DNA of 64,000 nucleotides, from contig JAUFOR010000003.1 of assembly GCA_040285745.1 (NCBI GenBank), forward strand, positions 930,001 through 994,000, in the 5' to 3' direction. Source of the stretch: Barthelona sp. PCE. Lineage: Eukaryota. A program made the translations under genes and the position numbers. Positions 1-64,000 of the stretch are shown here, one piece after another. A model generated the notes under the pieces. The model saw only the letters and a program-made list of their open reading frames with translations. It had not been told where the DNA came from and did not search any database. Each line of letters starts with the position of its first letter. Within the stretch, counting starts at the first letter, position 1.

Positions 1-2
1 TC

Positions 3-3000
3 AATTTAGCACTCCCAAGATCACAGGACGGGGCAGATGCAGCTATGTGCATTGGTCTATTGTGCAATTCTCATTGTATCGAAAAGATCGTCTTAGAAAA
101 AGAATCTTTGAGTGAGAAGGAGGTTGCATTTTATGACTGGGACAACATGCCGAGTAGCTTCTTCGCTAAGAACGAATGGTCTGTCGGTAGTATGTTCAGA
201 CAACCAGCACACAATTCCGCTGTCCGCGGCCAGCCTTATCTCACTTCTTTCGACTCAAATGGGGCACGTCAGTTTTCCTTGGATAATTTCACACTGTCCA
301 AGGCACTATCTAGACAAAGCGCCGAAAAATCTCAGTGTAACTACTGTATTGTTTTATATGAGAACGTTCGAGCACCTTTTTCACTTCGTATTCACTTCAC
401 GATGCCATTTACTTCCCCCTACGTTATGTGCTCAGACGATGTAGTCACCGTTGTGCCGCCTGAGGAATGGGCTCCAATCGTCTTTATCAGAACAAGAACT
501 GAGGGTATAAACCCGTTCATGGGTCCGACAATTGCAGAGATAGAGGTTGTTAACAACGACAGCGCCATTGCGGTGTGCTCTGGTGTGCTGCAGGATGATG
601 GCACACATCTTACGCTGGCAGGACCGCATTCACTACATTTTTCGGCAGGCAACTTTGGCTTCTTCGAATACGATGATTTCCGTTTTACATTCCCACACTA
701 TCTACAAGAGAAGTTGGGAGAGCTTCTTGCGGTCACGATAGAGGCGCTCAACGGTTCCCTTGCTACTGCAAAACTCAACACGACCAACTTCAAGTTCATT
801 GAGAAGCAACACATCTGTTTCCTTCCAGATCACTTCATCATGTCCATGAGCTATGGGTTCGCAAACATGATTGTGCTACGCGAATCGCACGTGTGTCGCA
901 TTGATAACGAGGAGAAGCTTTGCCGCTATATTGTTCAAATAGCAAGTAGTCTTGCGAAGCAGCTGGTGTACACAACCAAGGGGTGGAAGCTGGTTAGCAG
1001 CCACATCCGACAGGGATTCATACAGTCGACAGTGTATCAAACTCTTGCCAGTCTCAAGTATGGAAGCTTCAAGGGTATTCGCTTTTTGCATGAGTGGCTA
1101 TTCGATGCTTATGAGCACTGTGCACTCAAGAAAATGGACGAATATCCTCAACTTCTGGATCCTATCAAAATATCACTGAGTCCTCTCGTCAAAAGGTCAT
1201 CTGATGAGATCATCTTTGGAGAAAACCACTTATTCGAGGCTTACCCCCTCATGAAATACCGGGCCCTTATATCATGGCGTGGCGGCGATGTTGGAATCCA
1301 GACGCCAGTAACTAACAGGTTGCTCACGTTTGAAGGCAGGTCCATCTACTACCAAAAGGATACCGCAATTAAATTCTTGCTTAAATATCGACCTTACATA
1401 CCTGTTACAAAGAATTTTAATGCACTTACGAATAACTTTAACTTCGACATTGCAATCATGGACAATGATGGAGTGTTCAAAATAGACAAGATTGGTTACC
1501 AGAGAGAGCATCTTGGTGGAGAGCTCAAGCTCGAGGCTAAGCGCTCAACGGGTCGCCAATCTAAGAATAATGAAGCTATCGGAAGATACACACGCTACGC
1601 ACAACATAACGAGCATGTTGAGCCCCGTGGAAGGAACTTGCAGTATAAGCTCTTTATTAATATGAACCATATGCGCTTTTATATCTTTGATCCCGAGTGC
1701 ACTTTCCCTGGTAAGATTCGCGTGTACAGAACGGCTGTTATGGCACTTGCCCTGTTGCACAAGATCTCCGACAAACACGTTCCGGGTCTGACATTCAGCC
1801 GAATCAGGCTGCTGACCGGCCTGCTGGAGGAAGACTACCGCATCAACAAATACCGCTCAGAATGGCTGGAAGCGATGCGCCTTACGGCAAGCGAAAACGA
1901 CCACTACTACAGCTCATTCCGATACTTGTGCTATGATGAGGCTCAGGTGAGTAAGCTAATCCCTTCAGCAAAGACTGCACGAGACAACAACAGTGTGGAG
2001 CGTGTGGAGGAGAAGGACACACCCACATGGTTCGAATGTATGATGCACACATATTCCAGGCGGGTTCAGCAGCTCCTTTTCAGATACATAACAACGCTCA
2101 CATACCCACAGGATGGCGTCGTCAACCATGGTGCATGGTTCCTGTTAGAAATGCTAGAGATGAAATACTCACCAGACGGTCTGTTCTTGCAGACCCTTGA
2201 GCAAGCAGACCACTTAGGAATGGCCATATACGAGCTCATGCGCTGGATTGCTTCATGTGATATACAGGAGGTTGCCATCGATCGTGTTACTGTCTTTTAC
2301 GACTTGTTCTGTCAGTATCTTTTCCTCAACGCACCTGTGAATATTGTTTACGAGCGTTTCATGTACCACATGCTTCGCGCACTTGGTCACATGAACCTCA
2401 TCTGGCTTTCTGTGGACATGCGTCGTGAAATTATAGACTTTGTGGTAGAGAAGCTAACGATTTCCAAATTCGACTCACCTGCTCTAGTCATACGTGCATG
2501 TTTGGCATGTGCAGCCAGTTGGATCATCCTTGACGTCGAAACTGAACGCGTGGATCTTGGGTTGCTTCTTCCCTTTACTTCGATCTCTTTTAACCTGCCA
2601 ATTCGTTTACTTGCACTCAGACTTGTTGTACATACGTCCATATACTGCGGGTATGACAACTCAGCGTCGATCATTAACTTCGTAGTCAACAACAACGACC
2701 CAGACCGCCTGTATCAGTTGCGGTCGATTACTATGCTCGTTGATATGTTCGAAGACTATGCACAGAGAGAGACGTTCAACGCCCCACCTTCACAGACGTT
2801 CGGACACCTTCCACCGCTAAGACCTAACACCTTTGAGTTCGATGAGTTCGGTGACGTACTCGACGTTGTTCAACCAGAAGCACCAACGCTTAATCTTACA
2901 CATTGGTTGTCTCCGTTCGCCTCTCGTCACTTTGACACGACAGACTGCGCAATGGACGCAAGGGAATGCGTTTTAAGTATCTGGAAATGTATCAGCAGGA

Positions 3001-3134
3001 GCAACCAAAATGTTACTATAGCCTATGCTCTTGGTCGTTTATGGACATGCTTGTTTGGAAACTCCACCCCGAACATGTTCCATGGTTCTGAAAATGTACA
3101 GTACACTGACGGAAATCTGGCCCTATTCCTTTAA
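3..3134 (+). CDS. TAF2: TFIID subunit 2 (TAF2)-like protein, 5'-truncated by the window edge
   Basis: The frame is open from position 3. Segments resemble the inactive M1-aminopeptidase fold of TAF2 (IEVVNNDSAIAVCSGVL, FSAGNFG, QIASSLAKQL, YIFDPECTFPGKI), judged by eye. Confidence 0.55.
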   Translation, partial: NLALPRSQDGADAAMCIGLLCNSHCIEKIVLEKESLSEKEVAFYDWDNMPSSFFAKNEWSVGSMFRQPAHNSAVRGQPYLTSFDSNGARQFSLDNFTLSKALSRQSAEKSQCNYCIVLYENVRAPFSLRIHFTMPFTSPYVMCSDDVVTVVPPEEWAPIVFIRTRTEGINPFMGPTIAEIEVVNNDSAIAVCSGVLQDDGTHLTLAGPHSLHFSAGNFGFFEYDDFRFTFPHYLQEKLGELLAVTIEALNGSLATAKLNTTNFKFIEKQHICFLPDHFIMSMSYGFANMIVLRESHVCRIDNEEKLCRYIVQIASSLAKQLVYTTKGWKLVSSHIRQGFIQSTVYQTLASLKYGSFKGIRFLHEWLFDAYEHCALKKMDEYPQLLDPIKISLSPLVKRSSDEIIFGENHLFEAYPLMKYRALISWRGGDVGIQTPVTNRLLTFEGRSIYYQKDTAIKFLLKYRPYIPVTKNFNALTNNFNFDIAIMDNDGVFKIDKIGYQREHLGGELKLEAKRSTGRQSKNNEAIGRYTRYAQHNEHVEPRGRNLQYKLFINMNHMRFYIFDPECTFPGKIRVYRTAVMALALLHKISDKHVPGLTFSRIRLLTGLLEEDYRINKYRSEWLEAMRLTASENDHYYSSFRYLCYDEAQVSKLIPSAKTARDNNSVERVEEKDTPTWFECMMHTYSRRVQQLLFRYITTLTYPQDGVVNHGAWFLLEMLEMKYSPDGLFLQTLEQADHLGMAIYELMRWIASCDIQEVAIDRVTVFYDLFCQYLFLNAPVNIVYERFMYHMLRALGHMNLIWLSVDMRREIIDFVVEKLTISKFDSPALVIRACLACAASWIILDVETERVDLGLLLPFTSISFNLPIRLLALRLVVHTSIYCGYDNSASIINFVVNNNDPDRLYQLRSITMLVDMFEDYAQRETFNAPPSQTFGHLPPLRPNTFEFDEFGDVLDVVQPEAPTLNLTHWLSPFASRHFDTTDCAMDARECVLSIWKCISRSNQNVTIAYALGRLWTCLFGNSTPNMFHGSENVQYTDGNLALFL

Positions 3135-3908
3135 ACATGATGCTGAACCAGCGTGCTGTTTATCAACGTGTTCCCTGAGCTTTTGCCTAGTGCTTAGTAG
3201 ACTGTGACATATCGGACACTCGAAACGCTTGCTCATATGTACGCGGCGAATGTGAGAGCGTAAGTTCGATGCTGTAGTGAATTTTTTACCACAGTGTTCG
3301 CATGTGAACCGCAAACGCTCAAGATATGGAGTTGTGTGAGTCTTCATATGCTGCTTGAGGTTGTACTTTGTGGATAACTCCTTGGAGCAGACCTCACAGA
3401 TGTAGAAATCAGGCGTTGTTTTAATAAACACTTTTTTGGGTTTCTTCTTGTGCACCTGATCAATGTGCCTTGTCATCATGCTTGGATAGTTAAAACTTGC
3501 ATCGCAGCCCTCAAAAGGACATTTGCAAGGTTTTATCTTGTGGGTTCTCCTTAAATGCGACCTCAACTGCTTCTTTTTGTGGAAACATTCATCACATTCA
3601 GTGCACTTATATGGCTTTTCCTCGTGATGCAGCTCGTGTCTCTTCAGCTGATGCTTAGTGGCGAATGCTTTGTCACATTTTGTGCACTTAAAAGGTTTAT
3701 AACCAGTATGAGTCCGAAAATGCCGGATCAACCCACTACGCCTGGTGAATGAAGAATGACAACCTGGCCAACAACAATGGTATTCGGTGCTAGTTGCTTT
3801 GCAATGCGTTTCTATTGTATCGTTATCCAGTTCCTCAACAGGATATGGACTGTCGGTCTCCCCACGATCGACTATTGCCTGTTCCTGGATACTATTTGAG
3901 GGAAGCAT
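3123..3908 (-). CDS. C2H2 zinc-finger protein with 7 fingers, TFIIIA-like
   Basis: Seven CxxC/CxxxxC...HxxxH fingers, an HTGYKPF linker, and CCWPGC and CPFEGC fingers typical of TFIIIA. Confidence 0.8.
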   Translation of the reverse strand: MLPSNSIQEQAIVDRGETDSPYPVEELDNDTIETHCKATSTEYHCCWPGCHSSFTRRSGLIRHFRTHTGYKPFKCTKCDKAFATKHQLKRHELHHEEKPYKCTECDECFHKKKQLRSHLRRTHKIKPCKCPFEGCDASFNYPSMMTRHIDQVHKKKPKKVFIKTTPDFYICEVCSKELSTKYNLKQHMKTHTTPYLERLRFTCEHCGKKFTTASNLRSHIRRVHMSKRFECPICHSLLSTRQKLREHVDKQHAGSASCLKE

Positions 3909-4272
3909 AATGTGTTCCTTTAATGAAATGGATATTTAGCATAGCGAGTTATCAGTGTAATAAGAATGCTATTATGGCTTTTTCCAGGTAAGATTAAGAG
4001 TTTAAGCCCATCAAAATTTCACCAAAGTCTTTATACAAATAGGAAAATGTTTCTTCTATTCAAATCCTGAACATCAGTTTTTTACTGTATTAAAACTGTA
4101 AAAGACATATAAAATCTGTGAATAGAGCATTGCAAATCATAAATGAACAAGAAAAAAATGGCAGGGTTCTTCAGTATCAAAGTTATCCATTTGTATTCAG
4201 AGAATATAACATAATGATGTGGTTGATACATCTGCAGCAAAATGAATTATCCAAAAAATATAAACAAGAGTT

Positions 4273-5166
4273 TTACAACACAAAAACATCAACCTTACCA
4301 TTCGCTACACCTGCTGTTTTCAAATTGCGCCCTGACACGCCCATTCCGTTAAATTCCATTCGGAAAGACTTACCATCCACCTCGCTGCTGATAAAAGCTT
4401 CGAGTTTTGATAGAGAATCGTGTGTAGATCCCATATACATAGCACCACCTCGAGGATGGATCTTAACACGCACTCTGCATGGTTTTCCAGCGGTTGCAGG
4501 TTGCGAAATAGCTTGTCGAGTTCCCGCGAAGTGATCAACAGGTTCGGTTGACACCTCTTCTTCCTCTTTCTCTTCGTACTCCTCATGCATTCTGTCAATG
4601 ACACCGACTTTAACGTCGCCGCTGGCCTCGGGAAAGAGCCTGCGTAAGAGCGGGCCAAAGTTAACATCCTTGTTTCTAAGCTTCTGCAATACAGCTGATC
4701 CAACCTGTGATCCGGCATCGTGGAACGTCTTATCGTCAACTAGGATACCGTTCTTGTACTGTGTGATGGTGTGCTCGTCGTTGTCAAGCAAAATTTCGCC
4801 AGCACCCTTTCCGTGTCCAGCATAATGCCCTTCTTTGTCCTTCTCATCCGTCTCTGGCCTGTGAATCCTGCGACGATTGTTGGGGCGATCCATGCCCCAT
4901 GTTCCTGTTCCGACCTTCATCTCAGGCTGCTTTGGTTCTTCAGGTGTTGTTTCTCCAACCAATAAAGGTTCCTCTGGTTCTACTACTGGTTTTTGAGGCT
5001 GGTTGGTGTTAACAGCAGACATCATTTCAACGTATCCGATCGTTGCCATGTCAATATCCCAATTGGAACTCTCCAATAAAAATCTGGCGATTTCAGGGTC
5101 AACTTCACAGCCGTTCGACTGCATGACGCTAAGAAACTGTGCGACTTTTTCTTGATTCTGTTGCAT
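4273..5166 (-). CDS. p47/Shp1 (NSFL1C)-like p97 cofactor, UBA-SEP-UBX
   Basis: N-terminal UBA-like segment (ARFLLESSNWDIDMA), SEP (ITQYKNGILVDD), SHP box (FAGTRQAI) and a degenerate UBX. Start placed at MQQNQE. Confidence 0.75.
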   Translation of the reverse strand: MQQNQEKVAQFLSVMQSNGCEVDPEIARFLLESSNWDIDMATIGYVEMMSAVNTNQPQKPVVEPEEPLLVGETTPEEPKQPEMKVGTGTWGMDRPNNRRRIHRPETDEKDKEGHYAGHGKGAGEILLDNDEHTITQYKNGILVDDKTFHDAGSQVGSAVLQKLRNKDVNFGPLLRRLFPEASGDVKVGVIDRMHEEYEEKEEEEVSTEPVDHFAGTRQAISQPATAGKPCRVRVKIHPRGGAMYMGSTHDSLSKLEAFISSEVDGKSFRMEFNGMGVSGRNLKTAGVANGKVDVFVL

Positions 5167-5334
5167 AATGCTTATATACTGAATAGTGTGAGAAATAAGA
5201 TAACAAAAGGTCCAAAGCATGTACCTAGTAAAAAAAGTTCTTCAATGCGCCATAGCATCCACTATTCCATGAATTGAGGTAACAGAAAAATATCACTGCT
5301 TAAAAGACTTGTTTTTTGATCTTCTACTTCAATC

Positions 5335-5823
5335 ATGGATCCAGTCGAATTTGTTGATAACAATGAGGGCGTAAATGGTATCCCTGAACAGAACTGGTCT
5401 GTACAGGAGCCACAAGATGATCCGGATCAACAGTTTTCTTTGCATTTGGGTAATACTAGCATTATGCACGGTTGTGCTGTGGTAAAGTACGTACGAAGAA
5501 AGGGGATGATGTCGCATAGCAGTTTTTGTAAGCTCATGAAGCAGCATCAAATGCATATTTTAAATGTTCCAGTTCGCAAAGATGTTTATATCATGTATCT
5601 TGGCATGCAACAGTTTGCTATCATCAAACACCCGGTGAACTGCGGATTTCTGATCAATCAATTCACTTATACGGTGAGCGATGATGGTGACGGTGGTAAA
5701 ATTTCAGAAATATTTGATGAGTCTTCGTATATGCCTACGAGCGATTACTACTTCACCGCACATCACCTTGGCCCGGTGAAAACAACGGTTTATAAGATTA
5801 TAGACGATGAACATATGCTATAG
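5335..5823 (+). CDS. hypothetical protein (162 aa)
   Basis: ATG-initiated ORF that fills the space between neighbouring genes; no recognised motif. Confidence 0.6.
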   Translation: MDPVEFVDNNEGVNGIPEQNWSVQEPQDDPDQQFSLHLGNTSIMHGCAVVKYVRRKGMMSHSSFCKLMKQHQMHILNVPVRKDVYIMYLGMQQFAIIKHPVNCGFLINQFTYTVSDDGDGGKISEIFDESSYMPTSDYYFTAHHLGPVKTTVYKIIDDEHML

Positions 5824-5832
5824 TCACATATT

Positions 5833-6797
5833 TTACAAAAAGTGATCGGGTGTGCGTCGCAGAACGTGCTTAATACCTCTCCTGGGCGCTGCATCGTACA
5901 CAACAAATGAAGGAGTGATGCTCTCATCAACCTCCATAATTGCACCCTTGTTCTCCACTCTATAACAATAATTAGGTGCAGAGAACACTGTGACAACCTG
6001 CTGATCATGGGTCCACTGGTATCCGTTCATCATAAGCTGGTGAGCTCGAACCAACATGTTCAAACCATTGTTGTGAAGGAACTGAGATGATATGTCTTTT
6101 CCAAAGTTGTATCCCGCACCGCGCGGTGAAATAAACCAGCCTGGCCTTTGGTCGGGATCACTCCATACCAAATCTGACATGGCGCCTTCGTGTGGGATTT
6201 CCTTGGCACGCTCGATTGAGCGGATCTGGTCAAGATAGTCGACACAAGGACTTAGACCACCGTGGATACCGATGATGTTGCCCTCGATGACTGCAGCGAT
6301 TGGGAGGTGATCAAATACAGTGCTGAAATGACGCCAGAAATTACTGTTACCAAACTTACGCAGACATTCGTCATGAAATCCATAAACCTGTGTGATCTGA
6401 CGGCACTCGTGATTGCCACGCAACAGAAAAATACGGTCTGGGTAGCGAACTTTAAGAGCTAAAAGTAGTGTGGCACACTCAACAGAGTAGTAACCTCTAT
6501 CAACATAATCTCCCAAAAACAGATAGTTAGTTTCGGGAAGGGAACCACCTAGGAGGAAAAGTTCGATCAAATCATGAAGCTGACCGTGAATATCACCAAC
6601 AACGGTTACAGGTGCTCGTACTGTTACAATATTTGCTTCTTGGCTGATAATCTCAGTTGAATAAATGTTAGCGTGTTGTGCAAATGCGTTAATGAACATA
6701 CTCTATCGATAATCATTTTTATCTGGCTTTCTTTGATGAGTTTTGCATTAAATAACGACTCAATGATCGCGTCAACATCGTCTATGGGAGAGGACAT
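5833..6797 (-). CDS. PP2A-family Ser/Thr phosphatase catalytic subunit, 2 exons (6797-6702, 6660-5833)
   Basis: GDIHG, GDYVDRG, RGNHE and SAPNYC motifs plus C-terminal TPDHFL. Exon 1 ([12 protein letters not shown]...IKMIIDR) lies in a different frame, upstream of a GTATGT donor. Confidence 0.95.
6661..6701 (-). other. 41-nt spliceosomal intron, GT...AT by protein homology
   Basis: GTATGTTCAT...GCTAACATTTAT. The length is not a multiple of 3, so splicing is needed to join the exons. Confidence 0.75.
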
Positions 6798-6911
6798 TCT
6801 CTAGTACTCCGAAAATTAAAGAGAAGGATAGAAAAGAGAAAACGCATTCAAATGGTCTAATTAGTATATTACATTCAACCTCTGTTAACCTAAAAATGTT
6901 TATTCCCTAAA

Positions 6912-8729
6912 TCAGTCATCATAAATAAAGCAGGCATAAAACTCATCACTTTCATCATCAATACCTTCTCTAATAATCTCAAATCGATAGTTCTCCTCCT
7001 TCAGCAACTCTGACACTCTGAATTCCACCGTGTCAAGTAGCACAGTTTCCAAATCCGGACTGATCTTCAAGATATCCAACATATCACACTCACTTCCAAT
7101 ATGTATATGACAAACACACCCTTTAGAGTGCGGGGCACTAATTACGAGCGTGACACCGTCGACTAGCAGGTCGTCCATCTCAAAAAAATCGTTGAGATCA
7201 GAAAGCTTCAAGTTACAAATGCCTTCTTCCGTGTAATCGTCAATAATAACCTCGCATAAAACTGGATCACGCACACAATGCTCAAACGCAACGATTTCCA
7301 CATCGTTTATAACAGGGGTCTCGCTCACTGTATGCGGTTTAGGTGAATGATCGTACAAACGCAACACAAGCCCTTGCACCTCCAACGACTCCTTGCCTTC
7401 GTTGACGACCTCGAAAACCGTCCTGAGCTTAACGTAGTAAAGAATGTATTGTGCAAACTGCCGTGCAAGAGCAATATTCGCAGTGTCAGCGTGACGACCA
7501 ACCCATATGACCGAGTTCTGCCCGTGGCTGTTGATGATAACACTGACGTTGTTGGTGTTAAAGGGCGTGCTCTTGGGGTTACGAGAGCTGTGAAGTACAG
7601 GTACAGAGGTCTGTGTCACCTTGCTGAAATGAGCCAGTTTGAAAATGATGGGCTCGCTCGTAGATTTTAACGATTCAACCGCGAGAAGCTGGCACATAAA
7701 TCCTGCGTTTGGCGACGCTATGTCTCGGATGGCCTTGACCTCCGCAAGTCCATTTTCGAACGAGTAGTCTTCGCGGAACATGAGGTATGAAATAACAACA
7801 CTGACAGACCTGCTAACGCCCTGTTGACAGTGTACGAGCACCTTTCCGCCCTCTTTCATTGCAGTTTCAATGAAAAGAATTGCATCGAGTGCGACTGGGA
7901 GAATATCTGCGTTAGGAGAGTCGGTCAGATCGTAATCTTTATACACAAACTCTTCAGGAAACACGTTCATGCACATGCCACCCGCGCAGTTAACAATGTG
8001 CGTTATACCCTTCTCCTTCATCATGTCAAGGTCGGATGTCGGTATCTCTCCGCTCAAAAACAAAAAGGGTCTTATTTGGTGGATTACACCCGACGCACGG
8101 GCAAGCTTTAGCCTCTTGTCATCAGTGTACGAAGCATATTCGGGATCACTCCTATCAATGCACTCGAGATCGAGCGAAGGTATACCTCCACGGCCCATAT
8201 CTAGAACTGGAACTTTCCTCTGAGGTGTGCTGATGCTCTGAGGTGGCAATGACATGTGCGTCATTGTGAACTCGTCTTCGCTGATCTCGCTTATGAAATC
8301 ATCGTTGAGAACGTCTGGTGCCCCAAACTGCCCATCGAACCTACCCTCATCCTCATCGCTGTAGTACATGAGGTCGCTGGAGTCCACTGAGCTTACTGTA
8401 TCCAAGGTATCTGTGGTTGTGTTGCTGATTACAGACAAAATGTCTTCCTCCTCCGATACAGGTTCCCTAAACTCCAGCCCCGTTTTGGACACGGAAGAAG
8501 CTGGGTGGAACATCCCTGAGCTTCCATTATCTGTATACGATCTCTTGGGAGTATAAATGGACGAAAGTGCTTGCGAAACAGTTCTTGGACCATCCGGGGT
8601 GCAAACCCTGAAGCTGTCTGCGGTGCCACTGGTTATATTAGCTAATTCCTTGTCAATGAAATTAAAAACTAAAAGAACAGTTACAAGGATTGCAATAAAC
8701 AAAGTGAACAAAACTAACAGGTACAACAT
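6912..8729 (-). CDS. dual-specificity phosphatase with N-terminal TM helix and C-terminal gelsolin-like segments
   Basis: VHCQQGVSRS catalytic loop and SPNAGF motif; IWVGRH and HIHIGSEC...REGIDDESDEFY resemble gelsolin repeats; hydrophobic N-terminus. Confidence 0.85.
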   Translation of the reverse strand: MLYLLVLFTLFIAILVTVLLVFNFIDKELANITSGTADSFRVCTPDGPRTVSQALSSIYTPKRSYTDNGSSGMFHPASSVSKTGLEFREPVSEEEDILSVISNTTTDTLDTVSSVDSSDLMYYSDEDEGRFDGQFGAPDVLNDDFISEISEDEFTMTHMSLPPQSISTPQRKVPVLDMGRGGIPSLDLECIDRSDPEYASYTDDKRLKLARASGVIHQIRPFLFLSGEIPTSDLDMMKEKGITHIVNCAGGMCMNVFPEEFVYKDYDLTDSPNADILPVALDAILFIETAMKEGGKVLVHCQQGVSRSVSVVISYLMFREDYSFENGLAEVKAIRDIASPNAGFMCQLLAVESLKSTSEPIIFKLAHFSKVTQTSVPVLHSSRNPKSTPFNTNNVSVIINSHGQNSVIWVGRHADTANIALARQFAQYILYYVKLRTVFEVVNEGKESLEVQGLVLRLYDHSPKPHTVSETPVINDVEIVAFEHCVRDPVLCEVIIDDYTEEGICNLKLSDLNDFFEMDDLLVDGVTLVISAPHSKGCVCHIHIGSECDMLDILKISPDLETVLLDTVEFRVSELLKEENYRFEIIREGIDDESDEFYACFIYDD

Positions 8730-8943
8730 AGATGTGCTATATTCTGTTTTTGAAAAGAGATAAAAACAAGAAAACAATTCGGTTTTATGTTAGAAATTCA
8801 AGTTTTATGTTAGAAACTTGAATTTTATCTTCCATCCTTTGCTTGTATACCTTGAATCGACAAGATATCCTACCAAATTCATTCTATAAATCCTAATTTA
8901 CATCCACAAATTCCGATTATCCAATGCCCACCAAATATATGAA

Positions 8944-9783
8944 CTACAGCCTTGGAATCAGGCGTGTATGGATCTGGTTGTTCCTTAAATCCTCTTCAAT
9001 AATGTAACCATTGACCATAGTTACCCATAAACCATACTCCCTATCAAACGCTTCTGCTAACCTAAAACTACCCTCGCTGTACTCAAAAACACATGCAGCC
9101 TGTACTTTCATCTTCTGCTTGACAATATATTGGACATCACCGTGCTCACTCAACATGAAACGAGTCAATCTTGGCTCAGAATTCTCTAAACTTGCCAACT
9201 CCTTGTAACCAGTCGTAGGGTCTGCACTGTACAAAACACCTGTCGATGACAGTATGTACTTGCCGTTACCCGATACTTGCCATGGACTGAACGCTGGAAA
9301 AACCTCTTCCAAATCATAGGTTACAATATTTAGATTGACAGATCTCAATGAATCGTTGATAACCAACATCACATGGGGATCTGTGGTTGGTAACACCTTG
9401 CAGCACATGTACAATTCTAACTGTTTCACCTTCTCCATCGTCCCGTTCTTAATGTCAACATCAAAAAACATAACTTGCCCACACATGTTAAAAGTTACAA
9501 TCCTTGCTGAGTCATCCGTCTCTCTAAAGAAATGCATTCCATACACCTCTTCTTCTCCCAGTCTTAGGTCATCATCTGATGATACAATAATATTTCCACT
9601 CAAATCATACAATGCAAACGAGTAATGTGATCCCAAAAAAAGATAATTGCCACTTAACATGCAATATATTGTTTCATGAATGATTTTAAAAGAAGTTATT
9701 AGTTGCTCAGTTGCAACATCAAAAACAAAGATTTTTGAAAAATCAGTGAACAGAACTCTCTTGCTATCAGATGCGATATTCAT
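8944..9783 (-). CDS. hypothetical beta-rich protein
   Basis: 279-aa ORF with beta-strand-like patterning. Confidence 0.65.
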   Translation of the reverse strand: MNIASDSKRVLFTDFSKIFVFDVATEQLITSFKIIHETIYCMLSGNYLFLGSHYSFALYDLSGNIIVSSDDDLRLGEEEVYGMHFFRETDDSARIVTFNMCGQVMFFDVDIKNGTMEKVKQLELYMCCKVLPTTDPHVMLVINDSLRSVNLNIVTYDLEEVFPAFSPWQVSGNGKYILSSTGVLYSADPTTGYKELASLENSEPRLTRFMLSEHGDVQYIVKQKMKVQAACVFEYSEGSFRLAEAFDREYGLWVTMVNGYIIEEDLRNNQIHTRLIPRL

Positions 9784-9957
9784 GCCTCAAAAAATAAACA
9801 AAACAAATGCGATTGAATAAGGTATAAAAGAAATTAACATTTGTAAACGAACCAAAAAGCATTGCAAATACGTGCAAAAGAATACATCTTACGTTAGAAG
9901 TCAGTTTCCAATACGCTTTTGTGGTCAATTCCGTAAAAATTCATGCCTGCAAAAATT

Positions 9958-11925
9958 TTACAACCTCACAACACCCTTCAATGATGAAGTGTCTATGACA
10001 GAAAAATCAAACCCTTCCAAGCTGTCAATAGTCACACATGTCTCTGTTACAGAAACTTCACAATTACCTAAATACAGAACAGAAATATAATGAAGACGAT
10101 TAGTATCTGGTAAAAGCTTCCTAAAAACTACAGTGTTGCATGAAACGTAAGGCCTGTGTACAGTGGTGTAACCTTCCGGAGCTTTATAAACTTTAACAAC
10201 GCTTCCCTCAGTGAAATCCAGAACATAAATAGAATCGCAACAATGGAGTAACTCTGGACCGGCAAAGTGCCAGTTTGCACCTATAATGACATCTTTTGGA
10301 ATTGATAACGTCTTTAATGATCCATCTGATAACAAAACTGCCTGCATCTCTTCAACAAACTCTTCCTCATCCATATAAAGTCGAACAAACATATCTCCCC
10401 ACACGTTCGTGCGCACTGTGCTTGCCATCATCTGTAGATCTCTCCTCTCAATGCTTCCGTCCTTAGCAGTGAATAAATGCACATTATCCTGTAGTTTCGC
10501 AATTACCCTAATCCCTTTAGATTCCTTAATAAATCCAACGCTATCTATATTCTTGTGCTCGTCTTGGAGAGGTAAATCCCCTAACAAAGCTGTTGGATAC
10601 TCATAAAACAACGGAACACCCATGCACACATCACACAGCTGAAAATCACTGTAATTTGTTGCGTTTGTGATTGTCCAGTCGCTCCGTAGTTGTGTGAATG
10701 CGAACTCTGTGTTCATGTACATATCCGTGTCAAAACCTGTTGCAAATGTAAGATACGGCTGACCGAAATAAAACTCTAGTCGAGCTTCATCAAAAGCACT
10801 ACTACAATAGTCTGCAATGTGACATATGTGAGATTTGAGGTCAAAGAACATCAATCTGTTGAAGATATCATACACAACAAACTTATCGTCGAAAAAAAGT
10901 GCATTTGTTATATCCTCAACAAAAAACAACACCTTGTTTCTTTCTATGGGAGTTACTATTCTTATTTCACCGTTGAAGAACGTAAACAGCATGGAAGAAC
11001 CAGTGTGAACGAACGTAGAAACCAAACTAAGCACCGTTGAACTATTATCAACACAACACATTGGATACCCCCAGACCCTACTTTTTTTCACATCAATTCT
11101 TCCTGCGCTGATGCTGATAGTGTGCGCCATCACATCGTCCATCACTGAAATATCAAGCACTGAGCTACCAAATCGATGTACAAAGATTCCTGTAGCTGCT
11201 TCCCAATCCAAAACGTCTTTTAATAGGGGAAACTCCCTGAATAAATTAATACGGTCGTCCCCGGCAGCGTAAATAAGCCCATTCTCTCCATACATAAAAA
11301 ATCCTTCGATATTCAATGCAGCAATTGCAATATCGCAATCACCAACATATTTGAATGAACTAACATAATCCCTTCTCATGTGCTCATCCTCGGTCGGTTC
11401 AAACATGTACATACCTTCGCCCTTACCAAATAAATTATCCTTGTAATGTTCAAGTCCGGAACGAGATGCTTGACCATACAGCTCTCCTGTCAAAACGTTC
11501 ATAATACAAACTGTGATACCGCCTTCCATGTCGGTAACAACCATGAATGCGTCAGTCACGTTGAGAAATGCCGTTGTCATCCACTGTGCGTCCTCAATGA
11601 ATGACAAATCAAGTGAGTACGACTGTGACTGTATCTCTCCGTTCCTTGTGTCAAAGAATATGGTGGTCACGCTAACTGAGGATATGTCTATATCGTATAG
11701 ACAGATAAAATCGGCGTTATAAAATATGTCAGGCTGAAATATGCACCTCGACCGACAAATGCTTCCTGTATGGTAGCTGTCGCCGTTGGTGGGGATAAAA
11801 ATAACCTCTGAGGCATCCTGAGATAAAAAGGGAACCTCTTTGTGATCATCTTTCAATGAAAATATCATATTCTCGGAACAATGAACATTCCCCTCATTTT
11901 CAAAATTGAAACTTACGCTTGGCAT
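9958..11925 (-). CDS. hypothetical beta-propeller-like protein (possible member of a lineage-expanded family)
   Basis: About 655 aa; composition similar to the ORFs at 20870, 33714 and 37476. Start placed at MPSVSF. Confidence 0.7.
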   Translation of the reverse strand: MPSVSFNFENEGNVHCSENMIFSLKDDHKEVPFLSQDASEVIFIPTNGDSYHTGSICRSRCIFQPDIFYNADFICLYDIDISSVSVTTIFFDTRNGEIQSQSYSLDLSFIEDAQWMTTAFLNVTDAFMVVTDMEGGITVCIMNVLTGELYGQASRSGLEHYKDNLFGKGEGMYMFEPTEDEHMRRDYVSSFKYVGDCDIAIAALNIEGFFMYGENGLIYAAGDDRINLFREFPLLKDVLDWEAATGIFVHRFGSSVLDISVMDDVMAHTISISAGRIDVKKSRVWGYPMCCVDNSSTVLSLVSTFVHTGSSMLFTFFNGEIRIVTPIERNKVLFFVEDITNALFFDDKFVVYDIFNRLMFFDLKSHICHIADYCSSAFDEARLEFYFGQPYLTFATGFDTDMYMNTEFAFTQLRSDWTITNATNYSDFQLCDVCMGVPLFYEYPTALLGDLPLQDEHKNIDSVGFIKESKGIRVIAKLQDNVHLFTAKDGSIERRDLQMMASTVRTNVWGDMFVRLYMDEEEFVEEMQAVLLSDGSLKTLSIPKDVIIGANWHFAGPELLHCCDSIYVLDFTEGSVVKVYKAPEGYTTVHRPYVSCNTVVFRKLLPDTNRLHYISVLYLGNCEVSVTETCVTIDSLEGFDFSVIDTSSLKGVVRL

Positions 11926-12122
11926 AATTAAACCCAAAAATTTAAATTCTAAGGGTGTTAAAACTGCAAAAAACAGAAACAAAATTTTCAGTTTTATTGC
12001 CACAGTCCTCATCATCACTATGCTATTTCACATCTTTGTGGGCATTTATATCACGGAGTGCACTGTTCTTTCTTTCACACCAGACTAAAGAACAAAGGTT
12101 TCGATTTTTCACAAACATATCT

Positions 12123-13118
12123 TCATTTAAACTTATCGAGCTCAGAAAAATCAATTAAAAATCGTACTGTAACAAATTCTATCATGGCCTTGTCAATGGT
12201 CACTTCATCAAGTTCACACTGCAGTGACCTCTCAATAATATCCAAATATGGCTTTTCTAACTTCATACTCTCTAACTCCTTCCTGTCCACAGTCTTCATC
12301 CACGTCATTCTATCCCCTTCTATAAATGACCGAACCCATTTCGCTAAAGTGGATACGGATATGCCAAAATTCATCTTATCTAAACACATCTTCATTGCTT
12401 GCTTAAGCGCTCGTGTCTTTGCCTTTTTGCGTAAAGTTTGACCACAAACTAATGTGTCAAAATATTCGCAAAATGTTTCATAGATGAGAATAGCCCACGG
12501 TCTGGCCAATATGTTAGGTGGTGGAATAGGAGTTTTTCTTGGCTTTTGAATATTAGGAGTAGTAAGTTTGGGGCTCATCTGCTCCTTATGTAAGAAGTTA
12601 ACTCTTTCCCTGATCATGTCAATAATTTCCTTTCCCAGACGCGGCTCCAGGTCTTTAAGAAGCACACTTCTATACAGACCTTCTTTCAATGCCGGTTTGA
12701 GTTTTTTCCTAATTGCAGTAACGTTCCTGCCAAAGCCCAAATAATTTAGTGTCTTTGCCACTGTCACTGCAGAAGCCATCATACAACCTGTTAATGCCGT
12801 ATAGGTTGCAACAACTAATTTGATCTCCCATTCTTCCCAACGTTTACGAGCTTTCTGATTCTCTGATAATAAAGGTGATTCCTGTACTGTGATGAGTACG
12901 AGTGGCTCATTTTCGATAATACTTTCGGTTTCTGAAGTTGGAGTAGACTGTATTTTGTTAGGTACAGTTGACTTCTGTCTCGTTCTCTTCCTCGTCGATG
13001 GCACCTCAAATAGTTCAAGTTGCAACGTCATTACATGCAATGAAAAAGCTTTTAATGTATATAATAACGTAATGAAATTACACTTTCTTGAACAGTTTTC
13101 AATATGCTTTAAAGTCAT
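12123..13118 (-). CDS. hypothetical protein, possible Myb/SANT-like helix
   Basis: 331-aa ORF containing RKRWEEWEIKLVV...GRNVTAIRKK. The true start may be at MTLQLEL. Confidence 0.55.
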   Translation of the reverse strand: MTLKHIENCSRKCNFITLLYTLKAFSLHVMTLQLELFEVPSTRKRTRQKSTVPNKIQSTPTSETESIIENEPLVLITVQESPLLSENQKARKRWEEWEIKLVVATYTALTGCMMASAVTVAKTLNYLGFGRNVTAIRKKLKPALKEGLYRSVLLKDLEPRLGKEIIDMIRERVNFLHKEQMSPKLTTPNIQKPRKTPIPPPNILARPWAILIYETFCEYFDTLVCGQTLRKKAKTRALKQAMKMCLDKMNFGISVSTLAKWVRSFIEGDRMTWMKTVDRKELESMKLEKPYLDIIERSLQCELDEVTIDKAMIEFVTVRFLIDFSELDKFK

Positions 13119-13193
13119 TTCAAATGTCCTAAAGGGAAAGTTACGATTGCTGACCGTATTTAAAATGCTCTAGCACCTCAGAAAAAAATCTAT

Positions 13194-15380
13194 TTACAAA
13201 ACACTCAATAAAGATAGCGTTTGTTGATACATGGCAACATCCTCTGTTTCGCTGAGTATCTCGTCCCTAACACGTATTAAATCTGCCTTGCTCAAAACAG
13301 GAAGTAAAATTTCTGCTTCCCTTACTTTGTGTCTGTGTGCTCTTCTAAACACTTTCAGTAATGATAACCCGAGGTACTTCTGTATGTTATCCCTGGCAGA
13401 TACGTCCAACTGACGTACAACACGACAAATACCCGCCAACAACGTATGCTCTGATAAGTCATTCAAGCTAAAAGAATCAGTTGTGAATAACCGATCCTCT
13501 AGGAAACAAAACAGTAGCTTATCAAGAGCTTGGCCGGATATTTGACCCCTTTCGAAGACATACGTGAGATAACCAAGCTCTACACAATTCGCCTCAAGAT
13601 CAAAGCGCTGATCCCACTCATCAAACATTGGAGAGCATGGAACAACTGAGGACCCTTGTCTTGAGACAGGGTTGAAGTTCCTGATGTCCTCCTTAACCAT
13701 ACCCAGGTTACCAAAAGACCTGAGCATGTATACTCTTATTGAAACTGGGTTGAAAGTATATATGTATCGATCACTGACAAAAAACGAATAAACTATAGTA
13801 TCCAATATATAACTCCTCATAGATGTGTCCTCTGATACGAGCTGCAGCTGTAATGTGTCGTAATGGATGACATATGTCAAAGTATCCAACTCCACAACCG
13901 AGATACTCAGCATTTCACAAACGCCATACGGCAGACTCATATGCGTTGTGGTCACCTCCTTGGTGCGCAAATCGGTGCGTTCTATAAATATATCCGACAT
14001 GTGGGACGTCACAGCAATAAGAAACGCCTCTCGATCTCGAGGGTTGTGAATCATGAGAGCCCGAACATTTTTATCTCGCAATGTTCTCTTCAGAACAATA
14101 CCCGACTCGCTGAACACGTATATAATCTCCACATCGCCTTCGTGGACAAGAAACGCACAGTAAACCTCACTTGAGGACATAACCGAAATAACTGCTGGCA
14201 TCTCAAAGGTTCGACCGCAATATGATGCAAGATCCATTCCAACTCCGCTTATGACAAACGGCCGCGGCGGATTTGCCTTAAGGACGGCCCATGGGTGATA
14301 TAAATGCGGGCGAGGTGCCAAAGAAGTGGAGCATAAACTGTACTGTCGCCAGAACCGTACTTCACACGTTCCTGTCACAGCGCAGAAGAAGAAGCGTCCG
14401 TGTGCAACGTCCTTGATCTTTGGCGTGCAATGGCTGAAGTTGGCGAGCACAGGAGAAATCATTACACTGCTGAACGTGATAGCTGCTCTGGAGAAATGAA
14501 GGCGATCTCCCTTCGTTTCAATAGACGGAAGCTCTCCGCATATCGTTCCCAGTGCTACATCTATTAGTAAAAGACGCCCACCGTTGTGAGAAAGGCCGCA
14601 AAACACACGACCAAGACCTGTAAAACTAATATGGTCTAGTTGATATCCTATATCTATTTTCTTAACAGATTTCAGAGGTTTTGGGAGCTTCTTTGACGGA
14701 TCGATTCCAATTTCTACCGAATAAAGTGTGTAATCATCAAAAAGCATGAATAAATGACTGCCTGAAACACCAAACTCGCACAAAGTTGGCTCACGTCCCG
14801 TGCTCAAGGTTGCAAATGTCAGGCGCGTTGCAGGTACTCTTACTGCCCACGGTGTGTGTTGATTAGAAAACACAACAGAGTCTACATCTTTCTCACTATG
14901 ACTAACAAATTCACTTGAGACGAGTTGTATCATCGAGTTCACATGTGAAAGGGGGGTGAGGTCCATGGCGAAGAAGATCAGGCGAGATCTATCCAGCAGA
15001 CAACACACAAAATGAGAGTGAACTACAAACTGTCTGATTATCCTTGATGATAGTCCCTGATTTGTGAATCCCTTAACATGAACAGGGTGCATGAATACCT
15101 GGTTTCTGTCATCAACATCCACCTTGAACTTTAACGTGTAAAGGCTTCCGTTATCGAGCAAGAAAAAAAGCTGATCCCCACTTGCACTCCAATCGGCTTG
15201 AATAGCCTCAGCATCTATTGTGTGTGAGTTAACCTTGGTGAACCTGTCTGAAGAACACGCTACAAAGTCGATCGATGAAGAAGAAAACAAAGCCGCAACA
15301 TGGGAATATACAGGATTGAAACACACTAAATGCACAGGGTGTGCATTCTTATATGTGTGAGGAATTCCAAACGGAAACAT
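13194..15380 (-). CDS. WD40-like protein, possibly RIC1-like
   Basis: The N-terminus MFPFGIP and QADWSASGDQLFFLLDNGSLY resemble the RIC1 N-terminal propeller; helical C-terminus. Confidence 0.45.
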   Translation of the reverse strand: MFPFGIPHTYKNAHPVHLVCFNPVYSHVAALFSSSSIDFVACSSDRFTKVNSHTIDAEAIQADWSASGDQLFFLLDNGSLYTLKFKVDVDDRNQVFMHPVHVKGFTNQGLSSRIIRQFVVHSHFVCCLLDRSRLIFFAMDLTPLSHVNSMIQLVSSEFVSHSEKDVDSVVFSNQHTPWAVRVPATRLTFATLSTGREPTLCEFGVSGSHLFMLFDDYTLYSVEIGIDPSKKLPKPLKSVKKIDIGYQLDHISFTGLGRVFCGLSHNGGRLLLIDVALGTICGELPSIETKGDRLHFSRAAITFSSVMISPVLANFSHCTPKIKDVAHGRFFFCAVTGTCEVRFWRQYSLCSTSLAPRPHLYHPWAVLKANPPRPFVISGVGMDLASYCGRTFEMPAVISVMSSSEVYCAFLVHEGDVEIIYVFSESGIVLKRTLRDKNVRALMIHNPRDREAFLIAVTSHMSDIFIERTDLRTKEVTTTHMSLPYGVCEMLSISVVELDTLTYVIHYDTLQLQLVSEDTSMRSYILDTIVYSFFVSDRYIYTFNPVSIRVYMLRSFGNLGMVKEDIRNFNPVSRQGSSVVPCSPMFDEWDQRFDLEANCVELGYLTYVFERGQISGQALDKLLFCFLEDRLFTTDSFSLNDLSEHTLLAGICRVVRQLDVSARDNIQKYLGLSLLKVFRRAHRHKVREAEILLPVLSKADLIRVRDEILSETEDVAMYQQTLSLLSVL

Positions 15381-15436
15381 GAAAGAGGTTCTCAACTCGA
15401 AATCATTTTTCCAACTTTTTTTAAAGGCTCACATTG

Positions 15437-16522
15437 ATGAATATTTTAGAAAGGGATGTATTGGACATAGAGGATATTGACTTTGTCATTAATCCTGACC
15501 GTACTCCGGGCAATGCTTGGTTTTCCCTCCCTCCTGATGATGAAGGAAAAATCAGATGCTTAGTATGCGCACATCGCTGTCTTATCTCAGAGGGAAAAGC
15601 AGGAATATGTGGAATTCGCAAGAATGAAGATAAAGTCCTTAAGCTTTACGGCTATGGCAAATCTGCAACGAGGGCTATTGATCCGATTGAAAAGAAGCCC
15701 CTGGCCCACTTCCACCCGGGGCAGGGCATTCTTTCACTTAGCTGCTACGGTTGCAACTTTGGATGCACATTTTGCCAAAACTACACCCTTTCAATGGCTA
15801 TCAAGGAGGGTGTTGACGTCGAAGAACTAGAAGACAACATGCAGGACATGCCGCCTGATATGGTTGTAAGGCTTTGCAAAATGAAGAACGTGAGATTCAT
15901 AGCTGGCACATATAACGAACCTACAATTTCTTTCGAGTATTATTACGATGTTGCCCGGCTTGCAAAAGAACAAGGTATCGAATTTGTGTTTGTCACCAAC
16001 GGATATATGACCCGAGAAGCACTGATTTATATGGCCCCATATATCGCAGCAATGAATATTGATTTAAAGGCGTTTTCTGAAGAGTTTTATCGAAAGATTT
16101 GTAAGGCTCGTCTCTCACCTGTTCTCTCCACAATACAACTGGCACACCTGCTTGGAATCCACGTTGAGGTTACAACTCTAGTAATACCAGGTGAAAATGA
16201 TGATGACATTGAAGGTATTTGCGATTTTGTTGCAAGTGTTTCAAACGATTTAGTTCTACACCTCAGTGCGTTCCACCCAGACTATCGGATGACTAACCGT
16301 GGTAGAACTACCCCAAAGCTCCTCAGAGACTGTAAGACAATCGCTGTAGAGAAGGGATTGCGCTTTGTGTATTTGGGCAACACAAAGTCAGACGATAGTA
16401 TTTATTGTCCTGAATGTAGTACTGTAGTGATAGAGAAACGCGGATATGTAGTGACGAGAGTGAATGTTGAGTCTGATGGGCTCTGCCCAACTTGTAAGTG
16501 TCGAATTTATGGTCGCTTCTAA
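15437..16522 (+). CDS. AmmeMemoRadiSam-type (PFL-activase-like) radical SAM enzyme
   Basis: N-terminal CxxCxxxC...GxCGxR, DPIEKKPLxHFxPG, CNFGCTFC cluster motif, YNEP and C-terminal CPEC/CPTC. Confidence 0.9.
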   Translation: MNILERDVLDIEDIDFVINPDRTPGNAWFSLPPDDEGKIRCLVCAHRCLISEGKAGICGIRKNEDKVLKLYGYGKSATRAIDPIEKKPLAHFHPGQGILSLSCYGCNFGCTFCQNYTLSMAIKEGVDVEELEDNMQDMPPDMVVRLCKMKNVRFIAGTYNEPTISFEYYYDVARLAKEQGIEFVFVTNGYMTREALIYMAPYIAAMNIDLKAFSEEFYRKICKARLSPVLSTIQLAHLLGIHVEVTTLVIPGENDDDIEGICDFVASVSNDLVLHLSAFHPDYRMTNRGRTTPKLLRDCKTIAVEKGLRFVYLGNTKSDDSIYCPECSTVVIEKRGYVVTRVNVESDGLCPTCKCRIYGRF

Positions 16523-16561
16523 TTTTTGTGTAAACGAATAATAACCTCTTATCTCTTTTTT

Positions 16562-17449
16562 ATGCTTGAAAACGAGGCCCTAACTGCGGTTTCAAACGAG
16601 ACTATACAATATGGTAACCCATATATTATCTTTTTACCGATTTTAGCATATTTTGTGCTCTTTTTGTACTCTTTGCTTAAAGTACGGCGGATCAAAGCCT
16701 ACTCCCGAACATACGATTCAAACAACACAGCCACCAGTTTGATAAAGCGTTGGGTTTTTATTTTTGTGGCAATGGGCAGTTTAATGCGCACTATATCGCT
16801 ATTCACGGATTTTACAGCCGTCTTGAACAAGGATCCTGTGCTCCACATCGAGCAAGCCTTGCAAGACAGCAGTTTCTTCAGATTACTGCCAAGTCTACCA
16901 TTTTATATTTCGATCTGCCTCTTAGAATTTATTATTTCTGATATGGTGTACGGCCTGCGCAACTTAAAGTCCCCAAAGAACATTGTGAAGACGAGTGCAT
17001 TTATTTCCATTCAATTCGCCCAACTTATACTGCTTGAGATTACAAGACTCACTGAAGATCTTCCCATATCCTTCTTTCCTATCAAGGCTCATTGGGTCTG
17101 TGGTGTTTTTTACGTCCTAGTGTGCATTAGTCTTCTGTGGAGCAATATTCAATTACATCGCTTGAGTTCAAGCATAACTCAATTGAGAGCCAATGTGCGC
17201 CCCATTATTACGTCAGTCTACGCCACATCTTTTATCTATCTTTGTCGGGGGCTGGTCTTCCTCATGTCAGCAATGGTTAAAAGTGATTATCTCTTTATTA
17301 ACATCAGCCTTGACCTCAGTATGTATTACCTACTCATTGAATTTCTTCCAACAATTCTTCTTTGTTTTATTCTTCGTGCCAGGAGGAGAAGATATGGGGA
17401 CCAAAGAAATACATCATTCAAAGAACATTTATTAGTGCAACGAAAGTAA
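16562..17449 (+). CDS. multi-pass (about 7 TM) membrane protein, TOM1/GPR137-like
   Basis: About seven hydrophobic helices, ending in YYLLIEFLPTILLCFILR. Confidence 0.6.
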   Translation: MLENEALTAVSNETIQYGNPYIIFLPILAYFVLFLYSLLKVRRIKAYSRTYDSNNTATSLIKRWVFIFVAMGSLMRTISLFTDFTAVLNKDPVLHIEQALQDSSFFRLLPSLPFYISICLLEFIISDMVYGLRNLKSPKNIVKTSAFISIQFAQLILLEITRLTEDLPISFFPIKAHWVCGVFYVLVCISLLWSNIQLHRLSSSITQLRANVRPIITSVYATSFIYLCRGLVFLMSAMVKSDYLFINISLDLSMYYLLIEFLPTILLCFILRARRRRYGDQRNTSFKEHLLVQRK

Positions 17450-17486
17450 ATTGTTTTTGTGTTTTGTTTTTTCACCCTTTCAAATA

Positions 17487-18152
17487 ATGGAGAAGAAGTT
17501 TAGATGCGTACACTGCTTCCAAAAAGTAAGCGATTTGGTGTCTGAGGTGGGATCTGAAACAGATTCAAAACAAAAAGTACTTGTTAAATGTCCTTATTGC
17601 AAAAATACTGTTGATCCGTTCATTGCAAACACATTCATGTATAATTTACTGGATATTATTCTGCTTAATCAATCTACATACAAACATTTTCTATTTAATG
17701 AAAATTCTCCGTTCATCTGGGCTAGAGGATTCATCCTCATTCTGTGTGGCATTTTTTTTGTCTTTACAGAAAAGTTAAAGTTCTCATTGCTGTTGTTCAG
17801 CAGTTTTTTTTTCTTTCTACAGTTCATGATGATTTATTGTGTATGTAAGTACTATCCAAAAGTTCTCCTACGATTGAATCTCATCAAAGAGTACGACAGT
17901 GGTATTTCATTCAGGATATCTTTCAAAGCAAATGTGATCAGCTTTTGGCCTTTTTTGTTCGGTGTTGTCAATTATCTTTTTGCATACTCCCGCTTCACAT
18001 ACCCATTAATTCTTTTCATTCGATTCTTCACTTTAAGTACTACATACTCTGCGCTGTTAAACATTCATACGCGATTAGCCTTTGGTTTTTCAACTTTAAG
18101 TTTATTGGTTGAATCGCTCCTTGGCGCTTTATTTTACTTATGGGTTGAATAG
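17487..18152 (+). CDS. ARV1: Arv1 family protein
   Basis: CVHC...CPYC zinc motif, VDPFI and LDIILLN...YKHFLFN (Arv1 homology domain), followed by TM helices. Confidence 0.85.
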   Translation: MEKKFRCVHCFQKVSDLVSEVGSETDSKQKVLVKCPYCKNTVDPFIANTFMYNLLDIILLNQSTYKHFLFNENSPFIWARGFILILCGIFFVFTEKLKFSLLLFSSFFFFLQFMMIYCVCKYYPKVLLRLNLIKEYDSGISFRISFKANVISFWPFLFGVVNYLFAYSRFTYPLILFIRFFTLSTTYSALLNIHTRLAFGFSTLSLLVESLLGALFYLWVE

Positions 18153-18231
18153 GCTGTGCAAATTAGTAGTATATTTTAGTAAAATTGTTCTCTTTTTTAT
18201 TCATTTTTTCGCACACTATTTTTTGATTTAA

Positions 18232-19059
18232 ATGATTTTAACACCACAATCTTTTCCAAGTGGAGAGAAAAAATTCTTTAGTTTTGCTGAAGTAATACAA
18301 AAGCGAGAGCATTCTGAAGATTATAGTGTAATTTTGGCCCAACGATCTTTTGATGGCAAGATGTGTACCGTATACGATGGGGAGCACACGATTTTGGAGT
18401 ACGACATAAGCATATCAGGTAATGAAATCGTCAGAGGAAGACAATCCATAATTTCAAAGGTTTCTGACGATTTGAAACTGCTACTTGTGATCAGTTCGGG
18501 CTATTGTTTGTTCCAAGAAGGTGAAGAACTTCAAATACGTGATATGTTTGGAGCAATAATTTTAAGAAAGCCTTTAGTATATTTAGGCTTCATTTCTGGG
18601 TTACACATCGTTGCGCGCGACACATTCGGGGGCGTTTGCTTCATTGAATGCTACCCTGAGGTTCCTCAGTTTCGTTTCAGACCCTCTTCTCCATTTCGAT
18701 ATTATGATGCACTCACCACAGTAACACCCGTCCCTATCAACGGCGGCAGTGAAATGCTCATCTATGACGGGAGTAAGTGTATTATAGTTTCTGCAATTGG
18801 ATGTATAGATTTATCAGATTCTTTTAATATTAGCGGGTTTCCAATATTAAAAACTGCACAGGTATATCTTTTTGAGGATGATGAGATAAGAATTATTGAT
18901 ATTGAGACAGAAACACATGTAGTTTTAAGAAAAGATGCACCTGTATCAGTCATAAAGGGTGTGATAGGTTCTCCTGGAAAGCTTTTCTTTATTGAAAATA
19001 TGCTTTATTATGTGCAACATTCATTCGGAAGAGTTTTATTTGTCGAAAAAGATGAATGA
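18232..19059 (+). CDS. hypothetical beta-rich protein
   Basis: 275-aa ORF. Confidence 0.6.
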   Translation: MILTPQSFPSGEKKFFSFAEVIQKREHSEDYSVILAQRSFDGKMCTVYDGEHTILEYDISISGNEIVRGRQSIISKVSDDLKLLLVISSGYCLFQEGEELQIRDMFGAIILRKPLVYLGFISGLHIVARDTFGGVCFIECYPEVPQFRFRPSSPFRYYDALTTVTPVPINGGSEMLIYDGSKCIIVSAIGCIDLSDSFNISGFPILKTAQVYLFEDDEIRIIDIETETHVVLRKDAPVSVIKGVIGSPGKLFFIENMLYYVQHSFGRVLFVEKDE

Positions 19060-19219
19060 GTTATATGTGAATTCTGGGTATAAAATGGCTTTTAGCCCTG
19101 TAAATAGTGTTTTAGAAAGAATATATCATAGTTTTAGAGCTCAGATGTGATCTTTCCACACATTGAAATATGCGCTTTAACGATTCATTCCTTTTTCTTC
19201 TTTTAAAACACACCCATCG

Positions 19220-20788
19220 ATGTCTCCTGACGTTTTTGTAGGGACAGGGATGGCAAATTCACAAACACATGATCGTTTGCAGACAACCTTCGCTCCCGAT
19301 AAATTAGCTTCACTATCGAAGGAGGAAGTAGTTCGCAAACTCGTAGATCAAGCAGATGCCCTCGAAAAGCTGCAGCGAAAACTTGAAATTCAGAACAGTG
19401 TTGACATTAATGAACCACTTTATCAACAAAACGCTCAGTTAAAGAACACCTTATCTGAGACGCGTAATGCGGTCGATGAGCTACGCAACCAGAACCATTA
19501 TGAAGAACTCCGTCACGAATCTGATTTGGAATACTTGCATAAGCAACTTGAACTCAAAAGTCAGAAGAATGATAATATTTACAGAAACTACATAGACTTG
19601 CTGACTACAAGGAAACCAATTCAAGAAAACGAAACATCAAAGCTGATTAATACGCAAGATAAGGATTTCGTTATTGATGGGCTCCGGGCAGAGCAAGTCA
19701 CCACCCGCCACATCCTCATGGAGAAGGAAAAGGAGATCCAGGGTCTCCAAAGTACAATAACAGACCTGAAGCTTCAGCAGAATGAGGTACAGATAACGCA
19801 AGAGCGAAACTCGATGCATTTAAAGAGAAAGGTTGAGACACTACAAACACAGGTGCAGGACCTCCAGCGCGATCTCCGGGCAGCGCGGGCGCAGGTGCAC
19901 GAGAGCGATAGTACACGTGTGGACCACCGTCAGACTGTTGGTATCTTAAAGGAGACATTGGCTGCAGAGCAGATAAGCAAACAAGATATGTTGAACAGAC
20001 TGGAGGCGAGTCTAAAGAGCAACGCACTCCTCAAGGAACGTATACAGGAAATGAACCGTGAGCGTGAGATAATTGAAAGAGACAGCGAGCCAAAGGAAGA
20101 GGACTTGCTCAAGAAGGCTGACATTGATAGAATGTTGGCTACGCAGCGTATCGAGCATGAGACGAGCCGCCAGACATTGAAGAAGAGGAACTTTATGCTC
20201 GAGAAGCAGATCAAGGACCTGCTGGAAGAAATGGAGGTTCTGCGTGATAATGTAGAAGCAGGAAAGCACGAAGAAAAGCGCATTCAACATGAACTGGTGA
20301 TGATAAGGTCGCAGCATGAAGGTGAGATGAAGGCTTTGGTTAAAAGTAGTGAACAACAGTACAATGACGTGAGAAATCACTGCGATTCACTGTTACAGGA
20401 GATGACAAACTGGAAGGAGAGGTACGAGGACATGGTGGCGAGTCGCACAGAGCTCGAAGATGGATTCAGGGAAAAGCTGAAGATTGTCAGCACCAAGTGG
20501 AAAGAACAAAACGAGTCCACAGCGAATAAGATGCTCAAATTGGGAGCAAAGGTAGACTATGAGCGTAAAAGAAAGATGTATTACAAAGAAGAGCTGAGAC
20601 TGTGGCATAGAAGACACAAATCTCTCAAAAACTGCTACGTTAATCTAGTAGAGCAGTTACGTATGAGTGATTACCCTCTTACCTTTGATGATCCCCTGCA
20701 GGTCGCTGATGCTAATAGTGAGTGTGTTTCAACTGATATGTTCAGCCAGTCCCATGTTTCCCATGTTTCCAATCAGGACATGCACTAA
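19220..20788 (+). CDS. long coiled-coil protein
   Basis: 522 aa, E/K/Q/L-rich heptads throughout. Confidence 0.75.
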   Translation: MSPDVFVGTGMANSQTHDRLQTTFAPDKLASLSKEEVVRKLVDQADALEKLQRKLEIQNSVDINEPLYQQNAQLKNTLSETRNAVDELRNQNHYEELRHESDLEYLHKQLELKSQKNDNIYRNYIDLLTTRKPIQENETSKLINTQDKDFVIDGLRAEQVTTRHILMEKEKEIQGLQSTITDLKLQQNEVQITQERNSMHLKRKVETLQTQVQDLQRDLRAARAQVHESDSTRVDHRQTVGILKETLAAEQISKQDMLNRLEASLKSNALLKERIQEMNREREIIERDSEPKEEDLLKKADIDRMLATQRIEHETSRQTLKKRNFMLEKQIKDLLEEMEVLRDNVEAGKHEEKRIQHELVMIRSQHEGEMKALVKSSEQQYNDVRNHCDSLLQEMTNWKERYEDMVASRTELEDGFREKLKIVSTKWKEQNESTANKMLKLGAKVDYERKRKMYYKEELRLWHRRHKSLKNCYVNLVEQLRMSDYPLTFDDPLQVADANSECVSTDMFSQSHVSHVSNQDMH

Positions 20789-20869
20789 TTTTTGTGTGTT
20801 TTCTATTGCTGCTTTTTTCAGCATTATGTAGAGCTTTGATTTTAACTCAATAAAAACAGAATTGTATAC

Positions 20870-22690
20870 TCATAATTTTATTTTCATTTTTTGCTTAAAA
20901 TGACCAAAAGAAGAAAATATGGATGATATCTCACAACTTGAAAGAAACTCAACTGCACTAACAACTCTTTTCTCTTCCTTGAAACAATAATCATAATAGT
21001 CAAACGAATAAATACTAAACTCCATAATCAACTCCTCCTTTTTCACACTAAAATCAACAAAAACTCCTGGTTTGGGCGAATAAATGTTACTTTTAATATT
21101 TGGCATGCTCCATCTTCCAATTACTTCATTGTTATCAAACTCATATACCCTATCTTTGCAAAAAATCATGCTTTGATCAATAAAGCATGGGATACCTTGT
21201 TTAAAGTTGTCTTTCAGGAACTTAAAGCAGTCCGTATCTGGTTCATAACGAACAAAAAAACAATCGTTGTTGGAAAAAACCCAACACTCATGTTCACAAT
21301 AGGGATTATGAACAACTCTAATTTTTTTTGAAAAAATTTGTTCTTTTGCTTTGATAACTATTCCTGATCTGTCAAACTTGAACATTATCAATACTGTGTT
21401 ATTACTAACAAACCAAAGACTATTTCCCACAATGCAAAGGTCATGAATACTATCTTTTACGAACATCCAGCCATTTATCAAACAGTGTGTTTGCCCCTTC
21501 CATGTATAAACAGCAGCATAATGCAGTTTGTTGAAGGATATCTTGTAATGAACATTGTTTTCCGGTTTCTGAAAACTTAAAACTTCAGATTCAGCATACA
21601 TCATAAAGCCATTTTTTTCCTCAGTTACAAATCCAGTGCACCACTCTTGTGCGGTATCATCGTAAAACCTATATTTGTCGTAAAAATAAGAATTATTGGT
21701 GGTTGATGGCTTTAAAAACGTCATTGAGTTATTCAAAACATCAAAAAATACAGGTAATCGCTCAAAATCATAGAATCTTGAGGTTTCCAGCTGAACAAAC
21801 GGTATGATATCGTTTAAAATAAACATATAATTTTTGCAACTTTTTTTAATTGCTTTAAAAGCAGAATGCCCTGTTTTTGCATCATAACTAGTAATATACA
21901 CCTCTCCGTTAAGTAATACAAAGTTCCAACGCTTAGCATTCCGTACCAAAACGTCAAAAACATAAGCTATTTGATCACCTGCATCCATATGTGAGCATAT
22001 TTTTCCATTATTGTAACTTTTCCCGTTCTTATATGTTATGAAACTATTATTTCCCGGTGTGCGATCAAGTGCATATACTTTGGTATCCTTTAAAGGATGA
22101 TTTTGAACAAAATAAGGAGTATGATTCTTGAAGGCAATTTTTTCAAGTTTGAAATTTGTTTTGCTGCTTCTAAAATGCACGTAAATCAAATACGCAATAT
22201 CATTTTGGACTAAATAATCGACATAACAAATGGAATCTTCCTCAGAAAACACTCTACTACATACAACTTCTGAAATATTTTCAAGGTTACGGATTTCAAT
22301 AGAAGTAATAACATTATCCACTTTAAATGTTGCCAATATAAACTTTTCATTCAACAAATATCCTGAAAAATGAAAAGGAAGATGATAACGTTCCAAAAAA
22401 ATGAAATATCCCTCATAGTTAAGTTCAAACAACTCTATTATGGATTCATGTTCACTAATATGCAGTTTTCGGAAAAATATTGAGAGTTCTAATAAAGTAG
22501 GCTTGAGAATACTATACTTTTCACTACTATTTTGTACAACCTCCATTGGTGGGTTCAATACGGTTTGATTGTGGTTCAATACAATATTACACATACTTTT
22601 GGTGTTTAAATCATCATTGGAGCTGGCAACAACTAATTCTTTTTTCTGAATAGCAAATGTGAAGGTATTGTGTGTTTCAGAAGGTGGCAT
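20870..22690 (-). CDS. hypothetical beta-rich protein (lineage-expanded family)
   Basis: 606 aa, AT-rich, with C-terminal VVSAVEFLSSCEI. Confidence 0.7.
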   Translation of the reverse strand: MPPSETHNTFTFAIQKKELVVASSNDDLNTKSMCNIVLNHNQTVLNPPMEVVQNSSEKYSILKPTLLELSIFFRKLHISEHESIIELFELNYEGYFIFLERYHLPFHFSGYLLNEKFILATFKVDNVITSIEIRNLENISEVVCSRVFSEEDSICYVDYLVQNDIAYLIYVHFRSSKTNFKLEKIAFKNHTPYFVQNHPLKDTKVYALDRTPGNNSFITYKNGKSYNNGKICSHMDAGDQIAYVFDVLVRNAKRWNFVLLNGEVYITSYDAKTGHSAFKAIKKSCKNYMFILNDIIPFVQLETSRFYDFERLPVFFDVLNNSMTFLKPSTTNNSYFYDKYRFYDDTAQEWCTGFVTEEKNGFMMYAESEVLSFQKPENNVHYKISFNKLHYAAVYTWKGQTHCLINGWMFVKDSIHDLCIVGNSLWFVSNNTVLIMFKFDRSGIVIKAKEQIFSKKIRVVHNPYCEHECWVFSNNDCFFVRYEPDTDCFKFLKDNFKQGIPCFIDQSMIFCKDRVYEFDNNEVIGRWSMPNIKSNIYSPKPGVFVDFSVKKEELIMEFSIYSFDYYDYCFKEEKRVVSAVEFLSSCEISSIFSSFGHFKQKMKIKL

Positions 22691-23447
22691 TTTTTATCAA
22701 AAAACAATTGTTATCAAAAAAATCACTAAACAACCCCGATACTGGAAAATTGGGAAAATGCATTAAAGAAATGTTTTAATTTCTAAAATATTCACATGAA
22801 AACCTAATATGTGAACATGGTAATATCTGATTGCGATGATTACTTATTTAAAGCACTCAAAAAGATGCCGGCGGTTATTTTTAATCTTGTACCTCACTAC
22901 ATTCCAATTTGAATCATGAATTTGGTACAACGAGAGGCACGATGCCTGGGAAAAGGTGTGAGAAAATAATCGTTCTTCGTTCTTAGTAGTAAGTTTTTTG
23001 TAAAAGATTTACGTGTGTGTGTGGTGAGTCAACATTCTCGTTTACACCCGTAGACATTTGAAAAACTAGTACCTATATGGTTAAAATACACTAATCATGC
23101 AACCATTAAACGTGAAAAATTAAAATACACACACATACGTTCTATTCCCCTAAATTATCTTATAATCTATTTATAAATGAATGTACATTAGTGGTATGGT
23201 CCAAATCAAGTTTATTTTAAACTAAGAACAATTATTAAATTTCTCAAAAAATGAAAACTAATTAGTAATTTTTAATCGATGGCGGGTCTCTACCGTTTGA
23301 TTACAACACTATTTTCAATATACTTAACCCTTAATTACGTGAGATGGACGAGAAAACCAACCGTAATTGTGAATAACCAATTTGATACTTGACACTTTCG
23401 TTGCAATATTTCCGTCAAACGACCAAAATACTCAAAATGGATGTTTG

Positions 23448-23470
23448 CTCCGGATAGCTCAGTCGGCAGA
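23448..23470 (+). pseudogene. 5' fragment (nt 1-23) of tRNA-Tyr with intact A box
   Basis: CTCCGGATAGCTCAGTCGGCAGA matches the start of the tRNA at 32715 at 21/23 positions and has the same upstream flank. Confidence 0.85.
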
Positions 23471-25024
23471 CTCTTCCTTTTCAAAAAGCTTTTGGTGGAG
23501 GGGTCCTGCTACTGTAAGTAATGCCCATAGAAAACTATGAACGATTAGTAAAGGATAGTAGGAGATTCTTTACAGAGGTCATGGTGCCGCATACGGGCTA
23601 CCATCTTCAGTTTGTAAGTCATACATCTCGTATTTCAATTACTAAGCAGCAGTACAACTAGAATAAATAGGAAAACTGGTAATAACACCAGCATATGTTC
23701 TATTCCATTCTCTGTTCAAAATCAACTGCAAGATCTTCCTAACAGGGATACGATTGTAATGTCATGCTTGTTTATCTTATTGTTATAGGATTACAAAATG
23801 TTTTCTGAAAAATATTTTTTCCTAATCCAAATCTTCCACCAACCTCAATATGAAGTGTAACCCATTGTATAAGGCCTGTCTCCTCATTTATAAAAAAGAA
23901 AATCAAAAATGATTAATTGCCTACTTCCAAAAAAAGTATAAATATTAGTAATTCCTGTATGAATCATTGGAAAGTTCAATTAAAAAATCTAAAACTTCAA
24001 TTACGTGCGCAGTATGCCCGTGTCACGAAAACCTGTGCTCGTCCACACTGAAACAGCCGATTTATATGCTTCAACAGCCACTGAGTTGTAGTCAAACAAG
24101 GTTGCACTGAATAAAAAATAACAGCCCAATGCCGTCCAAACTGTTGCCCTCTTCGCCAAAGTGCCCGTCCTCGCTGCTGTGATGCCCGTGGGGATTTTGA
24201 GTAATCCGTGAAAACGGTGATAAAACAAAATGCGAAATGTTCCCCGTTAAGATACCTGGGAACTGTTTCACGTTGTTGCATAAGAGCTTTTCCAAAGAAG
24301 AATATATAAAAAACTAAGGGAAAGAAGATGAAAAAACTGAAAACAGGGTTCTTACCTGTTATGACTAACGCATCTTTCCTCTGCTATTTTGTGTAAAACG
24401 TGCACATCGGCGGCCCCCGAACAACAGAATAGCTTGAAATACATAACCACGCATGCAGAAATGTTCTATGACCCATGACAGTAAAAGTGTCCTTTCGCAC
24501 GCATTTGGTGTGTAACCCGAGACATGATGCCCGATAAAGGTGTGTAAAAATATAAAAATACGTTCTTAGCAGTAAGTTTTTTGTAAAAGATTTACGTGTG
24601 TGCGGTGCTCGTTTACACCCGTAGACATTTGAAAAACTAGTACCTATATGGTTAAAATACACTAATCATGCAACCATTAAACGTGAAAAATTGAAATACA
24701 CACACATACGCTCTATTCCTCCAAATTATCTCACAATCTATTTGTGTATTGTATGAATGTACATTAGTGGTATGGCCCAAATCAAGTTTATTTTAAACAA
24801 AGAACAATTATAAAATTTCTCAAAAAAATTAATACTAATTAGTAATTTTTAACTAACTGTGGGTCTCTATCGTTTGATCACTCCACTATTTTCAACATAC
24901 TTAACCCCTAATTACATGAGATGGACGAGAAAACCAACCATAATTGTGAATAACCAATTTGATACTTGACACTTTCGTTGCAATATTTCCGTCAAACGAC
25001 CAAAATACTCAAAATGGAGGTTTG

Positions 25025-25047
25025 CTCCGGATAGCTCAGTCGGCAGA
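25025..25047 (+). pseudogene. second 5' fragment of tRNA-Tyr
   Basis: Identical 23-mer in repeat unit 2. Confidence 0.85.
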
Positions 25048-26410
25048 CTCTGCCTTTTCAAAAAGCTTTTGGTGGAGGGGTCCTGCTACTGTAAGTAATG
25101 CCCATAGATAACTATGAACGATTAGTAAAGGATAGTAGGAGATTCTTTACAGAGGTCATGGTGCCGCATACGGGCTACCATCTTCAGTTTGTAAGTCATA
25201 CATCTCGTATTTCAATTACTAAGCAGCAGTACAACTAGAATAAATAGGAAAACTAGTGATAACACCAGCATATGTTCTATTCCATTCTCTGTTCAAAATC
25301 AACTGCAAGATCTTCCTAACAGGGATACGATTGTAATGTCATGCTTGTTTATCTTATTGTTATAGGATTACAAAATGTTTTCTGAAAAATATTTTTTCCT
25401 AATCCAAATCTTCCACCAACCTCAATATGAAGTGTAACCCATTGTATAAGGCCTGTCTCCTCATTTATAAAAAAGAAAATCAAAAATGATTAATTGCCTA
25501 CTTCCAAAAAAAGTATAAATATTAGTAATTCCTGTACGAAACATTGGAAAGTTCAATTAAAAAATCTAAAACTTCAATTACGTGCGCAGTATGCCCGTGT
25601 CACGAAAACCTGTGCTCGTCCACACTGAAACAGCCGATTTATATGCTTCAACAGCCACTGAGTTGTAGTCAAACAAGGTTGCACTGAATAAAAAATAACA
25701 GCCCAATGCCGTCCAAACTGTTGCCCTCTTCGCCAAAGTGCCCGTCCTCGCTGCTGTGATGCCCGTGGGGATTTTGAGTAATCCGTGAAAACGGTGATAA
25801 AACAAAATGCGAAATGTTCCCCGTTAAGATACCTGGGAACTGTTTCACGTTGTTGCATAAGAGCTTTTCCAAAGAAGAATATATAAAAAACTAAGGGAAA
25901 GAAGATGAAAAAACTGAAAACAGGGTTCTTACCTGTTATGACTAACGCATCTTTCCTCTGCTATTTTGTGTAAAACGTGCACATCGGCGGCCCCCGAACA
26001 ACAGAATAGCTTGAAATACATAACCACGCATGCAGAAATGTTCTATGACCCATGACAGTAAAAGTGTCCTTTCGCACGCATTTGGTGTGTAACCCGAGAC
26101 ATGATGCCCGATAAAGGTGTGTAAAAATATAAAAATACGTTCTTAGCAGTAAGTTTTTTGTAAAAGATTTACGTGTGTGCGGTGCTCGTTTACACCCGTA
26201 GACATTTGAAAAACTAGTACCTATATGGTTAAAATACACTAATCATGCAACCATTAAACGTGAAAAATTGAAATACACACACATACGCTCTATTCCTCCA
26301 AATTATCTCACAATCTATTTGTGTATTGTATGAATGTACATTAGTGGTATGGCCCAAATCAAGTTTATTTTAAACAAAGAACAATTATAAAATTTCTCAA
26401 AAAACTAAAA

Positions 26411-26543
26411 TGATTCACCATAGTTCCTTCCCTTATATGCAGCGGTAGTAAAGCCTGAAACTTTGATGATTTACAGAGATCTAAGTTTGGGTATGGTGCC
26501 ACGAAGGGGTCACCGAGGTCGGTGTGCGGAAGTCCAAAAATCC
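26411..26543 (-). repeat. split direct repeat B2 (133 bp)
   Basis: Identical to 26686-26818. Confidence 0.95.
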
Positions 26544-26581
26544 GACTCTCGATACTAATAAATAGGTATAAAATATACAAA

Positions 26582-26685
26582 AGAAAATAGGAAACCTTGA
26601 TATAAGTGAACTAAGCAAATTCAACCCTGCTTCGTGTTCCATTCTCTAATTGTTCATCAATCTGGGATCTTGAGGATCGGTTGCA
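26582..26685 (-). repeat. split direct repeat A2 (104 bp)
   Basis: Identical to 32421-32524. Confidence 0.95.
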
Positions 26686-29600
26686 TGATTCACCATAGTT
26701 CCTTCCCTTATATGCAGCGGTAGTAAAGCCTGAAACTTTGATGATTTACAGAGATCTAAGTTTGGGTATGGTGCCACGAAGGGGTCACCGAGGTCGGTGT
26801 GCGGAAGTCCAAAAATCCATTCATAGAAACTTCCGTACTCCAACTCCAAACTATCGATACTCTGCGCCTGGTCCATCCTTGGTTTTATGTTCGACATGTA
26901 ATACTGATGGGCCGTAGTGGCTTTAGTGGACCACCTGCCATGTATAGAACTATCGTCCACGTTGAAATTTGCGTCTACAATGAATCCTGATCTCAGCGAG
27001 TGAGGTGTCAATCTCGCATATGTGTCAGAATTCTCCGGGATCAATCCTGTGCTCTCAAGCTTGGATTGTACCTCCGTCATGCAACCTTGTAATGACGCTA
27101 TGACCAGCTCCTGTTTGATTCCAGGGTGGTCTGGGTGGTGTTTTTCCGAGGTCTCAGTGATTCGGCTTTTAGTGTTGAACAGCGTGCCACGATCTTCCAA
27201 GTGATCCGTCGCTTGTTCCATCCAGTACAAGTAGGCAACTAACCAGTCGAGGCCTGGGGTGCCTTGGATGTCCTCGATGGGAACCAACCACATCTTGTTT
27301 TCAAATTGTGTTTTTGTTCTTCTAAACACAATTGTAAGCATTTCGCCACTCACAGCGATCTCATCGAGCCTTGTATGTGTGAAATCTGACTGTCTGCCTG
27401 CTGCCAGGTATGCAATGGCAACAAATGCTAACATAGTTAACAGTTCTTTGAAGTGGAATTCTGCATTATCTAGTGATGCCTGAATAATCTCCTTCTTCGT
27501 TGCTATGGCGTGTTGTATGACACGTTTAATGACCTCAGCAGTAGCTGCCATTCTAAATGTTCTGTCAGCCGAATCGTGCGTCGCGTGGTATTGTTGGATC
27601 ACGCGCCCAACCACCCACTTTTTATCATTTGTGCTTGTCTTGTGGTGATGATACACATACAAGAAGGTCTTGTGTAAGGACAAGAGTCTTGAGTAGTAAG
27701 ATTGGTGTGTTCCTTTCATTAAATCAGACACACCATCGTCTGTGTCCGTGAGGTACTGCTCACAGAACCAATCATTCCAGAGTTTTAAGTCACAGCACAC
27801 ATCATTCAGCTTTTCGTTGAACATGCTGGCATCCTGGGTAGTGATCAAATGAGTATGAATCTTCTTAAAGGTCTTCATCATACTGTTCACCGTACTCTTG
27901 CTGTACATCTTGGTTAGCTGATCCTTCAAATGGCCTCCAAATGGAACGGCAATCTTGCCAGGTGCGTCATGGCTCTTCTTCTGCAATGGCTTGTAACCGA
28001 GCTCTTGCGGGTCAATTATAATCTTGTACCCGGTGTAGCTGCCCATGTTATCCTGGATAGGTGATGTAGAGCATCGTGACCACATAGATGTGAATGGGAT
28101 CCTATATGGGGCAATAACAGTTATCTTGACGTTTCGACGGATAGCCTTAGTGCATAGAATCTCTAGGGCCTGGTCAGCCGGGACATCTAACGCATTGCAC
28201 ACCCACTTTTTGTAGTTGTGCTCTACGTTGAAGTATGTGGAGGGTAAGTCCTGTGCAGCACATTCTATCTTCGACATTGCTGGGATGTCGACACGATCAC
28301 CTTCGAAAGTAAATGCAGTGTTGGGGGCAGTGATATCGATGATATCGTCCTCCTTTAAGAATTCCGGTAGGGACGTGAGTGTAAACGCATCCAGGCTCTG
28401 ATTGTAATCAGGTAGTGGTAGTGTCTCGCCGTTCGGGTCAGACGCTCCGTATAACATCGCTGTATGGAACATGAGTTTAGACTTTCCTTTTGACGACTGA
28501 TCGGGCCTCTTCTTAAAAGGCCTGTGTGCAACTGGGACGTCCAGCGTACGCGGGACTGATTTTCGAATTCTGACTTTTTTCGCAGGTTGCATCATTCGGA
28601 TCTGATACATCTTGTGATCATTTGTGGTCGCGACACCTCGCGACAAGTAGTCTGCAGCAATGTTGATCTTGGATTGGACGTACATTAGGTTCATTCGAAT
28701 ATTGTACTTCTCAAACAATGCTAAGATGCTCTTGATGCACTGGTCGAGGACCATGTTCCTTGATCTGCCGGTTCTTAAACCGTATACCACGGCTGTGTTG
28801 TCGTTACCAATCAGGAAGTCTGAATTGGGGTTGAGGGGTGCTGCCGTCTTGACGATCGTATGCAACGCCTGTATCTCAGCGTGCATGATCATGTAACTCT
28901 CGCTCTCGTCGGGATCAAGCTCAAGTTCTCGAAGTAGGGTGCCTGGTTCTAGCGCTGCTTCCTTCAATTCGTTCAAGAATTCTCCATTACGTGAGGTGAA
29001 GCCTCCGTGTCCCTCACGGTGGCCGTTGAGACATGCATCCGACATAATGATGACATCCTCAGCGCGAACGTCGATCTCCCTGTTGGCGTTCCTGGTTAAG
29101 GACTCAAGCGCCTCGCGCATGATCTGCAGGTACTCAGGGCACAACTTCTGTGGGATGAGTGTGTTCTGAAGGTGTTTCTTACGGTAGCAAGGGATGCACT
29201 CTTGCTCAATCGGAGCTCGTATGCTGATCCGGACAGTATCTCTGATGATCTCCTGGATCCGTTCTGCATAACGTTTGAGTTTTGGACATGCAAACGATTT
29301 GGACTCAAGTTTGCCGGCTAAACTCATTGCATCTTCTAGGGATATGCTCCCTTCGAACTTAATCAAATGTTGAATGTGTTCTTGAACCACTTTAATCATG
29401 CCGCGACATTTGTCGTCTGCGATTCGCACTTTGGTGGCGTTTCCGCTATACGTGTCGAAGTGGTAACCCAACCAATTGATACGCTTGGTGGGTGTGAGGA
29501 CAGATTTGTCCATATTGATCTGGATACCCAATATGAAACATAAATACTGAATTGCGTGTACCGTTCTCCTGACTACCTCATAGTCTTTGCCATATATTAT

Positions 29601-31433
29601 GAAATCGTCAACATAAACTTCACAGCAACTGCCGCACTGGTTGACCAACGCTGCTATCATTGAAGAAACCGAATTTGAAATGTTGCCGGCTATCGACGAA
29701 CCAAACGGTGTGCGGGTGAATCGATAATACTCATCCTGATGTTTGAATACAAAGAACATCGACGTTGCTTCGTCCATCATATTGTGGTAGAACCATGATG
29801 ATAAGTCAATACTTGCCATATACGCATCACGTGGAATTAACTTCGCAATTCTTTCACCAGGCAGGGCCACCGGGAGCATGATGCTCGCGTCATGTGCTTC
29901 TGGTGCGTCCATGATAACTCTCCATTTTCCGTTATCCTTCGGGATAGCGAAGACATCATTCACAACGATTATGTCGTCCCTCTTGTCGTCAGGAACCCTT
30001 TCAACAAACGGTGCAACTGTGGCGAATGCTTCCTCCGCAACTTCAGGATCGAAAACCTTTGAACCCTCGAGTTTACGATTATGTTTGAGATATTCAACCA
30101 TTTCCGCGTCCAACCACCTGTTGGGAGACGTATCGATCACTCGGTCGTACACGACGTCAGGATCTGCGAACTCCAGTGCTCCAATCATATCTCGTAGCTT
30201 TTGGAGTTGTGGTGCAGACTCGAGGAAGTGGTCACTGCTTCTGATAGCCCACTTTTTCTCGTCTGTGAATGTGCGTATGTCAAACTGGCCGAATCTGTTA
30301 TTTCCAGATAGCCTAACTCTACGTGCGTGTGTATACAACTCAAAATGCATTTGTGTTTTTCCTTCGATGATATGTCTGACGGTAGACTCAATTAGTTTCT
30401 CTCTGTAAGACAACGTCGAATGCGGTTTTTCGACATTCATCTTGTAACCGTGGATAGATTTCTTCTCGCGGTGCTCGGGTAACTGCACTTCCAGTGTGTC
30501 CCTAGACTCGCTGCACGTGATGTTTTCGTTACTCCTGACTGCGTTGATCACCTTCTTCAAAGACTTTTCAGATAAGTCACACTCTGTGGTTGTCTCAACA
30601 CTCTCGTCCGTTGGCCGTTTTGATAGCTGTTCCAATATGGCCTTGTTAGACTCAATAATCGTGTCTAACTTCTTGCACTTGTCATCCTCGCGTTTCTCTT
30701 GTTTCTCACGCTTGGTGTGCTCATCCCATACCTCCTTCGCTTTGGGGGGGTCAGGGATCTTCTTGTCTATCTGCCGCTGTGTCTGTTGCAGATCTTCAAT
30801 GCAGGCAAGTAAGTATTCAAGCTGGTTGTCCTCTCGAGGTCCAACCACTCCAGTTAGTGATAATAACTTCTTGCCAGAGCCGTTATTGGCATCAATCGAT
30901 GTGCCAGCGGGCTCTTTGGCCTCAACCTTGCTGTCGTCAGCTTTTGAGGTCTTCTTTGGTGAGATGGTGCGCTTGTTTCGCTGTTTCCTCGCTCCAGATC
31001 TCTTCCCTGGTTCCCGTTTGCGTGTCTTCGTTTCTCCAACGGGATCCTTGGCCCCACCTTTGATATCAGGAGGACAACTGATCTCAGTATCTCCCTCTGG
31101 TGGGGGCTTGTCTCTCAAGACGACAACGCATTCGTTATCACGCGTCGTCTTGTCATCGTTACACCTTTCTGGAGGACTCCTTCCGGGATCGTCTCTCCCT
31201 GAACCATTACCGATGTAATCATATGTTACGAGGATCTTCTTGCCCTCGTGGTTCCACACGCCTGGAGGGGGTGGAACCTTTGGCGGTCGCTTTGTGTACC
31301 GCTGTTTGACGGTCGTTGAGCCGTTAACATTTCTACTTAGTCCATTCACAGCACCTGTGAGCTTCTCTAAAACATCAACAATCGAGTTCCCTTCTTTTAC
31401 AGTCCGAGGGGACTCATCAACGACCGCTCGTTT
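26646..31433 (-). CDS. retrotransposon pol: reverse transcriptase-RNase H-tyrosine recombinase fusion
   Basis: RT: FAIPKDNGKWRVIMD, IDLSSWFYH, TPFG, YVDD, WLGY. RNase H: SDAC, HAE, NDN, AADYLSR. YR: GRQSD, KT, HSLRSG, GRW, YY. The frame stays open up to the gag stop. Confidence 0.95.
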   Translation of the reverse strand, partial: KRAVVDESPRTVKEGNSIVDVLEKLTGAVNGLSRNVNGSTTVKQRYTKRPPKVPPPPGVWNHEGKKILVTYDYIGNGSGRDDPGRSPPERCNDDKTTRDNECVVVLRDKPPPEGDTEISCPPDIKGGAKDPVGETKTRKREPGKRSGARKQRNKRTISPKKTSKADDSKVEAKEPAGTSIDANNGSGKKLLSLTGVVGPREDNQLEYLLACIEDLQQTQRQIDKKIPDPPKAKEVWDEHTKREKQEKREDDKCKKLDTIIESNKAILEQLSKRPTDESVETTTECDLSEKSLKKVINAVRSNENITCSESRDTLEVQLPEHREKKSIHGYKMNVEKPHSTLSYREKLIESTVRHIIEGKTQMHFELYTHARRVRLSGNNRFGQFDIRTFTDEKKWAIRSSDHFLESAPQLQKLRDMIGALEFADPDVVYDRVIDTSPNRWLDAEMVEYLKHNRKLEGSKVFDPEVAEEAFATVAPFVERVPDDKRDDIIVVNDVFAIPKDNGKWRVIMDAPEAHDASIMLPVALPGERIAKLIPRDAYMASIDLSSWFYHNMMDEATSMFFVFKHQDEYYRFTRTPFGSSIAGNISNSVSSMIAALVNQCGSCCEVYVDDFIIYGKDYEVVRRTVHAIQYLCFILGIQINMDKSVLTPTKRINWLGYHFDTYSGNATKVRIADDKCRGMIKVVQEHIQHLIKFEGSISLEDAMSLAGKLESKSFACPKLKRYAERIQEIIRDTVRISIRAPIEQECIPCYRKKHLQNTLIPQKLCPEYLQIMREALESLTRNANREIDVRAEDVIIMSDACLNGHREGHGGFTSRNGEFLNELKEAALEPGTLLRELELDPDESESYMIMHAEIQALHTIVKTAAPLNPNSDFLIGNDNTAVVYGLRTGRSRNMVLDQCIKSILALFEKYNIRMNLMYVQSKINIAADYLSRGVATTNDHKMYQIRMMQPAKKVRIRKSVPRTLDVPVAHRPFKKRPDQSSKGKSKLMFHTAMLYGASDPNGETLPLPDYNQSLDAFTLTSLPEFLKEDDIIDITAPNTAFTFEGDRVDIPAMSKIECAAQDLPSTYFNVEHNYKKWVCNALDVPADQALEILCTKAIRRNVKITVIAPYRIPFTSMWSRCSTSPIQDNMGSYTGYKIIIDPQELGYKPLQKKSHDAPGKIAVPFGGHLKDQLTKMYSKSTVNSMMKTFKKIHTHLITTQDASMFNEKLNDVCCDLKLWNDWFCEQYLTDTDDGVSDLMKGTHQSYYSRLLSLHKTFLYVYHHHKTSTNDKKWVVGRVIQQYHATHDSADRTFRMAATAEVIKRVIQHAIATKKEIIQASLDNAEFHFKELLTMLAFVAIAYLAAGRQSDFTHTRLDEIAVSGEMLTIVFRRTKTQFENKMWLVPIEDIQGTPGLDWLVAYLYWMEQATDHLEDRGTLFNTKSRITETSEKHHPDHPGIKQELVIASLQGCMTEVQSKLESTGLIPENSDTYARLTPHSLRSGFIVDANFNVDDSSIHGRWSTKATTAHQYYMSNIKPRMDQAQSIDSLELEYGSFYEWIFGLPHTDLGDPFVAPYPNLDLCKSSKFQALLPLHIREGTMVNHATDPQDPRLMNN
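26686..26818 (-). repeat. split direct repeat B1 (133 bp)
   Basis: Identical to 26411-26543. It abuts A2, recreating the circle junction GGTTGCA|TGATTC. Confidence 0.95.
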
Positions 31434-32411
31434 TCAGTTCTTGTTCACACCCTTGGCTCTCTGCTTCTTGTTCCTATTGGGGCCAGGGTTGTAACGCCTC
31501 TCTTCCTTGGGATTCGTCAATAACTCCTTTGACAATAAACTGGTCTCTATCGCCACGGTCGCGCATCTACCCGTCTTATCCTTAGGTAGGTTCATAAAAC
31601 CGCCTAGGCTGGTGAACAGCCTCTCAAAAAGCACCTCATTGTCTCCGACTAACGCTGCCAAGCGCTTCGTGAGCTTGAACATCGATAACTTACCCAGCAT
31701 GAAGATGGTAGCCACCGAACTAGGGGGATTTACCACCATGTCAGAGTTGAAGATTCCCTGAAGGGTCTCGATCTCAGTTGGCATACCTTTTACCTTCTTA
31801 TCAGTAAAGTAATTGATCAGTTCGTCGTATCCTGCCTCACCTGTCACACAGCCGAAGGTTTTGTTGAGATGCTCTAATTCAGCATAGGGATAGTCATTGT
31901 CTCTTTCAGGTATCTTGATCATAATGTTGCCCATTTGTCCCTGAACTGACATATAACTCTTGTCCTGCTCCTTCAAGAAGTCGCCGATCTGGTAAGCCAT
32001 GTTTTCATCCGCTTCAGAATAAACAAACGCACCTTGTGCTGCTCTATGCCTATGGATTCGAACGATCAACTCAACAGCAACCTGACGTAACTCCTCAGAT
32101 TTTGAATCTTCCTCAAAAACCATCTTATTCCTATAGTGTTCGGCCAACTTCGTTGAAGACATCTCCCTAACCGCTTCAGTGATATCTTCCGCACTAAGAA
32201 AGTTGGCTAATGTCATGCGCATTATTGCGCTCACTGCATAACAACGTTCCGCGTTCGTGACTATCGCGTCACTACCATACTTGAGCAGACGTTGATCCAG
32301 CACTCCATCTTCTGGCAAAACTACCGGGTAAGTAATGAATCTCTTTGGGGTTTCGCCTGAAATGTCTAACACAAACATATTCTTGTCGTAATTGCCAGTA
32401 ACTTCCTCCAT
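31434..32411 (-). CDS. retrotransposon ORF1 (gag-like)
   Basis: 325 aa, starts 10 bp after repeat A1 and has a basic C-terminus. The gag call rests on position only. Confidence 0.75.
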   Translation of the reverse strand: MEEVTGNYDKNMFVLDISGETPKRFITYPVVLPEDGVLDQRLLKYGSDAIVTNAERCYAVSAIMRMTLANFLSAEDITEAVREMSSTKLAEHYRNKMVFEEDSKSEELRQVAVELIVRIHRHRAAQGAFVYSEADENMAYQIGDFLKEQDKSYMSVQGQMGNIMIKIPERDNDYPYAELEHLNKTFGCVTGEAGYDELINYFTDKKVKGMPTEIETLQGIFNSDMVVNPPSSVATIFMLGKLSMFKLTKRLAALVGDNEVLFERLFTSLGGFMNLPKDKTGRCATVAIETSLLSKELLTNPKEERRYNPGPNRNKKQRAKGVNKN

Positions 32412-32420
32412 TGTACTCTC

Positions 32421-32524
32421 AGAAAATAGGAAACCTTGATATAAGTGAACTAAGCAAATTCAACCCTGCTTCGTGTTCCATTCTCTAATTGTTCATCAAT
32501 CTGGGATCTTGAGGATCGGTTGCA
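32421..32524 (-). repeat. split direct repeat A1 (104 bp), element 5' end
   Basis: Identical to 26582-26685. Confidence 0.95.
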
Positions 32525-32714
32525 CTAATTAGTAATTTTTAATCGATTGTGGGTCTTTATCGTTTGATTACAACACTATTTTCAACATACTTAACCCTTA
32601 ATTACGTGAGATGGACGAGAAAACCAACCGTAATTGTGAATAACCAATTTGATACTTGACACTTTCGTTGCAATATTTCCGTCAAACGACCAAAATACTA
32701 AAAGTGGATGTTTG

Positions 32715-32796
32715 CTCCGGATAGCTCAGTAGGAAGAGCGCGGGACTGTAAAGTTTGGTAATCCTGAGGTCGCTAGTTCAATTCTGGCTCCGGAGA
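32715..32796 (+). tRNA. tRNA-Tyr(GTA) with 9-nt intron (32752-32760)
   Basis: Acceptor stem CTCCGGA/TCCGGAG (C1:G72, A73), D arm GCTC/GAGC, anticodon stem CGGGA/TCCTG with CT-GTA-A, T arm GCTAG-TTCAATT-CTGGC, and a T5 terminator at 32801. Confidence 0.95.
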
Positions 32797-33055
32797 TAAA
32801 TTTTTGCACCAACGGCATCTTGTGAAGCTTTTTAGTCCATAAAACGTGTATAAAATTGTGTGTTTGCGTGTATGTAAGGCTGGAGCCCATGACAGTGGAG
32901 CTTTTTGGGCACTTCTTTTTTATCTCGTCTACACTGAAGTGTGGATTGCCAGTGAGGCAGTTGGTTGCTTGGATGCCCCCCGGCTGTATTCTGGGAGGGA
33001 AAAGAGAAACCAGTTCTCTTTTTATACTATTATTTTTTTATGTTTATTTAAACTA

Positions 33056-33390
33056 TTGTGGGTGTAAGTACTCTGTGCTTGCATCCACAATAGGCTCATC
33101 TTCCTCGAATCCCACTCTGAAGCTCAATCTTCTTCTTTTGAGTGCTCATATTCTAGGAGGAACAAAGCAAGAATCATATTCCTGCTTTTCAAAATCCCTG
33201 TTCAGCAAAAGTAAAGGGAGATCTTGTACCTCGTCAGATACTTAAACACACACAATGTTCCGCAGTGCGGTGCAAAATCAACATCAGAATGTGCTTCTGA
33301 AATGAACGCTTCTAATCCACATTCTTGTACTGCAATTGGTGCTAAAGCGTACAACGGCAAGAAGGTAGCTGATACATCATTATGCATGCT
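33056..33390 (-). pseudogene. possible degraded gene fragment
   Basis: Coding-like text (VSDEVQDLPLLLLNRDFEKQEYD...RI*ALKRRRLSFRVGFEEDEPIV) broken by a stop and a frameshift; part of it is repeated at 35861. Confidence 0.35.
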
Positions 33391-33713
33391 ATAGAAGTTT
33401 GAAAGAAACCCAAATCATCTGCAAAACCCTCAAATATATTATCCGCCAGCAACACCCACAACACAGCAAAAACGTGCCCCACAACCAAACCAATGCCCGC
33501 ACGCGTCCACCATCTTACTTGTCACGCGCTACAAGCCCTGCGAACCACATCAATGAAATTGTGAGGGGATAGAAATGCAAATGTAGTTCTGTTTCACATT
33601 TGCGCTTTCTGTTTTCGCTTCGCGCGTATTATATCATCTGTATATGCCACGTGCAAGCACTAATTTTTAGAAATACATTCTTTATCACTGTTCACCTACT
33701 TCATTACAGCTAT

Positions 33714-35816
33714 ATGCTCGAGGACGACCTTACCATTAATACTTATCCCGAGGGGAAGCTGATATTTGAGGAAGATGGCCTAATATTGCTTAAGTCAAGA
33801 GAAAACAAAGATATCAGCCTCATTGAAAGCGCCATTGAAGGCAAGGACTTTGTTGGGTATGTGGAGGATACGCGTGAGCCTCTCAAGTACACATCCAAAT
33901 TGAAAGCTGGAGAATCGTACATGATCATCGAACAGCTTCGTGATGACAGTAAGATGTTAACTCATCTTGATATTTTATTGTTTAACGATATCATGAGCGA
34001 TGAACATACAAGCAGGAGAATACCATTTCAGTTTCCGATGATTAAAAATCTATCAAGCAGAATAATTCCGATGGATGAAAACCACCTATTATTCGCCATT
34101 AGGGGAACCGTTGATAATAGAAGAGTGATACAATCCTACATATTAAATGTGCTAACCGAAGAATATAGATGTCTTGGAGAATATTACTCAATTTCGGTGA
34201 GAACTCCAAACTACATTTTGTTGAGGAATTACCAAGATGATTCCCTATGGCATTACAATTTTTCTGTTGATGACATGGACGAAGCACATGAACCTGATAT
34301 TGAGCAGTTGCATGGTGTTCATTTAGAACACTACAGGTGTTTAAACTCGGATTGCATATTCTCAGTCAGGTTTCGCTATCAAGAAATTGATGAACTAATA
34401 ATATTTGACTGTCAGAGGAACCAAGTTAACTTGACAGAAAGGTTTCCACAGCTTAAAGGATTGAATATTAAGAAAAACTCAAAAATTGCATTATTAACGC
34501 TCACTCAAGATGTTTTGTCAATGCTACTTATTGGTTCAAGATGTGTGGTGGTTCATATCGAAAACCGTGAATTGAAGATGTCAGAGGGTAAACTGAATTT
34601 TAAGAATGTACTCTGCGATGGCTGGAAGCATATAGACTTGAATGATAATACCTTTCATGATGAAGATTGTGTTTTTTATGGCGTTGATGAAATAACAAAA
34701 CGTTATGGCCCAATCAAATTCAGGGCAGTTGATAATGAGGTGATGCGTTTGAAAAGTCTTCAGCCATCTAACATCTTTTTTGATGGAATAGCGGAAGTGT
34801 ATGATGACTCTTTGATAAGATGTTACTTTTTTTTTAAAGAAAGGAAGCTTATTGTGCTGCGTGGGCGTAGGAAACTGCATTCACGTATGTGGTGCCATAT
34901 CTTTTCAGTTCAACCAAATGAAGCAGGTGATTTTTTTGTAATGGCAAAGGAGCATAGTGAAAAAGATGAGTTTTGTGTCAAAATTCACTTGAATGAATCA
35001 AAATCCAAGCCTGTAATAACCATTTTACCTCATCATGGTTCAGAAAACTGTGGTTTTATTCTAGGGTTGCCATTAAATGTTGACTATCGTGACAATGACA
35101 CAGGCTTGGTGTATTTGGGAGATAAGATGATTTTAGAGCTTCCCAAGAATATTTACGTTCGAAGTGTTCATGGTTCACATTTTGATAATTCAGCGTGCAT
35201 TGTATGTAGTGAAGCAATCCATTTTTTTCAGCTTAATGTCAACGGGTATGACGTGGAGATTCAAAAGCACATTGTTTTTGAACCTGGATATACAGGTGAT
35301 GTTCACTTTAACCCTCGTCCATTGGCTGAAACACCTGATCATCAGCTGTTTGTTGTATATACACGCAGTAGGGCTGCAACAACGCAACATTTACATTGTC
35401 TTGATTGGTCAACAGGAAGCTTCTTAGAGCCTGTTCACCTTTATCAGAAGAATATGAATGAAGAAATTGAGGAAGGTAATCGTTTCCTTAATTTCGTGGG
35501 AGATTCATACATACACGTGAGGGGTGGTATCATTAAAGTATACGTTGAAGATGGTGCAATTGAAACACATTTTTACACAAACGACAATTTACAATGTTCT
35601 TCTAACATGAAAATAAGCAACGATCCAAATCTACCCAATAACACTGTTCAAGACATGTCATACGAAGTGGAGACCAAAACAATGGTGCTGAAAACATATA
35701 ACATTGAGGAAGACCCAGAATCGATCAATCCCACTGTGGAAACGTTCCATCTTCCATCGTTCCTGGCCGAAGCATCCATCTTTGAGTACTACATGCCAGA
35801 TTATCATAATCAATAG
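33714..35816 (+). CDS. hypothetical beta-rich protein (lineage-expanded family)
   Basis: 700 aa from MLEDDL, with C-terminal FHLPSFLAEASI. Confidence 0.75.
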   Translation: MLEDDLTINTYPEGKLIFEEDGLILLKSRENKDISLIESAIEGKDFVGYVEDTREPLKYTSKLKAGESYMIIEQLRDDSKMLTHLDILLFNDIMSDEHTSRRIPFQFPMIKNLSSRIIPMDENHLLFAIRGTVDNRRVIQSYILNVLTEEYRCLGEYYSISVRTPNYILLRNYQDDSLWHYNFSVDDMDEAHEPDIEQLHGVHLEHYRCLNSDCIFSVRFRYQEIDELIIFDCQRNQVNLTERFPQLKGLNIKKNSKIALLTLTQDVLSMLLIGSRCVVVHIENRELKMSEGKLNFKNVLCDGWKHIDLNDNTFHDEDCVFYGVDEITKRYGPIKFRAVDNEVMRLKSLQPSNIFFDGIAEVYDDSLIRCYFFFKERKLIVLRGRRKLHSRMWCHIFSVQPNEAGDFFVMAKEHSEKDEFCVKIHLNESKSKPVITILPHHGSENCGFILGLPLNVDYRDNDTGLVYLGDKMILELPKNIYVRSVHGSHFDNSACIVCSEAIHFFQLNVNGYDVEIQKHIVFEPGYTGDVHFNPRPLAETPDHQLFVVYTRSRAATTQHLHCLDWSTGSFLEPVHLYQKNMNEEIEEGNRFLNFVGDSYIHVRGGIIKVYVEDGAIETHFYTNDNLQCSSNMKISNDPNLPNNTVQDMSYEVETKTMVLKTYNIEEDPESINPTVETFHLPSFLAEASIFEYYMPDYHNQ

Positions 35817-37475
35817 AATCCATAACTGATAATAAAAAGAGCACATGAAGACTTGTACCTACAATAGGCTCATCTTCCTCGAAGCCCACACAACTATATT
35901 TATTTGCGAAGAACAACTGGACAATCTATTATTTAGCAAAAGGGGAAGTTTCATTTAACTCCTCTTATCGTCAAATTGATGTGGAATTATTGTGACGATT
36001 CTTCCTCGAGTTCCCTGCGAGTATTCACTCCGAATAAGACTCTTGTCGTAGTCTCTTATGCCTTGTGAAGATTTTTGTGATACTGTACAATATTAACAGA
36101 GAATACTTATAGTAGTAGTATTCAGTACTCAAATGTAGGGTTTGCTTCGTTCACATCCTTATCCCTCACCCTTTCAGTCGCTTCGAAAAATAAGCAGCGG
36201 ATATTCTTTTATTCGTTTTTTAGCGCAATCTCCCAGATAGTTAAAATGCATAACAACGAGAACGCCTAAGCACTAATAGTTGGGCGCGCAGATATTGTAA
36301 ATGTAGGCACAGTTGCGTAACGCACATATTTCAAGGCAGGTTGATGTTTTCAATTCTTTCCTCTGTTACATGATGACTCTTTGTAGCTATTAGCGTAATA
36401 TGTACCGATAAACACGTCTGCATTGCTGAATTGTTTGAAGTAGTTGTGAATTGTTTGCTTCCAGGTCACATCTCATTAGATGAGATGTTTCGTGGCCGGA
36501 AAAATGATCGAGGCAGCATATTATACCGTGTTTCACTGCGGCGGTGTGTGCAAAATGTGGAGAAGGGGAGATATTTGGTTCTCTTTAATGCAACGTGATA
36601 TCGATATTACATATGGTTTTCAGCGACGGAATGCGTCTAGTAAGCCGTTTTTTGACCATAAAAATCAGAATGTTCGAAATTGAGGAGGAATCTGAAAAAT
36701 TGGAGTTCTTTTCTACAATTTAAGAGGGTTATAAGCATCTAGGATACTTTACCAATTCTGTTCTCTCCTACCGAAATGTTTCTTTCATCCATGCCAACTG
36801 CAATGTTGGAATCCTCTTTTTAATATACTTTTTTTATCACATCAAACTTTTTTGATACAGTGGGTATGTTTAAACCGCAAAAGTACTTATGTTAAGACCC
36901 ATAAAGAAGTGTTTTAGAGGTTGGTCCACAAGGTGTGTTTTTTTGTGTTGAATGATGGAAGCATGTGGTTGACGGAACTCATGGCAGAGTGAATCTGTGA
37001 CTCATGAATGTGCTGTCCGAATTACGTCCTTTATCGTACATTCCGGATTTCTCTTTTTTACTATTTTTTATGGGGTGGGAACTCAATTACCCGACCTCGA
37101 GCTTAGGAACTTATTCACGCCATCCAACTAGATATCTGTCAGTAAACATGCATGTATCCGAGAGAACTCAGCCCCTGTGAAGTCATGAGTTTAGAGTTAC
37201 CTGTTGAACTTTTTTCGATGAACTGTGGCTTCTTCGCGGCGTCTTATGTCCTCAGGATCTGATTTCATTATTGGTTTGAGATATTTCGGCTTTTCCCACC
37301 ATTTGGAAATGAAAATATTGTAAAACGACTTGGGATGAAGGGAGGTAATTAGGTTTTTCTTGTTCTATTTCTTGTTGTGTTGTGGGTTTATGAACATGTT
37401 TATAAGGGTCTGTCTATGTATGTGATTGTGCTTGATGATGTATATTGTATAATAATTTTTTCTTATATCTTGATC

Positions 37476-39389
37476 ATGCCACGGCATATTGAGCCCAGAT
37501 ACGTTTCACAGAAGACTGTCATGCACAGTGATGGTTCGTATGTTGTTTTAAAGAGCATACCTTCATATTGTTCACTCTCACATGGTTCTGTGAGTATTAT
37601 AACTAAGATGGACCCAACAAAGGTAAGGTACACAGATGCTGTTATTCGCAAATCACCAACTAATGAGGGATATTTTATTGCAGGCAGGAATGACGAAGAT
37701 TTTTTTCAATTCGAGCAATCTGTTTTTTTTGAGGATGCTCAAATGCAGTGTACTGGTGTAAGACAGCGTATTAATGAGTCAATTGGCGCAAGAACAGCAA
37801 TTGTGGTATCAGACGACATTGTGATAGATGGATTTCCCTTTGTTAGGATTATTGACAAGAGTAATTGCAGCGTGCGTGAGATGAGTGACATTCGAATCAT
37901 CAGCACACACTTGATCAACGGCAGATACCTTGTTGTTAGGAATGAACATGAAGCGCTTTGGATGGGAGTTGCATTGGTGAATGGACAGGTTAATTTGGAA
38001 TTCACACAGTTCGACGTTCCACTCGAAATCAACTCATATGACGATCTCGGAGTTTGCATTAACACCGGGCACCTTATGTTTATTGAAGGTGGGAGATTGG
38101 TTATCTTTAGCGATGTGGACTTTATAGACTTGATTGAGATGTTTCCACCACTGGCTAAGTTTGGATATTTTCAGTCAATGGTACTGCTTGATCTGTCCAC
38201 CGAGATGGTGCGGTTCTACTGTGGTTCTGTAGGTGTTGTAGTGGAGGCAACGAAAGAAAGTGTTGCGCTGAAGCAAGTAGCATGCGGTGGGGCTTACGAT
38301 ATGCACTTTCCGCTCACGCCTGTACGCCTTTGCCATGAATTTTGGTTCAGTTCCGAAATTACTACAGCCTATTCAGTTATGGACGAGTTGACTTACGTTC
38401 ACCATTTTCTCCCTTTTAAGGATGTTTTATTCTCTGCTGATGGCATGAGTGCATGCAATAGTGTCCCGTACAGGCATGCTATGTATTACGGTGATCACTT
38501 GTATGTCTTATACATTGATTTTTTTGAAGAAGAAATATTCGTCGCTTGTGATTTCAGAGGAGTAAGCGCCGTAAAACCACGTTTCAACGACCTCGATACA
38601 CTGTTCAACACAGTGCATCGTGGAGAACCGAGCTATGAGATTAATCTGGAGAGTTGCCAGGTGATTCTTCATGAATTAATGTTGAATGATGTTTACGATG
38701 GAAAGAAGCTTCACTCCACGTCTGATGATTGTCTAAGGATCTTTGTGGATGACAGAGAGATCTTGTCTTCTGTGATGACGTTATCATTCGCATACTTTTA
38801 TGACGAGAATACCGTCATTTGTGGTATAGTAGTTTACGGTAGCAGATTTTTTCTGTATGCCATCGATATTAACACTTGTGAGGAACTAGTAGTTCATGAG
38901 GTAAATTTTCCTTCATTTGAGGCTCTTGAAATACAAAAGCTTTCAAACAGCAGAAAACTGTTGTGTGTTTGTGTTTATTGCGATGATGAGGCTGACTATT
39001 TGGTGAAATACAACCAAGATTCGAGGGAATTCCAGATGTTTGCACTGGAATTGGATCTACCATACAAGAATATGCATTTTATTGGCGATGAGTATTTAAT
39101 TGGGAACAACCGAAGGTTGTATAGAATATTGTATGATGAATCTAGCATTGTAGGTGTTGTTCAAGAGAGCAATTGCGAAGTGTTCGCTCCGTCAATACTT
39201 CTTGATGATGGAACCATTAGATGTGCTCATTTCGATTATAAAGACATTCATTATTATGAATATAGGAGGGAGAATGATGTTATGGTGCAGAGTGAGGTGA
39301 AAAAGATTAGCATGGTAGAATTTTTGCAGGCTGCCAAAATTATTACCCTGGATGATCCGGATTTTGAAGATGGGATTCGAAAATTATGA
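37476..39389 (+). CDS. hypothetical beta-rich protein (lineage-expanded family)
   Basis: 637 aa from MPRHIEP, with C-terminal ISMVEFLQAAKI. Confidence 0.75.
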   Translation: MPRHIEPRYVSQKTVMHSDGSYVVLKSIPSYCSLSHGSVSIITKMDPTKVRYTDAVIRKSPTNEGYFIAGRNDEDFFQFEQSVFFEDAQMQCTGVRQRINESIGARTAIVVSDDIVIDGFPFVRIIDKSNCSVREMSDIRIISTHLINGRYLVVRNEHEALWMGVALVNGQVNLEFTQFDVPLEINSYDDLGVCINTGHLMFIEGGRLVIFSDVDFIDLIEMFPPLAKFGYFQSMVLLDLSTEMVRFYCGSVGVVVEATKESVALKQVACGGAYDMHFPLTPVRLCHEFWFSSEITTAYSVMDELTYVHHFLPFKDVLFSADGMSACNSVPYRHAMYYGDHLYVLYIDFFEEEIFVACDFRGVSAVKPRFNDLDTLFNTVHRGEPSYEINLESCQVILHELMLNDVYDGKKLHSTSDDCLRIFVDDREILSSVMTLSFAYFYDENTVICGIVVYGSRFFLYAIDINTCEELVVHEVNFPSFEALEIQKLSNSRKLLCVCVYCDDEADYLVKYNQDSREFQMFALELDLPYKNMHFIGDEYLIGNNRRLYRILYDESSIVGVVQESNCEVFAPSILLDDGTIRCAHFDYKDIHYYEYRRENDVMVQSEVKKISMVEFLQAAKIITLDDPDFEDGIRKL

Positions 39390-39422
39390 AACATCATTGT
39401 GATATACTATTTACAGGATGGA

Positions 39423-42400
39423 CTAGTTAAAATAGTTGTTTAACAGAGCAGAACTTGACTTATCAAGCTGTTTTTTGGACTTTAAACTTTGATAAACAAC
39501 CAAACATGTTGGTACAGCGCATGACAAACAATAAATCAGTGCCAAACTTGAATACAACATTAAAACACTGCTTATAATAATCATGACAATTGTAACACGC
39601 AGCATAAATGCATTGATGAGCTTGAACGGTGATCTAAGGATAATGTAAATCAAGATTGCAAGAAGACATATTTGGTTAGGGAAGAAGCTGTGACTGATAT
39701 AAGAAATGAAACCGAAAATCGTTCTTCCTAGAAGAACAAAAAAGAAGAAAACACGTTCCACTCCATCGCTTTTCTTTGCTAATCTGTAGAAAAGGTTGAA
39801 AAAAGCAATACACAAGGCAAAAACTAAAATTGAAAATGGGTTATATTCTGATTCGTAGTCAGCAAGGGTGTGATAATATCTATGGTTTGAGATGCCATAC
39901 ACATCAAAACTTGATATCGGAATAGTTTGTAAAAGAACGAGTCTTGCAATGTAAGGAAGGAAAAAATAGTTCGCGGACAATATCTTTTCCGAATGAGGAG
40001 CATTTATGAATGTAAAATGATAAAAGAAGGGCGTTATTACACACAAGACGAAAATTTCAATGAATTTGCGAAGAAAAATAAATGCATACACATAATACAT
40101 GATTGATATCACAAAAATTAATGATATTTTGGGTTTCTTACGTAAAATCACGAATAAAGTATATCCTGCCAGCATAAAAACGTGTGCGATGTTTGTTTTC
40201 TGGTAAAACATGAACGTATGAGTGAACAAAACAATTGAGGCCATACTAGTTTTGAACGAAATGCCATTAAACAATGCGAAGGAGAAAACTAAATACAGTA
40301 GCGGAAAGATCGGTCGTAAGAATCCAAACAGCGTTGAAATGTTCCCAAGCGGGTTAAGAAAGAGAAAAGCAAACGAATAAAATCCTCCATTTAAAATGTG
40401 TAAATCCTGCTTTGTTGATGAGAAAACAATGGGCCAAAGTATGATTAGGTAGTCTTTGGCGATATCCAGTACCTTGAATACATCATAGTCGGTTGTCAGC
40501 TCACTCACGTTGAAAATAACTGTCCAAGGTAGCTTACCAAGCACGTAATAGAACTTGAAAGCGAGCCAAAAAAGTGTTATGTGCATAAAAAACACAGTAA
40601 AGGACATCCACTGTATGTCGCGTCTGATGGTAATACACCCTTGGGTAAAAATATTGTAAAACCCTATAAATGGCACGCCCTTGGCTTCACCATACTGAAC
40701 ACAGTGGGTACATCCAATGCCTGTGTGCCCAAACGCACATCCGTTGTTGTCGTTGATTGATATATTGTTGTACTTGTACAAGTCTCGCTCCAACTGCGAC
40801 AGTCTTTCATATGACTTGCCACTGATGCCTGCAACGGTCTGGAATCCGGTACAAAACGAGCTGTAGCAATCTATGAGGTACGTTGAGCTATCCTCAACGA
40901 CAAAGAATCCCGGTTGTGTGGCGTAGACGAATCCAGATATAGCGTACTTCTGTACTAATGTCAGACTATCATGTGCACTATCCCACTCGCACTTTGGCTC
41001 ATTTTCAAGCACAAATTGATGAAATCCTGCACTGCACGGTTGACATGTCCCTGTTGCTTCATTGAAACCAAAACCGGCTCTACACGCCGTTGGAGACGCG
41101 TTTCCCACATGCACAAGATTTCCGCGCTGCGTGTATGATATGACAACGAAGTCTTGCGAGATTTTCTTCCACTGCTGAATTGGAAGCTCTATGGAATCAT
41201 ATACTGAGAACACTTCAAATGAAAATGGTAACAATGTGACAACTATAGTGTCGGATCCGCCACGGTGGTTTGCGTTGATACCAACAATGAAGGATATTGA
41301 GGAGTTTCGGAGAGTGTTGACACCAAGTCGACGAGCGTAACCTATCGATTGGCTGTTTTCATCACCCGTGTTAATGAAACTCCTTGTGAAAATGACGTTA
41401 CTGTAATCCAATTTGAACATTGAGACGTACATTAAAAAACGAATTGGTTCTCCTTTACCCGGCATGTTTAAAAGAAAACAATCGCTATAGTCAATATGCA
41501 GCAAGTGTTTTGAACCTTGGATGAGGAATACTGCGCTATGCTAATGTTTGCAAGTATATCTGAAATCCTTACGTTCATTTCACAGGACTGAGCAAACAAA
41601 AAGCCTATACTTTCATCTGGGACTCTCAAATGAGAGTTTATGAGCGAAAAATAAGAAAAACTACCCATCACAGTGCAGAACACTTTATATTGTGAGTTTT
41701 CTACTGAAATATTGGCAAAGGTGATTGCTCCATCACTTCCAGAGCTTTTAATATCAACTACACTGCTGAATAATGTGTCTACAATGGAAATATCGTTAAA
41801 AGAAATTGTTCTGGTATTGGAAAAACTTCCCACGCAAAAATTTGAAAACTCACATCCTGAAACAAATATGCTGGTGAATTTCATTGTGTAAACGCTGGGC
41901 ATTGAACTGAAAACATATTTACCTGAGCAATTTGATATGAAAATATCAGAAATAATAGAAACACCCATTTTACCATTAAATGAAATGAGCTGAGCGTCAT
42001 AACAGGCATGAAATGTTACGTTTGTTAGTGTGGCACCACCTTCATAGTTCATTAAACTTTCTGAAAGTGAAGTGGTATTTCGAAAAATGGAGTCTTTCAA
42101 TATGCTTACACGAACCTCGCTTTTGAACAACACACCATCGAATAAGCACCCATCAATATACGCGAATTTAGAAGTGGCGAGCAGAAAGTGTGAATTCACA
42201 ACTGAACTATTTGTGAGTGTGACTGTTTCAAATGCAAGCGTTTGTGCGGTGAGAACATCATGAATGTGAACGTTTGCAACTTTAAGATTCAATATGCTGT
42301 TTGTGAAACAGGTGAATGTTGGAAGGTAGTGAAGAAATGTAGTGTTTGTCAAAAAAACATTCGAAATATAGCAACCGGGTAAGTTTATGAAGGAATTGGG

Positions 42401-43285
42401 CATGCTCACAATACGGTCCAACTCCAGTCTTTCAACGTTTGATGATGACAACGTGACGTTTGTGAATTTAATACTGCTGAATACAACAAGGCTTATGGGC
42501 ATTGTTTGGAATACATTTGATTGCAAGGTGAGGCTGTAGATATCTCCATCACTAACAGAAATCATTGCGTTTTTTGAGTTTAAACTGATTAAAACAATCT
42601 CGCAATAGATTTTCGAAAAATTTAAAGCAGTTCCTGTTAGCGTTACAGTCAGTGAATATACGCTGATATCGTTGAACACTGTGCTAGCCCTAGACAGGAT
42701 ATTAATGCTAAAAGACGTTAATGAAGAGGAAATTTCGTCAACTAGAATATGTTCACCACTGATATCATTTCTTTCTCCAACAAAAACAGAGGAGTGCACC
42801 TCTACCCTATCTCCCACCAGATGTATATCCTTGAGAAATGTTCCATTTGCAAAAAAAATTTCAGATTTTGCAGAAAGATTAAACAGTGCGGAGTTAATGA
42901 CTGTTAAATTGTGGGCCAATATCGGTTTCAGCCCTAAATCCTCATCGACAATGTGTTCAACACGTGAATCATTTATCGATACAGTGTTAAAGTACAGAAA
43001 ATTTTGCTCTTCAATATTTAATGTTATGGAACTGTTATATATACTAAGTGAGGCAGAAAAGTGACTACTGCTCCACTTTAGTGTCACTTCAGTATTTTTA
43101 AGGTCACTAATAACGTTTAATCCTTTCTCGATGACAATAACCCTTTTGTTATCGTTATAATTAGCAGGATCGTTCGAAAGTGAGCATTTGACGGCAACCA
43201 ACAACAGTAAACAAGAGAAAAGGAATTGTGCCCGCATCAATGAGAAAAATGTATAGCGGGTTTTGATATTAATAGCCATGTTCAA
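39423..43285 (-). CDS. large surface protein: signal peptide, beta-helix-like ectodomain, Cys-rich region and multi-TM C-terminus; split over two frames near 41470-41570
   Basis: ORF 41468-43285 carries the signal peptide and S/N/I/F-rich beta repeats. It overlaps ORF 39423-41504, which carries CRAG...CQPCSAG, CAFGHTGIGCTHC and many TM helices. Confidence 0.65.
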
Positions 43286-43686
43286 TCCACAAGTTCTTAG
43301 AATTTAGAGAGTGTAGTGTTATCTAAATAACTCTTTAAGAACATCTAAATATTTTTTACTTTTTTCCATACTTTTGCTGATGGTTTAGAAGATTTTTATT
43401 TCTTTGTAAGCCTTTGATACAACAAACACATCATATTCAAGATTTTTATCGTTGATGTGAGATACTTGAACCAATGTTTTATAGTTTTGTAACAGTTATT
43501 CCATTTTTTGAAGTTCATTGGGGGAAAAGCGCAATTTGCAAAAAAGAAAAATTGTTTTTTTACTTGAAAATGATGTAAATTTGTCTTTGATAAAGTTTGT
43601 TAAAGAAGTTAGAGTCGTCAGAGAAAAATTTCAACTTTTGTATTGCAAACACATATATTACCTTTTTCCAACTATTTACACACAAA

Positions 43687-44190
<504 letters not shown>

Positions 44191-44417
44191 AAAAGGCCCT
44201 TGGACCAGTGTTATTCAAGAAAATGTTAAGAAAAGAAGCAGAATATAAATAAATTACCCCAAAAACTTGCAATACAACTGAACATCTCTTGGCAACTTTT
44301 TAACATCTGTAGTGGTACATATCCGTTCAATAAGATTCATAGGATGAATAAAAATAATGTTATATGATTGATTAAGCAGATAATCCCGTTTTCGCTTATA
44401 TCTTCATTTCGAACAAA

Positions 44418-45938
44418 ATGTTTCCCAATAAGAAGAACGCCGGTGCGCAATCAACCAACGTAGTGATTGGAGATGCAAACTACAACCAGTTTGAAGTTTT
44501 TGAAGCTCAAAAAGCTAGGAACAAGGATCCACAACCTATAACGAGCGTTCGCACAAAGGAAGAGCGTCAGAATATCATCAAGGAACTTCAGAAACCGCAT
44601 TGGGAACTTGGACAGACACAGAATCAGTATTCTACAACTTCTGGTTCGTCTTTCATCCCAGTAACCAGCGGAGCGCAAGATAAAGCATCAATTAGCGATG
44701 AGGTACAGGCTAATCATATCAAACTAGGTCTTCCTGGAGAGGAGGATTCGTATTTTTATGAGCGTTCATACCAGCAGTATGGTGTTGAGTCTGACGTGCC
44801 CCTGGTCAAGCGTGCAACGAAGAACTTTCAAAAAACGAACCTTGTACTTGGTAGTGGTTTAGGTGAGGGACGTTATGAAACTGCCACATCGACTGCTTTT
44901 CAAAAGATTGATCTGAACGACAAGCGTCTGAAGCACGACGTGAGAATTCTGAACCCACACGCGAACGATTCGGTGGTTTTGGGTGATGATGTACATTTTT
45001 GCGAATTCAAGAGTATGAACCAGACCGAAATGAGACAGTTTACAGCAGAGGAGACGTTGCAAGCCAAGGCATCAGCTGCCATCAGCCCCCAGAAACTCCG
45101 TAGATCACGTATTGTGCTTGGTACAGAGTATGAAGTGGATGACGGCTTCAACACAATGAATAAGAAGAATTATCCAAAGCACGACGTTGTCGCTGCACGC
45201 ATGAAACAGAACATGGCAAAGAAGAAGAAGAAGCTCAAGTTCAACAGCTATGAGTGGACTGACAGCATGAAAACGACAGCGCAATTAGATTTTGTTGAGC
45301 ATGATGTTGTTGAGGCACAACAGAGTGCTAACGCTGTTCAAGCCCACAGCTCATCGCTCAGCCTCAGTAATGACGGGAATAATTACTTTAGGACCTCGAA
45401 GCAAGAGGATTTCCCAATGTACGATGCCAAAGCTCAAATCAAGGATAGGAAGAATCAAAAACAGATGCGTGAGAAGCTCAATTCAACAAATTTTGCCATC
45501 GGCGATCATAATCTAGGCTTCAACGGTGAGTCTACGACTAAACAACAGTTTGGCAGCTATAAGGTTAGCAGCAACAGGCAAGAGAATGCGATATCCACAG
45601 CAAAATTGCAGTCGAGCACCTTTGCACTGGGAGATGGAGTTAGTACTAACTACCAGTCTACCACGAAGAGCCTTTTTGTACCTAGAAAGATCGAGCAACA
45701 GGACTCAGAGAAGCAGAAGATCATGCAGGATCGGATCAGGTCGTCAAAGGTTGTTCTGGGAGACGGGCACACTGCGATATTTACTTCTGAGCAAAAGAAT
45801 CAGTACAAGCCAAAGAGGGCTGTGCTAGACAAGGCAAAGATGGACAGCATAACATTGAGAAAGAACACATTCACTCTTGATACAGGACTGAGTGATCCCT
45901 CAATGTGGAAGACTACAAAGACAGACAGCTGGATGTAA
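44418..45938 (+). CDS. repeat protein resembling flagellar microtubule inner proteins (SAXO/TEX45-like)
   Basis: About 10 repeats of [ST]xFxLG...[ST]T...F/Y, e.g. STFALGDGVSTNYQSTTKSLF and TNFAIGD...STTKQQF. Confidence 0.65.
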   Translation: MFPNKKNAGAQSTNVVIGDANYNQFEVFEAQKARNKDPQPITSVRTKEERQNIIKELQKPHWELGQTQNQYSTTSGSSFIPVTSGAQDKASISDEVQANHIKLGLPGEEDSYFYERSYQQYGVESDVPLVKRATKNFQKTNLVLGSGLGEGRYETATSTAFQKIDLNDKRLKHDVRILNPHANDSVVLGDDVHFCEFKSMNQTEMRQFTAEETLQAKASAAISPQKLRRSRIVLGTEYEVDDGFNTMNKKNYPKHDVVAARMKQNMAKKKKKLKFNSYEWTDSMKTTAQLDFVEHDVVEAQQSANAVQAHSSSLSLSNDGNNYFRTSKQEDFPMYDAKAQIKDRKNQKQMREKLNSTNFAIGDHNLGFNGESTTKQQFGSYKVSSNRQENAISTAKLQSSTFALGDGVSTNYQSTTKSLFVPRKIEQQDSEKQKIMQDRIRSSKVVLGDGHTAIFTSEQKNQYKPKRAVLDKAKMDSITLRKNTFTLDTGLSDPSMWKTTKTDSWM

Positions 45939-45950
45939 ACTAGATTATTG

Positions 45951-46337
45951 TTACTTTCCGTATCGACGGATTACTTCACTGACAAGGTTTTGTTGCTCTT
46001 CATCAAGTTCTGCCACTTCTTCCTTTGTTAGTGCCAATAAAGCCTGAATATCATCCTCACTCAGGTCGTTCAAGACATCCATTGTGTCGTCTTCTGTAAT
46101 GGCCTGCATGGCATCGTGTTCCACAATTTTTTTTGTTCTATCCTGTAGTACAAGATCCTTTTCTTCAGGAGTAAGTGTATTAGGGAACTTGAATGAGTAC
46201 TTTTCGAGGGATTTAAGTAGATATCGAACTAGAACAGGATTCTTCTCAAACAACTGTGTGAGTTTTTCTTCGTTCTGTTTAAGATCGCTTACTTGGCATA
46301 AAAAATCATATTCTCGATCGTTAAATAACTGTGCCAT
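45951..46337 (-). CDS. small protein resembling the CstF-64/Rna15 hinge plus C-terminal domain
   Basis: LFEKNPVLVRYLL (hinge-like) and LLALTKEEVAELDEEQQNLV (CSTF_C-like). Confidence 0.5.
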   Translation of the reverse strand: MAQLFNDREYDFLCQVSDLKQNEEKLTQLFEKNPVLVRYLLKSLEKYSFKFPNTLTPEEKDLVLQDRTKKIVEHDAMQAITEDDTMDVLNDLSEDDIQALLALTKEEVAELDEEQQNLVSEVIRRYGK

Positions 46338-46656
46338 GCTAAAAAGTGTGGAATGTTGGAAAATTCAAAGACCAGTTTATTTTGTCCTTAAAATCTCTCC
46401 AAAAGAGATGAAAAAAAATGTTCAGCCAACAAAACATGTGTTCATCCATATTTAGCGGGAGTTTAACTGGAAAGAAACGAGGAAAATCTCACTATCCATT
46501 TAGTTCATAACTATTAACAAAATATACCAGTGGGCAACCGAAATAGGCGATAATCAGCAGTTGGTCAGGTCAACAGCATAAAATGTCTGCATCATTTTGT
46601 TATTGGATAAATTCTCTTCTTCCTTTTTATTTAGTAAGAAGAAAACTCCTGTGTGG

Positions 46657-47490
46657 ATGTCTCAACCACAGTACACCAATGCTCACAGCCACGAAGCTGA
46701 TTTACATAAAAAACGTACAATTTCGCAGAACCCCTCAAAGGTTCAAGCTGTAGAAGCAGTACCACTTTTATCAGACCCGATCACACACATTCAACAACCT
46801 TCGATGGCTAATAGTAATTCACAGCATATTGGAAATCATCAGCCTCACAATTCATCAATGCCTAAACCTGGGCCTCAAATGTATTACAGCAATGGAGCGC
46901 CCATTGTGAGCATGTTTTCCAGGCCGGTGCCTCAGAAGATCGAGAAGGACATCACCGATTTATTAGAGGAGTACAAGCCTGTTTTGCTGGCAATTGAGCA
47001 GAAAAAGCGAAAGAAGGAGATCAAACAGGATCGGTTGAGCCTGAATTTGGGTGAAGAAAGCAATGAAGATTCAGTTAACATGACATTCTCGGAAGCATTC
47101 AAGCTACACAAAGAAAAGTATCTGGAATTCGTCACTGAGATGCAAGAGTTCGTTGATGATACGGGTGTGCGACAAGCAAACAAGTTCGTCTGGAACGTTC
47201 CTGGGGTTAACCAGATCACACCAGACTTTTTATATCTGCATCAAATTGCAGATCAACTTCCTGATGCAAAGAACTTCAAATCGTTCGTTGACATGAACAA
47301 CCCGATCATACAGCAGCTTTTTTATGCCTGGACACTCCAACAGATGGCTTTTCAGCGCATCTATGTCAAATTCATCAACTCAGGTTTAAGTCCTTTCCAG
47401 TTCTTCAGTGAGCTTAACGCAGGGCTTTTGGAGGTCAAACCTAAAAGAAGAAGAGGAAGACCAAGTAAGAAGTACAAGCCAAAGCACTGA
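46657..47490 (+). CDS. hypothetical nuclear protein with C-terminal AT-hook
   Basis: KRRRGRPSK motif. Start placed at MSQPQ. Confidence 0.6.
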   Translation: MSQPQYTNAHSHEADLHKKRTISQNPSKVQAVEAVPLLSDPITHIQQPSMANSNSQHIGNHQPHNSSMPKPGPQMYYSNGAPIVSMFSRPVPQKIEKDITDLLEEYKPVLLAIEQKKRKKEIKQDRLSLNLGEESNEDSVNMTFSEAFKLHKEKYLEFVTEMQEFVDDTGVRQANKFVWNVPGVNQITPDFLYLHQIADQLPDAKNFKSFVDMNNPIIQQLFYAWTLQQMAFQRIYVKFINSGLSPFQFFSELNAGLLEVKPKRRRGRPSKKYKPKH

Positions 47491-50400
47491 AAGCCCAAAG
47501 ACGAATGTTGAAAACTTGAAAAGATATTCTTTTTTAATCGTTTTTTCGATTTTAACACATTGGAACGTTGTATTTTCATGTGACAAATGCTTCATTTCAT
47601 GAGAAATAAACATAGTACACAAATGCTTCTTTTTTTCAATGTGCTCACATATCAGCCGAGACTCTTCATCTAACGTTTCTCCTGTCTCACCTAGGATAGA
47701 ACTGTGCCTCGAAAGGACAGCGCTGAACGGAGACCAGGCCTTGAATTCAGTCGATATTCTAATAGATTCATAGTTGAAGGATGAAGCGCACACATACTCG
47801 ATAGTCTTATCTACATAGAATGCTACCATGCGTACTGCTGTACTGCTTTCAAAGAGAACAGGTCCAGTGGAAAGTGAGGTTCCTTCATACGTGTACATGA
47901 CGTGCTTCTCCTGGAATGCTACAGTTCTGATAAAACCAGGTGATATCAGTGATTCTATAAACGGGAGGGCGAAAGGGGTGTCAGGAGGTGCAATTGAGGA
48001 GCCCCAAAGAAGTGATGAGCTTCCTGTAATATGTGTATGTTGAGTCACGCATGAAAACCCACAAGCAGTTACTTTAACAACAGTACCATAAGTAACATCG
48101 CTGACAAATACATATGGTAGCCGTGATGTGAAGAACTCCTGATCGCCAATGCTCCAAGTATATGCAGGTAGCATAGTTTGTGCTGTTTGGAAGGAAACCG
48201 AAATCAAAAAAGCTTTATCATATAAGTGAGCGTTATTGATCGTAAAAGGGCCTACGAAGCCGAATTCAATCATGAATTGGAAAGAAGGGGAGTTTCCTAT
48301 GGTAATTACGGTATCAATCACGGGAACATTCGACTGAACAATTACTCTAAAGAAATCATTGAACTTCTCAACACTAGCGGTGCACATGGAACCATCGGTG
48401 CAGCTGACTCTCAATGAAGATTGAGTGTACACCAAAAATTGCGTGAACTCTGAATACTCTCCAAAGTGACCGTATGTTAAAGTTTGATTGAAAGCAACTA
48501 AAACAGGCACGTTTGCCACTGTCCTAAGCCCAGTCGTTTCATCTTGAACGTGAACATGGAATATGTATGTTTTCTCCACCGAAACAAAGGTTGAACTGAC
48601 AGTAACGTTTGCTTCAGTTGAGGAGAAGTCGTGCAGACAGTTTGCGCAATCCCAAATTACTGTGCAATTGATGCAAGCACCGCAATATCGAAGGTCGAAA
48701 TCGGTGGCGTTTGTTACAATCGGTGCAATGACACATACCGGAGGGGATACCATATCCTTCGCCTCAGTCATATTAATGACTGGAATATCACCATTGTTGA
48801 GCACACCTTTGCATATAGTGTCTGATGAGTCACATGTGGTGTTAGTTACGATGGAAAAACCCGAGTCCTGAGTTGAATATTCTATGGAAGAAGAACCGGG
48901 TATTGTAAAGCGTACCACCAATGAGGAGTCATCACCTTTCATGTAGAAATATGCAGTTTGCGCAACAGTGACGAAAAGGGAAGACGAGTGCTCGATCAGG
49001 ATTTCACGGTCATCAACCTTGAAGACCGCTTGGAGTTGCATCGTAGGCTCGACAAAATAAGCAGCAAGCGAGGCAGGGATGTTATCTCCGATGCTAAAAA
49101 CGAAATCATGGGACGGAAAAAGACGAACCACTCTGTCCGACAACGTATGTAATATGTTGAAGCCTTTTGCTAGCCTGAACGCGAGATCAAACTCAATTGA
49201 AAGTGCACCAAACGGTGAAAGGCTCATGGAAACAGCTCGTGGTCTCTTTTCCGGACATATTGTGTTGACACAAACGCAAAAATCGTTGCCTTCACACTCA
49301 CATTCATCGGCACACCTTGAACCATCATCATCAACGATCCAAGTACATCCCCTCAGGCAATTGACACACCCTGTGTTCTGGGAACAATTTTTGACAACTA
49401 GCTGACAGAAGAGTCCTGTATAGCCGTTCTTGCAGTAACAGACTCCGTCTACCACATTTCCATGTCCAAAACAGTCAAAAATAGCCGTCTCTGTCTCGCT
49501 TACACGGCGCATATGTGCTTTGAACCCCTTATAACTGTAATTATCATCAGAAGTGAAGCTCACCCACACGCGCTGAGTTTGTGTGAGCACGAATAAGCAC
49601 AGCTCCTCCGTTTCTGCAATGCTAAAGTAGCATATGTCCAAGAAAACAGCAACATCAGAGGAGCGGTCCAACGTAAGGTTTTGGGAATTTGTCGGTGTGA
49701 GGAACAAAGGTAGAGAGAGACCACGAGAACTGGTGAGATTGAGATGGCCGCTGAAGCGCGCATATGTTTTGTTACTCAATTCATGGTTGAACCCCAAGAT
49801 CTCAACTGTATCAAATTGGCGCTCGATATCCACCTTGCTGAACTGTAGCATTGTTCCCACCTGGGAATCATGGACTTCCTCAATCGGCATAAACACCCAA
49901 CTACAATCCATACTGGGCTGGTACCTCGAAAAGTAGCTCTGGGTTGCTATATCCGCAACTGTTGCTGTTATCTGCACAATACCCTCGCAATACCACCCAT
50001 GGGAATCGTAATTCAGCTCAAATCCACGGCCATCCACATTATCGTCCGTCACAAGGACGATACGTGCATATCCACCATTGACAACAACTGGTTCTGGGAT
50101 GGTTGAACCGCTATGTCGCATAACGATGGAGTCTTCATCATTTTGATCGGAGTTAAAGATGTAGACAACATCGTACTCCGCCTCAGTATCGAAAGAGATG
50201 AACTCGATTTCAATGCGGTCATGAACGGGAGAAGGCTGAATTATCCACGTGCATTCGATGCCTTCTTTGTATCTCTGGCCAACATTCGTCTGGATTGTTC
50301 CTTTGGGCTCAGTGAGTGTAACAATACCCGCGCAATGGTACAAAGAGCAGTCGTCTCCACTGAACAAACCTTGGCACATGCACCGACCCAAAACGCATAC

Positions 50401-52611
50401 ACCATGTCCGCTACAGTCGTTAAGGCAATGTGGAATGGAGCAGTCCGCACCACTATGCCTGTCGCACTTACAAACACCATTGATGCAAACACCATTGCCG
50501 TCAGAGGCATGACAATTGTTGGGACATACCTGTGTACCACCTTCCACTTCTGTCAGCTGCGATGAACCGCGTACGGCGAGCGCAAAGAATTGAGGGCCAA
50601 CAGGAACATAACTTCCGTGGACTACCACACGAATACTGTCACCTGGTCCGACTGATAGGTGGGCTTGCTGAACGTTATTCTTAGAGTCCCACTCTTTCCC
50701 CTCCAATAACCCCTCGTTACCCTTGGCTATGGACCCGTTCACGCGCATCACAAGGAGATCAAGATCGTTTACGAGACAAGACGTGCAGGCAGGGCTCGCT
50801 GGGTAGTCAACATAAGCCAACACCACGGTTACACTAACTGACTGCGTGTTATCATTGCGGAACCACCAGTTGCGTTGGGACCAGGTCGAAATTGGCACGT
50901 TGTCAACAAAGAACGTCATATTGCGTACAATATTTCCGAGGTTGGGTCGGCCAAAACCTTGTATGAACGATGGTGCCGGAGACACCTGCCGGAAATCACC
51001 TGTACCGGTCCAGTCCATACTTCCCGTGAGAGAAGTTGCCGACGAAATGATGAGCGCCTTGATTAGGCTTGAACTAGGTGCTTCCACGCTTCTGTTGTGT
51101 ATGAGATACTCACGTACCAGGGCCACAAACCCAGCAATGGTCGGGCATGCCATTGATGTGCCGGACTTCGACTGTACAGTGTCGCGTCCGTCACCACACT
51201 GCTTGAACGGGGCTGCGCTTGTGACATACTCACCAGGCGCAACCACATCGGGCTTGATTCGGTAGTCGCTGGTTGGACCTCTTGAGCTAAACGTTGCCAT
51301 GTTCACCTCTGAAAAGAGAGATGGGTATGTGGTCATCGCGGTGTAGTAATAGCAACAGGATGGGATCGACGGTGTGTTGTCTTCACAACAAGTGTCGACA
51401 AACCCTTGGTATGATGTCATAGAGGCTCCGACTGAAATTACGTTTTTGGCCAGTCCTGGAGAGCTCACACTGGCTAGTCCAGCCTTTCCGTAGTTTCCAG
51501 CAGAGAATACGACGACTGCATCGGGACGCAGGAAGACAAAAAGGTCTATGTCACGTGTGGAGACTGTGTACTCGTTGACTTGAGAAGACCAGCTGTTTGA
51601 AAAAATGCGGCTGCCAGCCTTGTATGGTTCGATGAATAATGTGCTTACGTCAAGAGGAAATGAAAGATACTCGCAGTCTCCTTGGCAAACGTCAACGAAA
51701 TAAAGCTTCGAATCAGGTGCAATACCGTCAAATCGAGAAGTGTTAAGACCAACAAAATCGAGACACTGCGATTGGCCAGCGATTGTTCCGCATACATGGG
51801 TACCATGCCCCTCTGTGCTTTCTATGGCATCGACGTGTGCGTCGTAGTAGTAAACCTTACGGTGATCCGGCATCTTTGTGTTAGGTCTGAAGAAAACAGC
51901 ATCATCTCTAAAGAATGGTGAAAGAACGTCAAGACCGGTGTCGATAACAGTCACCAATTCATTCTTTCCGCTGAGACCGAATCTTTCCGAATTAGGAGCG
52001 TGTGATCCTGTGGCAAGGATCGATGCAGCGTACATGTTGTCGATTGTGAAATCTTCATGAGAGTCGACCCATATAACTGATGGAATGTTGCTCAGAACTG
52101 ATGATATCTTCTTTAGACTCGTCTGTCGCGTGTAAAAGAGACGGTACCGTGTATTCCATGTCGATAGTGTGAATGTATCTGTTGGAATCACAAGATCTAA
52201 TAAACTCAACAATGCGCTTGTGTCTAGTACTGAAGAGGACTCAAATGAAAGGGACATGTTTTTCGCATTGGCGTGCATGGGAAACAAAATGGGTTCCTTC
52301 ATACGTGCGGCAGAAACTGTTATGTTAATAACACAGTCGCCGAAGCTAAATGCAGAACAACGGCCAATTATGGTGTTAGGTGGAAGAAATTGGAATCCAG
52401 AGAGACTGTGTGCATCTAAAGAACAATTAGTAAGAACACCGTGACAAATTGCAGCATCACTCTCGTTATCGTTGGATTGCAACGTTGTTGCCCAAAAAAC
52501 ATCACCTAACCCAATATTTCCGCCCTCTTTAGTTCCAAATCTATAAGCAAAAGAGCTTACAGAAGGAAGACACAAAAAAAACAAATACAAGAAAACTCTT
52601 GTGAACTTCAT
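47386..52611 (-). CDS. membrane-anchored subtilisin-like (S8) serine protease with EGF and CUB domains
   Basis: Signal peptide; catalytic triad VIDTG, HGTHVCG and GTSMACP; EGF repeats (CSGHGVC...); CUB domains (CTWII, FDTEAEYD); C-terminal TM helix. Confidence 0.92.
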   Translation of the reverse strand: MKFTRVFLYLFFLCLPSVSSFAYRFGTKEGGNIGLGDVFWATTLQSNDNESDAAICHGVLTNCSLDAHSLSGFQFLPPNTIIGRCSAFSFGDCVINITVSAARMKEPILFPMHANAKNMSLSFESSSVLDTSALLSLLDLVIPTDTFTLSTWNTRYRLFYTRQTSLKKISSVLSNIPSVIWVDSHEDFTIDNMYAASILATGSHAPNSERFGLSGKNELVTVIDTGLDVLSPFFRDDAVFFRPNTKMPDHRKVYYYDAHVDAIESTEGHGTHVCGTIAGQSQCLDFVGLNTSRFDGIAPDSKLYFVDVCQGDCEYLSFPLDVSTLFIEPYKAGSRIFSNSWSSQVNEYTVSTRDIDLFVFLRPDAVVVFSAGNYGKAGLASVSSPGLAKNVISVGASMTSYQGFVDTCCEDNTPSIPSCCYYYTAMTTYPSLFSEVNMATFSSRGPTSDYRIKPDVVAPGEYVTSAAPFKQCGDGRDTVQSKSGTSMACPTIAGFVALVREYLIHNRSVEAPSSSLIKALIISSATSLTGSMDWTGTGDFRQVSPAPSFIQGFGRPNLGNIVRNMTFFVDNVPISTWSQRNWWFRNDNTQSVSVTVVLAYVDYPASPACTSCLVNDLDLLVMRVNGSIAKGNEGLLEGKEWDSKNNVQQAHLSVGPGDSIRVVVHGSYVPVGPQFFALAVRGSSQLTEVEGGTQVCPNNCHASDGNGVCINGVCKCDRHSGADCSIPHCLNDCSGHGVCVLGRCMCQGLFSGDDCSLYHCAGIVTLTEPKGTIQTNVGQRYKEGIECTWIIQPSPVHDRIEIEFISFDTEAEYDVVYIFNSDQNDEDSIVMRHSGSTIPEPVVVNGGYARIVLVTDDNVDGRGFELNYDSHGWYCEGIVQITATVADIATQSYFSRYQPSMDCSWVFMPIEEVHDSQVGTMLQFSKVDIERQFDTVEILGFNHELSNKTYARFSGHLNLTSSRGLSLPLFLTPTNSQNLTLDRSSDVAVFLDICYFSIAETEELCLFVLTQTQRVWVSFTSDDNYSYKGFKAHMRRVSETETAIFDCFGHGNVVDGVCYCKNGYTGLFCQLVVKNCSQNTGCVNCLRGCTWIVDDDGSRCADECECEGNDFCVCVNTICPEKRPRAVSMSLSPFGALSIEFDLAFRLAKGFNILHTLSDRVVRLFPSHDFVFSIGDNIPASLAAYFVEPTMQLQAVFKVDDREILIEHSSSLFVTVAQTAYFYMKGDDSSLVVRFTIPGSSSIEYSTQDSGFSIVTNTTCDSSDTICKGVLNNGDIPVINMTEAKDMVSPPVCVIAPIVTNATDFDLRYCGACINCTVIWDCANCLHDFSSTEANVTVSSTFVSVEKTYIFHVHVQDETTGLRTVANVPVLVAFNQTLTYGHFGEYSEFTQFLVYTQSSLRVSCTDGSMCTASVEKFNDFFRVIVQSNVPVIDTVITIGNSPSFQFMIEFGFVGPFTINNAHLYDKAFLISVSFQTAQTMLPAYTWSIGDQEFFTSRLPYVFVSDVTYGTVVKVTACGFSCVTQHTHITGSSSLLWGSSIAPPDTPFALPFIESLISPGFIRTVAFQEKHVMYTYEGTSLSTGPVLFESSTAVRMVAFYVDKTIEYVCASSFNYESIRISTEFKAWSPFSAVLSRHSSILGETGETLDEESRLICEHIEKKKHLCTMFISHEMKHLSHENTTFQCVKIEKTIKKEYLFKFSTFVFGLSVLWLVLLTWSSSSSFRFDLQKPCVKLTEELERT

Positions 52612-52732
52612 TACAATTTCAACTCCCAAAAAATTGTGTTTAGAATGTTATTAGTCATAATGAACACGCGAAAAGGTAAAAAAAAAGGATTTTACTTTTA
52701 TGCTTTTACATTAACTTGATATGTATTTTCTT

Positions 52733-54745
52733 CTATTTGCTGATGATCATAAACCCACCACTATCCAGGCCGACATAGAGCTGACCTTCAATATATTCAA
52801 AGGATGAAGGTGTAAAAAGAGCAGGGAAGTTATCTATTTGCATGTTTTCTGTTTGCCATCCTTCGGCACCATATCTCATGGTTATGATTGTGTTTTTGCC
52901 CACAGCATAGATTTTGTTATCAACAACTGCAAGACCATTAAAAATGGGTGTTTCACAGCTTTCTATATGTCCATCCATCGTGATAGAATAGAAATACTTA
53001 TCCTGTGATACTATAAACAGATCCAGCTCAGTGCAGAACCGCATCATTGTTGGATTTGTCAGGTAATCATGTGTATTTGATACAATATGCCTGAAACCTG
53101 CAACGCTAATCTTTTCATCTAATCTAATACCACTTTCAGCGCTATATATGAACAGCGCTTCATCTGAAAGCACTGCAAAAGAAGTACTGTTCATACTGCA
53201 AATTGCTCGAAGATGGAAAATTCGCTCTTGATGAATTAGAAGATTTTCTTTCCACACCCGCAAAATACCCGGCCTCTTTGAAGCACCAGGATCAATAAAC
53301 ACGGCATAGGGACCGAAAACAATTGCCCCATGAATGTCACCCCGATGACCCAGAAAGAGATGTGACTCAAGGTACAGGAGCCGAGGAAGAACAGTTCCGT
53401 CAGGAAAGACAGTTGGATCTATGTTCTTAAGATCTTCTGCGGTATCCTCCTCAGCGAAAACAGAGAGCGAGGTCTTCTCTTCAGATCCACGAGCCTTTGT
53501 TGAAAGTGATAGCGGCATCCATAGCGCCTCGTCGCTGTACTGGTCCACCCACTCGTCGCAGAAGTGCTTAAGATTGGTGTGCTCCCGCACCACCTTAACT
53601 GTCATCTTGGTTGGCTCCAGTTCTCTAGCCAGCACTTCATGCGAAATAACAATAATGCGATCGGGGCGGTGTGATGGTAGCACATTTGTAATTCCATAAC
53701 CATGAGTCAATGGCCGAACCACCTCTACAAGCCCTGTCTCTGTTGAACCGTACGCGCGAAGTGTTGCGTCTTCGCTGGAAACGTACAGCAGTCCTTGGCT
53801 GCGCAGAAACCCCGTGACGGCCATCGATGGGCACGTCATGCATGCTGTCGATATTCCATCTTTGAACAGTAGGAGACTGCCCTCCACCGTTGATATGATA
53901 ATTGTATTCAGCATGCTACTTGCAGACACGTGTAGAAACGCAGGGAACTGCTCTACAGCTGATCCATGGTATCTGACGATCCTCAGCGTATCTCTACTAA
54001 TTACAGCCAATCGTTTATCAAGCGATGTTGACAATATGTAATCCTTCATAACTAAACAGCTTGTGACTCCATCCTTGTGCGGTCTGAGAATCGCGCGGTC
54101 AACCAGACCGAAGCCACATGTTTCTTTATCTAAGATACTGTCCTGGCTATCTTGCATGCCAAATACGTGAATGCAACCATCCGCTGTACCGACAGCAAGA
54201 GTATTCTCTGCGAATCCGATGCACATGATACTCGTATGGGCGATGAAGATCTGCTCAGCAAAGTCTCCGTCAACATAAACGGCGATACAACCGTTAACTA
54301 GTCCCACGAATGTAATACCTTTGTTGTCATACTCAATATGATGCACAGATTCTATAGGCGCACCAGGAGATCGAATGATCAGATCAGTGCTATGAAAATC
54401 GAAGAAAAACAGACCACGATCCGCAGTTCCGACCACACATCCATTTTCTGTGTTACAGAAGCACGAGACAAGGCCAAAAGTGGGTCCTCTTATGATAGCA
54501 TCTGCCTCTTCTGTCGATACATGGACTGTTCCATCATCCATGCAACAACACAGATGCCCAAATGTATAATCGACGAATTTGGCCATAGAATTCCCTTCAA
54601 CAACAATTTTTGTCACACGACGCTTCTCAAAACTATATTCACAAAGGTATTGGCCACTACAGAAGTAAAGTGAGTCATCGCATATAGTGTGAGATTTTGA
54701 TGTGCAGTTTATGGGGTGGAACTGATCCACAACATTCCAACTCAT
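52733..54745 (-). CDS. ELP2: Elongator complex subunit 2 (WD40)
   Basis: SEDATLRAY, RPLTHGY, PLSLSTKA and LESHLFLGH correspond to the Elp2 motifs RPQIHGY, LGLSNKA and WPExxKLYGH. Confidence 0.7.
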   Translation of the reverse strand: MSWNVVDQFHPINCTSKSHTICDDSLYFCSGQYLCEYSFEKRRVTKIVVEGNSMAKFVDYTFGHLCCCMDDGTVHVSTEEADAIIRGPTFGLVSCFCNTENGCVVGTADRGLFFFDFHSTDLIIRSPGAPIESVHHIEYDNKGITFVGLVNGCIAVYVDGDFAEQIFIAHTSIMCIGFAENTLAVGTADGCIHVFGMQDSQDSILDKETCGFGLVDRAILRPHKDGVTSCLVMKDYILSTSLDKRLAVISRDTLRIVRYHGSAVEQFPAFLHVSASSMLNTIIISTVEGSLLLFKDGISTACMTCPSMAVTGFLRSQGLLYVSSEDATLRAYGSTETGLVEVVRPLTHGYGITNVLPSHRPDRIIVISHEVLARELEPTKMTVKVVREHTNLKHFCDEWVDQYSDEALWMPLSLSTKARGSEEKTSLSVFAEEDTAEDLKNIDPTVFPDGTVLPRLLYLESHLFLGHRGDIHGAIVFGPYAVFIDPGASKRPGILRVWKENLLIHQERIFHLRAICSMNSTSFAVLSDEALFIYSAESGIRLDEKISVAGFRHIVSNTHDYLTNPTMMRFCTELDLFIVSQDKYFYSITMDGHIESCETPIFNGLAVVDNKIYAVGKNTIITMRYGAEGWQTENMQIDNFPALFTPSSFEYIEGQLYVGLDSGGFMIISK

Positions 54746-54894
54746 AAAAAAAGAAGAATGGAAGTTTTTAAAGAGAAAAAAAAAATTATAACACACATAA
54801 TATGGTCTGTTTGAATATTAAAGCATAATAGTATGTATAAAAAATCGCAAAGGCGCTGATTTACAACGAATCAATGTATTTTGACAGTCGGAAT

Positions 54895-55209
54895 TTAGGG
54901 AGCCTGGATCAAACCCTTCTCGATGGCGAAGTTGGTCAATACGAAGTCAGAGCGGGCACGAGCACGGACGAAACCGGAAAGGGCAATGGTCTGCTTGTTC
55001 TTAACGTAGATACCAGCCTCATTGAGTTCAGCAAGATCGATCTGAACAGAAGCGGAGTCCTTGGCAGAAATGATACGGTTAGTGGCGTAACTTAATGTTA
55101 GTCATGAAAGTGAAATACATCTAGGGTTAAAGGAAACCCAACATTGTAAAAAAACATACCACTTGCGGGGAATGTAAACATCAACAATGCGTCCTTCGTT
55201 GTTTTGCAT
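54895..55209 (-). CDS. RPS21: 40S ribosomal protein eS21, 2 exons (55209-55160, 55090-54895); missing from the ORF track
   Basis: The spliced product reads [34 protein letters not shown]...ALSGFVRARARSD. Confidence 0.97.
55091..55159 (-). other. 69-nt spliceosomal intron GT...AG
   Basis: GTATGTTTT...GACTAACATTAAG, splitting the Cys codon of PRKC. Confidence 0.95.
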
Positions 55210-55625
55210 CTTAAGCTACCTGTTGAAGATTCAAAGAAAGTAGAATAATGAAAAGGAAGTCGCTAATTCATTTATTACCTTTGTCAAAGGTTTTGGAATA
55301 ATTCATGTGACGGAACAATGGAAGGAGCTGTGCTATGTATGATCCTATGTTTGAAATAGGGATGTTATAGAATTTTGAAGTTGTATTGTTTATTGCAATA
55401 ATTCGTTGTATTTATTAAAATTTTTGTTTGTAAAATGTAGTTTAAAGAGTACTACTAGGGTAATTCTATGTTTAGAATATTCATTGTAATGTAGAGATAT
55501 GAGAAATGTGGGTTTCTTTTTGCACTTTAAGTTCAATGAAAACATGTAGTCTGTTGATTTAACTCATAAATTGCTACATGTGCACTGCTATTCTTGTTGA
55601 GTAACAATAAACCAAGATATTAACA

Positions 55626-55934
55626 CTATTTTTTGCGTTTCTTGTTGACTCGTTGAGGAATAATAGGCTCTAGAAAGTCCAATACGTCAAGCTTTGAAAC
55701 TGTTTCTGCAACATGATCGTAAGAAATTGTTTTACGATTCGACTGCCGACGCACAGCATCGGTTTCACGTGTAATGAAGTGTGCAAACTGTTCTGCTGCA
55801 GCGGTGAGTAAGACAACACCATCATTTGATAGTTTAGCGTTTGAGGTTGCCTCTTTCATAATGTTCTTGATCTTGGATAACTTTAAAACCAAATCTTCGT
55901 TTGGATCCCTATATGTTTCCCCAGAAAATGACAT
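55626..55934 (-). CDS. histone-fold protein (NF-YC/Dpb3/CHRAC-like)
   Basis: LSKIKNIMK...LLTAAAEQF...RKTISYDHVA...LDFL. Confidence 0.85.
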   Translation of the reverse strand: MSFSGETYRDPNEDLVLKLSKIKNIMKEATSNAKLSNDGVVLLTAAAEQFAHFITRETDAVRRQSNRKTISYDHVAETVSKLDVLDFLEPIIPQRVNKKRKK

Positions 55935-56642
55935 TTTCGATGAATTAGTGATCTGTGCAGATTACAAAAGTTTAGAAAAGGTGTAAAAAGGTGAATCAAC
56001 ATTATTTAATTACTTTATCGGTTGGACGTGGTGCTAATAGCATAATGAAGCATAATTTGAGTAGATATTGATGAGAAACAATTGCCTGCACAACACACTT
56101 AACTCGCTTTTTTTGGACATTTGAACAGTTTTGGGGCCAAAAAACCATTAGTCTACATATATAACAGGCAATATTTGGTTAAAAATAACATTTACATACT
56201 TTAAGTTCAAAATTTTTGCACAAACACAATTACGCACTGATTCATGTGTTAACATTCAGAAAATTAATAAGAAGCCACTGAAAAGTGTTCACTTCCTCAG
56301 AAATATTTATGTAAAGAAAAACCTGATTTTAGCATTGTTGCATTGTAGTTATGCCGGCTTATGAAGCATAAAAACGATGATCACGTTAAAAAAAGCGGTT
56401 TTCAATGCTTGAAATATCAACAGTAACTTGTAAAAGGATCAAAATGACATGTCAGGCAAAAATCTCGCAATTTGCAAAGATGGACACTTTTACATATGCT
56501 GTACGCATTGTATTCATCAAAACACACCATCAAATTGTATTTATGACACAAAATCGTCCAGATTTCACTGATCATAACTCAAAAACCCTATTTTCGTTTC
56601 ATCACTTCTTTCTTTCTTGTATCTACCTACTCAAAAACATAG

Positions 56643-59342
56643 ATGTCTTTACGTAGCGCTTTGAAGAAGAGTTCTAACAATTTACCCCCAACAACTGTTA
56701 GTGGTATTCCTAAGAGCAGTTTGAAGGTTAATTCTGTTAACCCCTCACCCTCATCCAATATCAACCTGATTCCCAGCTCTCTCCCCGCTGAGAGATCTTC
56801 TCTTTTCGGTACTGATGGTTTATCCTATTCTCACAAGGTTCTTAACCGTATCAAGTGTGCTCAGTTCTCTGGATCCGTTGAAGAGATTGAGAGCCTCATT
56901 GTTACCAACTTAAAGTACAACCTTGGTAGAACCAATCACAGCATTGATAACTGGTCTGCTTACACTTCCACCGCTCTTGCTGTCCGTACAAAGCTCATTG
57001 ATCAGTGGAACACCACCCAACAGCATTTTGCTGACGAGGGTGTCAAGATGGTTAACTACATGTCTCTTGAGTGGCTCATTGGTCGTTCCCTGCAGAACAA
57101 CTTATTCAACTTGGGTATGACTGATAACTGCCGTAAGGCCCTTCACAATCTTGGTATGGATCTTGAAAACTTGTATGATGCTGAGCACGCCTCTTCCCTC
57201 GGTAACGGTGGTCTTGGTCGTCTCGCTGCTTGTTTCATCGATTCTCTTGCTACCATGAACCTCCCCGCCACAGGTTACGGTCTCCTGTACCGTTTCGGTA
57301 TGTTCACACAGACCATTGTTGACGGTTATCAGGTTGAGCACCCCGAGTTTTGGCTCACAAAGGGCAGCCCATGGATCATTGATAGATTCGATATTTGCTA
57401 CCCCGTTAAGTTTGGTGGTCACGTTCGTCGCGAGATGGTTGACGGTGAATGGCGTTTCGCCTGGGAAGGTGGTCAGAACGTCACTGCTGTTGCCGCTGAT
57501 CTTCTCATTTCTGGTTTCGGTACCCAGAATGTTCTCAACCTTCGTCTCTGGAACGCTCGTCCTGAGGTTGAATTCGATTTCCAAGAGTTCGGCATGGGTA
57601 ACTTCTACCACAACGTCCAGCTTCAGCAGGAAGCACACAACATCACTGCCGTCCTCTACCCCAACGATGCCACATACGAGGGTCGTCTTCTCCGTCTCAA
57701 GGCCGAGTACTTCTTCGTCAGCGCAACAATTCAGGATGTTTTGAACAAGTTCAAGCAGACCAACAAGCCTTACAGTGAGCTTCACAAGTTCCACACCGTT
57801 CAACTTAATGATACCCATCCAGCTCTCGCCATTCCCGAGCTCATCCGTATTCTCGTTGATGAGTGCGATGTTACATGGTCAGACGCCTACGACATCTGTA
57901 CCCGTGTCTTCAACTACACCAACCACACTGTTCTTCCTGAAGCACTTGAGAAGTGGTCAGTCTCTATGCTCGAGCAGCTTCTTCCCCGTCATCTCGAGAT
58001 CATCTACGAGATTAACCACCGCTTCCTTGCTGTCCTTCGCAAGAGGGGTGCCCCTATCGAGGACATCCGTGCTATGTCTATCATTGAGGAAGGCGACAGC
58101 AAGAAGGTCCGTATGGCCAACATGGCTGTTATTGTATCCAAGTACGTTAACGGTGTTGCTGCTATTCACTCTCAGATTGTGAAGGATGTCATCTTCCATG
58201 CTTTCTACAAGTACAACCCTGAGAAGTTCCAGAACAAGACCAACGGTGTCACTCCCCGTCGTTGGATCGGTCAGGCCAACCCTGATCTCACCAGCATGAT
58301 CACCCGCTGTCTCAAAACTGATAAGTGGCTCAACGACCTCGATATGCTCGAGCAACTTGAACAATTCCAGGATAAGCCCAAAATCCTTGAGCGTCTAGCC
58401 ACCATCAAGAAGTCCAACAAGCAGCGTTTTGCTGACCTTGTTGAGCGTCTCACTGGAGTTACCGTTCCCGCTCATTTCCTCTTTGACCTTCAGGCCAAGC
58501 GTATTCACGAGTACAAGCGTCAATTCCTTAACATCCTCGGCACATGCGCCCACTACCTCGCCCTTAAGAACGGTGAGATCCCTGAGGATAAGATCGTTCC
58601 TCGTTTCGTATGTATTGCTGGTAAGGCTGCTCCCGCATACCACAACGCAAAGATGATCATCAAGCTTATCCACGGTGTTGCTGATGTCGTTAACAACGAT
58701 CCAGAAATGCACGATAAGCTTCGCATCGCATTTGTTCCCAACTACAACGTTGAGATTGCTGAGCTTCTCATCCCCGCCTCTGATATTTCTGAGCAGGTTT
58801 CCCTTGCTGGAACAGAGGCTTCTGGTACCGGTAACATGAAGTTCGTCGGTAACGGTGGTTTGATTGTCGGAACTCAGGACGGTGCTAACATTGAAATCGC
58901 TGAAAGGTACCCTGGTTCTTGCTTCTTCTTCGGTCTCACAAAGGATGAGGTCGCTGATGTCCGTGCCGCTCAAGGCCGTGGTGAGCTTAAGACCGACGTC
59001 CGTCTTCAGCGTGTCTTTGACGCGTTCGAGAAGGGCATGTTCGGCAACCCTTCCGCCTATCGTGAGATTCTTGGTTCTATCCACGGTTCTTCTGATTTCT
59101 ACCTTGTTAAGGCTGATTTCGACGCCTACATGAAGTGTTGGGAGGAGATCGATTCCGTTTACCAAGATACTGATGAATGGAACAAGCGCTGTCTCTCCGG
59201 TATCGCCAACATTGGTTTCTTCTCTTCTGATCGTACTATCGGTCAGTACGCTAAGGAGATTTGGGGTATTGAGGGTACTGCTGCTCCTACCCCTATGGTC
59301 TGGCCTTCTCAGGATTGCGCTCCTATTGCTGAGGGCTTTTAA
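56643..59342 (+). CDS. glycogen/alpha-glucan phosphorylase
   Basis: LGNGGLGRLAACF, QLNDTHP, KRIHEYKRQ and the PLP site EASGTGNMK; strong codon bias. Confidence 0.98.
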   Translation: MSLRSALKKSSNNLPPTTVSGIPKSSLKVNSVNPSPSSNINLIPSSLPAERSSLFGTDGLSYSHKVLNRIKCAQFSGSVEEIESLIVTNLKYNLGRTNHSIDNWSAYTSTALAVRTKLIDQWNTTQQHFADEGVKMVNYMSLEWLIGRSLQNNLFNLGMTDNCRKALHNLGMDLENLYDAEHASSLGNGGLGRLAACFIDSLATMNLPATGYGLLYRFGMFTQTIVDGYQVEHPEFWLTKGSPWIIDRFDICYPVKFGGHVRREMVDGEWRFAWEGGQNVTAVAADLLISGFGTQNVLNLRLWNARPEVEFDFQEFGMGNFYHNVQLQQEAHNITAVLYPNDATYEGRLLRLKAEYFFVSATIQDVLNKFKQTNKPYSELHKFHTVQLNDTHPALAIPELIRILVDECDVTWSDAYDICTRVFNYTNHTVLPEALEKWSVSMLEQLLPRHLEIIYEINHRFLAVLRKRGAPIEDIRAMSIIEEGDSKKVRMANMAVIVSKYVNGVAAIHSQIVKDVIFHAFYKYNPEKFQNKTNGVTPRRWIGQANPDLTSMITRCLKTDKWLNDLDMLEQLEQFQDKPKILERLATIKKSNKQRFADLVERLTGVTVPAHFLFDLQAKRIHEYKRQFLNILGTCAHYLALKNGEIPEDKIVPRFVCIAGKAAPAYHNAKMIIKLIHGVADVVNNDPEMHDKLRIAFVPNYNVEIAELLIPASDISEQVSLAGTEASGTGNMKFVGNGGLIVGTQDGANIEIAERYPGSCFFFGLTKDEVADVRAAQGRGELKTDVRLQRVFDAFEKGMFGNPSAYREILGSIHGSSDFYLVKADFDAYMKCWEEIDSVYQDTDEWNKRCLSGIANIGFFSSDRTIGQYAKEIWGIEGTAAPTPMVWPSQDCAPIAEGF

Positions 59343-59490
59343 TTTGTTTTGAGTAAACATCTTGCATATCACCTTGTCTAGTGATTTTACTTACTGTAAC
59401 CAGACAAAATCCACATGCTGCAACTAGAATAATCTGTTTTTCAAATTTTCTTTCTATTCCTTTCTGCACTCGATTTGAGCTTAAGAATCA

Positions 59491-62400
59491 ATGAATCTCA
59501 GCCGAAAGAGATTGAGGTACGCAGAGGAAAGTCCCAATAGGGCACGTCTACCTAGGATTCATAGAAGGGTGATGGAGAACAGCGTTAATGACAAGAACAG
59601 CATATATTATAGACCAAGGTTGAGACAACGTCGTATGAAAAGGTTGCTTCCCACAGCTTCTCCAACACCAAGGCAGAATCAATTGGTTTTGACTTCCATT
59701 GAGCGAGAACGTGCACAAACGCATCTGGGTTTCTATCATGATCGTGACTCTAACAATTTATCCCATTCTCCTGCATCAAAAAAGAAGTTTCGCAACCCAC
59801 CCATTCCTATTAATGATTTTGCACATTTTGTAGGTATTTGGGACCCAACGATGGATATATTCGATATATCACACTCCACAACAGGCGGAATCACGATGAA
59901 TTCGTACTTTATTTCACTACCAGAGACACCAACTTCTAAACCCATTTGTATTCTTGTAGACGGTGTCAAGACGAAGTTTTTCAAGCAACATCTGTCCCAG
60001 ATCAAATCGTCTATGAACTATTTCGATCATCAAACGCTTGATTATTTCATTGTGCAACACTGTGAGGACGATCACGCAGGCGATATTGGTCAGATCATTG
60101 AGACGTTCCCCGAGTGTAAGGTGTTTTGCACGCCCGTTGCTAAGGACTTTATTAGCAACATTTCGAACAAAGAATACGGTAACATTCACACGTTCAGTAG
60201 TGACACGGAGCTGAAGCTCGACGGTCATATTGTTCACTTTTTACCAACAACAATGCTCCACTGGCCAGACACAGCGTTTACGTTCTTCCCAGAGATCGGA
60301 ATGCTCACGACTTGCGACTTTTTGGGTGCACACTTCTGCGAAAGTATATATGTGTACGAAGAGAGTGTCTTCAAGGTGCCAGGATACCGTGAAGCAATGT
60401 GGGTATACTTCGACTGCATCTTTGCCCCACTTAAGCGAGCTGTGCGAGTGGGCCTGGACAAGATAAGAACTTTTATGGACAGCGTTGAGTATTGTTGCAC
60501 GTCGCACGGTCCTCTTCTGCGACGTGAGGACTTCCAAAAGATCTTTTTTATGTACGATACATGGATCATGGAATATTTTGAGAAGAAGTCTGTAGATGTT
60601 CTCATTGTATATACTTCCGTTCACAACTACACCATGGCGATGCAGAAAACCATTGCTTTTACTCTCCAAAAGCTTGGTTTGCGTGTGGAGGCCATCCAAA
60701 TTGAAGGCCTCGAATCTCAAACTGCCGCTATCATGAAGCGGATTCACAACACTAGGTGCCTGTTGTTGGGCTCTCCAACCATTTTAAACGACGCAGTCCA
60801 TGAGATATGGGACATTGCGATATCTTTAAACAAACAAATCCACCAAGGCCTTGTTGTCGGTGCGTTTGGGTCTTACGGGTGGAGCGGAGAAGCGGTCGGT
60901 AACATCACAGAGCGGTTCAAACAGCTCGCTCTGGACTCTCCTCTGGAACCGCTTCGTGTTCATTTGAAACCTGACCAGGAGAAGTTGAAACCTGTCAGGT
61001 CGTGGGCAGGCGAACTTGGACAGTATCTCATCGATGGAACACCGCCGGTTGAACACGCCCCCGTAGTACAGGCGACAACAACCGCTTCGGGCAAGGCGGG
61101 GCTTTATAACGATGGGAAGCTGCGTCGCTGGAAGTGCCTGATATGTGGTGAGATTGTTGTTTCTGTCAATTCCCCCGAGCTGTGCGGTGTCTGTGGCGCC
61201 GAGGGCCCTGAGGTCTGGATCGAAATGGAGGATGATGACAAGCCGGAGCTTTCCGAGGAAGAAGCCTTCACCGGACATATTGTCATCATCGGTGCTGGTG
61301 CTAGTGGTGTCTCCGCGTGCAAAACAGCGCGAAAGAACAACAAGCGAGCGCGTATCACGATGATTTCAAACGAAAACGCTTTGCCATACAACCGAACAAA
61401 CCTTACGGTGGCTTTGGGTAATTCAGCCATTGCTAAGCAGCGTTCCTTCTTTATAGTGGACGATGAATGGCTCCGTGATAACTCAGTCGACATTATGCTT
61501 GGCTGCGATGTTGAGAGTGCTGATTTCAACTTGAAAAAGCTCGAAATCACTCAGTGTTACAAGCGCAACGAGTCAATGGATGCCTTTGAAAACTATGCAA
61601 TGGAGGAGATCTGTCAATCTCTAAGTGTGACATTCGACAAGCTCATTATTTCCACCGGAGCTCATGCGTTCATCCCCATGAAGGGTGCGCTCGACCACGA
61701 GAACGTAATTGGCCTGCGCACTGCTCGTGACCTGTGGAAGATCAACAGTCTGTTATCACAACCGAAAGCAGAAAGATACGAGATTGTAATTGTGGGTGCT
61801 GGTGTTTTGGCATTAGAGGCTGTGGATGCCCTTCTGAAGCGTGAAAACGTACATATTTCAATCCTCATTAGGAGTAGCTTTGTGCTCAGTGCTCAGGTCG
61901 GACGCGATAAGGATGTCAGCGAATTTTTCATTGAGGAAATGCGAAAGAGAGATGTCAACGTACTCACAAACGAATCTGTCGCCGAATTAGTTGTCCCGAA
62001 TGGATCTAATAGCGTATCGCAACTTCGGCTCAAGTCTGGAAGTGTTATTGATTGCTCTCTCCTCATGTTTTCAGTTGGAGCTCGTGCAAACGCTGGCATA
62101 GCACGCGATCTCGGGTTGGACGTTGACCGCGGTATCGTTGTCGACAGAGGTATGCGATGCTTTGTTGATGGTATTGCCACACCACTTGTTTATGCTTGTG
62201 GAGACTGTGCCCAACCGAAGGACGTTAACTACGCCATGCTGTGGTCAAATGCAATCAACCAGGGTGCCATTGCAGGTTTCAACGCTGCAGGTGGTAATAA
62301 GGAGTTGGAGAATCAGTCCTTCCCTTGTATATTGCATTGCTTTGATACTCAGATGTTCTCAGTGGGTTCTTTGCGTCAGGCGCCAACGGATATGGTCATA

Positions 62401-62577
62401 AAACAGTACACAGCTCAAAACCTGAAAAAGGTGTTGTTAAACGGAGGTGTTATTAAAGGAGGTTTCCTTATTGGTAATGTAGACAACCAAATGAAGCTAA
62501 AGGGCGCATTAGACTCCGAGGCAGGTGTTATTGAGGCAGCAGCTTGTATGATTGATGAAGAAAAGCTGGAAGAGTAG
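59491..62577 (+). CDS. class F flavodiiron protein (metallo-beta-lactamase + flavodoxin + rubredoxin + NADH:rubredoxin oxidoreductase)
   Basis: Diiron ligands HCEDDH, HWPD, CDFLGAH and SHG; flavodoxin AFGSYGWSGEA; rubredoxin CLICG...CGVCG; oxidoreductase IIGAGASG, VGAGVLALE and YACGDCA. Confidence 0.93.
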   Translation: MNLSRKRLRYAEESPNRARLPRIHRRVMENSVNDKNSIYYRPRLRQRRMKRLLPTASPTPRQNQLVLTSIERERAQTHLGFYHDRDSNNLSHSPASKKKFRNPPIPINDFAHFVGIWDPTMDIFDISHSTTGGITMNSYFISLPETPTSKPICILVDGVKTKFFKQHLSQIKSSMNYFDHQTLDYFIVQHCEDDHAGDIGQIIETFPECKVFCTPVAKDFISNISNKEYGNIHTFSSDTELKLDGHIVHFLPTTMLHWPDTAFTFFPEIGMLTTCDFLGAHFCESIYVYEESVFKVPGYREAMWVYFDCIFAPLKRAVRVGLDKIRTFMDSVEYCCTSHGPLLRREDFQKIFFMYDTWIMEYFEKKSVDVLIVYTSVHNYTMAMQKTIAFTLQKLGLRVEAIQIEGLESQTAAIMKRIHNTRCLLLGSPTILNDAVHEIWDIAISLNKQIHQGLVVGAFGSYGWSGEAVGNITERFKQLALDSPLEPLRVHLKPDQEKLKPVRSWAGELGQYLIDGTPPVEHAPVVQATTTASGKAGLYNDGKLRRWKCLICGEIVVSVNSPELCGVCGAEGPEVWIEMEDDDKPELSEEEAFTGHIVIIGAGASGVSACKTARKNNKRARITMISNENALPYNRTNLTVALGNSAIAKQRSFFIVDDEWLRDNSVDIMLGCDVESADFNLKKLEITQCYKRNESMDAFENYAMEEICQSLSVTFDKLIISTGAHAFIPMKGALDHENVIGLRTARDLWKINSLLSQPKAERYEIVIVGAGVLALEAVDALLKRENVHISILIRSSFVLSAQVGRDKDVSEFFIEEMRKRDVNVLTNESVAELVVPNGSNSVSQLRLKSGSVIDCSLLMFSVGARANAGIARDLGLDVDRGIVVDRGMRCFVDGIATPLVYACGDCAQPKDVNYAMLWSNAINQGAIAGFNAAGGNKELENQSFPCILHCFDTQMFSVGSLRQAPTDMVIKQYTAQNLKKVLLNGGVIKGGFLIGNVDNQMKLKGALDSEAGVIEAAACMIDEEKLEE

Positions 62578-62711
62578 TAAATCATTTCTTATATAAAACT
62601 AAAATTAATACAAAGAAGTGCGGTTAAAGGATTCCTTCTCGCAAACGCGATATTTTAAAGATCTTCAATAATTTTCCTGAAATCTCATTTTCTTGGGTTT
62701 TTTCAAAGCGT

Positions 62712-64000
62712 ATGGATCCTGATCTAACAGGATGTGGGGTTTTGTCACATCACGTTACAGATTTACTGACAGAAGAACTTGCTAATGTAAGAAGTATAGA
62801 TTTCGATATTTTATCATTAAAAAACGCAAAATTTTTTACCATTTTGTGTCTTAATGTTGATAGTAGAGCAGTAATCAAAAGCGTTTTAACCTGGTTGTTG
62901 AATCCAACAACAGTTTTTAATTCCTGCATTATAAAGAATGCTTTGTTGTATATAAACTACAACCATGATCCAAAAAAGTCAGATTACACAGATGGATTAA
63001 CATCAGAAGATGTAGAAATGCTTTCTTATCTCAGAAGCAATTATCCTTCCAACGATATGAAACTACTAATAACATTTTTGTTGGGCGACTACACCCCCCA
63101 GATGACCATTGATATGATATGGCCATTTGATATGAACTTAGTGCCGCATTCGTTTTCTTTTTGGAGATTGGGAGATTCCGTTTTTGATCTTCCCAATAGT
63201 TGTGCTTCTATGATCAGATCTGAGCTCTTACACATTGACAAATACGAATATGAACGGTTTTATGACATATGCGAGACTCAATGTAGGCTTGTTTTTGATA
63301 TTCTGTGTGCTTACCCGCCTCTGTTTGGCTTACTTGTGGATCACATGAGTACAAGGAATCACATCATGCACTTTGTAACGTACTGTTCGCCTGGATCTCC
63401 GTTATTGTCATGTATGCAGCACATTTTTCACGACGTTTTTTGCTCGCAAGACATTGATATAGCAAATACACTTGGCTGGTTCAAATCTGAACATCTAATA
63501 TACACTGTTTTTGCTGGCAATAACGCAAATAATTTGCTGCAGACTGATGGTTTCTTACACCGTTTTACTTGTCTATTATACACATTAAAGACATGGTGCG
63601 TGTGTCCATCGCAAACGCAGAACATTGAGATTGGTTCGATGATCAATTTTATCAACAAGGGCCTTCTCATGCTTCTTTCAGTGATAGGACCCAATATAGA
63701 TACAGGCTTGCACGAAACAGCAATCATTCTCATTGAAGGAATATTGTTCATTTATGCTGCACTGAAGAAGGGTATTGGAGTTCCTTTAAAATTACAAACA
63801 CAAACTGAATTGCTTCTGCTTCGAGTGCTTTCTCTCTCAATTGTATACTGTAGTGATTCCAGTCTTAAGGATGTGTTGACTGCGTGCCTGGGCATACTCA
63901 GGTTGATTGATGTCAACCACAATGTCTTGTACGACATGATACTCCCCGGTGAGTTTTTTGTTTTCAAGCTACTGAAGAATATTCAAATCAATGATTTTGA
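62712..64000 (+). CDS. hypothetical protein, runs off the window end
   Basis: Frame from ATG 62712 (MDPDLTGCG...) was translated by hand for over 200 codons without a stop and appears open to the end. It is absent from the ORF track, presumably because it has no stop. Confidence 0.65.
   Translation, partial: MDPDLTGCGVLSHHVTDLLTEELANVRSIDFDILSLKNAKFFTILCLNVDSRAVIKSVLTWLLNPTTVFNSCIIKNALLYINYNHDPKKSDYTDGLTSEDVEMLSYLRSNYPSNDMKLLITFLLGDYTPQMTIDMIWPFDMNLVPHSFSFWRLGDSVFDLPNSCASMIRSELLHIDKYEYERFYDICETQCRLVFDILCAYPPLFGLLVDHMSTRNHIMHFVTYCSPGSPLLSCMQHIFHDVFCSQDIDIANTLGWFKSEHLIYTVFAGNNANNLLQTDGFLHRFTCLLYTLKTWCVCPSQTQNIEIGSMINFINKGLLMLLSVIGPNIDTGLHETAIILIEGILFIYAALKKGIGVPLKLQTQTELLLLRVLSLSIVYCSDSSLKDVLTACLGILRLIDVNHNVLYDMILPGEFFVFKLLKNIQINDF

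Follow-up and report, generated by a model that had tools for sequence, protein, structure and literature searches.

Does the intron in the gene encoding the PP2A catalytic subunit of Barthelona sp. PCE end at an AG, or at a set distance from its branch point whatever bases stand there? Few signals of eukaryotic gene expression are as conserved as the 3' AG of introns, and solved spliceosome structures show that it is recognised directly in the catalytic centre. A sequence-only reading of this DNA had proposed that the PP2A intron ends in AT, and that the spliceosome of this organism measures a fixed distance from the branch point and has relaxed the AG requirement. We analyzed the PP2A locus together with two further introns of the window, that is, the whole stretch of 64,000 nt under study.

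Barthelona sp. PCE is a free-living anaerobic metamonad whose 10.2-Mb assembly comprises eight contigs (PMC11316075). Barthelona belongs to BaSk, the sister clade of Fornicata (PMC11316075). Illumina data at 308x served to polish the assembly (Table 1 of PMC11316075), and the annotation was based on poly-A RNA-seq with HISAT2, GeneMark-ET, AUGUSTUS and PASA (PMC11316075). The excerpted text of the genome paper mentions introns once, in the methods (PMC11316075). Barthelona introns were not described in the literature searched; the supplements lay outside this search and may hold intron statistics. A literature search on non-canonical splice sites of metamonads found none described.

The PP2A gene and its disputed junction

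Judged from its domain and its matches, the downstream ORF (5833-6699) is unmistakably a PP2A catalytic subunit of the PPP family. Exon 2 encodes a Metallophos domain (E = 3.5e-40), and the protein could be aligned to the last residue of the solved human PP2A C-alpha (E = 2.5e-130). Translation of exon 1 gave a 32-residue PP2A N-terminus ending in IIDR, which could be aligned with the N-terminal helices in 119 PP2A homologs. Since exon 1 does not share the frame of the long ORF, an intron is needed to join the two. The frame is restored by either a 41-nt intron with an AT end or a 50-nt intron with a GAG end. The positions of all exons, introns and signals are given in the table.

Table. Exons, introns and splicing signals of the PP2A, E2 and RPS21 genes, in window coordinates
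Feature	Positions	Strand	Remarks
PP2A catalytic subunit, exon 1	6702..6797	-	ATG 6797-6795; 32 codons; last codon AGA (R)
PP2A 5' splice site GTATGT	6696..6701	-	identical with the Giardia 5' motif [G|C]TATGT
PP2A intron, fixed-distance model	6661..6701	-	41 nt, GT…AT
PP2A branch-point motif CTAACATT	6664..6671	-	common to all three introns of the window
Disputed 9 nt TCA ACT GAG	6652..6660	-	codons S-T-E under the +6 model; intron tail under the AG model
PP2A exon 2, undisputed part	5833..6651	-	includes stop 5833-5835
E2 ubiquitin-conjugating enzyme, exon 1	43687..43741	+	55 nt, phase 1; N-terminus of NCBI model P0122
E2 intron, fixed-distance model	43742..43801	+	60 nt, GT…TG
E2 intron, AG model	43742..43804	+	63 nt, CAG end
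E2 exon 2	43802..44190 (from 43805 in the AG model)	+	stop 44188-44190; UQ_con domain
RPS21 exon 1	55160..55209	-	50 nt; NCBI model P0243
RPS21 intron	55091..55159	-	69 nt, GTATGT…CTAACATTAAG
RPS21 exon 2	54895..55090	-	includes stop

In the PP2A intron the branch motif is followed by TAT (6663-6661), and the bases at positions +5/+6 after CTAAC are AT. We refer to an intron end 6 nt past CTAAC as the +6 junction, and to the use of the first AG further downstream as the AG model. No AG is found in the 41-nt stretch from 6701 to 6661, including the 24 nt between GTATGT and CTAACATT. Past the branch motif, AG first occurs in the GAG at 6654-6652, which lies in frame and 9 nt beyond the +6 junction. 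Its use gives an intron of 50 nt (6701-6652) and removes the residues S-T-E. TCA ACT GAG is followed by ATT ATC…, which is in the same frame as the long PP2A ORF. The layout described by the sequence-only reading, with GTATGT…CTAACATT, AT at +5/+6 and a nearest AG 9 nt further on that deletes S-T-E, agrees with the sequence in every part. The GAG is the sole canonical acceptor for PP2A. Other GT sites, read by eye as possible donors, lack the consensus, and the later acceptor AGs (ATCAG, CCAAG), also read by eye, are out of frame or cause a larger deletion.

Two spliced proteins of the window are found at NCBI under Barthelona sp. PCE. In the NCBI annotation, made with RNA-seq hints, RPS21 (AAG acceptor, 50-nt first exon) and E2 are both spliced as GT-AG introns. 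The sole PP2A model on record, P0001 (288 aa), has the ATG within the intron's GTATGT as its start codon and does not contain exon 1. P0001 appears to be an NCBI model too, because no ORF-caller version of E2 or RPS21 was present among the proteins searched. The public PP2A annotation is probably truncated at the N-terminus. A GT…GAG intron backed by reads should be picked up by such an annotation, while a GT…AT intron would be dropped by tools that accept GT-AG only; this is suggestive, not decisive. No transcript-derived protein of Barthelona sp. PCE was found among the protein-search matches.

Both spliced PP2A models were built from the window coordinates and aligned with 119 non-self homologs. 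The ESQ-to-GDIHGQ segment comprised 37 residues without gaps in the +6 model and in 104 of the 119 homologs, as expected from the earlier statement that +6 splicing aligns gap-free. A segment of 34 residues was displayed by the AG model only and by none of the 119 homologs. The other 15 homolog models were truncated or contained large insertions. In no homolog were the three disputed columns missing with both neighbours kept, and any gap in these columns was confined to the truncated P0003. The three columns were occupied by A (113/119), R or K (109/119) and E (104/119), the last being the Glu that the earlier reading had called conserved.

An HMM was built from the 81 well-formed homologs, which had 295-330 aa and a segment of 37 residues. 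The homologs dropped before this step had large insertions or were truncated, and none had the length of the AG model. The HMM scores were 517.1 bits for the +6 model, 505.8 bits for the AG model and 492.2 bits for the ORF alone, so that the +6 model exceeded the AG model by 11.3 bits and the ORF-only version by 25 bits. In phmmer alignments with solved structures, the T and E of S-T-E aligned to residues 36-37 of human PP2A C-alpha, and the S was covered in alignments with PP1 chains. In 71 of 80 metagenome PP2A loci the match ran from the first disputed residue (S). The AlphaFold model of the homolog P0010 (mean pLDDT 78, about 96 locally) places the disputed residues in the middle of a predicted helix of 16 residues (26-41), where A36 and E38 are nearly invariant. 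The collections searched contained no close relative, the best PP2A identity being 67% among proteins and 64% among the 80 metagenome loci, and they offered no barthelonid orthologue for a comparison of the disputed codons.

Five vertebrate PP2A models (P0019, P0027, P0045, P0056 and P0072) contain 35-114 extra residues at the position of the Barthelona intron, located exactly between the K/R and the A/S columns. These insertions look like retained introns, which hints that the intron position may be old.

A shared intron class in the window

The pattern GTATGT-N(24-54)-CTAACATT matched three times in the window, compared with 0.01 matches expected, and at least three matches were obtained in 0 of 100 shuffles. 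The earlier description of three introns sharing GTATGT and CTAACATT plus 3 nt is borne out by this count, as are their different ends at +5/+6: AT in PP2A, TG in E2 and AG in RPS21. The GTATGT 5' site and the ATT after CTAAC were each kept in all three introns, and all three introns are located less than 100 nt from the start codon. An AG occupies the fixed position in one of the three, so that the AG end of fused-motif introns is not a feature common to them. The distance of 6 nt between CTAAC and the intron end is given by the AG in RPS21, and applies to PP2A and E2 only if the +6 junction is used. With the +6 junction, gap-free proteins of family length were obtained in all three genes.

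In RPS21, GTATGT (55159) and CTAACATT (55101-55094) are followed by AAG, which puts the AG exactly at +5/+6. Exon 2 begins at position 18/19 of the Pfam S21e profile, after 16 residues and a split codon from exon 1. The 81-aa NCBI model uses the same +6 junction, which is thus confirmed by the Pfam coordinates and by the NCBI model.

In E2, GTATGT (43742) and CTAACATT (43791-43798) are followed by TTG and then by CAG. The +5/+6 bases are TG, and an in-frame AG with the acceptor TTTTGCAG|G lies 3 nt beyond the +6 junction. The TG end had been read correctly before, but too little weight had been placed on this textbook acceptor directly after it. The +6 model encodes 147 aa, with PGV between DPP and SAGPV. 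In the AG model (146 aa), which is identical to the NCBI model P0122, RV stands between DPP and SAGPV. A Barthelona paralog, P0134, also has 147 aa and three residues in the junction loop. The E2 segment had the +6 length in 109 of 119 homologs and the AG-model length in none; the other ten were shorter or truncated, except for one that was a residue longer. An HMM was built without the paralog from those 58 of the 119 homologs that had 140-160 aa and a full segment. It scored the +6 model at 238.5 bits and the AG model at 233.6 bits, 4.9 bits apart. Positions 1-139 of Pfam UQ_con corresponded to residues 5-140 of the E2 AG model and to residues 5-141 of P0134 and P0129.

A fourth convincing intron was not detected in the window, where 53 GTATGT sites, 1-mismatch variants upstream of CTAAC, gap ORFs and the glycogen phosphorylase start were inspected. 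The motif CTAACATT alone has four copies in the window, the fourth being inside the glycogen phosphorylase ORF (58608-58895, + strand). There, the fourth CTAACATT (58885) stands 277 nt from a GTATGT (58608), and an excision that ended at +6 would remove an in-frame stretch of 288 nt together with the conserved GTGNMKF region encoded in it. This pair is presumably a chance occurrence and unspliced. Bare CTAAC without ATT was found at 55082 (- strand) in RPS21 exon 2, 19 nt past the real branch motif, and at 6530 (- strand) in PP2A exon 2. These copies within exons suggest that the extended CTAACATT, and not CTAAC alone, is the recognised element.

Between the PP2A branch point and GAG no stem was found (z = 0.71). 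A stem-loop that draws GAG near the branch point, as proposed for Rps15 of Spironucleus vortens, was considered, and no such stem forms. Stems inside the two longer introns were not significant (z = 0.78 and -1.50).

The window is in keeping with the published genome: its genes are tightly packed with short spacers, and many of the ORFs have no Pfam hit. A fusion protein of 1028 aa (59491-62577, + strand) combines a flavodiiron-type beta-lactamase fold with flavodoxin, rubredoxin-like and pyridine nucleotide-disulphide oxidoreductase domains; such an enzyme would detoxify oxygen and is typical of anaerobes. At 15437-16522 the window encodes a radical-SAM protein, likewise typical of an anaerobe. 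An open frame of 1595 codons with a reverse transcriptase domain (RVT_1) at 26646-31433 (- strand) represents a retroelement. Beside it, at 23037-26320, are direct repeats of about 1.57 kb (136-nt core in three copies, 96% identity), and a perfect repeat of 134 nt is located at 26410 and 26685. TRF with a maximum period of 500 detected nothing at 22-33.5 kb; the 1.57-kb repeats exceed that period. The only Rfam or ARAGORN match in the window was a tRNA-Tyr (GTA) at 32715-32796 (+ strand), whose length of 82 nt suggests a short intron. A subtilase of 1741 aa (47386-52611, - strand) contains CUB and teneurin/tenascin-type EGF domains, an animal-like mix in a metamonad.

Weighing the possible 3' ends

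The reading favoured here, at a probability of roughly 0.55, is that exon ligation would be set by distance and be independent of AG in the PP2A intron, and probably also in the E2 intron. PP2A would contain one spliceosomal intron of 41 nt, with a GTATGT resembling that of yeast and Giardia and a fused branch-point/3'-site element of the form CTAACATT+NNN. Ligation would take place at a fixed point, 6 nt past CTAAC and 7 nt past the branch adenosine. A short tether from the branch to the 3' end would put that phosphate in the catalytic centre; since the tether positions the phosphate, the last two intron bases may matter little, whether AG, TG or AT. According to structural work, the 5' G and the branch A are the pairing partners of the 3' AG. 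One canonical base is left at either disputed end (the A at -2 of the PP2A intron, the G at -1 of the E2 intron), and it may be speculated that a partial pairing of the 3' end could remain.

From these sequences we infer that the +6 junction is the junction in the RNA, that distance and not sequence sets it, and that this is a general property of the spliceosome; a relaxed AG rule for the whole spliceosome would be a generalization from three introns. The earlier claim of a fixed distance with a relaxed AG is therefore upheld in part. Spacing, family length and the 11.3 and 4.9 bits speak for it, but a canonical alternative is viable and the introns are three in number. In the strongest form of the claim, the Barthelona spliceosome would lack 3' AG recognition altogether. 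It would ligate 7 nt past the branch adenosine at any bases, and most introns genome-wide would be non-AG, with a U2-type look and a 3' choice like that of the minor spliceosome. Its origin may lie in lost or changed second-step factors for docking or proofreading of the 3' site. We consider this form tentative and give it somewhat less than an even chance. In both disputed introns the first downstream AG falls in frame, a coincidence of about 1 in 9 if AG is irrelevant and a requirement if AG is used.

That coincidence belongs to the side of ordinary GT-AG splicing, in which the first AG past the branch point is used. PP2A would then lose three helix residues by way of GAG (50-nt intron), E2 would lose one loop residue by way of CAG, and the +6 position would be a fossil. 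An ancestral AG at +6 would have mutated and splicing would have slid to the next in-frame AG, which in PP2A was supplied by the conserved Glu codon GAG. The consensus acceptor TTTTGCAG|G of E2, adopted by the NCBI model, is in agreement with this, and AG is near-universal in U2-type introns. In human U2-type introns no TG acceptor is constitutive, each requiring an AG close by, and AG-to-TG mutants switch to neighbouring AGs (PMC2374985). An AG displaced by 15 nt from the branch motif is still spliced in Rps15 of S. vortens, possibly aided by a stem-loop (PMC6679479). Divergence is general among Barthelona proteins (the best match to PP2A had 67% identity, and many ORFs of the window have no Pfam hit), and the coincidence with family length is also expected if an ancestral AG mutated while the spliceosome stayed unchanged. 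However, GT-AG splicing calls for junction-exact deletions in two length-conserved proteins, at two of three introns, each seen in 0 of 119 homologs and costing 11.3 bits in PP2A and 4.9 bits in E2. The PP2A deletion would fall in mid-helix according to the structure prediction. GAG is a poor acceptor and has no helping stem-loop between it and the branch point. GT-AG splicing also leaves unexplained the ATT after CTAAC in three of three introns, and an RNA-seq-guided annotation that caught the RPS21 and E2 introns but missed that of PP2A. We regard it as the main rival reading, and as the less likely of the two.

If AT or TG at +6 and the downstream AG were both used as tandem acceptors, each gene would give two isoforms. 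Both products are in frame, and the TTG|CAG of E2 matches the human TG-AG tandems, which are enriched at a distance of 3 nt (PMC2374985). In PP2A, by contrast, the sites are 9 nt apart and the upstream one is AT, not TG, and intron-poor metamonads have been reported, in the discussion of Trichomonas, to be without alternative splice sites. Use of both acceptors is improbable. Still less probable, and indeed very improbable, is the absence of relevant splicing, with a 288-aa ORF that starts at the ATG in GTATGT and exon 1 as a dead remnant, or an assembly error at 6661 in place of G. P0001 is the only gene model on record and agrees with the former. Exon 1 is nevertheless an intact ORF with an ATG that matches the PP2A N-terminal helices column by column, and the ORF alone scores 25 bits below the +6 model. 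The polishing with 308x Illumina data argues against an assembly error (PMC11316075), as does a second intron, that of E2, with non-AG at +6.

If distance-set ligation applies to most introns, a short tether between branch and 3' end can replace sequence recognition. This would provide a mechanistic link between the fused motifs of Giardia and Trichomonas and the choice of U12-type 3' sites, and the Barthelona introns would represent a new form of metamonad intron with a fused motif, one that behaves like U12-type introns at its 3' site. Gene finders restricted to GT-AG would mis-annotate the Barthelona genome, leaving PP2A truncated and E2 maybe one residue short.

Comparison with known intron systems

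[quoted passage not shown] Type A introns of Trichomonas carry RCTAACACAYAG and also end 6 nt past CTAAC. According to the excerpted reports, all 63 of these and all Giardia type A introns reported end in AG. The earlier statement that the fused motifs of both genera end in AG is in accordance with this, and the CTAAC+6 spacing is the same. The distance from branch to 3' end is invariant in Giardia (Hudson et al., 2019, PMC6679479), and in T. vaginalis a shift of the branch motif by 2 or 7 nt abolished splicing (PMC6679479). Strict spacing is not universal among the relatives, because the displaced AG of S. vortens Rps15 is used. The Barthelona introns resemble the fused introns of Giardia, Spironucleus and Trichomonas in their GTATGT and CTAAC and in their end at CTAAC+6 (for PP2A and E2 if the +6 junction is used). 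They also share the short length, the position towards the 5' end of the gene, often one for a ribosomal protein, and the compact, intron-poor genome. Unlike in Giardia and Trichomonas, CTAAC is followed by ATT+NNN and not by ACACAG, and AG stands at the fixed position in only one of three introns. If the downstream AGs were used, the Barthelona spacing would be +6, +9 and +15, which among the relatives has been reported only for S. vortens Rps15.

The U12 consensus has the 5' site [AG]TATCCTT and the branch site TCCTTAAC. It was not found in the three Barthelona introns, whose 5' sites are GTATGTTC, GTATGTAT and GTATGTTT and whose branch contexts are ACGCTAAC, TGTCTAAC and TGACTAAC. Strict branch-to-3' spacing is a U12-type trait (PMC6679479), and the recognition of U12 3' sites is rather unspecific (Szafranski et al., 2007, PMC2374985). 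Sheth et al. (2006, PMC1557818) list seven GT-AT introns and one GT-TG intron in a set of 66 U12-type introns with non-canonical termini. Experiments cited there showed GT-AT introns to be spliced by the U12 machinery, and conserved U2-type exceptions are also documented, namely GT-AT in DGCR2 and GT-TG in ARS2 (PMC1557818). The snRNAs of Giardia have been described as U2/U12 hybrids. If the +6 junction is used, the Barthelona introns are similar to U12-type introns in the strict spacing, in the unspecific 3' end and in the GT-AT and GT-TG termini documented for U12. They differ in that GTATGT and CTAAC fit the U2-type consensus and in the branch-to-end distance, which is 7 nt.

With respect to the human TG-AG tandems, the TTG|CAG of E2 has the 3-nt spacing that is the commonest human geometry. 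Unlike human TG sites, the TG junction of E2 would yield the family-length form, presumably the main one. The PP2A intron differs from these tandems in its upstream site, which is AT, and in its AG, which is 9 nt off.
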